A stretch of DNA of 39,480 bases from an uncultured Bacteriovoracaceae bacterium (GTDB lineage Bacteria > Bdellovibrionota > Bacteriovoracia > Bacteriovoracales > Bacteriovoracaceae). Where the stretch lies: positions 1 to 39,480 of the forward strand of contig CAJXHA010000001.1 of assembly GCA_913053615.1 (NCBI GenBank), written 5' to 3'. How positions within the stretch are numbered: position 1 is the stretch's first letter; every line of letters starts with the position of its first letter. This document shows, piece after piece, positions 1-39,480 of the stretch. The notes below the pieces were generated by a model that was not told where the DNA came from, did no database searches, and saw nothing but the letters and a program-made list of their open reading frames with translations. Position numbers and translations under genes: made by a program.

Positions 1-1
1 T

Positions 2-2110
2 CCAGATACTTCAGGATCAATTATTGATGAAAGATCGGCCATTGCACAAGGTTTTGATTTTTTTGTCAATTCATTACCTGAAGAAGTTGATTATAGAATT
101 GGTGTGATCCTTGGTCATAGTGATAACACTCCTTATGCCGGTGCTATTTATCAAAGAGGGAGTGAACCTGAAGTACTCGATTCTATTATTCACCCAATAG
201 AAGATATTTTAAGTGACCTCGATTATAAAATGAAAAATCCTCATACTGATGGAAAATCAGATGGTGGAGAAATGGGTCTCTACTCTCTTAATAAGGCAAT
301 CACAGATAACTTAGCAAGTATTCAAGCACAAGGTCTTTTTAGAGAAGATGCTGCACTTGCAATTGTCTTTGTAGCTGATGAACAAGATATTTGTTATGAG
401 TATCCTGATGGTGGCGTTGGTGTTCCAGATCCACAAGGTGGTGAAGTAAATTCAAAAAATAAGTACTGTAAGGATGCAGAAGGTAACCTTATTATTACTC
501 CTAAAAGTGTTTTAGATAATATCAAACTGATCAATGGTAATAAACCTCTCGTTTTAGGAGCAGTAATCTATAATAATGAAGCTACAGTTCCAAATGGTGG
601 AGAGAATGAAATTGGTTATGGTTATAAAGAAATAGTTGAACTTAGTGGTGGTATTACTGTTGATATGGCCAGTGGCGATTATGGAACTGGACTTGCTAAT
701 CTTGGTACAATTGCACAAGCATCTGTAAAACCAGAAAGTACCTTTAATATTAAAACTTCTAGATTAGATCTCTCTACAGTCAAAGTAACAGTTAATGGAG
801 AAGAAGTTAGTTTTTCATATTTAGCAGATACTAATCAAATTAAACTAGATAATGAAAGAGAAGCACTGAGTGTTGCTCGTGTAGAATACTGTGAGAAAAA
901 AGAAGAGCCTTTAATTACCACGCAAGTAATTGCTGGTGGTTTACATACTTGTGCCATTTATGTTGATGGTAAAGTAAAGTGTTGGGGACAAAATAACTTT
1001 GGACAACTTGGTTATGGACACTCAGATATCCTTGGTGATGATGAGACAATCGATTCAGTACCATTTTTAAATATTGATGAAAAAGTTATCGATCTAAGTG
1101 CAGGGCTATTTCATAATTGTGCCGTTTTAGAAAGTGGTAAGGTCTTATGTTGGGGAGCCAATGATAAAGGCCAATTAGGGCTTGGTCACACTGATAGTGT
1201 TGGAATAAATGAAGACTTAAGTGCAGCAACGAAGCTTGATTTAGGTGAAGCGGCAAAAAGAATTTATTCTGGAACAAAGTATAATTGTGCTCTATTAGAG
1301 AGTGGAAATATTAAGTGTTGGGGTGATAATACTTTTGGTCAATTAGGCTATGGTAATACGGACACCATCGGAGACGATGAAGATCTAAGTGGACTTTCAA
1401 TTGTTCCAATCGGTAGCTCTATTCAACAAATGGATATTTCGACTATTTCAAATCATACATGTGCGGCCTTAACTAATGGTGATTTAAAATGTTGGGGTTC
1501 AAATAGTTTTGGACAACTTGGTTATGGACATACTGATAATCTGGGAGATGATGAATCTGTAAGCTCATTGCCAAATGTTCCTTTTGCTTCAAAGATTTTA
1601 CAACTTGCTACTGGTTCTTTACATACTTGTGCCCTAGGTGAAGGACAAAAAGTTAGATGTTGGGGACGTAACTCTGTTGGTCAGGTAGGCTTAGGTTATG
1701 TTGATGTTATTGGTGATGATGAAGCGGCAAATTCAATTGATCCAATTGATTTAAGTGGTGATGGAACAGATAATTTTAGTATCGTTGCCACTGGGAATAA
1801 TCATACTTGTGTTATTAATGATGCAGGAAATGTTCATTGTTGGGGACTTGGATCTCAAGGTGCTCTTGGTTTAGCAGACACACAAAATATTGGAGATGAT
1901 GAGGCCTTAGATCTTAGCAATACCAAAGTCGATATTAGCGATAAGCAATTTACCCAAATTAGTGGTGGTATTAATCATACTTGTGCCTTAGAAAAATCGA
2001 AAGGTGAAATCATTTGTTGGGGACAAAATAGCTTTGGACAATTAGGCCTTGGTCATACGGATATGATTGGAGATAATGAGAGTCCAAGTGAGTTTGTAAA
2101 ACTAAAATAA
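2..2110 (+). CDS. vWA-domain / RCC1-repeat beta-propeller protein (5' partial, continues upstream of the window)
   Basis: The frame is open from nt 2, with no stop before the GTG at 104 used by the ORF track. The first residues, PDTSGSI, contain a DxSxS MIDAS-type motif typical of von Willebrand A domains. The C-terminal ~390 aa carry seven copies of the RCC1 signature (h-h-C-W-G-x-N-x-x-G-Q-L-G-x-G) about 50-55 aa apart. Confidence 0.8.
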   Translation, partial: PDTSGSIIDERSAIAQGFDFFVNSLPEEVDYRIGVILGHSDNTPYAGAIYQRGSEPEVLDSIIHPIEDILSDLDYKMKNPHTDGKSDGGEMGLYSLNKAITDNLASIQAQGLFREDAALAIVFVADEQDICYEYPDGGVGVPDPQGGEVNSKNKYCKDAEGNLIITPKSVLDNIKLINGNKPLVLGAVIYNNEATVPNGGENEIGYGYKEIVELSGGITVDMASGDYGTGLANLGTIAQASVKPESTFNIKTSRLDLSTVKVTVNGEEVSFSYLADTNQIKLDNEREALSVARVEYCEKKEEPLITTQVIAGGLHTCAIYVDGKVKCWGQNNFGQLGYGHSDILGDDETIDSVPFLNIDEKVIDLSAGLFHNCAVLESGKVLCWGANDKGQLGLGHTDSVGINEDLSAATKLDLGEAAKRIYSGTKYNCALLESGNIKCWGDNTFGQLGYGNTDTIGDDEDLSGLSIVPIGSSIQQMDISTISNHTCAALTNGDLKCWGSNSFGQLGYGHTDNLGDDESVSSLPNVPFASKILQLATGSLHTCALGEGQKVRCWGRNSVGQVGLGYVDVIGDDEAANSIDPIDLSGDGTDNFSIVATGNNHTCVINDAGNVHCWGLGSQGALGLADTQNIGDDEALDLSNTKVDISDKQFTQISGGINHTCALEKSKGEIICWGQNSFGQLGLGHTDMIGDNESPSEFVKLK
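930..2070 (+). repeat. Seven tandem RCC1 blade repeats (coding, ~160-bp period, diverged at DNA level)
   Basis: Recurrent tgttgggg...tttggacaa/tcaattaggc...ggt strings encode CWGxNxFGQLGxGH at regular spacing. Confidence 0.7.
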
Positions 2111-2130
2111 ACTTATTCATTTTATAGCAT

Positions 2131-2165
2131 AAAAAAAGCCGCAGAGAATGCGGCTTTTCTATTTG
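2131..2165. terminator. Bidirectional rho-independent terminator between convergent genes
   Basis: AAAAAAA-GCCGCA-gagaa-TGCGGC-TTTT. A 6-bp GC-rich stem (2138-2143 / 2149-2154) is flanked by an A-run and a T-run, 20 nt after the + strand stop and 20 nt after the - strand stop. Confidence 0.8.
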
Positions 2166-2182
2166 TGTTTTTTTTAAATTAA

Positions 2183-3757
2183 TTAACGACAACCACGTCC
2201 ACCAAAGTACTTCTTAGTCTTTGGATTAAAATAGCGACAACCTTCTAGTGTTTCTTTTGGAACATTATAGTCTAACATTCCAGGAGCTTTCTTTAAAAGG
2301 TCTTTTCTTAGAGCTTTATACTCTTTATAAGTCATGGCCATAACATCTTCTTCCTCAAGAAAGTGAATTTTATAAGCACCATCTTCAGTTGCGCTAAGCA
2401 CTCTTTCTCTGACTTTATTATCTATTTCATCACTCTTCGTTCTACCTAAAGTATATAGATAGTTAAAGTCTTTATAAAAAGCTGAATAAATATCTTCAAA
2501 TTTTTCAGTTTCAAATAAAACCATATTTTCAAAGTTAGAGTTTTCAGCTTTATAAGAAATATTATGTGAACCAGTGATAAGCTTAGTATCTGCACTTACA
2601 GGCTTAGCTGCACTTGGAATATAATCAATTAAGATATACTTTGAGTGTTGTAGATAATTACTTTCACGACTTGGAAAGTGCGAATAAGTCTTATATCTAA
2701 ATTTATTAACAATCTCACTGTCCTTAGCATATTTCTCTGAAAGAATGCGGGTACAGTCTTTTCTAGACTTCATTTGCTTATTATCAGTAATGATTCTAAC
2801 ATCAAGTCCTTTTTCTACTGCTCCAATAACAGCATCACAAACTGAATCGTAAATTAGATAATTAACACCAAGAAAAACTGATTTCTTTGCGGCCTTAATT
2901 TCTTTTTCAAGCATTCCTACAACAATTGAAGAGTATTCTGGCTTATTATCACACTCTCTTCTATTAGTTGTACGAATTGCCTTTCCATCTTTTTTACAAT
3001 CATAGATTCTTCTTCCACGCATATAATTACCTTCACGTGGAGTGCGAGAGCTAACACTATATTCATGATTCATTGTGGTTGAATAAAAGCTAATCTCATC
3101 ACTTAAATTTGGTGAGTGATCAATTTTACCATCAACAACTGTATTTTCTTGAATTAATTTCGGTGCACCGTCTTTATCATAATCAGGGTTTTTAGAATAA
3201 TTAAAAAGAACTTCAAACTCTTCTTTAAGTGCTTTAATCATTCCTTCACCAGCTTCCCCTTTAACGGATTTATTATCTGTAAAAGAGATAAAGTTTTCAG
3301 AATAACGAGTGATCGCTCCCCCCGAAAAGTTAGCACTTGAATTAATCATGTATTCATCATCAACGATAACAAATTTTTCGTGCATAGTTTTATTAGTATA
3401 TTTAAACTCAGCACAATCTTCTTCTAAAGGTTCAATCACATCTTGTTTAACTTTAATCATTTTTTTAAAGTTACCAGCTTCTCTGTCTTCGCGACTTTCT
3501 TGTTGGTCATTATTAATAACCACATAAACTTTAGCACCATTCTTACAAGCAGCTGAGATAGAGTCTTCTAATTTATTTCTCATGCTCCATGAATAAACAG
3601 TAATATAAGCATAGTCTTTAGCATTTGAAATTTTATCAAACATTTCACTAAAGGCCTCTTCACCTTGATAGGGAGAAAAGTAGGTTTTAAAATTTTCTTT
3701 TGAAAAAGCACCTAGAGAAAGTGTTAGTGCCATAGTACCAAGAAGCATTTTTTTCAT
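2183..3757 (-). CDS. Secreted phospholipase D-family (two HKD motifs) hydrolase
   Basis: Two HxKxxxxD...(G/S)SxN motifs are present: HEKFVIVDDEYMINSSAN and HSKYILID...TGSHN. I placed the start at the ATG at 3757 (MKKMLLGTMALTLSLGAFS signal peptide), which is preceded by AAGGA 7 nt upstream. The ORF-track start at 3799 has no SD. Confidence 0.8.
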   Translation of the reverse strand: MKKMLLGTMALTLSLGAFSKENFKTYFSPYQGEEAFSEMFDKISNAKDYAYITVYSWSMRNKLEDSISAACKNGAKVYVVINNDQQESREDREAGNFKKMIKVKQDVIEPLEEDCAEFKYTNKTMHEKFVIVDDEYMINSSANFSGGAITRYSENFISFTDNKSVKGEAGEGMIKALKEEFEVLFNYSKNPDYDKDGAPKLIQENTVVDGKIDHSPNLSDEISFYSTTMNHEYSVSSRTPREGNYMRGRRIYDCKKDGKAIRTTNRRECDNKPEYSSIVVGMLEKEIKAAKKSVFLGVNYLIYDSVCDAVIGAVEKGLDVRIITDNKQMKSRKDCTRILSEKYAKDSEIVNKFRYKTYSHFPSRESNYLQHSKYILIDYIPSAAKPVSADTKLITGSHNISYKAENSNFENMVLFETEKFEDIYSAFYKDFNYLYTLGRTKSDEIDNKVRERVLSATEDGAYKIHFLEEEDVMAMTYKEYKALRKDLLKKAPGMLDYNVPKETLEGCRYFNPKTKKYFGGRGCR

Positions 3758-3827
3758 ATTAGAATCCTTAATAAGAAGTTTGGATTCTATATAGCACAAT
3801 GCTCGCTCTAAAGAGGGCAGTTTGTAT

Positions 3828-5000
3828 TTATTTCAAACTTAAAAAAGATATTCGACTAAATAAAATAAGACTAAGAAAAAATGCCATAATAAAGCTAAAG
3901 TATTGAAACTCTTGATTATCTCGATATGCACATGATGACTCAATATCACTGGTAAAATCAGCACCTGAATTTCCAGAGGATCTCGCAGGATCGAGAATAC
4001 CTGCAGGAGTCGTCCCTAATTGCTCACTTCCACCATCTAAATTAGGAGCTGTGAAATTAAATGAGCCAGTTAGGGCACCATCGGCATCATCAATAGCTAC
4101 AATACCATCACTTCCTCTTCCCCCAGCAACTGAGTTTGTATCACCATTTGTTGTCTCTCCACCATTTATATTAACACTCGCTCCAGCCCCTACAGTCACA
4201 TTACCTGCACTTACTATATAGATAGCACCTCCACTGCCTCCTCCACCGTCTCCACCATAAGCGGCACCACTTGCGGAAATTGCACCTTCAGTTCCTGGTG
4301 CACCGACAGCATTTATTTGAGAACTTGCACCAAAACTAATATCACCTTTAGAAATTATTGCGATTGAACCGGAGCCAGCTCCACCTATACCAGCTGCACC
4401 AACAGAGTTCGCCGTTACAGAGTCCGCATCTCCAGATCCACCAGCACCGCCGCCACGACCACCAACTAATGATGTTTCCAAACTAGCAGCACTCACAAAG
4501 GCCAAGCCCTGACTCCCAAGAGCACCATCACTTGCACCAGAACCTCCTGCTCCAGCAGCACCTACCACTCCAGCAAAAGCAAAGCCGGCACCGCCGCCAC
4601 CTCCACCATAGCCATCGCCAAAACCACCACCGTCTCCAGCACCTCCACCTTGGCCATCACCATTAGCAGCACCAGTACTAGGTTGATTATTACAAGTACT
4701 GGCCCCACAATTTGCCCCCAAGCTTCCACCTGGACCAGCACTAGTGCTTCCACCAGCACTAACTGTAAGAGTACCATCGATAGTCGTTGTTCCTTTTACT
4801 CGAAATTGAATTGGAGAGCTTTGTCCAATAAAGGTTAGCACTACTCCTGCATCAACAGTAAGATCTTCACAATTCCAGACAGTTTTAGAAGTAAAAGTTT
4901 GATTTGATGTAAAACTACAATCACCATCACTTGCATCACCATAACTTAAATAAGCGCTCGCAAGCTGAGAGAATAAGAGAAAAAGAGCTAGTAGTTTCAT
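3828..5000 (-). CDS. Secreted glycine-rich (GGxG / AGxG low-complexity, beta-helix-like) protein with C-terminal hydrophobic anchor
   Basis: Signal peptide MKLLALFLLFSQLASA. There are long Gly/Ala/Ser-rich runs. The C-terminus, FQYFSFIMAFFLSLILFSRISFLSLK, is a single TM-like helix followed by basic residues. I recognised no family. Confidence 0.6.
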   Translation of the reverse strand: MKLLALFLLFSQLASAYLSYGDASDGDCSFTSNQTFTSKTVWNCEDLTVDAGVVLTFIGQSSPIQFRVKGTTTIDGTLTVSAGGSTSAGPGGSLGANCGASTCNNQPSTGAANGDGQGGGAGDGGGFGDGYGGGGGGAGFAFAGVVGAAGAGGSGASDGALGSQGLAFVSAASLETSLVGGRGGGAGGSGDADSVTANSVGAAGIGGAGSGSIAIISKGDISFGASSQINAVGAPGTEGAISASGAAYGGDGGGGSGGAIYIVSAGNVTVGAGASVNINGGETTNGDTNSVAGGRGSDGIVAIDDADGALTGSFNFTAPNLDGGSEQLGTTPAGILDPARSSGNSGADFTSDIESSCAYRDNQEFQYFSFIMAFFLSLILFSRISFLSLK

Positions 5001-5113
5001 TAAGAATATTTTTTCATGTGTGACTCTCTCTGTCCATAAACATAAGCTTTATAGGCCATTAACTTACTATTTAGCTCTGTTGTTTTTGTCACTTTTCATG
5101 CTATCTTTTTTCT

Positions 5114-5755
5114 ATGAGTAAATTAGTGATTATTGCCCACCCTGATGATGAAACTTTATTTTTTTCCTCTATCCTTGATAAGAGTACCAAGGTCATTTGT
5201 GTTACCGATGCAAATGCTGATGGTAGAGGTAAAGAGCGTGAAGCTGAGTTTGCTCGTGCACTTGCAATGTATGATGTGCAAGATTATGAGATGTGGGACT
5301 TTGAAGATATATACGAAAAGAGATTGCCCATAAAGGAATTAGTTTTTAAGCTCAAACGCTTTCAAGCAGATCAAATTTATACTCATGCACCAATTGGTGA
5401 ATATGGTCACCCACACCACCAAGATGTTTCAAGAGCAGTGTATGAAGTATTTGATGCAGATAAAATATTTATTCCGGCCTTTAACGCTTTTCCAAGTCAG
5501 GTAAATGAAATTAATAAAGAAGACTTTATTAAAAAAATGAAAGTACTAACTGAAATTTATGGTAAAGAAACTAGCCGCTTTTTAAACCTAATTCCTGCCA
5601 CAAGTGTAGAAACATTTATGCAAATGGAACAAGATGAAGTGGTTAATGTTTATAACTATCTCACAGGTGTAACTGATACCATTAAGAGCACAACTTACAT
5701 TATGCATAGTGAAGTATTAAAAAGTGCCTATAAAGATCGCGAACGTACTTTTTAG
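5114..5755 (+). CDS. PIG-L / LmbE-family N-acetylglucosaminyl deacetylase
   Basis: N-terminal VIIAHPDDETLFF (AHPDDE zinc-binding motif) and a downstream HPHHQD motif. Confidence 0.75.
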   Translation: MSKLVIIAHPDDETLFFSSILDKSTKVICVTDANADGRGKEREAEFARALAMYDVQDYEMWDFEDIYEKRLPIKELVFKLKRFQADQIYTHAPIGEYGHPHHQDVSRAVYEVFDADKIFIPAFNAFPSQVNEINKEDFIKKMKVLTEIYGKETSRFLNLIPATSVETFMQMEQDEVVNVYNYLTGVTDTIKSTTYIMHSEVLKSAYKDRERTF

Positions 5756-5760
5756 ATTTA

Positions 5761-6990
5761 CTAGCTCACCATACGCATTAACTGGCCACAAATCCAAGCA
5801 CCATATGTTCCTAATACATAACCTAAAACGGCCAATAAAACCCCTACACTTGCAAGACTTGGGTGAAAGAAACTAGCAACTACTGGTGCACTGGCAGCTC
5901 CCCCCACATTTGCTTGGGACCCTACGGCAATAAAAAAGAGTGGTGCTTTAATTAATCTTCCAACTCCTAACATAAGAATGGCGTGAATAAGCATCCATAC
6001 AAAACCAATGACAAAAAGACCGGGTTGTTTAAAGATCTCAAAGATATTCATATGCATACCAATACTAGCGATCAGAATATACAGCATCACATTTCCAATT
6101 TTACTTGCTCCATAATTTTCCATTTTCTTTGCTGGAGTAAATGACAAGATCACACCAATTGAAGTGGCAATAACAATTAGCCAGAAAAAACCTGAAGTTA
6201 ATGAGAACTTAGCCAAGCTCGGTGCATTGGTCTTTATAAAGGGTGCAATATTATCAGAAAGAAAGTGGCTAAGACCTGTGACTGTAAACGCCAGGGCACA
6301 GATAAGCATAATTTGATGCCCACTAGGTATGACTTCATTTTTTAATTGGTAATTTTCAATCTTCGCCTTAAGCCTTTCGATGGAACTTGTATCCGCACCA
6401 ATCTTAGCATCTATGCTCTTAGATCTAGCGGCTAAAATTAAAAGGATCGCCATCCAAACATTTGCAACTAGAATATCGATCACAACCATTAAAGAAAAAA
6501 CTTCATTAGGCACTTGAAAGATCTCTTTCATACTGGCTTGATTAGCTCCTCCCCCAATCCATGAGCCTGCAACCGTCGTCATTCCTCGCCATAGGCCATC
6601 GCTTCCAATTTCACTTACCATGTCAGGAAAGAATGTTGTGGTAAATAATATTGCTAAAGGACCACCGATAATAATTCCAAAAGTACCTGTTAAAAACATA
6701 ATGATCGCTTTAGGTCCAAGCTTTAAAATTTCAGGAAGATCAACACTCATAGTTAAGAGCACAAGTGTGGATGGTAAGAGATAGCGTGAGGCCACAAAGT
6801 ATAATTTTGAGTGCTCTCCATCAATAACTCCAAATGAATTAAGAAGTCCTGGGATAAAGTAGCATAATAAAAGACTTGGAACATATTGATAAAACTTTTG
6901 AAATTTAGGATGTTTTTCAGAGTAAAAAACCAGTCCTAAAACCATAAATAAAAGTCCTAATACTACTGCGTCATTTTGAATAAGTGCCAC
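5761..6990 (-). CDS. Polytopic inner-membrane protein, DUF819-like
   Basis: About 10-12 hydrophobic helices. LLPSTLVLLTMSVDLPEILKLGPKAIIMFLTGTFG resembles the DUF819 core as I recall it. GTG start. It is convergent with the PIG-L gene, only 5 nt apart. Confidence 0.55.
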   Translation of the reverse strand: MALIQNDAVVLGLLFMVLGLVFYSEKHPKFQKFYQYVPSLLLCYFIPGLLNSFGVIDGEHSKLYFVASRYLLPSTLVLLTMSVDLPEILKLGPKAIIMFLTGTFGIIIGGPLAILFTTTFFPDMVSEIGSDGLWRGMTTVAGSWIGGGANQASMKEIFQVPNEVFSLMVVIDILVANVWMAILLILAARSKSIDAKIGADTSSIERLKAKIENYQLKNEVIPSGHQIMLICALAFTVTGLSHFLSDNIAPFIKTNAPSLAKFSLTSGFFWLIVIATSIGVILSFTPAKKMENYGASKIGNVMLYILIASIGMHMNIFEIFKQPGLFVIGFVWMLIHAILMLGVGRLIKAPLFFIAVGSQANVGGAASAPVVASFFHPSLASVGVLLAVLGYVLGTYGAWICGQLMRMVS

Positions 6991-7099
6991 AAATCTCTCC
7001 CGTATAAGCTATTTCAAGTATGCATTTTGTAAGATTTCTATAAGCTTATAACACATACCGTATAATTAAAATAAACCAATTAAATAAAAGGATAAAATC

Positions 7100-7747
7100 A
7101 TGGCAAAACTACAATTATATTCACTAGCAACACCTAATGGCCAAAAAGTTTCCATCGCTTTAGAAGAAATGGGATTGGCCTATGATGCTCATACAATTAA
7201 TATTCTTAATGGCGATCAATTTACAGATGAGTTTATTGCAATCAATCCTAATAGTAAGATTCCGGCATTAGTCGATCCTGACACTCCAGCTGGTGAGTTA
7301 AAGATTTTTGAGTCTGGAAATATTCTACAATACCTTGGAGAAAAATCAGGACAATTTTATCCCAGAGATTTAAAACGTCGCAATGAAGTTAATAATTGGC
7401 TCTTTTTTCAAATGGGTGGAGTTGGGCCGATGTTTGGACAATTTGGTCACTTTTTTAAATATGCTAAAGATAAGTGCAATCACGACTACCCTGTTACTCG
7501 CTATACCAATGAGGCAAAGAGATTGTTAAATGTTATTAATACCCGTCTGGAAACTTCTGAGTTTATTGCCACAAATGAGTATACCATTGCTGATATGGCA
7601 ATCTATCCATGGGTCTTATGTCTTGATAAATTCTATGGTGCTAGTGATATCTTAGAGCTACCAAATTTTATCCAAATGCAGCGTTGGATGAAAGAAATCT
7701 CTAAGCGTGAGGCCACCAAGAAAGGGCTAGATATTTGTGGTTTTTAA
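7100..7747 (+). CDS. Nu-class glutathione S-transferase (YfcG/YghU-like disulfide reductase type)
   Basis: LYSLATPNGQKVSIALEEMGL...INPNSKIPALVD...ESGNILQYL...WLFFQMGGVGPMFGQ aligns along its length with E. coli YfcG as recalled. AAAGGA SD lies 6 nt upstream. Confidence 0.8.
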   Translation: MAKLQLYSLATPNGQKVSIALEEMGLAYDAHTINILNGDQFTDEFIAINPNSKIPALVDPDTPAGELKIFESGNILQYLGEKSGQFYPRDLKRRNEVNNWLFFQMGGVGPMFGQFGHFFKYAKDKCNHDYPVTRYTNEAKRLLNVINTRLETSEFIATNEYTIADMAIYPWVLCLDKFYGASDILELPNFIQMQRWMKEISKREATKKGLDICGF

Positions 7748-7900
7748 GCTCCCTCATTCAATAAAATAGGTTTTTGCCCATTGGCAAACCCCTTGCAACT
7801 ATATAGGTAGATGATAGAAATAACGATGTAATTACAAGCACTTAGAGCTTGTAATAGTGTCTATATTTTTATCACTATCTAAACTTTGTAAGGGGATCAT

Positions 7901-10900
7901 TTGAGAGGATTATTTTTTCTATTATTTATCTTCATTAGTAATAGTCTTTGGGCCTATATAAGCCCAGATTCAACTAAGAGCTTTATAAGAGAAAAACTGC
8001 AATTACAAGATGGCCTTAAAAATAGCCAACTCACAGGCTTATTACAATTTAAAACAGAAATTCTGCAAAGAAAATTAGAAGTCACAAGTAATCTAGAAAA
8101 TCACTATCGCTTAAATTTAGAATTAGATAATGAGGAAATTCAAGAAGAATTAGCTGATGAGAAAATACTAATTGTATATCAATTAATCGATACAGAAATT
8201 CAAAGCATTATTTCGGATCTACAACGGTATCAAAGAGATGAGATTGAGCTAGATGAAGAAGTCATTTATACACGCTTACAAAAAATCTTAGAGCTAAACT
8301 ACTCCACAAAAACTTCAGGCATAGGCCTTTCTCAAAGTATGATCATCGAATACGTTCGTGAATACTTTGAAGACCATAAGATATCTAAGAGAAACCCCAT
8401 CACTGGCGAAGCCACAAATTTATGGAATAGAGAGAAGTCTCGTCCTTATACTCATGATGAATTAAAAGTATATAAAGAAAATGGTGGAGACCTTTCTCTA
8501 TTAGATCCTACACCTAATACACCATTTTGGTATCCAATACGCATCGAAAATAAAGCTCTTGAAAGACACTTTGCACGTGGACAAGATCCTATGTATAAAG
8601 ATGTTAAGATTTGGTTTCCAACTAAGAGAGCTAAGTTTAAAAAGGTTAAAAAATCTCAAACAAAACCTAAGTTTCACGTTACTGCCAAAAAGAATGGCAA
8701 GAAGTTTAAATACAAATTAAAATTAGCAGAAGAAATTCAATCTGAAGTCACGGCCAGTGCCCTTAGTTCTGCCCTAGGTTATCATTACGATATTTCTGAA
8801 TACGTGAAAGATTTTGAAATAGAATTACCATCTAAATTAACTGTGGATGAGCTAAAACAAGAGTTTAATAGTTATTATTCGAAATACGATTTTGATAAAT
8901 TTGTTAAAGAAATTATTCAAGAAGAAGATAAAACCATTATTGTCATTAAAGAGGCCCTTTTAGAACTTATCCCAAAAGAGCTGATTCGCGTTGGTCCATG
9001 GGCCTATGGGGAAAATGATCATAAGAGCTATCGTGAGATTCGTGGTCTTTATATCTTTAATACATGGATTGCTAATAATGACATAAAAGAAGCTGATAAT
9101 AATAAACTGGTTCTTCGCATGAACGACGATGGCCAATATCAAATGTATCAATTCCAGCATGACCAAGGTTTTAGTTTTGGAAACTTCTCTAAAGAAAAAA
9201 TTGAAGAGTTTAAGTGGGATATTATCAAGAAAACTGGTCCTGAGTATGCTGTACTTATAAATAATAATTTTCAGGCCAATTCTGGTTTTGATCATGTAAC
9301 CTACGCTGATGCGAGATGGATGATTCGTAAAATTGCCAAGCTAAGCCGTTCTCAAATTGCTGATGCAGTTAGACTTGGTGGCTGGCCTACAGAGGTTGCG
9401 ATTTTACTTACAGAAAAACTTATTAATAGAAGAAATCAATTAGTCTCTGCCTTTGATTTAGAAGCTGAGCTTGGCCTACTTGAATGTAATCGCAATATTA
9501 ACACTGCCAATGGTGTGGTTCAAAATGGTGAACTAACTGACTTTAGCTTTGAAGACTATATTAGAAATTATGGTGGTGAACTTCATGAGATGATGCTACC
9601 GATCTATGAGTCTGCTAAGTACTATGCTGCGCAAGGAGCCATTGCCCTCACTTCAAGCTTTGATACTTTTGTTATCGACTCACAAGAACTTGGTTATGAC
9701 TCAAATTACTTAGGCCAAATTCAAGTAACTCTTAATAGAGATATTAAAGAAAATGAGCGCAAGCAAGAGATCGACGATAATTTTATTGTACAAGACAGAG
9801 TCAGAGTACGTTTCTCACTTGGGGTGGGAATGGTCTTACGTGGTAAAGTTAGTTATTATAAAGACTATCGTTTAATCTACACTAAGAAAACTAGAGAAGA
9901 AGCGACCTTTAATAATAATTTTATTTTTAATGCTCTACTACCTTTTCATAAAAGGCAAAATAAATTACCGGAAGACTATGTCCTCATAGTAGAAGATGGC
10001 TTTGAAGGTGAAGGTGAACTCTTCTTTTCTGATACCCGCATACCAATAAGTGCTAGTTTTTCTAAAGGGATCGGACTTATGTCACGTACTCTTTATCATA
10101 GAAATGCAAATGACTATACAGTTTTTAGAGATCGTTCTCACTTTAGTTCATGGCATGCAGCACTTTATGCAAATCTCTATTTATTAAGAATCCCTGTGTT
10201 CCAAGCAGATGGCTATAATGGAAATTTAACTCGACAGATTTTCAAATTAAGTTTTGATGAGAAAGCTGAAAAAGATCAAAGAAAGTTAAAAGCTTTTGAA
10301 CACCTATTGATGACTGGTGATATACTACCTCTTTCCCAGGTTGCCAAAACTGCCACCCTAAGAAGTGACTATGTTAGTCGTCGTGGTTTTATTGATCTCT
10401 TTGGTCTTTTTAGAATGGATAATCGCTCACGTGAAGACAAAATCATCTATGATGACCACGATAGTTTTACTTCAAATCGCTATTATCAATATAATGCGGA
10501 ACAAATACGAGAGTGGAAGTGGTTTGATAATGGTGAAATTAAAAATCGTCGTTTTCACCTCTTAGGTGATATGGATGAGAATGAAGAATTAGATGATATC
10601 GATCTCCGTATTAGCTTCACCATTGAAGATCGCAATACTAAGATGGAAGAATTAAGTCAGCATTATATTCCATTGGCCAATCGCTTAGCGCTTAATAAAA
10701 AGTTCTTAGACTTTACCCCTGAGCTACACTCAACAAATGATACTTGGGGTAATATGCATATTGATGTAAATCTGGGCTACCCTAAAAAAGCATTAGATAG
10801 AATGCTTGCCATTACCAATGAGGAGTTCTACCAGGTCATGGCAAATTCATCTAATCGAGATGTGGATTTTTGGAGTGGGAAAACCAGAGAGGAAGTAGAT

Positions 10901-11257
10901 TATACTAGTAATCGCATGCGTTGGCGCCTAAGAGAGTTTTTAAAAGACCTTGAAAGTGCACGTAAAAAAGAAAAAGATACTGATCGCTATAAGAAACTTA
11001 CTAAGAGTTTAAAAGAACTTATTTGGAAAGAATCTGATGCTTATAATACTTCTCTTTTAGAAAGAGTTAATTATATCATTGGCAGCGATAATTACTTTAT
11101 TGAAGCACGCATGAGTATGGCCGACTATACAGAAATGCGTCTTCCCGCAGATGCTCCCCTATACAATGTGAGAAATAAGGTACTCTATCGCGATCACTTA
11201 AGCTTTGATTTTGAGTATTATCGCATGCGTGATGTTTGGTATATGTTTCAGGAATAG
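7901..11257 (+). CDS. Large secreted protein of unknown function with a possible atypical kinase-like core
   Basis: TTG start preceded by AAGGGGA (7890-7896). Signal peptide MRGLFFLLFIFISNSLWA. Residues ~260-430 show a Lys-rich strand (KFKYKLKL), an acidic helix (AEEIQSE), FNTWIANNDIKEADNN (D394/K396/N400) and HDQGFSFG (D421). Confidence 0.7.
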   Translation: MRGLFFLLFIFISNSLWAYISPDSTKSFIREKLQLQDGLKNSQLTGLLQFKTEILQRKLEVTSNLENHYRLNLELDNEEIQEELADEKILIVYQLIDTEIQSIISDLQRYQRDEIELDEEVIYTRLQKILELNYSTKTSGIGLSQSMIIEYVREYFEDHKISKRNPITGEATNLWNREKSRPYTHDELKVYKENGGDLSLLDPTPNTPFWYPIRIENKALERHFARGQDPMYKDVKIWFPTKRAKFKKVKKSQTKPKFHVTAKKNGKKFKYKLKLAEEIQSEVTASALSSALGYHYDISEYVKDFEIELPSKLTVDELKQEFNSYYSKYDFDKFVKEIIQEEDKTIIVIKEALLELIPKELIRVGPWAYGENDHKSYREIRGLYIFNTWIANNDIKEADNNKLVLRMNDDGQYQMYQFQHDQGFSFGNFSKEKIEEFKWDIIKKTGPEYAVLINNNFQANSGFDHVTYADARWMIRKIAKLSRSQIADAVRLGGWPTEVAILLTEKLINRRNQLVSAFDLEAELGLLECNRNINTANGVVQNGELTDFSFEDYIRNYGGELHEMMLPIYESAKYYAAQGAIALTSSFDTFVIDSQELGYDSNYLGQIQVTLNRDIKENERKQEIDDNFIVQDRVRVRFSLGVGMVLRGKVSYYKDYRLIYTKKTREEATFNNNFIFNALLPFHKRQNKLPEDYVLIVEDGFEGEGELFFSDTRIPISASFSKGIGLMSRTLYHRNANDYTVFRDRSHFSSWHAALYANLYLLRIPVFQADGYNGNLTRQIFKLSFDEKAEKDQRKLKAFEHLLMTGDILPLSQVAKTATLRSDYVSRRGFIDLFGLFRMDNRSREDKIIYDDHDSFTSNRYYQYNAEQIREWKWFDNGEIKNRRFHLLGDMDENEELDDIDLRISFTIEDRNTKMEELSQHYIPLANRLALNKKFLDFTPELHSTNDTWGNMHIDVNLGYPKKALDRMLAITNEEFYQVMANSSNRDVDFWSGKTREEVDYTSNRMRWRLREFLKDLESARKKEKDTDRYKKLTKSLKELIWKESDAYNTSLLERVNYIIGSDNYFIEARMSMADYTEMRLPADAPLYNVRNKVLYRDHLSFDFEYYRMRDVWYMFQE

Positions 11258-11279
11258 TTGGGTCTAATTAAAACCCAAC
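11257..11279. terminator. Weak hairpin overlapping the stop of the 1118-aa gene and the orphan ggt stop; likely ancestral inter-gene hairpin
   Basis: GTTGGGT (11257-11263) - ctaattaaa - ACCCAAC (11273-11279). The left arm is absent at the second repeat copy, where the sequence is gatcgga. Confidence 0.3.
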
Positions 11280-11300
11280 TGCTTGTCCATAACCACGCAT
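11264..11300. repeat. Direct repeat copy 1: orphan duplicate of the ggt 3' end (candidate att site)
   Basis: CTAATTAAAACCCAACTGCTTGTCCATAACCACGCAT is identical to 15054-15090. On the minus strand it reads ATG CGT GGT TAT GGA CAA GCA GTT GGG TTT TAA, which is MRGYGQAVGF*, the C-terminus of GGT. No gene body is attached here. Confidence 0.9.
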
Positions 11301-11352
11301 TTCACAGAAATCCAAAAGCTCTAAACTACTGAATTTAAACAAGTTCACCACA

Positions 11353-11381
11353 TTGTAAAACGTGTTATAACATGTTATACT
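11353..11381 (+). promoter_or_regulatory. mazEF promoter with embedded palindromic operator
   Basis: TTGTAA (11353-11358), a 17-nt spacer, then TATACT (11376-11381) with a TG extended -10. The spacer holds the perfect 10-bp palindrome TGTTATAACA (11363-11372), immediately followed by a third half-site TGTTATAC. GGAG SD at 11401-11404. Confidence 0.6.
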
Positions 11382-11411
11382 AACATTATCTTTTAGTCAG
11401 GGAGACTATCT

Positions 11412-11648
11412 ATGGGTGCTATAAAGCTTAGCAAGATTGGAAATTCACAAGGATTTACATTACCTAAAGAGTTACTTGAAAGAGGTAACTTCAAGCTTGG
11501 TGATGAATTAGAAATACATCTTTATAATGGACGCCTTATCATTTTTAAAAAACCTCAACATCATACTGAAATGAGCTTTGAAGATAATAATAACTTAGAT
11601 AAGGAAGACAGAGAATGGATTGACTCTGATTTAGGAGAATGGGAATAG
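11412..11648 (+). CDS. mazE: AbrB/SpoVT-fold MazE/PemI-type antitoxin
   Basis: The N-terminus KLSKIGNSQGFTLPKELLE...GDELEI is the swapped-hairpin AbrB/MazE motif, and the C-terminal tail is acidic. The stop lies 1 nt before the toxin ATG. Confidence 0.8.
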   Translation: MGAIKLSKIGNSQGFTLPKELLERGNFKLGDELEIHLYNGRLIIFKKPQHHTEMSFEDNNNLDKEDREWIDSDLGEWE

Positions 11649-11649
11649 A

Positions 11650-11970
11650 ATGCTAAGAGGTGAAGTTTGGGACGTTGCTTTGAGTCCTACAAAAGGAAGT
11701 GAACAAAAAGGTACAAGGCCTGCGGTAATCATATCTCCTAATACATTGAACACAAGCTTAGATATCAAAGTTGTCATTCCTCTTACAACTAAATTAAAAA
11801 ACTGGCCTTCAAGAGTTAATACAGATTTCAAAACTATTAAAGGTCAAGCAATGTGTGAACAAATTAGAACAGTATCAAATAAAAGACTTGTTAATAAACA
11901 AGGCAATCTATCTGACAGTGAAATTGTTGAAATTATGAGTACTATTTCTGCTCTTTATGGAACGGCCTAA
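11650..11970 (+). CDS. mazF: MazF/PemK-family endoribonuclease toxin
   Basis: RGEVWDVALSPTKGSEQKGTRPAVIIS...VIPLTTK...CEQIRTVSNKRL matches the PemK/MazF signature (G-x-EQ-x-G-x-RP, P-x-T, Q-x-R-x-x). Confidence 0.85.
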   Translation: MLRGEVWDVALSPTKGSEQKGTRPAVIISPNTLNTSLDIKVVIPLTTKLKNWPSRVNTDFKTIKGQAMCEQIRTVSNKRLVNKQGNLSDSEIVEIMSTISALYGTA

Positions 11971-12160
11971 GTTATACTGAGCTAGGATTGTAATATCTGG
12001 TTTGAAATCATAATTATTTATTAAAAAAATAATAAAACAACTCCCCCCAATAATCATTAATAGAATCTTTTAGACATACTAAATTAAGTTACCTTAAGAG
12101 AAGATACGTCCCTGTATATTCATTTTAGCATAAATGTTACTCTTGTTAAAAGGGTCAAAA

Positions 12161-12778
12161 ATGTTAAAATTAATTTTCTTCACAGGATTATGCTTAATCT
12201 TATTTACTAGTTGTTCTTCTACAACAAAGTATGGACTTGTAGCTGGAGCTCAAAAAGCTAATTACAAGGAAACTGCTGATGTATCAAGTGTCATAACGGG
12301 AAATGGGACTCTCCTTCCAGACTATACAAATGAGGGTAATGGTTTTTTCATTGGGATATCCGAAGAGCTTCCATGGATACTAACTAAAATAGTCTACTTT
12401 CAAAATAAATATGAAGACAAAGATTATTCATATGATGGAACCACTTACGCAACAGCTTTAAGTGAGTCAGGAATCAGAGGCTCTCTTGCTTTAAAATTTG
12501 GTTTTTTCCAACCATTTATATCATTCGCAAGTTATAACTCAGAATATGAAGTCAATGGTTCAAGTGATGAAACTGACTATACTGCCCTTGGGTATGGAGT
12601 TGATTTAGAGTTTAATGTTGGAAAAGATAAATATATTTACTTAGGTATTGAACTCAATACTTATGAAGATACTGTTGTCGATGGATTAGTTTTTGCAGAA
12701 CAAACCCTAGAGCACCAAACGATATACTTGGGTTATAGACAAAATTTTTGGACTGTTGGTGGTAAAGGCAGTAAATGA
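12161..12778 (+). CDS. Lipoprotein, probably a small outer-membrane beta-barrel
   Basis: I placed the start at ATG 12161 (MLKLIFFTGLCLILFTSC, lipobox LFTSC), after AAAGGG. The body shows alternating aromatic/polar beta-strand periodicity (GYGVDLEFNVG, IYLGIELNTY, IYLGYRQNF). Confidence 0.6.
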   Translation: MLKLIFFTGLCLILFTSCSSTTKYGLVAGAQKANYKETADVSSVITGNGTLLPDYTNEGNGFFIGISEELPWILTKIVYFQNKYEDKDYSYDGTTYATALSESGIRGSLALKFGFFQPFISFASYNSEYEVNGSSDETDYTALGYGVDLEFNVGKDKYIYLGIELNTYEDTVVDGLVFAEQTLEHQTIYLGYRQNFWTVGGKGSK

Positions 12779-14592
12779 TGATATTCCATATTAAAGCTAT
12801 AACCCTTATTTTCTTTCTGGCAATAAAACTTTATGCAAACGAAAGAAATAATAAAGTACTTATACGCAAAAGTATTGAACATCTAGATAATAAAAGAATT
12901 CATAGAGGGTATTTAAAATTTCAAATAAAGGATGAGGAATTTAAAAGTCTTAAAGAAAAACAAAGGACACTTTTCTATAAAAGTTTAATTTCACCTAGTG
13001 AAAACATAAAAGATTTAGAAATAGGAGAAATAAAAAAGTCTAAAGATGGCATGTATAAAGTTAACTTTAGTTATCAATCCAAAATGCCAATGATAGTACT
13101 AAGTAAGAATTTGTATGCATTTGACTTAACCTACCCTCAAATAAATATTTTAAAGTACTCTCTCCAACCAAGAGAAAAGAGAATTAAAACATATTTTAAT
13201 ATTGATTTTGAAAAGAATATTTATATAAAAGAAAGTAATTTTAGTAAATATGCTCTTCAAAAGTGCAATTATAAGAATTCATTCATTGATATCTCGTATG
13301 ATATTTCTCGTAAAAAAAATGGAGTTTTAGTCACACATAAATATTCATTAAATAAAATTGATATGGAAGTTTCAGATGAGATAATCAAAGAAATTGAAAA
13401 TCTAAAATCTTACTTGAATTCATGTTCAAGTTTTTATTTAACATACAGTCCAGGAGATCAGACAAATCTTGAAAATTATTTATTTAAAAATGATTTGATA
13501 AATGATTTGAATTTAATTTACTTATTTCAAAATAGTCCTCAAAGATATAGAGAGTTAATTTTAAAGAACATAGACTCAAAATACGATGGTTCTAGTTTAT
13601 TATATTTCAAAGCATGGAATGCAATGATTAAAAAAGATCATAAATCAGCAGTAAGTTTAATTGATCAATCAGTTCAGTCTAAACCAGTTTATTATAGAGC
13701 CGAGGGCTATAGGCTCATCTGTTATCATGAATTAGAGAAAGATAAAGTTCATATGCCACAATTAATCGATTTAAAAAGCTCTAAAAATACAAGTCAATTT
13801 TTTAAAGATTACTATACAGCAAGGTATTGGCATAGAAAGAAAGATTATAAAAAATCCCGTAAACTTTTCAACAGTGCTCTAAAAAATAAAGACACTGAGA
13901 ATAGAATTGGAAATACTGAGTTTAATATAATATATAATTCTCTTTCATATATAAATGTAATAGAAAAGAAACATGAAGAAAATATTATTCTTAACAAAAA
14001 ATCATTATCAAGTTTAAGTTCTCGAAAAGCAAACGCACATGCCTTTATACTAAACTCATTAATTCAATTAAAACGAATTGATGAGGCTATTAAATATATG
14101 AAAGAAAAGGAATTTCCAGTAACTAATGATTACTTAAGTTCAAAGTTTTCTGAAGTATATCAAGCAAAAGCTCATGCTGAACTAAAAAAAGAGAATGAAG
14201 ATGATGCAATAAAATACTTTAATAAGTCTTTAGAATATTATTCATACTCAGATCCATACTATGTTTTGGGTCAAATTTTTGAAAATAGAAAAAATTATAA
14301 AAAAGCTTTTGATTCTTTTCTTGAAGCGATTAAAATATCGCCCAATTTAAATGGATACTATAGAAGAATTTCTACAATAATGCTTTTTAAATTAAATAAC
14401 GACCCCATATACACTAGTCTATTTTTTTCAGAAATTAGAAAACTAAACCCTAGTCATGTTAATAATGGTCTTGTATATCTATGTGAATTTTTTGTAAATA
14501 ATAAGACCGATGCAAGTAATAAATTTTGTAAGATGGCAGCTAATAGCTACCCTTTAAATCCTGCTTTGAAAGACAAAATCAATAAAATATAA
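12775..14592 (+). CDS. Secreted TPR-repeat protein, unknown function
   Basis: ATGA overlap with the lipoprotein gene. Signal peptide MMIFHIKAITLIFFLAIKLYA. The C-terminal half has TPR-like helix pairs (for example YYVLGQIFENRKNYKKAFDSFLEAIKISPN). The DNA is extremely AT-rich. Confidence 0.6.
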   Translation: MMIFHIKAITLIFFLAIKLYANERNNKVLIRKSIEHLDNKRIHRGYLKFQIKDEEFKSLKEKQRTLFYKSLISPSENIKDLEIGEIKKSKDGMYKVNFSYQSKMPMIVLSKNLYAFDLTYPQINILKYSLQPREKRIKTYFNIDFEKNIYIKESNFSKYALQKCNYKNSFIDISYDISRKKNGVLVTHKYSLNKIDMEVSDEIIKEIENLKSYLNSCSSFYLTYSPGDQTNLENYLFKNDLINDLNLIYLFQNSPQRYRELILKNIDSKYDGSSLLYFKAWNAMIKKDHKSAVSLIDQSVQSKPVYYRAEGYRLICYHELEKDKVHMPQLIDLKSSKNTSQFFKDYYTARYWHRKKDYKKSRKLFNSALKNKDTENRIGNTEFNIIYNSLSYINVIEKKHEENIILNKKSLSSLSSRKANAHAFILNSLIQLKRIDEAIKYMKEKEFPVTNDYLSSKFSEVYQAKAHAELKKENEDDAIKYFNKSLEYYSYSDPYYVLGQIFENRKNYKKAFDSFLEAIKISPNLNGYYRRISTIMLFKLNNDPIYTSLFFSEIRKLNPSHVNNGLVYLCEFFVNNKTDASNKFCKMAANSYPLNPALKDKINKI

Positions 14593-14594
14593 AG

Positions 14595-15017
14595 CTAATC
14601 TTTTTTCTTAGGAGGAACATAATTATTTTTTTTAAAAAATCTTTTGGCATAAACATAAAGACAAAAGAAAAGAATAAATCCAAAGAATTCGCGATTAAAT
14701 AGATTTGTAAAATTAGTATCTCCAAAAGCAATTCTGATAAAGAGAAAAAAAGAAATGATAAGAAGATTTAGTTTAATTAATAGGACAATATGATTTTTCA
14801 TCAATACTACACTATTCTGGAAAAAATAAGCCTGATTACCTTTATACCATGAATACGCTAAAGCTATAGCGTAGATAATTGTTTCAAGATTGCCTTTTGT
14901 ATAATGAATAATATTAAAGTTCTGATTGTAAAAACTAAACTGAAAAATGCTATAAAATAAAATTATACTTAAGTATAAGAAGCCTGCACTATAAAGGAAA
15001 TGTCTTAGTTTTAACAT
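14595..15017 (-). CDS. Small 4-TM membrane protein, unknown function
   Basis: It has four hydrophobic segments and a basic C-terminal tail (PPKKKD). It is convergent with the TPR gene at a 2-nt spacing. Its upstream region abuts repeat copy 2. Confidence 0.45.
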   Translation of the reverse strand: MLKLRHFLYSAGFLYLSIILFYSIFQFSFYNQNFNIIHYTKGNLETIIYAIALAYSWYKGNQAYFFQNSVVLMKNHIVLLIKLNLLIISFFLFIRIAFGDTNFTNLFNREFFGFILFFCLYVYAKRFFKKNNYVPPKKKD

Positions 15018-15053
15018 CTGTTCTCATTAGTTCTTATTTTTTAATAGATCGGA

Positions 15054-15090
15054 CTAATTAAAACCCAACTGCTTGTCCATAACCACGCAT
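15054..15090. repeat. Direct repeat copy 2: the functional 3' end of ggt (candidate att site)
   Basis: Identical 37-mer to 11264-11300. Here it is contiguous with the ggt reading frame. Confidence 0.9.
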
Positions 15091-16794
15091 ATCACTTACA
15101 CCATGAAGCTTACCATTTTCATTAGCAATGGCCTGAATAGAGCACCCAAAGCCTTTTTCATTGATTTTATATCCCATGGCCTGCAGCTCTTTTTTTGTAT
15201 TGGTATAAAAATATGGAGGATCCACGCGGATCTCATCAGGATACCATTGATGGTGATAACGAGTGGCCGCCACTGCTTCCCATAATGGAAGTTCATGCTC
15301 AATATAATTTAAAATCGTCTGTGCTACACAAGTAAGAATTCTTGTTCCACTTGGAGTTCCAAGGGCCAAAACCGGCTTTCCATCTTTAATCACAATACTT
15401 GGTGACATTGAACTTAATGGTCTTTTTCTAGCTTCTACTAAATTATTTTCTCCCCCCAGAGCACCAAAGAGATTTACCCCCGAAGCACTAGCAGCAAAGT
15501 CATCCATTTCATTATTCATAACAATTCCTGTCCCCTCTGCAACCAGAGCGGAACCAAACCAACCGTTAATGGTCTGAGTAGAAACAACGATATTTCCTTC
15601 TTTATCCATTAAAGAAAAGTGAGTGGTATGTTCTGGCTCCTTGCCTAATGGACTAGGTGTTTTTAATTCTTCAAAACTTAGTGCTTTATTCTTTTTAATA
15701 AGTTTTCTAAGTCTAGCGGCATAGTCTTTTGAAGTCAGAGTTTTCAAAGGAACATCTACAAAATCACTATCTCCCATATATCTTTGACGATCACGAAAAG
15801 CTAATTGCATTGCTGCACTTGTTAAGTGAATTGTTTTTGGGTTTTGAACTCCCATACTTTTCAGGTCATAGTCTTCTAAGATATTTAAGATTTGAACAAT
15901 ATGCGTCCCACCTGAACTTGGTGGTGGCATTGAAATTATCTCATATCCTTTATAGCTTCCTTTTATTGCATCACGTTTTTTTACTTCATAGCCTGCTAGG
16001 TCTTGCATGCTCATATCAGCTTTTTGCTCTTGAATAGAAGCGACGATTTTCTTGGCGATATCACCTGTATAAAAATCTTCTCCATAAGTTTGAGCAATCG
16101 TTTCTAAAGTCTTGGCAAGATCTTCTTGTACTAGCACGTGACCAATTGGCCAAGGCTCCCCTGCTTTATTTAAAAAGATTTCTTTTGAATCAGTGAATTT
16201 TAAAAGTCGATCTCTTTCTGCACTCATAGCATTATGAAGGGCAGGATAAACTTTAAATCCATTACGTGCTAGTTTGATTGCTGGTTGAACCGTTTTATCC
16301 CAATCCATTTTTCCCAGATCTTTGTGAATTTTAGCAAGACCTCTAACGAGTCCAGGCGTCCCCGCTGCAAAACCACCTGTTAGAGATTTATCTTTAATTT
16401 GTTTTCCTTCTGCATCCACAAAGTACTTCTTATGGGATTTTAATGGGGCCATCTCTCTAAAGTCATAGACATGGGACTTTTTAGTTTTCGCATCATAATA
16501 AATAAGAAAACCACCGCCACCAATTCCTGTTGAATGAGGTCTTTCAACTGAGATAGCAAAGGATACGGCCACAGCAGCATCAATGATATTTCCTCCGGCC
16601 TTAATAATTTCTAAACCAGCTGCACTGGTTCCCTCTCCTTGAGTGGTGATCATAAAATTATCACTTATGAGTTCATGCTTCTTTTTATTCTCTGCATCGA
16701 CTTTTACTTGGCGATAAGAAGAATCACATGCGATAGCAATAAAGATTAGAGTAATAGTAAGGACTAAGTGTGACATTTTAATAAAATTTTTCAT
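15058..16794 (-). CDS. ggt: Gamma-glutamyltransferase
   Basis: Full-length Ntn-hydrolase pattern. The autoprocessing/nucleophile site EHTTHFSLMDKEGNIV, the GGGGFLIYY motif and PLSSMSP are present. N-terminal signal/lipobox IAIAC. Confidence 0.9.
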   Translation of the reverse strand: MKNFIKMSHLVLTITLIFIAIACDSSYRQVKVDAENKKKHELISDNFMITTQGEGTSAAGLEIIKAGGNIIDAAVAVSFAISVERPHSTGIGGGGFLIYYDAKTKKSHVYDFREMAPLKSHKKYFVDAEGKQIKDKSLTGGFAAGTPGLVRGLAKIHKDLGKMDWDKTVQPAIKLARNGFKVYPALHNAMSAERDRLLKFTDSKEIFLNKAGEPWPIGHVLVQEDLAKTLETIAQTYGEDFYTGDIAKKIVASIQEQKADMSMQDLAGYEVKKRDAIKGSYKGYEIISMPPPSSGGTHIVQILNILEDYDLKSMGVQNPKTIHLTSAAMQLAFRDRQRYMGDSDFVDVPLKTLTSKDYAARLRKLIKKNKALSFEELKTPSPLGKEPEHTTHFSLMDKEGNIVVSTQTINGWFGSALVAEGTGIVMNNEMDDFAASASGVNLFGALGGENNLVEARKRPLSSMSPSIVIKDGKPVLALGTPSGTRILTCVAQTILNYIEHELPLWEAVAATRYHHQWYPDEIRVDPPYFYTNTKKELQAMGYKINEKGFGCSIQAIANENGKLHGVSDMRGYGQAVGF

Positions 16795-16860
16795 GACCCT
16801 ATTTTGAAGAAAAAGTCTTAAGCTGTCACGAAAAGATAACTTGAGTATAGCGGACGAGTA

Positions 16861-17208
16861 TTAATCCCAACGATTAAAAAGTATATTAACTGTATCCACG
16901 TAATCTTTTAGGATTAAAAAGTATCCAAACTTCATATCAAGACGACAAAGAGTAGTATTTAAGGCCTCAGTACATTGAACTTCTGTTAATTCAACTTTTT
17001 CACTACAACCGAGATCATTTAATGTTTTTGTTACTGCATTATAGGCCATTTGTGGATCAAGTGTTTCAGCTGAGTTGGAATAAACGTCACTAGAATGTTG
17101 GCTATAATGGGCCGAGTCCCCATAACCTTCAGTGAGGCGTTCATAACAAGAGATATTAGCGAAAGCGACTTGAGATACGAATAATGTTAAAACCAATAAT
17201 TTTTGCAT
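16861..17208 (-). CDS. Small secreted Cys-containing protein, unknown function
   Basis: Signal peptide MQKLLVLTLFVSQVAFA and four Cys. No recognised family. Confidence 0.45.
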   Translation of the reverse strand: MQKLLVLTLFVSQVAFANISCYERLTEGYGDSAHYSQHSSDVYSNSAETLDPQMAYNAVTKTLNDLGCSEKVELTEVQCTEALNTTLCRLDMKFGYFLILKDYVDTVNILFNRWD

Positions 17209-17283
17209 ACGAGCTTATAAAATATTTTTCACACTCTGCCATCTTAAATGTAAAATATTCACATTACTTATGGTTTCAGCTAT

Positions 17284-18123
17284 TTAAATGACTGTGGCCT
17301 CTGCCTGAATAAAGGAATAGAAGAAAACCGCATTAGGATCATTGGCGACAGATCTAAGCTCTTTATAGCAATTATCGGCTAATTCTTGCGAGATCACTCC
17401 CTCTTTTATTAATTGATCTTTGCCACTCATTAAAAGCTCAGTCCAAAACTCAATGGTTTCCTTGCGTTTATCAGGGTGACGATTATCAAAATGCCAAGTC
17501 TTCACCTGAGTTTTGACATTAGTAAATCCCATGGAAAGTAGGAGATTTCCAAGCTTTGCCCCCACAAAAGGATCACCAGCATTTTCATATTGATAATCAT
17601 TAAACTTCATCCAATACTCCCACACATTTGGAGAATAAGGATCAAGAAAGAATGAAGAATTTAAAACTTCTGTAACATAGATGCGACCACCAGGTCTTAG
17701 AACTCTTCTGGCCTCACTAAGAACCTTGGCCGGTTCAGGAATATGTTCTAAAACCCAGCACAAGAAAGCCCCATCAAAAGAATTACTTTGAAAATCTAGT
17801 TTTTGAGCATCACCTTTTTCAACCGTGTACCTTCCTTGTGCATAAGAATGGGATTTTAAATTATCCTTACAGGCAGCAATTTGATTTTCATTAGCATCAA
17901 TACAATTAATGTGCATATTTGGAAAACGTCTTAAAAGTATTTCTGTTTGAGCACCTACTCCACAACCAATTTCAATTAGCTTTCCAATATCACTTAGATT
18001 AAGTCCTTCATAAATTTTATATTCAGAAAACGCAGCTTGTTGTCTTAAGCGATCTTGTTCTTTTTTTGAAAAGCCATGTAGATATGGAAACTCTGTTTTA
18101 TCTGGTTCATTTTTATTGGCCAT
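17284..18123 (-). CDS. Class I SAM-dependent methyltransferase
   Basis: Motif I LIEIGCGVGAQT, the post-I acidic residue and motif II FDGAFLCWVLEH. Confidence 0.8.
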   Translation of the reverse strand: MANKNEPDKTEFPYLHGFSKKEQDRLRQQAAFSEYKIYEGLNLSDIGKLIEIGCGVGAQTEILLRRFPNMHINCIDANENQIAACKDNLKSHSYAQGRYTVEKGDAQKLDFQSNSFDGAFLCWVLEHIPEPAKVLSEARRVLRPGGRIYVTEVLNSSFFLDPYSPNVWEYWMKFNDYQYENAGDPFVGAKLGNLLLSMGFTNVKTQVKTWHFDNRHPDKRKETIEFWTELLMSGKDQLIKEGVISQELADNCYKELRSVANDPNAVFFYSFIQAEATVI

Positions 18124-18257
18124 AAATTCTCCTCAGTTTATTTTACTAAAAATTAATAAGGATTAAAGAGGTAATACTAATTACCAGCTAGCCGAGCATT
18201 GAACTCGGGTAATGAATTTATTTTGCATGGCTTAACTTTCTACCTTACAATATTAAT

Positions 18258-19148
18258 ATGAATAAAATCTTCTTGTTAATGAGTATGCTTATGATCTTTG
18301 GTGTGCATAACGCTAATGCAAGACCCAAAAAAGCATTAACGCTTATTCAAAAACAAAAAAAATTAAAAGATATACAAAAGAAAGTAGAAAAGATGTCTAG
18401 AAAGGGTTGGACTTTCTACGCCTATCAATCCAAGCAGATCTATGTACTGACTGGAAAGTATCGCTATACCAAAGTATCTTTTGATGAGTTTTATATGCCT
18501 CGTCTATTTCAAAGATATTCTAAAGAATATAGGCCAAGCCAAGTTGGTAAAGATGTGGTCTATTTTTATCAAAAAGGTTTTACTATTGTCCTTAGACGCA
18601 ATGGTCGTTTTTTTCGCATGAAAGATGGTAAAATTAATGAGTTTGATCCTTTAGAAGAATCAATTTTTGATATTAATAAAGAAAAAGCACAAACATTTAA
18701 GAGAGCTCAGTGTGCACTATGTTCATTTAAACTTTCTTTTAACACAGTGAGTGTCGGTGGGAATCTACAGTATAATGCTGAGTTTGCTTGGCTACCCTAT
18801 TTCTCTCTAACTGATTATACGGGAATTCGCCTTTCAGTTGGACTTTCTCCATATACCGTTGAAAATGATGACCTTGAAGAAGTGGTTGATCCAGGCTTTA
18901 AAGGACAAATTCTCTTTCGCCAATACCTTTACAACCTTTTCTTTGAAATTGGTGGAGGGGTTCATTACTTTATGCAATCAGGTGACACCTCACCTATGGT
19001 GACAACTGGTTTAGGATATACTTTTATTGAACCTCATTGGATTTTTAGTGAGAAGATTCATATGAGTAATATCTTCTTTCATATTTCTACTATTGATTGG
19101 GATGAGACAATTAATGAGGCGAAGTTTGGTGTTGGATTAACTTTTTAA
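18258..19148 (+). CDS. Secreted protein with C-terminal outer-membrane beta-barrel-like half
   Basis: Signal peptide. The C-terminal half has amphipathic strands and ends in FGVGLTF (terminal Phe typical of OMPs). Confidence 0.5.
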   Translation: MNKIFLLMSMLMIFGVHNANARPKKALTLIQKQKKLKDIQKKVEKMSRKGWTFYAYQSKQIYVLTGKYRYTKVSFDEFYMPRLFQRYSKEYRPSQVGKDVVYFYQKGFTIVLRRNGRFFRMKDGKINEFDPLEESIFDINKEKAQTFKRAQCALCSFKLSFNTVSVGGNLQYNAEFAWLPYFSLTDYTGIRLSVGLSPYTVENDDLEEVVDPGFKGQILFRQYLYNLFFEIGGGVHYFMQSGDTSPMVTTGLGYTFIEPHWIFSEKIHMSNIFFHISTIDWDETINEAKFGVGLTF

Positions 19149-19151
19149 AAA

Positions 19152-19811
19152 TTATTCTAAACTTAAGGTAGAGAGTTTCTTCTGATCTTGATCTTTTAAG
19201 ATAAGAGCTCCCCCCTCAACTTCTAAACTCTTTGCTTCAAGAGAAATATCCACAGACTGCACTAAATCTAAAAACTGCTTATCTTCTCTCGCCTTCACAC
19301 TGGCCAGGCGGCTATAAACTAATAATTTATTAGTTGTATTATTTAAAATATAAAGTGAATCACCTATAACGGCGACATCATTCGCTCCCACTAATTCATC
19401 TTTTTCAAGAATTCTTATAGGAGCCACATTACCTGGCACTTCACTTAAAAATACTAATAGCCTTGAGCTCTTTGTATCAATAACATAAAGCTCTTTATGG
19501 GCATGATCATAAAAAACAGCACCAACATCTTCTAATAAAGTATTTGAACCCGCAGTTAAATAACGAGCATCTGCTTTTTTATCATAGGTTAAAAGTGCAT
19601 TTTGAAAGCCTGTATACTCACGATCAATGGTCTCATCTGAATAAGAGTCCTTAGCATTTGAAGCCGAATTACTACTTATAAGTTCTTTACATTGAGAACT
19701 TACTTGATCAAAACCACTACCATCACCTAGTTTAGAAAATGCAAATTTACAATCAGCTAGATTTTGAGCATATAAATTAAATGAGAGTAATAATAAAATT
19801 ATAGCTTTCAT
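19152..19811 (-). CDS. Secreted protein with NHL/propeller-like strands, translationally coupled to the giant IPT/TIG gene
   Basis: Signal peptide MKAIILLLLSFNLYA. ELYVIDTKSSRLLVF and SLYILNNTTNKLLVY are blade-like strands. Its ATG overlaps the upstream TAA by 1 nt (TAATG at 19809-19813). Confidence 0.55.
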   Translation of the reverse strand: MKAIILLLLSFNLYAQNLADCKFAFSKLGDGSGFDQVSSQCKELISSNSASNAKDSYSDETIDREYTGFQNALLTYDKKADARYLTAGSNTLLEDVGAVFYDHAHKELYVIDTKSSRLLVFLSEVPGNVAPIRILEKDELVGANDVAVIGDSLYILNNTTNKLLVYSRLASVKAREDKQFLDLVQSVDISLEAKSLEVEGGALILKDQDQKKLSTLSLE

Positions 19812-22800
19812 TATTTCGTTCCTTGTATGGTTCGTTGGGTGGTTCCCCCATCACTGGCCGTGGCCTCTAAAGTCGCACTATAACTACCAGTGCTTAAAAA
19901 TTGTGCCATAAATGTTACATCTACCGTACAGGTTGCCCCTGAAGATAGTGATGTCCCAGAACAATTATCACTTGTCACTGAAAATTCCGTCGAACCAGTT
20001 GAGACAGCTATATCTGCTGTGGTTGCAGTAGGCCCAGTATTTTCAAGTGTAAATGTAGCACTCACGTTAGTACTTTGAGTTCCATAATCATAAGTCGCTG
20101 TACTTTGCCATGTTAGGTTTGCCCCATTTGCATATGTAAATGAGCTACCAAGAGTAGCAGTTTGAAAGTATTGCACAACATTCACATCATAAGTTCCCGC
20201 TGAACTTGCACCAAGAGTACAAGAAAATTGAGTAGGACTTATATGTGAAATTCCAGTACAGGCAACACCACCAATATTCATACTGTATTGGCCAGAATCA
20301 AAATTAGTCCCTGTAACTGTCACAACTGTTCCACCTGCAGTTGAACCTGTTGCTGGTGAAATATTTGTAACTGTTGGCGAGTCTGTAAATAAGAAGCCAT
20401 TTGTAAGGGTATCTGTACTTAAATCAGGATTTGTTACCACAACATCCTCAAAGGCCTCAACCCCATTATTAGCAGTGTCACAAACGATAGTGGTTGGAAC
20501 ACCTGAATAATCATAATTTGTACAAGCTCCACCAATTGCAACCGTAGCACCACTTACAAAGTTTGAACCTGTGATAGTCACAGTTGTCCCACCAGCTGTA
20601 TCCCCACCTTGAGGACTAATGCTAGTAATGCTTGGACTTGCACCAACATAGGTATAACCATTGGTAGCAGTAACTGTTAGACCACTTTGATTCGTAATAA
20701 TAACATCGACAGCACCTGGTGCACCACCAGCAGGTGTTAAACAACTTATAGAAGTAGAGTTAGTTCTGACTAAAGAAGTACATGGGTTACCATCAATTGT
20801 TACACTCACCCCAGTTGCAAAATTACTACCAGAGATCGTTATGGCCTCACCACCAACAACACTACCTTGATCATCAGAACCATCAGTAAGTGAAGTAAAT
20901 GTTGGTGTATCTTCATATTCAAAACCATTACTTAATGTACCTGTTATTCCATTACCATTTGTAACAACCACATCCCCTATAGTATCAGCACCAACTGAAC
21001 CAGTAGTACAAGTAACACTAGTAGAGTTTTGAGCTGTGATTGAACAAGCAGTACCCGCTAGAGTAACTGAGCTTACGGCAGCAAAATCACTACCACTAAT
21101 AACCACTGATTTCCCACCTGCAATAGCATCATGGTCATCACTAATTGATGTCACTGTTGGTGGCGGTGATACGATTACATTATTAGTATCATCATCTACT
21201 TGGCCATCAGGGTTTGTCACAACTAAGTCATATGTTCCAGCTGAAGCACTCGCTGTGACACAAGTTAAAGAAGTTGCACTATTAAATGTGGTAGTCGCAC
21301 AATTCACTCCAACTTCTACGGTTGCACCACTAACAAAATTACTACCTGTGATATTGATAGTATCTCCACCACCAGTTTGCACCACACTTACATCAATTGA
21401 AGTAACATGTGGACGAGCAATATATTGTAAGAAGGCAGAGCTATCTGAGCCTTGTTGTGTATCTGGACTAATAACAATAACTTCTACCATACGAGTCGTA
21501 TCAGTAGTAGCACTTGGAGCCGTGGTACAAGTTAGACTCGTATCGCTGGCAACACTAACACTAGTACATGCTTCACCATCAACAGTGACTGTTGGATCAG
21601 TACCGTAATTTTGAAAACCAGTACCTGTAATGGTTAAAGTTGTGGCCAAACTTTCTGGAGCAGTGCTTGGAGTAACATTTGTTACTGTCGGAGCATCAAT
21701 GATTTTATAAATACCAGTAAGTGTATCAGTTCTTCCATCTCCATTGGTAACTGTAATATCATAATCACCTGGAGTCTGTGGTCCTGCAGCTACTGTACAA
21801 GTGACACTACTTCCATCACCGGCAACTGCTGTTACAGTACAACCTATTCCACCAATATCAACAGTGACAACACCACCACCTAAAGTTGAATCTCTTAAAC
21901 CAGAACCAGAAATAGTAATACTATTGGCTCCCGCTGCAGGTCCACCAATTGGTGAAACACTTGTAATGTCTACAGCTGGATGATAAGTGAAACTTGCATA
22001 AGCATTTGAAACTTGTCCATCCGGATTCGTTACTGTAACTGTACTAGTACTACTTCCAGCACTTGATGTACATGTTAATGAAGTTGTCGTTGGTACAGAA
22101 ATCACAGTACAAGGACTTCCTGCTAGATCAACGGTATGACTAGTATCACCAGAGATAAAGTTAGTTCCGGTAATCGTAATTGTTTGTGAACCATCACTAC
22201 GTCCACCATCTGCATCAGTTGGTGAATCAACTGCAGTCACCGTTGGAGCTGGTAGATAGTCGATAGTTGTACTACCTGTTTGACCACTTTCATTTGTAAC
22301 TAATAAGGTAACCCCTGTACCAGTTCCGGCAGGAGTAGTACAAGTAATAGAAGTTGGACTTGAGTTGCTTGTAATAGTACATGGATTACTATCGATGGTA
22401 ACAGTTGCATTATCATATAAATCGGTACCAGTTATAACAAGAGTCTGTGAGCCGACTTCATAAATTGTGGTTGGGTTTGTGCTTGAAATCGCAGGATCTG
22501 CCACATAAGCAAATGCTCCACTATCAGTTACGGTTTGAGCATCATCATTAGTGACCACCACATCATAAGTACCTATTCCTGCACCACCATCGGCCGGAAC
22601 CACACAATCAATATCTGTAGTTGAATTCACTGTTGAACTTGTACAGGCCACTCCATTAATACTAACAGTGGCACTAGCTTGAAAACCAGTCCCTTGTACA
22701 TTGATAGTATTTCCACCGGCAACTGGGCCATATGCATAATCATAACCTGTAATAGTTGGAGCGGCGACATATCTTAATTGGGCCGTATCACTTTGCCCAT

Positions 22801-25800
22801 CAGCATTTGTATAGGTCACAGTAATAGGATCTCCTGTTCCTGCTGGAGTGGTACAGGTATAACTTGTTGGTTCTGTATCACTTACATAAGTACATGGATC
22901 AGTTCCTATTGTAACAGTTGCATCAGATCGAAGATCTGTACCGGTGATAATAATATTTTCCCCACCTGCCTCTGCTATATTTTCATTACTATAAAGAGCT
23001 ATTGGATTTGGAACTGTAATGCTACTAATTGATGGAGCTCCAATATAATCAAATGATCCAACACTACCTGTTGTTTGAAGATCGCCAGAATTTACAATTT
23101 CAATATTTAATCCAGTTGCCAAGGCATGGGCAGGAGTAACACAGGTTAAGGTATTTGCATCTACAAATGTCGTTGAACTACAGGCCGTACCATCAATTCG
23201 TACTTCCATATTTGCACCGGTGAAATTAGCTCCGGAAATAGTAACCGTGCTTCCACCTAAAGGATCACTATAATCAGGTGAGACACTAGCAAAAGTAGGC
23301 GCAGGTCTAAAAATAAAGGCACTTGATGAGGTACTGGTTTGTCCATCTTGATTTGTCAGCACCACATCTTGTAATGAATAACTACCAGCAGGAATATAAC
23401 AATCAAAGGTATTATTATCTACAAACTGTGAGTCAGTAACACCCACACCTTCCGCAGCACAAGTCGCATCACCAACAGTGACACTCATTCCGGTTTGAAA
23501 GTCAGTTCCAATTAAGCGAATCTTATATCCACCATTATCATTTCCACCATCAATAATTGTGGTTCCTGTTTCTTCATATATATTTGTCAGAGTTGGAGGT
23601 CCGATAAAGTCAAAGAAAGCTGCACTATCACCAAACTGTCCACTCACTGTATTAGTTACTCGAACAACATAATCTTCTCCTGAGCTATGAGCAGGTGTAT
23701 CACAAGTAATTGTCGTGGCATTTACACGATTTACATTAGTACAAGTATCTCCATCAATAGTTACACTCACACCTGAACTATGAAAATTAGCACCAGTAAT
23801 AGTAATACTCGTTCCACCAGCAATATCAGAAGAAGTCGGTGTTGTTGCTGGAGATGTAACAGTTAAGTCGGGATCGAGTACAAATTCATATGAGCTTGCT
23901 AATTGATCTGTTTGTCCATCTTCATTTGTAACATCAACATTGAGTAAAGCTGACGCTGAACCATAATTAGGAGTAGTACACCTTACTTCATTTTCAGAAA
24001 CATAAGTTGTAACTGAACAAGTTTGTCCATCTATATCAATACTTACATTTGGCATTAGATAACTACCATAAACAGAAATTTCTTGTCCCCCACCTGTCGG
24101 TCCAATAAATGGATAGATTGATGAGATAACAGGAGCTGGTCTATAGGTATAAGCACTGGCCAATGTAAAAGCTTGGCCATCTGGATTAGTCACGCGAACA
24201 TTTGATAATGTTGCCGCACCAACAGCTGGAGCAACACAGTCTACTCTTGTAGCAGTTAAGTTGCTTAAGCTACCACAAGTTTGGAATGTTCCATTTTCAT
24301 CAGATAACTCAACAGTTAAGCCCGTTTGAAAATTAGTTCCTTGAACTTGAATCGTATTTCCACCGGCCACTGGGCCATAATCAATAAATGGCAGTACAGG
24401 AGTGGTAACAATTGTTACAGTAGGTGCTGGATTATAAATATAGGCCCCAACTCCTACTCCTGCTTGATTATCGTCTGTATTAGTAACGGTAACATTATAA
24501 GTACCAGCGGTATTGGCCGGAACATCACAATCAAAACTAGTGCTTGTTACATTTGTTATATTAGTACAGTTTGCGGCTCCAAATAAAACAGTGAAATTTC
24601 CAGCAGAATCAAAACCTGTACCTGTTACACTAACTGTTCCCCCACCACTTTCTGGTCCATTTCCAGGAGTGACACTGGTAATTGTAGGAGCCGGTCTATA
24701 AGTAAAGGCATTAGTTAAAGTTGCTTGTTGACCATCAAAGTTTGTAACAACCACATCGCCTGTTTGAGCAGTTTGAACATCTGTTACACAAGTTATCGTA
24801 TTTCTATCCACAACAGTTGCAGTTGCACAACTAACACCTGCCATAGTGACATCAAATGAACCGCCACTATCAAACCAATCACCAGTGATAGTAATGGTAT
24901 CACCACCGTTTATTGAGCCATAAGCTTGATCAATACTTGTAAGTGTTACTGCTGGAACATACTCGATAGTATCTGAATCAGTACCTCCATCTGCATTACT
25001 TACAACCACTGTCACATCACTACCAAAGGCACCATAACGACTAGTACCAGTTCCACTAGTACTCCAATATGGAATAGTGGTACATGTAATAACTGTTCCT
25101 GTATTCGTAGCGACGGGACAATCAAAGCCACCAATTTCAACGGTTCCACTGGTGGTAGAGCCATCAAAGTTTGTTCCATTAATTGTAAGTGTTTGTCCTC
25201 CAGCTTCCTCTAAGGTTGTTGGAGAAAAACTTGTAATCGTCGGAGGATCAACATAATCATAGCCACTCACAAGAGTACCTGTTTGCGAGTCAACATTAGT
25301 CACTGTAATAGTATATGAACCTGCAGTATTAGCACCTGTGGTACACGTTGCGGTAGTAGAGCTCACGGTAACCACACTAGTACAAGCACTTCCACCAATA
25401 TCAATTGAAGAAATTTGATAAAAACCAGTTCCTGTTAGGGTGATGGATTCGCTACCGGCCACACTCCCTACTGCTGGAGTAACAGAGCTAATTGTAGGTG
25501 CCGCTAAATAGCGATAACCATTACTAAAGGTAAAGCTTTCACCTTTAGAATTATTTATTGTAATGTTTTTTGAACCAGCACTTGCACTACTTAAAGTACA
25601 AGTAAGAATGGAGCTACTAAGGGTTGCGATAGTACACGTTCCATCACCAAGACTAACACTTGTGACTAAGTCTAGATTTGATCCATTAAGAGTAAGGGTT
25701 CCCCCTCCACTAGTTGATCCATATGCGGGACTTACAGAAGTAATGGTTGATGTGGATGCGATTTTTTCTTGGCGAAGTCTTTCTTCTAAATTTTCAACAG

Positions 25801-25897
25801 CCTCACCACAAGCACTGAGGACAATAAAAGTGAATAGCATTAAAAAATGCTGTAAAAGCTTTCTAAAAACGTGAACAATTTCAAGTTGTTTTAGCAT
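19811..25897 (-). CDS. Giant surface lipoprotein: about two dozen tandem IPT/TIG Ig-like domains plus a C-terminal ASH / choice-of-anchor-D-like domain
   Basis: Lipobox LMLFTFIVLSAC. An ~80-aa unit recurs (P-x-I-T/S-S-h-x-P-x-x-G-x-x-x-G-G-x-x-h-T-h-x-G-x-x-F ... C-T ... h-x-C-x-T-P ... V-x-V-T-N-x-D-G-Q). The last ~120 aa (TFTLENTGPTATT...FSVTSDNCSGTSLSSGATCTVDVTF) look like the HYDIN/ASH-type fold. Confidence 0.85.
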   Translation of the reverse strand: MLKQLEIVHVFRKLLQHFLMLFTFIVLSACGEAVENLEERLRQEKIASTSTITSVSPAYGSTSGGGTLTLNGSNLDLVTSVSLGDGTCTIATLSSSILTCTLSSASAGSKNITINNSKGESFTFSNGYRYLAAPTISSVTPAVGSVAGSESITLTGTGFYQISSIDIGGSACTSVVTVSSTTATCTTGANTAGSYTITVTNVDSQTGTLVSGYDYVDPPTITSFSPTTLEEAGGQTLTINGTNFDGSTTSGTVEIGGFDCPVATNTGTVITCTTIPYWSTSGTGTSRYGAFGSDVTVVVSNADGGTDSDTIEYVPAVTLTSIDQAYGSINGGDTITITGDWFDSGGSFDVTMAGVSCATATVVDRNTITCVTDVQTAQTGDVVVTNFDGQQATLTNAFTYRPAPTITSVTPGNGPESGGGTVSVTGTGFDSAGNFTVLFGAANCTNITNVTSTSFDCDVPANTAGTYNVTVTNTDDNQAGVGVGAYIYNPAPTVTIVTTPVLPFIDYGPVAGGNTIQVQGTNFQTGLTVELSDENGTFQTCGSLSNLTATRVDCVAPAVGAATLSNVRVTNPDGQAFTLASAYTYRPAPVISSIYPFIGPTGGGQEISVYGSYLMPNVSIDIDGQTCSVTTYVSENEVRCTTPNYGSASALLNVDVTNEDGQTDQLASSYEFVLDPDLTVTSPATTPTSSDIAGGTSITITGANFHSSGVSVTIDGDTCTNVNRVNATTITCDTPAHSSGEDYVVRVTNTVSGQFGDSAAFFDFIGPPTLTNIYEETGTTIIDGGNDNGGYKIRLIGTDFQTGMSVTVGDATCAAEGVGVTDSQFVDNNTFDCYIPAGSYSLQDVVLTNQDGQTSTSSSAFIFRPAPTFASVSPDYSDPLGGSTVTISGANFTGANMEVRIDGTACSSTTFVDANTLTCVTPAHALATGLNIEIVNSGDLQTTGSVGSFDYIGAPSISSITVPNPIALYSNENIAEAGGENIIITGTDLRSDATVTIGTDPCTYVSDTEPTSYTCTTPAGTGDPITVTYTNADGQSDTAQLRYVAAPTITGYDYAYGPVAGGNTINVQGTGFQASATVSINGVACTSSTVNSTTDIDCVVPADGGAGIGTYDVVVTNDDAQTVTDSGAFAYVADPAISSTNPTTIYEVGSQTLVITGTDLYDNATVTIDSNPCTITSNSSPTSITCTTPAGTGTGVTLLVTNESGQTGSTTIDYLPAPTVTAVDSPTDADGGRSDGSQTITITGTNFISGDTSHTVDLAGSPCTVISVPTTTSLTCTSSAGSSTSTVTVTNPDGQVSNAYASFTYHPAVDITSVSPIGGPAAGANSITISGSGLRDSTLGGGVVTVDIGGIGCTVTAVAGDGSSVTCTVAAGPQTPGDYDITVTNGDGRTDTLTGIYKIIDAPTVTNVTPSTAPESLATTLTITGTGFQNYGTDPTVTVDGEACTSVSVASDTSLTCTTAPSATTDTTRMVEVIVISPDTQQGSDSSAFLQYIARPHVTSIDVSVVQTGGGDTINITGSNFVSGATVEVGVNCATTTFNSATSLTCVTASASAGTYDLVVTNPDGQVDDDTNNVIVSPPPTVTSISDDHDAIAGGKSVVISGSDFAAVSSVTLAGTACSITAQNSTSVTCTTGSVGADTIGDVVVTNGNGITGTLSNGFEYEDTPTFTSLTDGSDDQGSVVGGEAITISGSNFATGVSVTIDGNPCTSLVRTNSTSISCLTPAGGAPGAVDVIITNQSGLTVTATNGYTYVGASPSITSISPQGGDTAGGTTVTITGSNFVSGATVAIGGACTNYDYSGVPTTIVCDTANNGVEAFEDVVVTNPDLSTDTLTNGFLFTDSPTVTNISPATGSTAGGTVVTVTGTNFDSGQYSMNIGGVACTGISHISPTQFSCTLGASSAGTYDVNVVQYFQTATLGSSFTYANGANLTWQSTATYDYGTQSTNVSATFTLENTGPTATTADIAVSTGSTEFSVTSDNCSGTSLSSGATCTVDVTFMAQFLSTGSYSATLEATASDGGTTQRTIQGTK
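20175..25750 (-). repeat. Tandem array of IPT/TIG domain-coding units (~240-bp period, diverged)
   Basis: The periodicity is seen in the translation. DNA copies are diverged and I saw no long identical blocks. Confidence 0.7.
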
Positions 25898-26094
25898 TAC
25901 TAGTATTTTACCATTCCCTTTTACTCAACAAAGACTTTGAGTCTTTTTAATAAGTTAGAGCATTAGGCATTACTCATATTTAGGGACTTTGCCACTAAAA
26001 ATGGTCAGACTATACTCCTATCTAATTTTCGGAGATTTAGGGGTAAAACTTTAAATGTATATTATTGATTTAACTTATCAGATAAGCCCTAAAT

Positions 26095-27240
26095 TTAGGG
26101 GCTTATACTTGGGCGGCGTAATTTAATTAAAAGGTCTTGAATAATACTTATATCTTTTTGCAAATCATCTAAGGTACTTATTTTTAATTCGATGATATTT
26201 TCATAAAATAAAATCGCTTCTTTGGCCTTTTGCAAGTTCTCCTGGGCAGCTTGAATTTTTAACTCCATTGCTTGAACTTTTTCTGTATCACCTCGATTTG
26301 CATAGATTCTTTTATTTCTCTCATAGATTGGAATATTACCGGCATAAACATCTTGGTTATATAAATAAACATCTAAATTATTTTCATATAAAGCAAACCA
26401 CTCCGTAAGAGTATTATAATCACTCACTGTTTCATTATAAGAATTTACGACCTTAGAGCGGTAATTTGCTTTAAAATTATCCTTATAGCCAAGCTCATCC
26501 AGAATAAATGTTTCTAGCCCCATTGGATCCAAGAGAATTCCATCTGCATCAAAATAGCGCATAAAACTTTGAGGTGTTTGATAACCTACCTCACTAGCTA
26601 GATTATGATAAAGCATCGCACCTGCTTGATAAGCATCAAACTCTCCACCTGAGCGATAAAGGTTTTTAATAATATAATCTTGTTCATTTTCAAAAGCAGT
26701 TATATCAATGGCCTTTTCTTCATCACCTAAAAAGTGTTCTACTTCATGTGCAAAGGTCGCAAGATTATTGGCGAGCATTTTTCCGGGTCTAATACAAATT
26801 ACTGGCCACTCCATAACTACCAGTGCAGCATATACACCTGTGTTAAGGACTTCATACTTATAGGCAGCATTAATAACATCTAAGAGATCTGCTCTTTGCC
26901 AATAAGCACGTAAGTCATAAATATCAGCATCTGGCTCAAGACTAGATTTTTGAATACTTGTCTCACCTCTTTGATAAGTACCAAGGGTATCACCTTCTAA
27001 CTTACACACATGAATAATACTTGAAAGAAAGGAAAGTTGATCACGATTAAGTTTTTCTAATAATTTTTGAATAATATCTTCTCGACCGATATCAATCAGT
27101 GCATCTTCTAGCTCAACTAATTTCTCATAACTCATTGGACCTAGCTGAGATTCATCTAGAAAGGTTTGCTTTAAGTCTTCAATAGTAAGTGCACTAAAGA
27201 CTTGTAAGCTAAAAAAGAGCATTAGAAAAAATACTTTCAT
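26095..27240 (-). CDS. Secreted protein with HExxH motif (putative zinc metallopeptidase) and C-terminal coiled coil
   Basis: Signal peptide MKVFFLMLFFSLQVFSA. It contains FAHEVEHFLGDEE (HExxH). The helical, heptad-like C-terminus reads KVQAMELKIQAAQENLQKAKEAI. Confidence 0.45.
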   Translation of the reverse strand: MKVFFLMLFFSLQVFSALTIEDLKQTFLDESQLGPMSYEKLVELEDALIDIGREDIIQKLLEKLNRDQLSFLSSIIHVCKLEGDTLGTYQRGETSIQKSSLEPDADIYDLRAYWQRADLLDVINAAYKYEVLNTGVYAALVVMEWPVICIRPGKMLANNLATFAHEVEHFLGDEEKAIDITAFENEQDYIIKNLYRSGGEFDAYQAGAMLYHNLASEVGYQTPQSFMRYFDADGILLDPMGLETFILDELGYKDNFKANYRSKVVNSYNETVSDYNTLTEWFALYENNLDVYLYNQDVYAGNIPIYERNKRIYANRGDTEKVQAMELKIQAAQENLQKAKEAILFYENIIELKISTLDDLQKDISIIQDLLIKLRRPSISP

Positions 27241-27301
27241 AGAATTTTATTTTATATTGATGAGGTATTTTATGCTCGTTTAGATGTATAAATTACAAGG
27301 G

Positions 27302-27310
27302 TGTTATAAT
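27302..27310 (+). promoter_or_regulatory. Extended -10 promoter element for the VanZ-like gene
   Basis: TGTTATAAT (TGnTATAAT) lies 31 nt upstream of the ATG at 27341. This argues against the ORF-track start at 27284, which lies upstream of it. Confidence 0.4.
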
Positions 27311-27340
27311 TTTAGACATAAGATAAGCGTGATTAAATAT

Positions 27341-27697
27341 ATGAAATTATTTAAGAATATTTACTTACAACATGGACTTGGCATACTAGGTCTCGCCCTT
27401 ATCTTTTATCTAGCAGTGCTTATTCCAAATACAGATCTTGCAAGATTCACTTGGTGGGATAAGCTTAATCACTTCATAGCTTTTTTTGTTGCAACTAATT
27501 ATTACCTATTAATTACCAAGCATAAAAAGCAAATTGCAATCTCTTTATTTTTTTATGGAATACTACTTGAAGGTGCTCAGGCCATGACCGCCACCAGAGA
27601 GGCAAGTTACTTAGATATTCTTGCCAATCTATGTGGAATCATTGCTGCATATCTTTTAAATAAAAATCTGCTTAGACTTAATCGTGAAGAGAACTAA
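27341..27697 (+). CDS. VanZ-like membrane protein
   Basis: WDKLNHFIAFFV ... LLEGAQAMTATREASYLDILANLCGIIAAY matches the VanZ-family pattern (DK-x-x-H ... E-x-x-Q ... R-x-x-S-x-x-D-x-x-x-N-x-x-G). I chose the start at Met20. Confidence 0.6.
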   Translation: MKLFKNIYLQHGLGILGLALIFYLAVLIPNTDLARFTWWDKLNHFIAFFVATNYYLLITKHKKQIAISLFFYGILLEGAQAMTATREASYLDILANLCGIIAAYLLNKNLLRLNREEN

Positions 27698-28052
27698 AAC
27701 AACCTACTTCATAAGTTTGTGAATAATTATCATCTAGCTTGGTCATTTTAAAATCTACAACAAAGTACCCTAGAGCACGATCAATATATTCAGACTTGAT
27801 AATGATTTCTTCTTTAACTAACCCATCACGTGTTTCGTAATGATAAAAATCATCTCCACTACTAACTAAGAAGAGATCCTTTAGTACTCTTAGTTCATTG
27901 GGATCATGCACGCCAGTTGTTAAAAATAAAGTACTAGCATCACCATCTAAATTAATCACCATACGGTCATATGAATTTGAGTGAGCACACTGAATGTACT
28001 GTCTAGCAAAAGAAATATTTGTTATTAAAATTAAAAGTGTGATTAGTTTCAT
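27678..28052 (-). CDS. Small secreted protein, unknown function
   Basis: Signal peptide MKLITLLILITNISFA. It is the last gene of a three-gene same-strand cluster. Its 3' end overlaps the VanZ-like gene convergently by 20 nt. Confidence 0.45.
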   Translation of the reverse strand: MKLITLLILITNISFARQYIQCAHSNSYDRMVINLDGDASTLFLTTGVHDPNELRVLKDLFLVSSGDDFYHYETRDGLVKEEIIIKSEYIDRALGYFVVDFKMTKLDDNYSQTYEVGCFSSLHD

Positions 28053-28067
28053 TTTTTTCTCTCTTTT

Positions 28068-29900
28068 TTATTTTCTTTCAATACAGAATTTTTCAAAAGT
28101 TTTTAATGGTGCATCTGTTTGCCCATCATATGAATGTCCACCAAGAATACCTAAGCAATCTTCAAAACCAACAACTTGTGAAAAGCCTTTGTATTCATTT
28201 AAAAAGCGACCTGTATGAGTCCACTTCATTTCATTAAAATTAAATTGATAAATATGGGGAACGTACTCATAGTCCCATTGACCAGTTTTAAACATCCCAC
28301 CAAACATTAGTCCATAATCACTTAAGCGCCCTGCCGCAGGAGCAAAAGTGCCAAATGGAAGCTTTGGAAGTTCTTTAAAGTTGCCTATAAGAGGATCAAA
28401 TTGGGTAAAGTCATCAGATAAAGAAAAGTGACTTCCACCTTCTGAAATTCCACCTAATAAATAAATTAAACCATTGCGTACAAAGGCACTAAATGCACGA
28501 CGCTTTTTTGGAAGTTTAGCTCTAAGAGTAAGCCATTGATGAGTTCTTAAATCAAAGCGATCAATTTGATCATGAAAGGTTCCATCGATATCATCATCAA
28601 AGCGTGGAGTTGAATCCCAGCCACCAATTAAATAAACATAATGGTCAATTTGTACCGCTACATTAGAAGAGCGCTTACGAGGCATTAAATTCACATACTC
28701 CCACTTATCTTGCGCTATATTATAGCGTTCAACTAGGTTTAGTGACTTCCATTTTGGAAGATTATTTTCTTCATATGCAAAGCCACCAAATGCATAAATA
28801 TATCCATTATAAGCGGCCAATTGAAAGCCATGGGCCTTTGATGGTCTTGGAGCAGCTTTTTTCCAACGATTTAAATTAATATCATAAATATTTACTTCCC
28901 CAGAAAAACTCTCAGGTGGATATGTATGTTCAGCACCTTTATGGCCTCCAACAACATAGATTTTCCCTTCATACTCAATAGCACCAAATGAAGAGCGAGC
29001 ATCTCCTATCATTCGATCTAATAAGTTATTTGAAAATTGAGTTTGACCAGAAGTTTGAGGTGCATAAAAACTTTTATCACTGGACTGTAAGACTTCTATT
29101 CCCTCAATTTGTGTATTGGTTAGATTTTCTTTCTTCTTTAGATAAAGGCCAAATGTACCTTCATTGACCTGATCATTAGTGTATAAAAGATCACCAGCAT
29201 TATTAAAGTGAGGAGAAAAGTCTCTCGCAGCATTACTGGTTACTCTTTGAATCGTTTTATTAAAGCGATCATAAATAAAGATATCCCAATTATCATTTTC
29301 TAAGGCGGTAAAAGCGATAAGCTTTTCATCCTTAGAGAGACTTGGTGACATGCCCTTTGCAATAACTTCTTTTTTATCTGCCTTCACATCATAGAGAACA
29401 ATCTCACGGACTTTGCCATTATTTCTTTGATAAATTAATCGCTCTGCATTTTGAAATGCCTTTGGAAAAAATGCTGGCATCTCTTCATTAATATAATGAA
29501 TTTCACGAGATCCATTTAAATCCATATAGGCAATTTTCTGAGTAGTATTCACTTTGATTGAAAAATAAATGCGCTTGCCGGCCTTTGCAAAACTAGGATG
29601 AACAACAAAGCCTGGATCAGTAAGTCTTTCGATACGACCTGTTCTTAGGTCGTGCAAATATAGACTTAAACTATTTGCATCATCACCTTTAGCATAGACC
29701 ACACGATTTCCATCTGGACTAATATTTGGGTAAAGATGCCATTGATCACCATATGTAATCAATTTATAATCACCATCTTCTGTCATCAGTGCAATATGTT
29801 TAGACTTCTCATCTTCTACCATGAAAACACTTAGTGATTTGGCCAATACATTTTGAGTGAAAATGACCCCGACAAGGGCCGTAAAAAACAAATATTTCAT
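28068..29900 (-). CDS. Secreted TolB-like (PD40/WD40-like) propeller fused to a Kelch-repeat propeller
   Basis: The N-terminal half has PD40-type strands (YPNISPDGNRVVYA, MSPSLSKDEKLIAF, FSPHFNNAGDLLYT). The C-terminal half has Kelch GG motifs (KIYVVGGH, YIYAFGGF, YVYLIGGW, LIYLLGGI, LMFGGM). Confidence 0.7.
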   Translation of the reverse strand: MKYLFFTALVGVIFTQNVLAKSLSVFMVEDEKSKHIALMTEDGDYKLITYGDQWHLYPNISPDGNRVVYAKGDDANSLSLYLHDLRTGRIERLTDPGFVVHPSFAKAGKRIYFSIKVNTTQKIAYMDLNGSREIHYINEEMPAFFPKAFQNAERLIYQRNNGKVREIVLYDVKADKKEVIAKGMSPSLSKDEKLIAFTALENDNWDIFIYDRFNKTIQRVTSNAARDFSPHFNNAGDLLYTNDQVNEGTFGLYLKKKENLTNTQIEGIEVLQSSDKSFYAPQTSGQTQFSNNLLDRMIGDARSSFGAIEYEGKIYVVGGHKGAEHTYPPESFSGEVNIYDINLNRWKKAAPRPSKAHGFQLAAYNGYIYAFGGFAYEENNLPKWKSLNLVERYNIAQDKWEYVNLMPRKRSSNVAVQIDHYVYLIGGWDSTPRFDDDIDGTFHDQIDRFDLRTHQWLTLRAKLPKKRRAFSAFVRNGLIYLLGGISEGGSHFSLSDDFTQFDPLIGNFKELPKLPFGTFAPAAGRLSDYGLMFGGMFKTGQWDYEYVPHIYQFNFNEMKWTHTGRFLNEYKGFSQVVGFEDCLGILGGHSYDGQTDAPLKTFEKFCIERK

Positions 29901-29960
29901 AATCTTATCCTATTTTGCAGATAAGCTTATGAGTGGGTGTTTGATATGTCAAACTAACCC

Positions 29961-31127
29961 TTAGTTTTCGGCTTCATCCTCACTAGGAAAGAGGCTTTGC
30001 TCGCATTCTTCTAAATAGATATCATTGATTTTCTTTAATTGACGTTCTTTATGCAGGGCAATGTTTATAGGTTCGTAATCCCCATCTGTAATATTATTTT
30101 TACCATATACTTTCATATACCAAATACCGTCTTTATACTTAATTTTGGAATATGATTTCTTAGACCATTTTTCTTCATAGGCCGGATGCTGATAATTTGA
30201 ATCTTGCACCTTAAATTCATACTCCACTGTACCATCTTCATTAGTAATTTTCTCAGCATCAAAAACCACTTGAGCATGCGCCATCACACCTGGGTATTGA
30301 AGAGTGATATAACCAATTTCATCGCGATCATTTACTGACTCAAAGAGATCTACGACCTCTTCATTTTGATGCCTTAATGTTTTTTCACGTTTTCTTTGCT
30401 CTTCTTCTTCTGAGTCATAAGTTCTGCGCTCAAACTTTCTTTGCGCTCTTGCATTTATTTTCTCATCCCCATGATCTTTAAATGGATCAATAATCCATCC
30501 CATTTGTTTGGTATAAAATTCAGGTGACTTCTTAGTATAGGTATCAGGAATGCTTAGGCCATTTACCCATTGCATTTTTAGAAAGCTATCTTCTGCCATC
30601 CATTTTTGTAAACGTTTTTGCACTAGCTTTTCTATCTCTGGGTCTTCTGTAAATTCTTTTAATGAAGCATAGCCTGGAATTTCAACCATCCCTTTTCTCT
30701 TGGCAATACTCTTAATTAATTGTTTTAACTCTCTTCTATCTTCTTTCTTATTAGGGTCTAGTTTTGGTTTCTCAGGATTAAATGCCGCCAGGTAAGTTGC
30801 ATTACGATGAAATTGTGAATGCCACCAACAAACACCTGTAGGTAGTCCAAAAAGTCCTTTATTATTAGAAAAACCCATACGTCCTTTCTTGGTACATAAC
30901 ATTGCTTGAAAGTCTCTTGGAGTACGAGCACAAAGCTCAGCTTTTGATTTTGCTGGTTCAATATTTACGGCACAAGGATCAAATTCCCTATTCTCTAAAT
31001 TATTAATTAACCCACTAGATTCCACTGGCACTTCAGGCATATGTTCTGTTGAAGCTGGATCACAGGAAACATTCATTGCAAATGCACTGGATGTAAAAAT
31101 AAATAAGAAGAATAAAACCTGTTTCAT
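29961..31127 (-). CDS. Secreted protein, unknown; possible papain-fold Cys/His/Asp hydrolase
   Basis: I placed the start at ATG 31127 (MKQVLFFLFIFTSSAFA), after AGGGG. The ORF-track TTG at 31142 has no SD. GVCWWHSQF, MAHAQVVFD and VQDSNY occur in the order expected of a Cys-His-Asp/Asn triad. The assignment is weak. Confidence 0.5.
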   Translation of the reverse strand: MKQVLFFLFIFTSSAFAMNVSCDPASTEHMPEVPVESSGLINNLENREFDPCAVNIEPAKSKAELCARTPRDFQAMLCTKKGRMGFSNNKGLFGLPTGVCWWHSQFHRNATYLAAFNPEKPKLDPNKKEDRRELKQLIKSIAKRKGMVEIPGYASLKEFTEDPEIEKLVQKRLQKWMAEDSFLKMQWVNGLSIPDTYTKKSPEFYTKQMGWIIDPFKDHGDEKINARAQRKFERRTYDSEEEEQRKREKTLRHQNEEVVDLFESVNDRDEIGYITLQYPGVMAHAQVVFDAEKITNEDGTVEYEFKVQDSNYQHPAYEEKWSKKSYSKIKYKDGIWYMKVYGKNNITDGDYEPINIALHKERQLKKINDIYLEECEQSLFPSEDEAEN

Positions 31128-31270
31128 ATTAACCCCTAACAATAACTATTCGGCTTAAAAATATATTTGCTTTATTGCCCGACAAAAACGCTCCGGAGAA
31201 GCATTAAATTTTATAATATTTAAATGCAATTTTAGTTTTATAAAGAAGGCTTTGAGCTTATGATTACTAA

Positions 31271-32809
31271 ATGTTCTTAGGTGTTAATACGCAACATTTT
31301 ATGCCTCATGGCCATTGTATTATGTGGACGCCACAAATACTTTTTCCCATTGTCATTTCTGATATTATAATCTTTCTAAGTTATACATCGATCCCTGTCG
31401 CACTTTATATTTTTCAATCTAAGAGAAGCGATCTTACAGATAATTCAAGACTAGTATTAATACTCTTCTTTCTTTTTATATTTCTATGTGGGATCACTCA
31501 TGCCATTTCAGCTTGGAATTATTGGCATGCAAATTATGTGCTGGATATGTTTGTAAAAGTTCTTACCGCACTAGTTAGTATGGCCACCGCCATAAAATTA
31601 TTTCAGCTCTTACCAACCTTGATAAAACTCCCTTCAATAACTGAGTACGATAAAGTTATTAAAGAGCTTAAAAAAGTAAATGATGAACTTGAAAGAAGAG
31701 TTGAAAAAAGAACCCAAGAGATTCAAGAAAAAAACAAACTTCTAAGTACTGTCTTAAATGGTATTAGTGAAGGGATTGTACAGTACTACCCTATTTATAA
31801 TGAAAATGATGAGGTCATTGATTTTAGAAATAAGGCCTTAAATCAAAATGCTTTTAAAGAATCAGAGTATAAAGAGATTGATCAACTTGAATCAGACTCT
31901 GTCAAATCTTTTCCGGGTATAGTTGAAAATGGACACTTTGATCGCTGTTTAAAAGCATGGAATGAATCAACGACAGTTATTGTCGATCCTTCTTATAATA
32001 GTTTTCATAATCGCTTCTACCGTGAAGTTGTACATAGGCCAGCAAATGAAAATTATCTTGTGGTCTATTTCACAGATGTAACAGATAGAGAGGAAATGAA
32101 AATAAATAAGCTCACTCAAACCAAGCTTCTTGCTCTTGGTGAATTAGCTGGTGGGATTGCTCATGAAATCAACACACCTCTACAAGTACTTAGTGGCTAT
32201 TCTCGTAAAGTAGAGAGAAGCCTATCAGAAGAACTTAAAACACAAAACCAAGAAAACTTTAAAGTTATCAATGAGACTTTAAAATTTATTAATCAATTAA
32301 TTAAAAACCTCAAAAGTCTCTCCCGTGGTAATGCTAGTACCGTGGTCGAAATAAATATCTCTGAATTCTTTGAAAAGAGTTTATTCTTTCTTGAACAACG
32401 TTTGAGCAATAATAATATCCAACTCATTAAAAACTACTCCCATAACGAAATTAAAAGTATAAATTTTAATGAAGTTTCTCTTTTTCAAATTACCACCAAC
32501 CTTTTAAAAAACGCCATGGATTCAGTCATTGAAAAACATGAAACAGATAAAGAGCATAAAAGTATAATAGAAATCAATCTTATTAAAAATGACCATGAAG
32601 TTATTATCGAGATTGCAGATAATGGCATTGGTATTGATGATAAAATTATTCATAAAATCTTTGATCCCCTTTTTACAACTAAAGGTGAAAATAAAGGAAC
32701 AGGTCTTGGACTTTCACTTAGTCAAAAGCTTGCAATGGATATGGGGGCAAGATTAAGAGTGATACAAGATGATATGACACGCTTTCAATTGGTGGTAGGA
32801 AATGAGTAA
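31271..32809 (+). CDS. Sensor histidine kinase with ETR1-type (ethylene-receptor-like) N-terminal transmembrane domain
   Basis: H-box GGIAHEINTPL, N-box NLLKNAMDS, G1 DNGIGI, G2 GTGLGLSLS. The N-terminal 3-TM domain reads HGHCIMW...ISD...SYTSIP...FIFLCGITHAISAW...KVLTALVSMATA...LPS (nt 31301-31636). The start could also be Met11 (31301). Confidence 0.85.
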   Translation: MFLGVNTQHFMPHGHCIMWTPQILFPIVISDIIIFLSYTSIPVALYIFQSKRSDLTDNSRLVLILFFLFIFLCGITHAISAWNYWHANYVLDMFVKVLTALVSMATAIKLFQLLPTLIKLPSITEYDKVIKELKKVNDELERRVEKRTQEIQEKNKLLSTVLNGISEGIVQYYPIYNENDEVIDFRNKALNQNAFKESEYKEIDQLESDSVKSFPGIVENGHFDRCLKAWNESTTVIVDPSYNSFHNRFYREVVHRPANENYLVVYFTDVTDREEMKINKLTQTKLLALGELAGGIAHEINTPLQVLSGYSRKVERSLSEELKTQNQENFKVINETLKFINQLIKNLKSLSRGNASTVVEINISEFFEKSLFFLEQRLSNNNIQLIKNYSHNEIKSINFNEVSLFQITTNLLKNAMDSVIEKHETDKEHKSIIEINLIKNDHEVIIEIADNGIGIDDKIIHKIFDPLFTTKGENKGTGLGLSLSQKLAMDMGARLRVIQDDMTRFQLVVGNE

Positions 32810-33164
32810 ATTTATTTTTGTTGATGATGATCCAAATATTTTAGAAGTCTATAAAGATGAGATTGAAATTGGCATCGGAGATATAGATGCTCACTTCTTT
32901 GAATCAGCTTTAGACGCTAAAGAATTTATTGAAGACAATGATGATATAAAACTTATAGTCACAGATGGTAAAATGCCAGAACTAGATGGCTATGAACTTG
33001 GTAAGTTAGCAAAAGAAAAAGATCCCAATATAAAAGTTATTATGATCTCTGGTCACTTTAATCTTGAAGATACAGAAAAAGAAGGTACTAAGGTTTTAGA
33101 TCATTTTCTTGAAAAACCAATTGATTTTGATGACTTTATTCAATTATTAAAATCAAACACTTAA
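32802..33164 (+). CDS. Stand-alone CheY-like response-regulator receiver domain
   Basis: It has an 8-nt overlap with the kinase gene. FVDDDPN acidic pocket, VTDGKMPELDG phospho-acceptor Asp, MISG and EKP Lys. There is no output domain. Confidence 0.85.
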   Translation: MSKFIFVDDDPNILEVYKDEIEIGIGDIDAHFFESALDAKEFIEDNDDIKLIVTDGKMPELDGYELGKLAKEKDPNIKVIMISGHFNLEDTEKEGTKVLDHFLEKPIDFDDFIQLLKSNT

Positions 33165-33232
33165 AGACCATATAGCTTCTAAATATCTTCTCTTTAATAA
33201 CCGATAAGTCATATAGGTTAAGGGGAGCCTAT

Positions 33233-34480
33233 TTGAAACTTTTACTTTTATCTATCATTATTTCCAATTATCTTTGGTCATTTGCATGTCCTAATATTCG
33301 TTTAGATAAGAACTTTCCCAATAATACTCCTCGCAATAAGGCCAAATACAAAACAATGAACTCAATAGGAGTAAAAAACCAAAAACTTGGAATTTGTTAT
33401 GCCTACACGGCCACTCAAATGATCGATGCCATTCGCTCAAAAAGACTTTATGAAAGAGGAATAACTCCTAATAATAGCAATCTAATTGAAAGCTCCCCTA
33501 TCTTTACAGCTGTTACCACAGAGAGTGCATGGGGTGATGAAGAGCTAACTTATAAGAAAAATGGAGATCCCCGCTACCCTTTTGAGGGGGGAGATCTCTG
33601 TGAGGCCTTCAATTCTACTAAGGAATTAAAAGCATGCCCTCGTAACCAAATGGAAAGACTTATTCATAACTCAGGTCTCAATGAAGAATCATTTTTTAAA
33701 AGACTCTTAGAAATTGAAGAAGAAATGAGAGATAAAAGAGCACAAGTCTTTTTAAAATACTCAACTCAACCAGCCCCCTTTGCAACCAGTACAAATGTAG
33801 TTAATTTTTTTGAGAATTCTTCTAATGCCACCACTGAATTAAAAGCATGTAAGAATAATGCTATTCATGAAACCTATGATAGCTTAAAAGATATTTTTAA
33901 AAGCAACTTTACAATTACCCGAGAGATGTTTGCTAAGTATTTTGATCCTGAACTTTTTAGTGATCCCTTTCAAATAAAATCAATTCTAAAAAATGTTTGT
34001 GATGCTCGTATAACAGTTAATACCAAGAGTACTTGTAAATCAATGACAGGTAGAGATGCCAATAGAATAAAAGATACCAAATACCCTTTTACCAGAAAGA
34101 TTCTAGAAGAGTTAGCATCTGACTCAGTTCCAGTCGGTATTTCATACTGTGGCTATATGCTCTATGGTGATAAGAATTTTGATGGAATCAAATCACGCTC
34201 ACCTTTAAGATTTCAAAAATCTCAAGGTAGAGAGTGTGGTGCTCACTCATCTTTAATTATTGGAAGCCGTTGGAATACGAAAACTAATAGTTGCGATCTC
34301 TTAGTAAGAAATACCTGGGGAACGGGCTGTAGTAAACAACACTACCCCTCTAAGAGTACATTACAAAAGAAAAACCCAGGAAAATCTATTAGTCAGTATG
34401 ATGTAAAATGTGAAGGTGGAAATTACTGGATTGATTATAGGACGCTAGAAAAAAATATCTATCGGGTACAGCACTTATGA
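33233..34480 (+). CDS. Secreted papain-family (C1-like) cysteine peptidase
   Basis: TTG start after AAGGGGAG. Signal peptide. NQKLGICYAYTA (Gln oxyanion plus Cys nucleophile), CGAHSSLIIG (His) and VRNTWGTGC (Asn-x-Trp-Gly) occur in canonical order. Confidence 0.7.
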   Translation: MKLLLLSIIISNYLWSFACPNIRLDKNFPNNTPRNKAKYKTMNSIGVKNQKLGICYAYTATQMIDAIRSKRLYERGITPNNSNLIESSPIFTAVTTESAWGDEELTYKKNGDPRYPFEGGDLCEAFNSTKELKACPRNQMERLIHNSGLNEESFFKRLLEIEEEMRDKRAQVFLKYSTQPAPFATSTNVVNFFENSSNATTELKACKNNAIHETYDSLKDIFKSNFTITREMFAKYFDPELFSDPFQIKSILKNVCDARITVNTKSTCKSMTGRDANRIKDTKYPFTRKILEELASDSVPVGISYCGYMLYGDKNFDGIKSRSPLRFQKSQGRECGAHSSLIIGSRWNTKTNSCDLLVRNTWGTGCSKQHYPSKSTLQKKNPGKSISQYDVKCEGGNYWIDYRTLEKNIYRVQHL

Positions 34481-34830
34481 AAAACTTTATGCTCATGACC
34501 TTACTATTTTCAAGTTCTCTCTTTGCCTTTGAACCAAAGCTTAAAGAAGTACAATTAAAAAAATTCAGTGCCGCTATTTCAGAAAATTGCCAAGGTGATT
34601 GTATGGCCTTAAGCTCAATTAAAGAATTGGATGCTAAAAAACTTGCAAGTATCAAAGACAAACTTTTTGGAGGTAGACAGCCTGGTCTTATGCTCTGCCT
34701 TTATGCTTTTAAAGCTAGCTTTAAAACATTTAAAGACCAAGAAGGCAATGAACAAACCTATTGTTACTTTAAAGATCAAAGCTATATTTCAACTGCTGAA
34801 TATGATAAGGCCATTAGCTACTTTGATTAA
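34477..34830 (+). CDS. Small secreted protein overlapping the peptidase gene (ATGA)
   Basis: Signal peptide MKNFMLMTLLFSSSLFA and 4 Cys. The GNEQTYCYFKDQSYIS segment faintly recalls DUF333-type small proteins. The function is unknown. Confidence 0.5.
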   Translation: MKNFMLMTLLFSSSLFAFEPKLKEVQLKKFSAAISENCQGDCMALSSIKELDAKKLASIKDKLFGGRQPGLMLCLYAFKASFKTFKDQEGNEQTYCYFKDQSYISTAEYDKAISYFD

Positions 34831-35582
34831 TAGAAATAAACTAAACTTAAATCAAGCTCCGTTCGCTTAGTTGAAAAGTCACTATAATCAATAATCTCCT
34901 GAGCGAGGCTTGTTCTTAAATCCCATCTCTCATGAAAAGAATAAATAAGCCCTAGACCATACTTAATAATATCACCTTCAACCTTAATATCGTCTTCTTC
35001 TTCACCTGAAATATCTTCTAGAACTTGATCAAAGAATGGCGAATATCCTTCATACTTTCCAGAACCAAGATTTAAACTAAGAGCCAGATTACTTGTGTAC
35101 TGATAAAGAATGTCCAGCCCTATAACATCCTCTCTGGTATTAAAAATTAATAGATCCATTTGATCACTAGAGAAATATGGCCTTAAAGATACTTTTTCAC
35201 TTAAGCGATACCAATAATCAATGCGGTATTGAGTATATAAGAAAAGAGTAGCAAAGCTTATACCTAAATTATGCTCTCTACTCCTAAGCACTCCCCACTT
35301 TACACCAAGTGGATATAACCAACTTACATTTTCATTTATCCCTTGTTCAAAACGCAATAATGGCATGGCATAATCAGTACTACTTACATCTAAACTAGAA
35401 GTCGATATATCATCCACTTCAGTTACTTGAGTATGATAACCACTTGCACCAAATTCCACACTAGCAACATCATCTGGAAGTGCGTAGGGCCTATCAATAT
35501 GGCTACGTGAATAATCTCCCTTAGGTGTACTAGAACAAGCAATAAATAAAAATAAAATAGAAACTAAGTATAAAATCTTCAT
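34827..35582 (-). CDS. Lipoprotein, probable outer-membrane beta-barrel
   Basis: I placed the start at ATG 35582 (MKILYLVSILFLFIACSS, lipobox), after AAGGA. The body has beta-strand periodicity and the C-terminus is LSLVYFY (aromatic). Confidence 0.6.
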   Translation of the reverse strand: MKILYLVSILFLFIACSSTPKGDYSRSHIDRPYALPDDVASVEFGASGYHTQVTEVDDISTSSLDVSSTDYAMPLLRFEQGINENVSWLYPLGVKWGVLRSREHNLGISFATLFLYTQYRIDYWYRLSEKVSLRPYFSSDQMDLLIFNTREDVIGLDILYQYTSNLALSLNLGSGKYEGYSPFFDQVLEDISGEEEDDIKVEGDIIKYGLGLIYSFHERWDLRTSLAQEIIDYSDFSTKRTELDLSLVYFY

Positions 35583-35695
35583 GATCAAAAATCCTTTGCA
35601 AGATTCTATCACAAAAAATGTAAATCTCTTAAAGCTTGGGTAAGAAAAAACGAAATCCCCGACTAGTTTAGTCTTTAATAATGTAGAAAAATAAT

Positions 35696-36094
35696 TTATC
35701 CGACAGTCGCCTTTAAATTAGTAATCGCTTGTTTAAGATCAGAGGTTACTTCTTGGGAACGAATAATTCCATTATCAGATAAACTACTTTTTAAAGTTGC
35801 TTTTAATCCACAAAGTAAAACTTTATTACTTACTTCATCTGCACGTAAATCTTTTTGTAATTGTACTAATTCTCTATGCCCTGTGGGCTCTACTCTTGAT
35901 ACCTTTGAAAAGTCGATAATAAATAAATGACAACTAAGACTCTTAATTTCTTCTAAACAAGCTTGCAAAATCTTAGCACTCTTGCCATCAATCACTCCCC
36001 TAAAACGAATTACACATAAACTATTTTGATGATTAATGAGATAAGCAAACTCTGCTCTTTCTTTTTCCTCAACATTTAAATTCGACTGCATCAT
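35696..36094 (-). CDS. STAS-domain protein (anti-sigma-factor antagonist-like)
   Basis: VIRFRGVIDGKSAKILQACLEEI...LFIIDFSKVSRVEPTGHRELVQLQKDLR...VLLCGL follows the SpoIIAA/STAS layout. No partner kinase or phosphatase is adjacent. Confidence 0.65.
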   Translation of the reverse strand: MMQSNLNVEEKERAEFAYLINHQNSLCVIRFRGVIDGKSAKILQACLEEIKSLSCHLFIIDFSKVSRVEPTGHRELVQLQKDLRADEVSNKVLLCGLKATLKSSLSDNGIIRSQEVTSDLKQAITNLKATVG

Positions 36095-36369
36095 ACGTTC
36101 TCCTTAAAGATCAAATTTAAAATTATTCCTTAATACTACCAGCACTTAAAGTATTAAAAGACTCCTAATATTCTCCTTCGCTCAAGTGACTTTTATTGCG
36201 TCTTCACTTAAGTTTTTCTTAATATCTTCTTTTTTAAAACTCTACTTAGCACTAAATATCGGCAAGAAATTATGGCACAAGCATTTGGAACCGCGTAGCT
36301 TTTACCGACTCCCTTATCAAATTGTAATAACTTAGTTACACGCATCTTAATTAAACTTTAGGAGACCAA

Positions 36370-36684
36370 ATGAAATTATTAACATTCTTAGTTCTTATGG
36401 CCTCTTTCACTAACCTCTTTGCAGGTGAGATGAAAGAAATCGATTATGCTACCAGAGAAACTGTAGCAAATGCTTATTATACTGGCATAGACCAAGACGA
36501 GTATTACGATTTTATGTACTCGGAAATCTGGGGCGTAAAACTTAAAGCAAGTCCTACAGAAGACTGTCTAGTTATCACAACAGGTTGGACTACAGAAACA
36601 ATTCTAAACGAAAGAAATGAAGTTGAGTTCTCAGTCTGTATTAATAAGCTAGCAGATGGAAGTTATACCGGCTCATTACTATAA
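36370..36684 (+). CDS. Small secreted protein, unknown function
   Basis: AGGAG SD and signal peptide MKLLTFLVLMASFTNLFA. Confidence 0.5.
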   Translation: MKLLTFLVLMASFTNLFAGEMKEIDYATRETVANAYYTGIDQDEYYDFMYSEIWGVKLKASPTEDCLVITTGWTTETILNERNEVEFSVCINKLADGSYTGSLL

Positions 36685-36717
36685 TCAGCTACTTAAAAGC
36701 TTAAGAAAGTCCACTTT

Positions 36718-36744
36718 TAAGCTGTTTCAGCTAGAAACAGCTTA
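36718..36744 (+). terminator. Strong intergenic hairpin (no T-tract)
   Basis: TAAGCTGTTTC-agcta-GAAACAGCTTA forms an 11-bp perfect stem. It overlaps by 4 nt a second possible stem, CTTAAAAG (36692-36699) / CTTTTAAG (36714-36721). Confidence 0.4.
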
Positions 36745-36775
36745 ACTTAATCCCTCAACCTTACGAAAAGTAAGT

Positions 36776-37738
36776 ATGAAGTATATTTTACTTTTCATTC
36801 TTTCCACCCAAGCTTATTGCCAGGTTGATATTTTCCAAAAATATCTAGACGAGCTTGAATCAGGGAAAATTAACCGCTCAAATGTAGTCGATCACTTAGT
36901 AAATTATGAGAATCGACTTTACAGTGAAATTAATAGCTATTTTGATGAACTGGCCTTTGTCATGGATGAAAAGAATTTTATATCACTCGATGATCGTATG
37001 CTCGATGATTATCAAAATTGGAATAAGCATTTAAAAGATCACGATATCAAAAAGATCTTAAATGAAATCGCACAAGATCCGAGTGTGCTCAAAAAAAATC
37101 CACAATACATTAAAGCACTAAAAGAAAATAGAAAGTACGCTCACTTCATCCGACAAAGCTTTACTATATTTGATTCCAAGCACTCCCCTCCAAAATCAGT
37201 AAATAAATTTGTAAAAACATTTGGTAAGCTAAACGATGCGATTCTCGCAGAAAATGCAATTGCCACTAGAGAGCTTGCAAATAAATGCTCTGAGGCCCTA
37301 GCAAAAATCAAGAAAAAGAAAGTTCTTAAGGCCTATAACCCTGTTAGTAAAAAAGAGTTAAATAATTATCTTTCCAAAGTTAAGAGCAATACTCAAAAGA
37401 TTCTCAATGCACCAACTCACTCAGTTGATGATTTTCACACAATCAGAAAAGAATATAAGAAATTTCTGCATCTCTATTACAATCTAGAAGACCATACCCC
37501 CATGAATAAGTACCGTATGCTAAACGACTATATTACAAAGCTTGGGGAACTCAATGATGTCTACACAGATATCAAGTTCAGATTAAATATCGATTTAGAA
37601 GCTTATGAAATCCAATTTCCTAAAAGAGTAAATAAGCTTATGATCGAGGCCTATGACTATATGGAAGAAGACTTGAGATTCATTGAATTAGGTCAGAGTT
37701 GTTATTCAAATTTTAAACCTAAAGCATTTATCCCATAA
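36776..37738 (+). CDS. CHAD-like helical protein with signal-peptide-like N-terminus
   Basis: The pattern H-x-I-R...(L/F)-G-x-L-N-D occurs twice (AHFIRQSF...FGKLNDAIL and FHTIRKEYKKFLHLYY...LGELNDVYT), reminiscent of the two-lobed CHAD domain. The N-terminus is MKYILLFILSTQAYC. Confidence 0.4.
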   Translation: MKYILLFILSTQAYCQVDIFQKYLDELESGKINRSNVVDHLVNYENRLYSEINSYFDELAFVMDEKNFISLDDRMLDDYQNWNKHLKDHDIKKILNEIAQDPSVLKKNPQYIKALKENRKYAHFIRQSFTIFDSKHSPPKSVNKFVKTFGKLNDAILAENAIATRELANKCSEALAKIKKKKVLKAYNPVSKKELNNYLSKVKSNTQKILNAPTHSVDDFHTIRKEYKKFLHLYYNLEDHTPMNKYRMLNDYITKLGELNDVYTDIKFRLNIDLEAYEIQFPKRVNKLMIEAYDYMEEDLRFIELGQSCYSNFKPKAFIP

Positions 37739-37832
37739 TCGATAGTAAGAATAATTGCTTTAGTATGAGGCTAAAACTAAGTGAATGAGACCTTTAAAGA
37801 TTATAATTATTATTAATTAAATGTAGGTTGCT

Positions 37833-38168
37833 ATGAATTTCAAAAGACTCTACTTAATAACAGTTAGCATATTAGCAATAACTTTCTTATTTATTTTTAA
37901 CAGATTAGAGTACCCCTTGTTTTTATACATTACAGGTATAGTAACAATATTATCACTTAGAGCTAAAGCAACAATTAAACTTAAATACATTACTTTTCTC
38001 ACCTTAAATCTTATGTTTAATTTTGCAACTATTGTTGATGTAAATATTAATATAAAAGAAGAAGAGTTAGTAATCAAATTACTTCACTTACTAGGCACGT
38101 TTATAGTTATTTTGTTCTATTTTAAAAAAAATAATCACAAGGAAAATGCAGGAGAGGATCGGATTTGA
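37833..38168 (+). CDS. Small 3-TM membrane protein, unknown; its 3' end is encoded by the tRNA-derived repeat
   Basis: It has hydrophobic segments. The last codons, gca gga gag gat cgg att tga, lie inside the 21-bp tRNA-Cys fragment, so the ORF end may be fortuitous. Confidence 0.35.
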   Translation: MNFKRLYLITVSILAITFLFIFNRLEYPLFLYITGIVTILSLRAKATIKLKYITFLTLNLMFNFATIVDVNINIKEEELVIKLLHLLGTFIVILFYFKKNNHKENAGEDRI

Positions 38169-38171
38169 ACC
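38151..38171. repeat. Orphan 21-bp copy of the tRNA-Cys 3' end (candidate att remnant)
   Basis: GGAGAGGATCGGATTTGAACC is identical to 38324-38344, which covers the acceptor 3' strand plus the T-arm of the tRNA. Extended by four bases on the low-coordinate side, 24/25 match. Confidence 0.85.
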
Positions 38172-38183
38172 TTATGCCTGCGT

Positions 38184-38208
38184 AAAAAGCTTCCGGTGGA
38201 AGTTTTTT
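38184..38208 (+). terminator. Rho-independent terminator-like hairpin
   Basis: AAAAA-GCTTCC-ggt-GGAAGT-TTTTT forms 5 bp plus a G-U pair, followed by a T-run. Confidence 0.5.
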
Positions 38209-38280
38209 ATGCTGAGCCTTGAATGAAATGAATGCTTTAGCATGAATGTAATGAAAGGGAGGTGAAAATGCGGTGCTCTT

Positions 38281-38315
38281 AAATAAAAAAACAGAGCTTA
38301 AGCTCTGTATTTTTA
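38281..38315. terminator. Bidirectional rho-independent terminator immediately 3' of tRNA-Cys
   Basis: The perfect 18-nt palindrome ACAGAGCTTAAGCTCTGT (38291-38308) is flanked by AAAAAA and TTTTT. On the minus strand it is followed by TTTTTTATTT and starts 11 nt after the tRNA CCA end. Confidence 0.8.
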
Positions 38316-38319
38316 TTTA

Positions 38320-38397
38320 TGGAGGAGAGGATCGGATTTGAACCGACGGCTTTACAGTTTTGCAAACTGTTCCCTTGGACCACTCGGGCACCTCTCC
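38320..38397 (-). tRNA. tRNA-Cys: tRNA-Cys (anticodon GCA), CCA encoded
   Basis: The minus-strand sequence GGAGAGGTGCCCGAGTGGTCCAAGGGAACAGTTTGCAAAACTGTAAAGCCGTCGGTTCAAATCCGATCCTCTCCTCCA folds as a cloverleaf. The acceptor stem is GGAGAGG/CCTCTCC and the anticodon stem is ACAGT/ACTGT with loop TTGCAAA. The T-loop is TTCAAAT and the discriminator is U, as expected for bacterial tRNA-Cys. Confidence 0.85.
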
Positions 38398-38410
38398 CCA
38401 CTAGTAGCTT

Positions 38411-38439
38411 ATAATCAAGGATGGAGACCAATCTGTCAA
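38411..38439 (-). promoter_or_regulatory. Sigma70-type promoter for tRNA-Cys
   Basis: On the minus strand: TTGACA (38439-38434), a 17-nt spacer, then GATTAT (38416-38411). The -10 ends 13 nt before the tRNA 5' end. Confidence 0.45.
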
Positions 38440-38457
38440 TAAATTTAGTGCTTTATA

Positions 38458-38718
38458 TTACTTTCTGGCCACCCTTAGGCTTAACTTCATTGGTGATAAG
38501 GCCTTATTTATACTCTCCATACTTGGATTGCCTGTGTCATTTTCAATCTGATAAATGGTTTTTTTGGTCAGACCGACCTTTTCACCAAACTCTGTTTGGT
38601 TCATATCATAGAGTGCCCTAATTAATTTCACGGCCTCAGAGACTTTTAAATCTCCCCTCTCAACCTTGTGCATTAATTCTTCTCTCGCCTGTAATCTCTC
38701 TTCTTTGCTTCTTTTCAT
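38458..38718 (-). CDS. XRE-family helix-turn-helix protein (putative antitoxin of the upstream HipA-like kinase)
   Basis: MNQTEFGEKVGLTKKTIYQIENDTGNPSMESINKAL is a classic HTH_3 motif. ATGA overlap with the hipA-like stop (38715-38718). Confidence 0.75.
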   Translation of the reverse strand: MKRSKEERLQAREELMHKVERGDLKVSEAVKLIRALYDMNQTEFGEKVGLTKKTIYQIENDTGNPSMESINKALSPMKLSLRVARK

Positions 38719-39480
38719 AAATTCTCTTTTATAAATTCTTGTAACTTCTTAGTTAATGGATCTTTCTTTATCCAAGCTTGCGTGCGAATTTCAGGTGCTA
38801 AATTCTTAGTGCTTGCAAGGTTTTCTAGTTTTTCTAAATCACTTAGAACCATTTTAAAAATATTTTCGACTTCGCTTTTTTCAAGTTCTAAGTTTGTTAG
38901 TAAAAATTGTTTCATGTGTGCAAAATCAACAATTGAATTTTCCTCTTCTTTCCATCTAATGACTCTAATAATTCCTTCGTCATCTAAAGTCATCGGAGCA
39001 AAGTCATAGAGAGGGCTTAGTCTGAGTGAGCGATCTTCTTTTTTTATAAATGCACTATTGCGAGCATGATTATCTGTATTTCCCATAGCGATATTTAAAA
39101 AGTCGCGGCGAAGATACTCTAAACAATCAGCTCTATAATCAGTGGAATATTTTTTGATGGCCATAAGTACATCTTCAATAAAGTGCCTTTCCCCAAATTG
39201 GAAATCACCTAAAAGACTACTAAGACTCTCCATACCGTAACGTAAAGTTTCTCCATTATCTAAGTATACTCGATCAAATCTTTCCATTAAGAGCATGTCT
39301 TTATACAAGGTATATTCTTTAAATGTATTTAATCCCAGCTCAATGGCCATATCCATATAGACCTTTTCAGCTTGTAGAATTTCTCTATCCTGTTTCGCTT
39401 TTGATTTTGGTAATTTAATAATAAAGCTTTTTTGAATAAGCTCTTCTTTTAGTGCTCCATCGATTGAATAGTTTTGATCT
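38715..39480 (-). CDS. hipA: HipA-family Ser/Thr kinase toxin (5' partial, runs off the window end)
   Basis: MLLMERFDR, GNTDNHARNSAF (catalytic D-x-H-x-x-N loop) and LSPLYDFAPM (Mg-binding Asp) are HipA_C hallmarks. I translated 39357-39479 by hand and the frame stays open (…DQNYSIDGALKEELIQKSFIIKLPKSKAKQDREILQAEKVY-MDMA…). The ATG at 39356 is therefore internal. Confidence 0.8.
   Translation of the reverse strand, partial: DQNYSIDGALKEELIQKSFIIKLPKSKAKQDREILQAEKVYMDMAIELGLNTFKEYTLYKDMLLMERFDRVYLDNGETLRYGMESLSSLLGDFQFGERHFIEDVLMAIKKYSTDYRADCLEYLRRDFLNIAMGNTDNHARNSAFIKKEDRSLRLSPLYDFAPMTLDDEGIIRVIRWKEEENSIVDFAHMKQFLLTNLELEKSEVENIFKMVLSDLEKLENLASTKNLAPEIRTQAWIKKDPLTKKLQEFIKENL

Follow-up and report, generated by a model that had tools for sequence, protein, structure and literature searches.

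The locus and its genes

The window, that is the whole stretch of 39,480 nt of DNA that was analysed, comes from an uncultured Bacteriovoracaceae bacterium and contains two convergent genes, one encoding an 1118-aa protein and the other, ggt, encoding gamma-glutamyltranspeptidase, between which lies an islet of 3753 nt (11301-15053) bounded on both sides by a direct repeat (Table 1). The islet accommodates five open reading frames separated by gaps of at most 163 nt. The product of the left flanking gene has no Pfam or NCBIfam match, but belongs to a family with 34 homologues of about 1100-1165 aa, and its synteny is kept in relatives.

Table 1. Features at the junction of the 1118-aa gene and ggt, in positions of the window
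Feature	Position	Strand	Remarks
1118-aa gene, left flank	7901-11257	+	conserved, function unknown; TAG at 11255-11257 part of hairpin stem
Extended left similarity block	11253-11320	+	68 nt, 84% identical to 15043-15110 (ungapped similarity)
Hairpin of the original gene-gene junction	11255-11281		stem 11255-11263 with 11273-11281, loop 11264-11272
attL-like 37-mer copy	11264-11300	+	orphan duplicate of ggt stop and last 10 codons, without attached ORF
Promoter-like site TTGTAA-17-TATACT with TG	11353-11381	+	overlaps palindrome 11355-11380
mazE antitoxin, 78 aa	11412-11648	+	AbrB/MazE fold; PF04014 33.7 bits (cut-off 24.7); TIGR02609 below cut-off
mazF/PemK-family toxin, 106 aa	11650-11970	+	PF02452 84.8 bits, E 6e-24; MazF NCBIfam models below cut-off
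214-aa (or 205-aa) ORFan	12134-12778	+	putative lipoprotein signal peptide; weak PF13505 match, E 0.007, below cut-off
605-aa TPR protein	12775-14592	+	signal peptide, C-terminal TPR repeats (TPR_2, TPR_8); 25% GC
140-aa hydrophobic protein	14595-15017	-	function unknown; from ORF list; 24% GC
attR-like 37-mer copy	15054-15090	+	working ggt 3' end: stop 15058-15060 and last 10 codons
ggt, gamma-glutamyltranspeptidase, 578 aa, right flank	15058-16794	-	PF01019, E 4.9e-165, full length; intact

The leftmost pair of genes, both with Pfam calls above the gathering score, has the organisation of a putative type II toxin-antitoxin system of the MazEF/PemIK kind, with the antitoxin gene first and an adjacent gene of MazF fold starting 2 nt past its stop. 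An earlier note on this DNA had placed mazEF 50 bp from the left repeat; the identification stands on the Pfam matches, but the distance does not, since the mazE ATG lies 111 nt after the repeat. What begins about 52 nt past the repeat is a promoter-like site overlapping a palindrome, which together probably constitute an auto-regulated mazEF promoter and operator, promoter-like sites being in general no commoner in this sequence than in shuffles.

The 214-aa protein retrieved only itself in a homologue search and its structure model is unusable (pLDDT 35); from the weak profile match it is possibly an OMP beta-barrel. Its stop codon and the start codon of the TPR gene share bases (ATGA), an arrangement that would make of the two genes one translationally coupled operon. 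Among 1.84 billion cluster representatives there is only one full-length homologue of the 605-aa TPR protein, encoded in the relative L090, again between the 1118-aa gene and ggt. The 140-aa protein, probably a membrane protein, gave no family match in profile searches, and wherever its gene is found it lies between the TPR gene and ggt. Likewise, the contigs with an identical mazF (roughly 20) and those with an identical 140-aa protein (17) all have the same context, and in the collections searched we found no other context for either the cargo or the repeat. The cargo thus appears to be made of two parts, mazEF at the left end and a predicted envelope module comprising the lipoprotein-like ORFan, the secreted TPR protein and the small membrane protein.

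The composition of the islet is likewise two-part. In windows of 300 nt its GC content is 23-35%, compared to 34-42% in ggt, such that the previously claimed lower GC holds, but not the size of the contrast (17% versus 50%). At 32-34%, mazEF and the 214-aa gene, which occupy the left third, are indistinguishable from the host (35%), and the remainder has 24-25%. A missing compositional break at the repeat boundaries had been named in advance as evidence against an insertion, and at the left repeat there is indeed none, the drop starting at about 12800. GC3 averages 0.242 in the host (sd 0.042), and all five genes (0.185-0.241) lie within its range, so that the low GC of the islet derives from amino-acid composition. 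Since the GC3 of the cargo is host-like and the GC of mazEF and the 214-aa gene is that of the host, composition gives no independent sign of foreign origin.

The direct repeat and the junction hairpin

The window contains the 37-mer CTAATTAAAACCCAACTGCTTGTCCATAACCACGCAT exactly twice. The two copies are perfectly identical, share their orientation and lie 3790 nt from one another, and the 37-mer has no match in 100 dinucleotide shuffles even with up to 3 mismatches allowed. Together with their flanks (11261-11305 against 15051-15095) the copies agree at 43 of 45 positions, as the earlier note had stated, and the similarity around the repeat spans 52-68 nt, including on its left side AATAG-T-GG. 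Beyond the 37-mer itself identity drops sharply, to 8/11 on the left and 4/5 on the right, a pattern that would be expected of an att core with arms; the edges of the extended block may mark the divergence of chromosome-type from element-type sequence. Neither arm-type repeated motifs nor clear core inverted repeats were found at the islet. The claims that the right copy is the true end of ggt (the MRGYGQAVGF codons and stop) and the left one an orphan just past the neighbouring stop are in agreement with the annotation, in which ggt ends within the right copy on the minus strand and the left copy begins 7 nt past the TAG of the 1118-aa ORF.

Every locus spanning both ends of the islet carries two copies of the 37-mer, and the 89 other fetched loci, those of the closest relatives included, carry none. 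Several data sets (L001/L098/L108, L003/L100, L008 and L101/L110) each yielded, independently, an assembly of islet and repeats that extends over both copies. The repeat interrupts some de Bruijn assemblies, either at its edge or within it; L107, for example, begins at 11271.

The left copy is also part of a hairpin with the stem UAGUUGGGU/ACCCAACUG, whose right arm is ggt-end sequence within the orphan copy. A stretch of 61 nt at the left copy folds with -14.9 kcal/mol on the plus and -17.2 on the minus strand (z -2.6 on each), whereas the corresponding values at the right copy are -4.5 and -7.6 (z about 0). The hairpin is therefore specific to the left copy, bearing out the proposed pairing of GTTGGGT with ACCCAAC.

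The junction in relatives and in a second strain

In four relatives, 59-71% identical in the 1118-aa gene, the homologue of this gene and ggt abut or overlap, with stop-to-stop distances of 3, -13, 4 and 1 nt in L091, L092, L093/L094 and L095, respectively. The 3.75 kb are therefore an insertion, and the alignment with relatives proposed as a check in the earlier note yields the empty sites that it should. When the left flank of the window is joined to the right flank across one 37-mer, the architecture is that of the relatives' empty junctions; the prediction of a stop, a hairpin and a single 37-mer running into ggt accordingly holds in outline, but the hairpin is hinted at only in the closest relative, L091 (4-bp stem).

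The relative L090 carries the homologue of the 605-aa gene at the same junction without any repeat. Cargo genes in relatives at this place without a repeat had been named as a refutation of the insertion, and this is partly the case, for the one gene. The two TPR proteins are 34% identical, compared to 50-87% for the 13 flanking orthologues, and in L091, the sister of L090, the junction is empty; both observations would fit a history in which related cargo was inserted here on two separate occasions. The gene content near ggt varies in relatives without visible repeats, as exemplified by the TPR-only insert of L090 and by extra ceramidase, hydroxylase and TetR genes.

An islet-carrying second strain is represented by two metagenome contigs from one sample, ERZ23499031, permitting a comparison over 16.7 kb. 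Its flanks differ from the window by 1.3-2.5% on both sides, nearly all differences being synonymous: 28 SNPs, 26 of them synonymous, in the left flank (9124-11146) and 16, all synonymous, in the right (15112-15747). By contrast there are 0 SNPs in 11147-13378 and 14315-15111, which take in the 2.9 kb of islet and repeats assembled in this sample, where 936 nt of the islet are unassembled, the flanks are mosaic and the assembly could be strain-chimeric. This SNP-free gap is the longest in the comparison, it oversteps the repeats by at most 117 nt on the left and 21 nt on the right, and when a segment of the islet's size is placed along the compared sequence, just 1% of the placements lack SNPs, and these all fall on the islet itself. 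An islet free of SNPs between diverged flanks has its own, more recent history, which speaks for a discrete unit.

The class of element

Searches of Pfam and NCBIfam with the five ORFs of the islet gave no recombinase match. Elsewhere in the window none was detected among the ORFs of at least 100 aa that were scanned or that have a precomputed Pfam record, and none is on record among the called genes of an extra 2 kb to the left and about 8 kb to the right, so that no integrase was found in the islet or within about 50 kb. The claim of an integrase-less islet is upheld by these family searches.

Several classes of mobile element can be set aside. Transposons and insertion sequences are recognised by a transposase, terminal inverted repeats and a target-site duplication of 2-15 nt; the islet has neither of the former, and its duplication is at least 37 nt long. 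In an attC site the motifs RYYYAAC and GTTRRRY follow each other in that order near an integron integrase, whereas here GTTGGGT and ACCCAAC stand in reverse order, at the left copy only, and there is no IntI, which excludes an integron cassette. An IMEX was rejected on the best match to the 28-nt dif of E. coli, which is 13/28 against a background mean of 14.4. A dispersed REP-like repeat, named earlier as a refutation, would be expected in many intergenic copies, and the 37-mer shows two in 39.5 kb and none in the other fetched loci. A self-sufficient prophage, ICE or IME was rejected because the islet has no tyrosine, serine or DDE recombinase of its own. There remains the CIME, an att-flanked element without integrase, which is an established class (PMC5704250). 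The islet shares its att-like direct repeats, a perfect 37-mer at both ends with the right copy forming the end of ggt, and the lack of integration and transfer genes, no recombinase, relaxase or T4SS match being found in the five ORFs.

A second att-like scar in the window is formed by 21 nt that duplicate the 3' end of tRNA-Cys, which suggests that integrative elements may have visited this genome before.

Origin of the islet

We consider it somewhat more probable than otherwise that the block is an accessory, CIME-like islet inserted between the 1118-aa gene and ggt, whose recombinase was lost or is provided in trans. The insertion point would be the spacer of roughly 10 nt between the convergent genes. 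A circular element would have borne an attP of about 50 nt mimicking the chromosomal junction (AATAGATCGGA, the 37-mer and TTCAC), and conservative recombination with attB (AATAGTTGGGT, the 37-mer and ATCAC) would have occurred somewhere within the 37-nt identity, such that ggt would retain an intact 3' end (attR) and the displaced copy would be orphaned beside the 1118-aa gene (attL). The enzyme would either have been lost, as in a decayed integrative element, or act from elsewhere, and mazEF at the left end would penalise loss of the islet. We infer from the anatomy of the locus that the chemistry was site-specific, and likewise infer an enzyme acting in trans and a mazEF pair that stabilises the islet; toxin-antitoxin modules do stabilise integrated elements, as in the case of mosAT (PMC2654960) and sgiAT (PMC5006074). 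In the material examined we found no attP-bearing element, circular junction, cognate recombinase or empty site of the same species, and scans of sequence collections with a 33-mer of the ggt end gave no matches.

A rather unlikely alternative is that RecA-dependent recombination, homologous or homology-facilitated illegitimate, brought the islet in and spreads it as a 'flexible genomic islet' without a dedicated recombinase, be it by a Campbell-type single crossover of a circularised fragment with short homology to the ggt end, producing the 37-52-nt duplication, or by exchange between strains through double crossovers in the flanks. A donor derived from a relative's junction should leave similarity that continues past the stop of ggt through the spacer to the neighbour's AATAG, as is observed; however, the incoming DNA must carry only the last 37-41 nt of ggt abruptly joined to non-ggt sequence, which in itself implies an earlier site-specific excision, and 37 nt of identity is near the minimum for RecA-dependent exchange. 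Similarly, the mosaic flanks indicate frequent homologous recombination between strains, but the edges of the SNP-free tract are much tighter than those of typical homologous-recombination tracts. The lack of an integrase in about 50 kb and the gene content around ggt that varies without visible repeats are both consistent with this route.

It is quite improbable that the islet is not one mobile unit, the TPR gene being an old, fast-evolving resident of the junction, ancestral with L090 and deleted in L091, the remainder having been added stepwise, and the duplicated 37-mer being a by-product of an illegitimate insertion of mazEF with the 214-aa gene. Such a history would account for a TPR family whose two members among the 1.84 billion representatives both reside at this junction and for the absence of the repeat in L090, but the repeats enclose the whole block rather than the mazEF and 214-aa part alone, the junction is compact and empty in L091 and in three outgroup relatives, and the TPR identity lies far under that of all 13 flanking orthologues. 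Whereas the two-part GC and the host-like GC3 of the cargo agree with stepwise growth, the overlap of the 214-aa stop with the TPR start argues for a single operon, and the entire assembled islet is SNP-free between strains. Finally, that the repeat is a chance match, a REP-like element or an artefact of assembly is effectively refuted by the shuffles, by its occurrence exactly twice in the window and in each fully spanning locus as against none in 89 others, and by the several independent assemblies spanning both copies.

Relation to known systems and significance

Returning to the reading of a CIME-like insertion, the 3' ends of protein genes are well documented as integration targets (fda, trmE, yicC, guaA, rpsI and others), and those of trmE and yicC are used by the integrative mobilizable islands SGI1 and MGIs, respectively. 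To our knowledge ggt has not been reported as an att site, nor do we know, in this lineage, of an ICE or IME that carries an integrase and uses this att site. Marine bacteria also have additive flexible genomic islands and tycheposon remnants that consist of cargo only; both kinds build up as arrays at tRNA or tmRNA genes. Like the islet these are small, strain-variable oceanic blocks with partial copies of the target gene, often without recombinase; unlike them, the islet is a single unit at a protein-coding 3' end. In SGI1 and MGIs, too, the att site of the element restores the 3' end of the gene and direct repeats lie at both ends, but these islands, of 15-45 kb, come with a tyrosine integrase and an excisionase of their own, and the islet of 3.75 kb has neither. 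IMEXs, recombined by XerCD at dif, share with the islet directly repeated recombination sites and a recombinase encoded elsewhere, but the 37-mer is not dif-like and lies in a gene end rather than at the replication terminus.

The closest likeness is to the CIMEs of the Streptococcus ICESt1/ICESt3 family (fda 3' end), which are short, cargo-only elements with attL and attR that include the 3' end of a protein gene, and which lack integrase and transfer genes (PMC5704250). The host of the islet, by contrast, is a marine predator of the Bdellovibrionota and not a Firmicute, and the likeness is one of anatomy. Like SGI1, in which sgiAT promotes retention (PMC5006074), the islet has a toxin-antitoxin module. 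It resembles the mazEF/pemIK addiction modules borne on mobile elements (mosAT of SXT, PMC2654960) in that the antitoxin gene precedes the toxin gene, with 2 nt between stop and start; judged from sequence, the palindrome in the promoter region and the position at the edge of the element would likewise resemble element-borne modules. The combination of a protein-coding att site with recombinase-less cargo had been called unusual, which overstates the case, given that integrase-less att-flanked elements are established (PMC5704250). The islet looks like a decayed or hitch-hiking mobile element of a kind already known, and not like a new mechanism.

A bolder proposal, which we regard as unlikely, is that the islet still moves today among oceanic populations of a predatory Bacteriovoracaceae species, using an unlinked recombinase and a site of roughly 50 nt over the ggt stop, with repeated delivery of a clade-restricted TPR cargo to the same junction in different lineages and entry of the identical islet into no fewer than two strain backgrounds. 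Such a 'hitch-hiker cassette' would be minimal, kept in place by its toxin-antitoxin pair, and would have the 3' end of a protein gene as its dedicated dock.

If the insertion occurred as proposed, the locus would be a clean natural case of gene-content turnover in an uncultured marine predator, in which a cassette of envelope and toxin-antitoxin genes docks at a protein-coding 3' end and leaves the gene undamaged. It would add ggt to the list of att targets and extend CIME-like, recombinase-less islets to the Bdellovibrionota, and it would provide exact attB and attP sequences that are searchable in Tara Oceans reads.

Islet boundaries

Exactly two copies of the 37-mer CTAATTAAAACCCAACTGCTTGTCCATAACCACGCAT are present in the window, on the same strand and 3790 nt apart, and the 37-mer gave no match, with up to three mismatches allowed, in 100 dinucleotide-preserving shuffles. 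Around the repeats the identity is 84% over 68 nt ungapped (11253-11320 against 15043-15110), and the 43 matching positions in 45 counted in the earlier note hold for 11261-11305 against 15051-15095. The right copy comprises the ggt stop and the last ten codons of the gene (MRGYGQAVGF); the left copy begins 7 nt past the TAG of the 1118-aa ORF and has no reading frame attached to it. The hairpin that had been ascribed to the left copy proved both real and specific to it when the folding energies of the two copies were compared with those of shuffles: the 61 nt around it yield -14.9 kcal/mol on the plus strand and -17.2 on the minus strand (z about -2.6), and its counterpart around the right copy is no more stable than shuffled sequence.

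Features of the islet, its flanks and other parts of the window
Feature	Position	Strand	Description
1118-aa ORF	7901-11257		ends in TAG
37-mer, left copy	11264-11300		orphan copy
Promoter-like site	11353-11381		overlaps a palindrome (11355-11380), between left repeat and mazE
mazE	11412-11648		PF04014 above cut-off
mazF/pemK	11650-11970		PF02452, 84.8 bits
214-aa ORF	12134-12778		lipoprotein-like signal peptide; OMP beta-barrel match below threshold
TPR605 (605 aa)	12775-14592		signal peptide, C-terminal TPR repeats
140-aa ORF	14595-15017	opposite to other four islet ORFs	hydrophobic
37-mer, right copy	15054-15090		ggt 3' end
ggt	15058-16794	minus	gamma-glutamyltranspeptidase, full-length, PF01019 E 4.9e-165
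TIG-domain gene	19811-25897	minus	2028 aa
111-aa ORF	37833-38168		25% GC
21-mer, left copy	38151-38171		overlaps stop of 111-aa ORF
tRNA-Cys	38320-38397	minus	
21-mer, right copy	38324-38344		tRNA-Cys 3' end
hipBA-type pair	38440-39480	minus	truncated by window end

Empty junctions in relatives

Proteins identical to the ggt product and to the 1118-aa protein are encoded on marine metagenome contigs, mostly from Tara Oceans and including one of 270 kb (k119_282999 of ERZ27286507, 270,780 nt); the islet-carrying samples include runs ERR599127, ERR599076 and ERR599152. Among the GTDB species genomes the best ggt matches were Bacteriovoracaceae MAGs, which are uninformative on the empty site because they are only 58% identical and lack synteny. 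The syntenic loci of closer relatives were reached via homologues of the 1118-aa protein, and here a compact junction free of the islet, an empty site being what the earlier note had suggested looking for, was found repeatedly: in L091 (71% identity in the 1118-aa gene) the two stops lie 3 nt apart, in L092 (59%) the genes overlap by 13 nt, in L093/L094 (59%) they are 4 nt apart and in L095 (60%) 1 nt apart. The junction of L090 (71%) holds a single 605-aa TPR gene and no repeat. When the window flanks are joined across one 37-mer, the layout is that of the relatives' empty junctions, with a 10-nt spacer. From the empty junctions and the rejoined flanks together it follows that the 3.75 kb were inserted into a junction that was compact in the ancestor.

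The loci compared differ in further respects. The surroundings of ggt are a hotspot where gene content changes in general: L090 has three additional genes (17037-19555), for a ceramidase, a fatty-acid hydroxylase and a TetR regulator, which separate ggt from the homologue of the window's 115-aa gene, and L092 has a different extra gene, for a hybrid histidine kinase, further along. In L093, an empty-site relative, ggt is called as three fragments of 185, 67 and 126 aa (13338-14982), which may reflect a pseudogene or frameshift errors in assembly. The 1118-aa protein itself belongs to a family of large, conserved proteins of about 1100-1165 aa without a Pfam or NCBIfam domain or an assigned function, comprising 34 clusters down to 27% identity from Bacteriovoracaceae-like, Silvanigrellaceae and other metagenomic lineages.

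Cargo and composition

Five ORFs lie between the repeats, separated by non-coding gaps of at most 163 nt, and the start of TPR605 overlaps the stop of the 214-aa ORF. The ATG of mazE is situated 111 nt past the left repeat, not 50 bp as had been estimated. None of the five gave a match to a family of recombinases, transposases or transfer proteins, in agreement with the earlier reading that the islet contains no integrase. PADLOC defence models found nothing among the islet ORFs, nor did Rfam on 10800-15500, and the islet had no blastn match among plasmid and phage records. A word-indexed search for homologues of TPR605 and of the 214-aa gene returned the query itself only, and the AlphaFold single-sequence model of the 214-aa protein (pLDDT 35) was unusable.

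The islet had been described as a block of low GC, and on average it is one (28.0% versus 35.0% for the window), but its left third is host-like and there is no break at the left repeat: mazE, mazF and the 214-aa gene have a host-typical 32-34% GC, the content falls to 23-26% only from about 12800, within the islet, and a sharp edge exists at the right boundary alone. The GC3 of the five genes (0.185-0.241) stays inside the range spanned by the other 28 (mean 0.242, sd 0.042), and the low GC of the TPR605 and 140-aa genes resides in codon positions 1 and 2, their proteins being rich in Lys, Asn, Ile, Tyr and Phe. Since GC3 is host-like and the low GC is set by amino acids, composition is no sign of foreign origin, and after the GC1/GC2/GC3 breakdown we rejected it as evidence for such an origin.

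Comparison of two strains

About 20 contigs encode an identical mazF and 17 an identical 140-aa protein, in the same context throughout, and nearly all islet-bearing contigs are 100% identical to the window in DNA. A distinct strain is represented by sample ERZ23499031, with contigs L104 (window 9114-13378) and L002 (window 14315-26794). L104 differs from the window by 28 SNPs, all within 9124-11146 and 26 of them synonymous; L002 differs by 87, the first at 15112, of which 16 fall in 15112-15747, and those in ggt are all synonymous. No SNP was found in 11147-13378 and 14315-15111, which take in the two repeats and the whole assembled part of the islet (2.8 kb), 936 nt of the TPR605 gene (13379-14314) being unassembled in this strain. 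This gap is the longest SNP-free one in the 16.7-kb comparison, where the flanks are mosaic elsewhere and contain one other long SNP-free gap (2.7 kb), and its ends lie at most 117 nt and 21 nt from the repeats. Only 1% of islet-sized placements are without a SNP, every one of them at the islet's own position. The islet, SNP-free between diverged flanks, thus has a common history more recent than the DNA on either side, with the caveat that metagenome contigs can be strain chimeras.

The same comparison places eight SNPs in 39 nt (23683-23721) of the TIG-domain gene, possibly a short patch of hypervariability or gene conversion in this giant surface protein. Of the 17 non-synonymous codon differences between the strains, 12 are in this gene. 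Separately, a dozen or more low-coverage assemblies, made independently, break off at various points (12882, 12922, 13378, 13731, 13807, 13938, 13949, 13951, 14245, 14261, 14291 and 14315) within 12880-14320, in the TPR605 gene with its 23-26% GC. The breaks are likely due to loss of coverage through AT bias and not to structural polymorphism, though hidden variation is possible.

Origin of the insertion

The islet has a perfect core whose arms diverge sharply, with a gene end restored on one side and an orphan end on the other, and this anatomy matches conservative site-specific recombination. An attB overlapping the ggt stop would have recombined with an element-borne attP copying about 50 nt of the junction; the predicted attB, as the empty-site junction, is CAGGAATAGTTGGGTCTAATTAAAACCCAACTGCTTGTCCATAACCACGCATATCACTTACACC, and the predicted attP, as the circle junction, is TTTTAATAGATCGGACTAATTAAAACCCAACTGCTTGTCCATAACCACGCATTTCACAGAAATCC.

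The cargo found in L090 bears on this reading in two ways. L090 and the empty L091 are sisters, with 85% and 90% identity in the two flank proteins, and the junction gene of L090 encodes a 605-aa TPR protein 34% identical to TPR605 (E 3e-99). This protein was the only full-length homologue when 1.84 billion cluster representatives were scanned in full with HMMER; an alignment-based scan of metagenome_contigs for relatives of TPR605 gave 600 pattern hits, none confirmed. Cargo at this locus without the repeat, which the earlier note had considered contrary to integration, is thus present in part: the TPR gene alone is shared, and mazEF, the 214-aa gene, the 140-aa gene and the repeat are all absent from the L090 junction. 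A possible explanation is an old, fast-evolving TPR gene resident at the junction and lost in L091, as suggested by its occurrence in L090 at the same place without a repeat. Yet, since 13 flanking orthologues share 50-87% identity between the window and L090, the 34% of TPR605 is a clear outlier, and related cargo may have arrived at this place on two occasions, a pattern that would speak for a targeted mechanism.

A RecA-dependent route, whether a Campbell-type crossover on short homology or a flank-mediated exchange between strains, is possible but disfavoured, as the ggt homology stops abruptly in the element-side sequence and the SNP-free tract fits tightly around the repeats. A dif-like site at the repeat was rejected on comparison with dif, as was an attC (GTTGGGT/ACCCAAC), whose core motifs are in reversed order and at the left copy only, and a transposon-type insertion, there being no transposase and no terminal inverted repeats.

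As to the enzyme that would catalyse site-specific integration, no recombinase gene was found in the islet or among the other window ORFs of at least 100 aa that were scanned or have a precomputed Pfam record, and none is on record among the called genes of an extra 2 kb to the left and about 8 kb to the right. Neither arm-type motifs common to the two inner ends nor terminal inverted repeats rose above shuffles. The degenerate ggt-end 33-mer (MRGYGQAVG[FY]*) had no occurrence in metagenome_contigs or viral_contigs, a weak negative because the host is seemingly missing from both. Because att-like sites are present and a recombinase was not found, we file the islet as CIME-like, that is, like a cis-mobilizable element as defined in PMC5704250: it would have kept its att sites, its integration genes having been lost or being provided in trans.

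A second att-like scar

Elsewhere in the window, the 21-mer GGAGAGGATCGGATTTGAACC, the 3' end of tRNA-Cys, is present in two copies of like orientation, at a distance of 173 nt (0 such duplications expected by chance), and constitutes a second att-like scar. Immediately beside tRNA-Cys lies a hipBA-type pair (11683-13232 of L115, a locus reaching past the right window end) of an 86-aa HTH_3 protein and a 430-aa HipA_C protein, which together with mazEF makes two toxin-antitoxin modules in 39 kb; in the 8 kb or so past it there are core genes (HU, SecDF, YajC, TGT) but no integrase.

Significance

By analogy with mosAT (PMC2654960) and sgiAT (PMC5006074), toxin-antitoxin stabilisers of integrated elements, mazEF is a plausible stabiliser of the islet. 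The combination of a protein-coding 3' end with a recombinase-less cargo had been called unusual, a view that we do not share: integration into the 3' ends of protein-coding genes, integrase-less remnants flanked by att sites and islands stabilised by toxin-antitoxin modules are all already established. What is new lies in the details, that is, in ggt as the target, in a host belonging to the Bdellovibrionota and in the SNP contrast at the level of the population.

Follow-up and report, generated by a model that had tools for sequence, protein, structure and literature searches.

The locus studied here raises two questions: whether a histidine kinase of an uncultured Bacteriovoracaceae bacterium carries a true ethylene-binding domain (EBD) of the plant-receptor type, and whether this sensor controls the secreted peptidase encoded downstream of it. 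On checking the open reading frames, we find four, all on the + strand, at positions 31271-34830 of the window (the whole stretch of DNA analysed, 39,480 nucleotides): a sensor histidine kinase of 512 aa (31271..32809), a stand-alone receiver of 120 aa (32802..33164), a putative secreted, divergent papain-fold (clan CA, C1-like) cysteine peptidase of 415 aa with a TTG start (33233..34480), and a small, predicted secreted four-Cys protein of 117 aa (34477..34830). The kinase stop and the receiver start overlap by 8 nt (ATGAGTAA), the last two genes overlap in ATGA, and 68 nt (33165..33232, +) lie between the receiver and the peptidase gene. These ORFs and overlaps, together with the Cys codon TGT at 31487-31489 and the His codon CAT at 31499-31501, are as given in an earlier note on this DNA, and each of the motifs quoted there (ISD, SYTSIP, FIFLCGITHAISAW, KVLTALVSMATA, HGHCIMW..P and LPS) is found in the kinase. 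On the whole, we consider it probable that an AzoEtr1-type sensor module, formed by the first two genes, plus a separate peptidase cassette, formed by the other two, is the whole explanation of the locus.

The N-terminal domain of the kinase

The kinase is built of an EBD, a signalling helix, a PAS-like domain, DHp and CA, as assigned from the ORF, Pfam ETR1_N, HisKA and HATPase_c, collinearity with an AzoEtr1 orthologue and the AlphaFold model. The EBD covers residues 11-122 (31301..31636, +), identified by Pfam PF25487 and by the register with ETR1 and AzoEtr1. Against ETR1_N (PF25487), whose gathering cutoff is 27 bits, the kinase N-terminus scores 99 bits (E 1.9e-28), with residues 28-120 on positions 7-97 of the 97 in the profile. 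Hydropathy shows three hydrophobic segments at about 16-50, 54-83 and 90-118, and the AlphaFold model has helices at 21-51, 57-85 and 89-119, corresponding to TM1 (31331-31423), TM2 (31439-31525) and TM3 (31535-31627), all on the + strand. In formal alignments D31 (codon 31361-63), Y38 (31382-84), I41 (31391-93), P42 (31394-96), I70 (31478-80), C73 (31487-89), H77 (31499-501) and K96 (31556-58), whose codons were all verified on the + strand, align with ETR1 D25, Y32, I35, P36, I62, C65, H69 and K91, respectively. The register alignment, made of the window kinase, Brassicaceae ETR1 (P0175), wheat ERS1, Marchantia, Closterium and the AzoEtr1 orthologue, has 16 columns that do not vary among plants, green algae and bacteria, the intramembrane polar D, C, H and K among them, and the register of the key residues is unchanged in a second alignment of 149 sequences. 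The columns of C73 and H77, which are those of ETR1 C65 and H69 and of AzoEtr1 C75 and H79, are invariant in both. Within the domain, D31 is located in TM1, C73 and H77 in TM2 one helical turn apart, and K96 in TM3, and the polar pair of ETR1, Asp25 (TM1) and Lys91 (TM3), is matched in register by D31 and K96. The Pfam score, the two alignments, hydropathy and AlphaFold all confirm the three-TM ETR1-type domain with every key residue matched that the earlier note had proposed, and Cys73, His77 and Asp31 are in register with ETR1 Cys65, His69 and Asp25, not shifted.

Three hydrophobic helices might also resemble the domain through chance or composition, and AT-rich genomes do yield Ile/Phe/Leu-rich membrane segments. 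We find nothing in favour of this reading here. The probability of this is practically negligible in view of the E-value to a curated HMM, the 16 invariant columns with their intramembrane residues, and thousands of homologues at E <= 1e-30; a chance or compositional origin is refuted by the HMM score, the homologue number and both alignments.

Ala substitution of Tyr32, Ile35, Pro36 or Ile62 of ETR1 reportedly abolishes ethylene binding (a result of Wang et al. 2006). In the window kinase Y38, I41, P42 and I70 stand in invariant columns with these four residues. ETR1 Cys65 and His69 have been described as ligands of Cu(I), with a D25-H69-Cu and D25-K91 model, and the domain requires copper as its cofactor (PMC10266040). 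Seven residues are needed for ethylene binding by ETR1, all of which are kept in AzoEtr1 (PMC11819568). Judged from sequence, the N-terminal domain of the kinase is an ETR1-family domain predicted to bind ethylene and Cu(I), the ligand being assigned by residue conservation.

In addition, a periplasmic motif, M-P-H-G-H-C-x2-W-x-P, is found at residues 11-21 (31301..31333, +) from a census and the alignments. It is near-invariant among bacterial EBDs, invariant in our alignments A1 and A4, and missing in plant receptors; in the census of 147 representatives, H13, G14, C16 and W19 are present in all 147 and P12 in 145. HGHC and LPS had been regarded as typical of cyanobacterial members, however they are general to bacterial members.

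The EBD family comprises 10,362 clusters at 50% identity and reaches well past the plant-associated and phototrophic bacteria, and the kinase is a typical addition to this very large, already described family. Since ethylene binding has been shown for a handful of members only, the fold may truly be that of ETR1_N while the signal is not ethylene but copper availability, the redox state of the bound Cu(I), a different small unsaturated or pi-acceptor compound of seawater such as propylene, isoprene or CO, or a signal entering at the PAS domain. The obligate copper cofactor, the additional invariant His/Cys-rich PHGHC motif of bacterial members and the PAS domain between sensor and kinase also point this way. 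We take it to be quite unlikely, however, as the kinase keeps every residue at which mutation of ETR1 abolishes ethylene binding, and the tested bacterial members with those residues, SynEtr1 and AzoEtr1 (the latter also having PHGxC), bind ethylene at high affinity.

From the membrane to the receiver

TM3 is connected to the PAS-like domain by a signalling helix or coiled coil of residues 123-164 (31637..31762, +), which is helical in the AlphaFold model with pLDDT of about 67-89. The divergent PAS-like domain itself covers residues 165-270 (31763..32080, +) with the order beta-beta-alpha-alpha-beta-beta-beta, identified by the model, Foldseek and homologues. The kinase had been described as PAS-less, which is wrong: residues 165-270 have the canonical PAS topology in the AlphaFold model, the best Foldseek matches of the kinase are PAS(LOV)-histidine kinases over about 380 columns, and Pfam PAS is found at the equivalent position in 14 of the 16 collinear homologues, among which D269 is invariant. 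For the window kinase there is no Pfam PAS call, with PAS_7 faint at E 0.16 only, and its AlphaFold model is moderately confident overall (pLDDT 74.5, pTM 0.44). This PAS domain could bring a second, dominant input to the kinase.

The kinase core (32081..32800, +), including DHp (271-352) and CA (359-510), is identified by Pfam HisKA and HATPase_c, by motifs and by PDB sequence matches to histidine kinase cores. It has the phospho-acceptor H298 (codon 32162-32164) and the CA motifs N414, D450-x-G-x-G, F464 and G476-x-G-x-G, while the receiver has D9/D10, the phospho-acceptor D55 (codon 32964-66), S83 and K105; the catalytic residues of both proteins are intact. The receiver has Response_reg as its sole Pfam domain, without a DNA-binding or enzymatic output domain. 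It had been called a receiver-only CheY, of which the receiver-only part holds and CheY does not: it scores 21.7 bits against the best CheY equivalog model, whose cutoff is 200, and the 39-kb window contains neither che nor flagellar genes. It is a generic stand-alone response regulator rather than CheY. Having no DNA-binding domain, it cannot itself control transcription, and with no enzymatic output either, it would either serve as a sink for phosphate or work by contact with other proteins, such as a motor, a switch protein or a further regulator.

Homology suggests that a Cu(I) cofactor is held by C73 and H77, the latter positioned by D31, and that this copper binds ethylene or another small alkene of similar kind dissolved in the sea. 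The resulting change would pass from the D31-K96 bridge to TM3, the helix 123-164, the divergent PAS domain and the DHp/CA core. As suggested by the inverse agonism of ETR1, SynEtr1 and AzoEtr1, the ligand-free kinase would autophosphorylate at H298 and hand the phosphate on to the receiver at D55, and ethylene would reduce this flux.

The peptidase and its partner

The proposal that the third gene encodes a secreted papain-like cysteine peptidase is supported by a papain fold, invariant Gln/Cys/His/Asn and an N-terminal hydrophobic segment. The residues Q50 (33380-82), C55 (33395-97), H338 (34244-46) and N360 (34310-12), the latter followed by W362, are invariant in 15 homologues for the first four. 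The protein has no match in Pfam (E <= 0.1), NCBIfam or PHROG, Peptidase_C1 (PF00112) and C1_2 (PF03051) included, and its profile gives only sub-threshold C1 matches in the PDB (E 0.14-8), with local alignments on the catalytic segments of cathepsins. The AlphaFold model (pLDDT 80, pTM 0.80) matches bleomycin hydrolase, Pd_dinase, Lpg2622, cathepsin C and calpain in Foldseek, and the significant matches (E <= 1e-3) are clan CA peptidases throughout. Against C1/clan CA structures the Foldseek probability is 1.00 and E is 1e-6 to 1e-4 at about 10-12% identity, while the TM-scores to C1 structures are only 0.3-0.4 because about 160 helical residues (about 137-297) are inserted between the Cys and His halves. 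According to hydropathy, the hydrophobic segment of the peptidase covers residues 1-14, and the peptidase and its neighbour each have one such N-terminal segment and no other, consistent with signal peptides. Based on the model, the third gene encodes a putative cysteine peptidase of papain fold (C1-like), secreted and very divergent.

The fourth gene product has the invariant cysteines C38, C42, C74 and C96 and no Pfam or PDB match; it is predicted to be a secreted partner of the peptidase, translationally coupled through ATGA. The peptidase family is small, with about 19 clusters, and the named carrier genomes are Bacteriovoracales MAGs. In five other genomic contexts a homologous overlapping partner gene lies 3' of the peptidase homologue (alignment A5) with no kinase or receiver beside the pair, these relatives being distant (identity 47% or less). 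The two genes form a conserved, evolutionarily self-contained cassette, separate from the sensor genes.

The four genes have also been read as one operon with the peptidase as output, in which the kinase, by perceiving ethylene or copper, controls expression or secretion of the peptidase, or motility, in predation. They are indeed tightly arranged on one strand by the two overlaps and the 68-nt gap, and our scan detects neither a terminator-like hairpin nor a convincing promoter in this gap, so coupling of sensor and peptidase is possible. The gap includes a Shine-Dalgarno sequence, AAGGGGAG, 7 nt 5' of the TTG start, and the scan gives five terminator-like sites, all within coding sequence, and 14 promoter-like sites against 16.4 expected. 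The gene arrangement is also identical on every contig with the exact window kinase, though these contigs are from the same population. However, the cassette occurs without kinase or receiver in the five other contexts, the other EBD kinases inspected (L011, L021 and L022) have no peptidase neighbour, the receiver has no DNA-binding domain, and a transcript shared with the sensor would make the cassette co-expressed with it but not regulated by it. We therefore find ethylene control of the peptidase possible but unsupported, and a single operon or regulon of this kind unlikely; transcription of the cassette may come by read-through from the sensor genes.

Habitat and comparison with known systems

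The relatives of the locus belong to Bacteriovoracaceae/Halobacteriovoraceae, a predatory lineage, which agrees with the apparently predatory bacterium of the earlier note, and the exact window kinase is present on 14 marine Tara Oceans contigs. Natural waters contain ethylene that is formed photochemically and by organisms (PMC6682694). It might be supposed that a free-living marine predator of the Bacteriovoracales reads dissolved ethylene, given off by algae, cyanobacteria or organic matter in sunlight, as a cue of productive, prey-rich water, with the receiver tuning motility or attack and the sensor placed before a lineage-specific peptidase/partner cassette for joint expression. This would amount to gas sensing in bacterial predation, and we hold it to be very unlikely.

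Even now, ethylene receptors are regarded chiefly as a property of plants and cyanobacteria, which a single plant-associated proteobacterium joined in 2025 with AzoEtr1. The sensor module of the window, complete and apparently functional, is that of a marine bacterium, abundant and uncultured, from a predatory lineage with no plant partner, and adds weight to the view that ethylene or a related small alkene acts generally as a cue in the ocean environment. Alone, the locus leaves existing knowledge unchanged, as the family is already in Pfam with more than 10,000 sequence clusters. Residues 1-130 are a compact candidate for binding assays, and the cassette of peptidase and four-Cys protein, a small uncharacterised family, may merit its own study for predator biology.

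Among known systems, we compare first AzoEtr1 and AzoRR(etr1) of Azospirillum brasilense Sp7. The earlier statement that ethylene binding outside plants is shown only in cyanobacteria is outdated, since AzoEtr1(1-130) binds 14C-ethylene, and an inverse-agonist model applies to it (PMC11819568, 2025). Its orthologue P0154 (AzoEtr1 numbering D35/C75/H79/K98, 525 aa) has the published AzoEtr1 neighbourhood with aspartate-semialdehyde dehydrogenase and RF3, and is followed at its locus (L021) by a stand-alone receiver with an 8-nt overlap with the kinase stop, the same as in the window. By BLASTP the window kinase matches P0154 over residues 10-495 (E 1e-58) with 27% identity, and 39% in the EBD, and the two receivers have 31% identity. 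EBD, PAS, HisKA and HATPase_c are shared (525 against 512 aa here), as are an H-box of the type AHE-x-x-x-PL and the N-terminal PHGxC. Unlike in AzoEtr1, the window PAS is too divergent for Pfam, a secreted peptidase cassette lies downstream, and in place of a plant-associated alphaproteobacterium the host is Bacteriovoracales-like, marine and AT-rich. The first two genes are predicted to be an AzoEtr1-type two-component module, with PAS recognised at the fold level and from relatives.

With Arabidopsis ETR1/ERS1 the window EBD has about 35% identity over the domain, and the three TM helices and D25, Y32, I35, P36, I62, C65, H69, W74 and K91 are all matched. However, it carries the bacterial PHGHC motif and lacks the N-terminal Cys4/Cys6 pair of plants, its TM1-TM2 loop is longer by 2 inserted residues, and the kinase has PAS where plants have GAF, with no fused receiver. 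Plant receptors work mainly via CTR1, whereas the window kinase is expected to use canonical phosphotransfer. SynEtr1 (slr1212/UirS) of Synechocystis PCC 6803, compared by description, is likewise a bacterial EBD-histidine kinase with phosphotransfer to a response regulator, and its kinase is thought to be inhibited by ethylene; it differs in being a larger protein with a double function, sensing light as well as ethylene, and in having a transcription factor as its regulator. As for the peptidase, it shares the papain fold with bleomycin hydrolase (1gcb), Pd_dinase BDI_2249 (3pw3/5wdk), Legionella Lpg2622 (6a0n) and cathepsin C (1jqp) and keeps the Gln...Cys...His...Asn-x-Trp-Gly order of family C1/clan CA, while differing from the solved C1 peptidases in its obligate small four-Cys partner gene.

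Gene layout and domain composition of the sensor genes

Four co-directional ORFs lie on the forward strand between 31271 and 34830, exactly at the positions given in the earlier note: a histidine kinase of 512 aa (31271-32809), a receiver of 120 aa (32802-33164), a peptidase of 415 aa with a TTG start (33233-34480, here prot3), and a small four-cysteine protein of 117 aa (34477-34830, here prot4). The receiver start and the kinase stop overlap by 8 nt (ATGAGTAA), and prot3 and prot4 overlap by ATGA; 68 nt separate the receiver from prot3, with a strong Shine-Dalgarno sequence (AAGGGGAG) ahead of the TTG.

Residues 28-120 of the kinase match the Pfam family ETR1_N (PF25487; 99 bits, cutoff 27, E 1.9e-28), followed on the C-terminal side by HisKA and HATPase_c, and hydropathy and the AlphaFold model concur on three transmembrane helices in the N-terminus. 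For the numbering, an N-terminus of Arabidopsis ETR1 served purely as bait. The protein retrieved, P0175 from Brassicaceae (source name "ethylene receptor"), shares 98% identity with the bait and aligns without indels over the first 130 residues, so the ETR1 numbering is valid for it. We then aligned the domain with P0175, wheat ERS1, one receptor each from Marchantia and Closterium, an orthologue of the Azospirillum brasilense receptor AzoEtr1, and four close relatives. Here D31, Y38, I41, P42, I70, C73, H77 and K96 stand opposite ETR1 D25, Y32, I35, P36, I62, C65, H69 and K91, all in invariant columns; the register is identical in a second, independent alignment of 149 sequences, where W82 also falls on ETR1 W74. 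The claim of an ethylene-binding domain, which a shift of these residues out of register would have overturned, therefore stands on both alignments, and the Cys codon TGT (31487-31489) and the His codon CAT (31499-31501) are where they had been placed. A search of PDB sequences with the kinase matched kinase cores only, and no solved ETR1 transmembrane domain, leaving the domain without a structural template.

The kinase had been described as PAS-less. Pfam calls no PAS in the isolated linker (PAS_7 at E 0.16 only), and structure prediction and fold search were therefore applied. In the AlphaFold model (pLDDT 74.5), residues 123-164 form a long helix, residues 168-269 fold as beta-beta-alpha-alpha-beta-beta-beta, which is PAS topology, and the DHp and CA domains come after. 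Foldseek ranks full-length PAS(LOV)-histidine kinases highest, with about 380 aligned columns vs about 245 for matches to the kinase core only. In addition, Pfam finds a PAS at the equivalent place in 14 of 16 collinear homologues, with D269 at its C-terminal end invariant, so the description has to be given up. The kinase motifs are complete (H298, N414, G1, F, G2).

The second gene encodes a receiver domain alone, with D9/D10, D55, S83 and K105 intact. It reaches no NCBIfam equivalog cutoff (CheY, 21.7 bits vs 200), and the window holds no che or flagellar genes, so that "CheY" describes its shape and is not an assignment. Having no DNA-binding domain, the receiver is by itself unable to control transcription of the genes downstream. 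Copper-handling or motility genes, which would back either of the outputs proposed earlier, are absent from the window.

The peptidase cassette and its relation to the sensor genes

The third protein, prot3, has no match in Pfam, NCBIfam or PHROGs, and its family is small, with about 19 clusters, throughout which Q50, C55, H338 and N360 (inside R-N-[ST]-W-G) are invariant. Its AlphaFold model is good (pLDDT 80, pTM 0.80), and all 48 Foldseek matches at E <= 1e-3 are clan-CA peptidases, including bleomycin hydrolase, Pd_dinase, Lpg2622, cathepsin C, dionain and calpain, and an inserted helical stretch of about 160 residues keeps the TM-scores low (0.3-0.4). Against PDB sequences the family profile gives only sub-threshold matches, 20 of 25 being C1 peptidases; in these sub-threshold local alignments "NQ.LGiCYayA" falls on cathepsin C "NQAsCGSCYSFA", and "nHasliiGS..iRNsWGtg" on "NHAVLLVGY..VKNSWGTGW". 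The invariant residues, the model fold and the profile alignments make prot3 a C1-like peptidase of papain fold, but since the formal C1 HMM test fails, it is not filed as a C1 member. A hydrophobic segment at its N-terminus supports export. Of the secreted C1-type papain-like peptidase claimed before, the fold and the export signal are retained and the formal family membership is not.

Homologues of prot3 with 39-47% identity were inspected in five contexts (L001/L004, L002, L003, L006-L008 and L009-L010). The prot3 homologue is followed each time by a gene that overlaps it and encodes 118-135 aa, whose product is homologous to prot4 and has in common with it a signal peptide, four invariant cysteines and a GG...NE..C.FKD.S motif. 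The two-gene cassette lies at 33233-34830 in the window, and at L001 8001-9484, L002 8001-9595, L003 3122-4788, L006 8001-9658 and L009 8001-9601. Searches of PHROGs, NCBIfam and Pfam and a PDB profile search return nothing for prot4, and no relatives outside the cassette are detected; it may act as a dedicated inhibitor or as a chaperone. A suspected resemblance to DUF333 or chagasin-type inhibitors found no support in the searches and was dropped.

The four genes had been taken as one operon. They share a strand, and neither a terminator nor a clear promoter lies between the kinase-receiver pair and the cassette, in a window scan that performs at chance level (14 promoter-like sites vs 16.4 expected by chance, and five of five terminator-like hairpins inside coding sequence). 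Read-through from the receiver into prot3 is thus possible, and the gene order is the same on all 14 contigs with the identical kinase, which represent one population. Against this, none of the five contexts has a kinase or receiver upstream of the prot3 homologue, the upstream genes varying each time, and no such peptidase occurs near the other kinases with this domain that were inspected (L011, L021 and L022). This shows two independent conserved units, kinase-receiver and prot3-prot4, and we consider a functional coupling of the sensor genes to the peptidase cassette unlikely. A convergent gene of 261 aa (34827-35612, reverse strand) runs 4 nt into the end of prot4, so that a terminator has no space behind the cassette. 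Its product has no Pfam match, a lipoprotein-like N-terminus (…FIACSS), and a C-terminal aromatic residue like outer-membrane beta-barrels.

Habitat and neighbouring genes

The exact kinase is present in Tara Oceans marine metagenomes. Among named genomes, prot3 relatives are carried by a Bacteriovoracaceae MAG (Tara sample ERR594325) and by one of Halobacteriovoraceae, both of Bdellovibrionota, Bacteriovoracia, Bacteriovoracales. Since ethylene occurs in natural waters, from dissolved organic matter photochemistry and from organisms (PMC6682694), the ligand is plausibly available to this bacterium.

With a GC content of about 34%, the window is AT-rich; it encodes many secreted or surface proteins. 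The reverse strand carries the gene for a protein of 2,028 aa (19811-25897) built from some 19 IPT/TIG repeats (Pfam TIG, 715 bits), presumably a giant protein of the surface or adhesin type. A 390-aa Gly/Ala/Ser-rich protein (3828-5000, reverse strand) has an N-terminal signal-like segment, a C-terminal hydrophobic tail and no Pfam domain, and its gene has a GC content of 0.48 vs about 0.34 in the rest of the window. Two reverse-strand genes (28068-31142) lie upstream of the kinase in divergent orientation and are retained beside it on the population's other contigs. One encodes a 610-aa beta-propeller protein (PD40 and Kelch) whose N-terminus is signal-like, the other a secreted-looking 393-aa protein with no Pfam domain. 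A tRNA-Cys gene (38320-38397, reverse strand) adjoins a 213-aa ORF (region 38320-39356) that matches the HipA C-terminal domain only and could be a truncated toxin-kinase gene.

A metagenome scan for close kinase relatives gave one informative locus, L011 (1216-5895), on a marine contig. There a 508-aa protein joins the ethylene-binding domain (43% identical) straight onto a hybrid histidine kinase that ends in a receiver; no peptidase is present, and two more histidine kinases and a stand-alone receiver follow downstream. The domain is thus part of multi-kinase networks in similar AT-rich marine bacteria.

The kinase compared with bacterial ethylene receptors

A word-indexed search with the domain returned just 7 fragments, and the size of the family is visible only by exhaustive profile search: among 1.84 billion cluster representatives, 10,362 proteins match at E <= 1e-3 and 4,116 at E <= 1e-30. 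Of the top 147 representatives, all carry the key C, H, K and Y, and 142 the D. Conserved to the same degree are P-S after TM3 and an N-terminal [M/I]-P-H-G-H-C-x2-W-x-P motif (31301-31333, kinase residues 11-21, periplasmic), with H13, G14, C16 and W19 in 147 of 147. HGHC and LPS, read earlier as cyanobacterial hallmarks, are therefore common to bacterial members generally, AzoEtr1 included. The His/Cys content of the motif suggests a site of Cu(I) capture or of a dimer disulfide.

Putative ethylene receptors in several bacterial phyla have already been stated in the literature; in the literature searched, none is linked to Bdellovibrio-like organisms or deltaproteobacteria. AzoEtr1 was shown in 2025 to bind 14C-ethylene, with D35A and C75A as predicted non-binding controls (PMC11819568), so the premise that binding outside plants is known only in cyanobacteria is out of date. 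The core claim of the earlier note is correct, yet unsurprising: judged by its sequence, the kinase is apparently functional and typical of its family, which is very large and has already been curated.

By homology (PMC10266040, PMC11819568), Cu(I) would be held by C73 and H77, the latter positioned by D31, and would bind ethylene. The D31-K96 bridge may relay the change to TM3 and through the long helix and the PAS to the kinase, and ethylene would, according to the inverse-agonist model, reduce autophosphorylation and phosphotransfer to D55 of the receiver.

Two things are new here: the host, a marine, uncultured bacterium of a predatory lineage, and the position of the kinase next to a peptidase cassette that is uncharacterised. 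Plant receptors lack the PHGHC motif of the bacterial domain and have Cys4/Cys6 in its place. The AzoEtr1 orthologue, P0154 (525 aa, with D35, C75, H79 and K98), is collinear with the window kinase over residues 10-495 (27% identity, E 1e-58). Its locus, L021, has the order aspartate-semialdehyde dehydrogenase, RF3, the kinase with ethylene-binding and PAS domains, and a stand-alone receiver with an 8-nt overlap, in agreement with the published Azoetr1 locus, and the two receivers are 31% identical. The window kinase is thus, by sequence comparison, a putative AzoEtr1-type receptor, its architecture being equal to that of an experimentally proven bacterial ethylene receptor.
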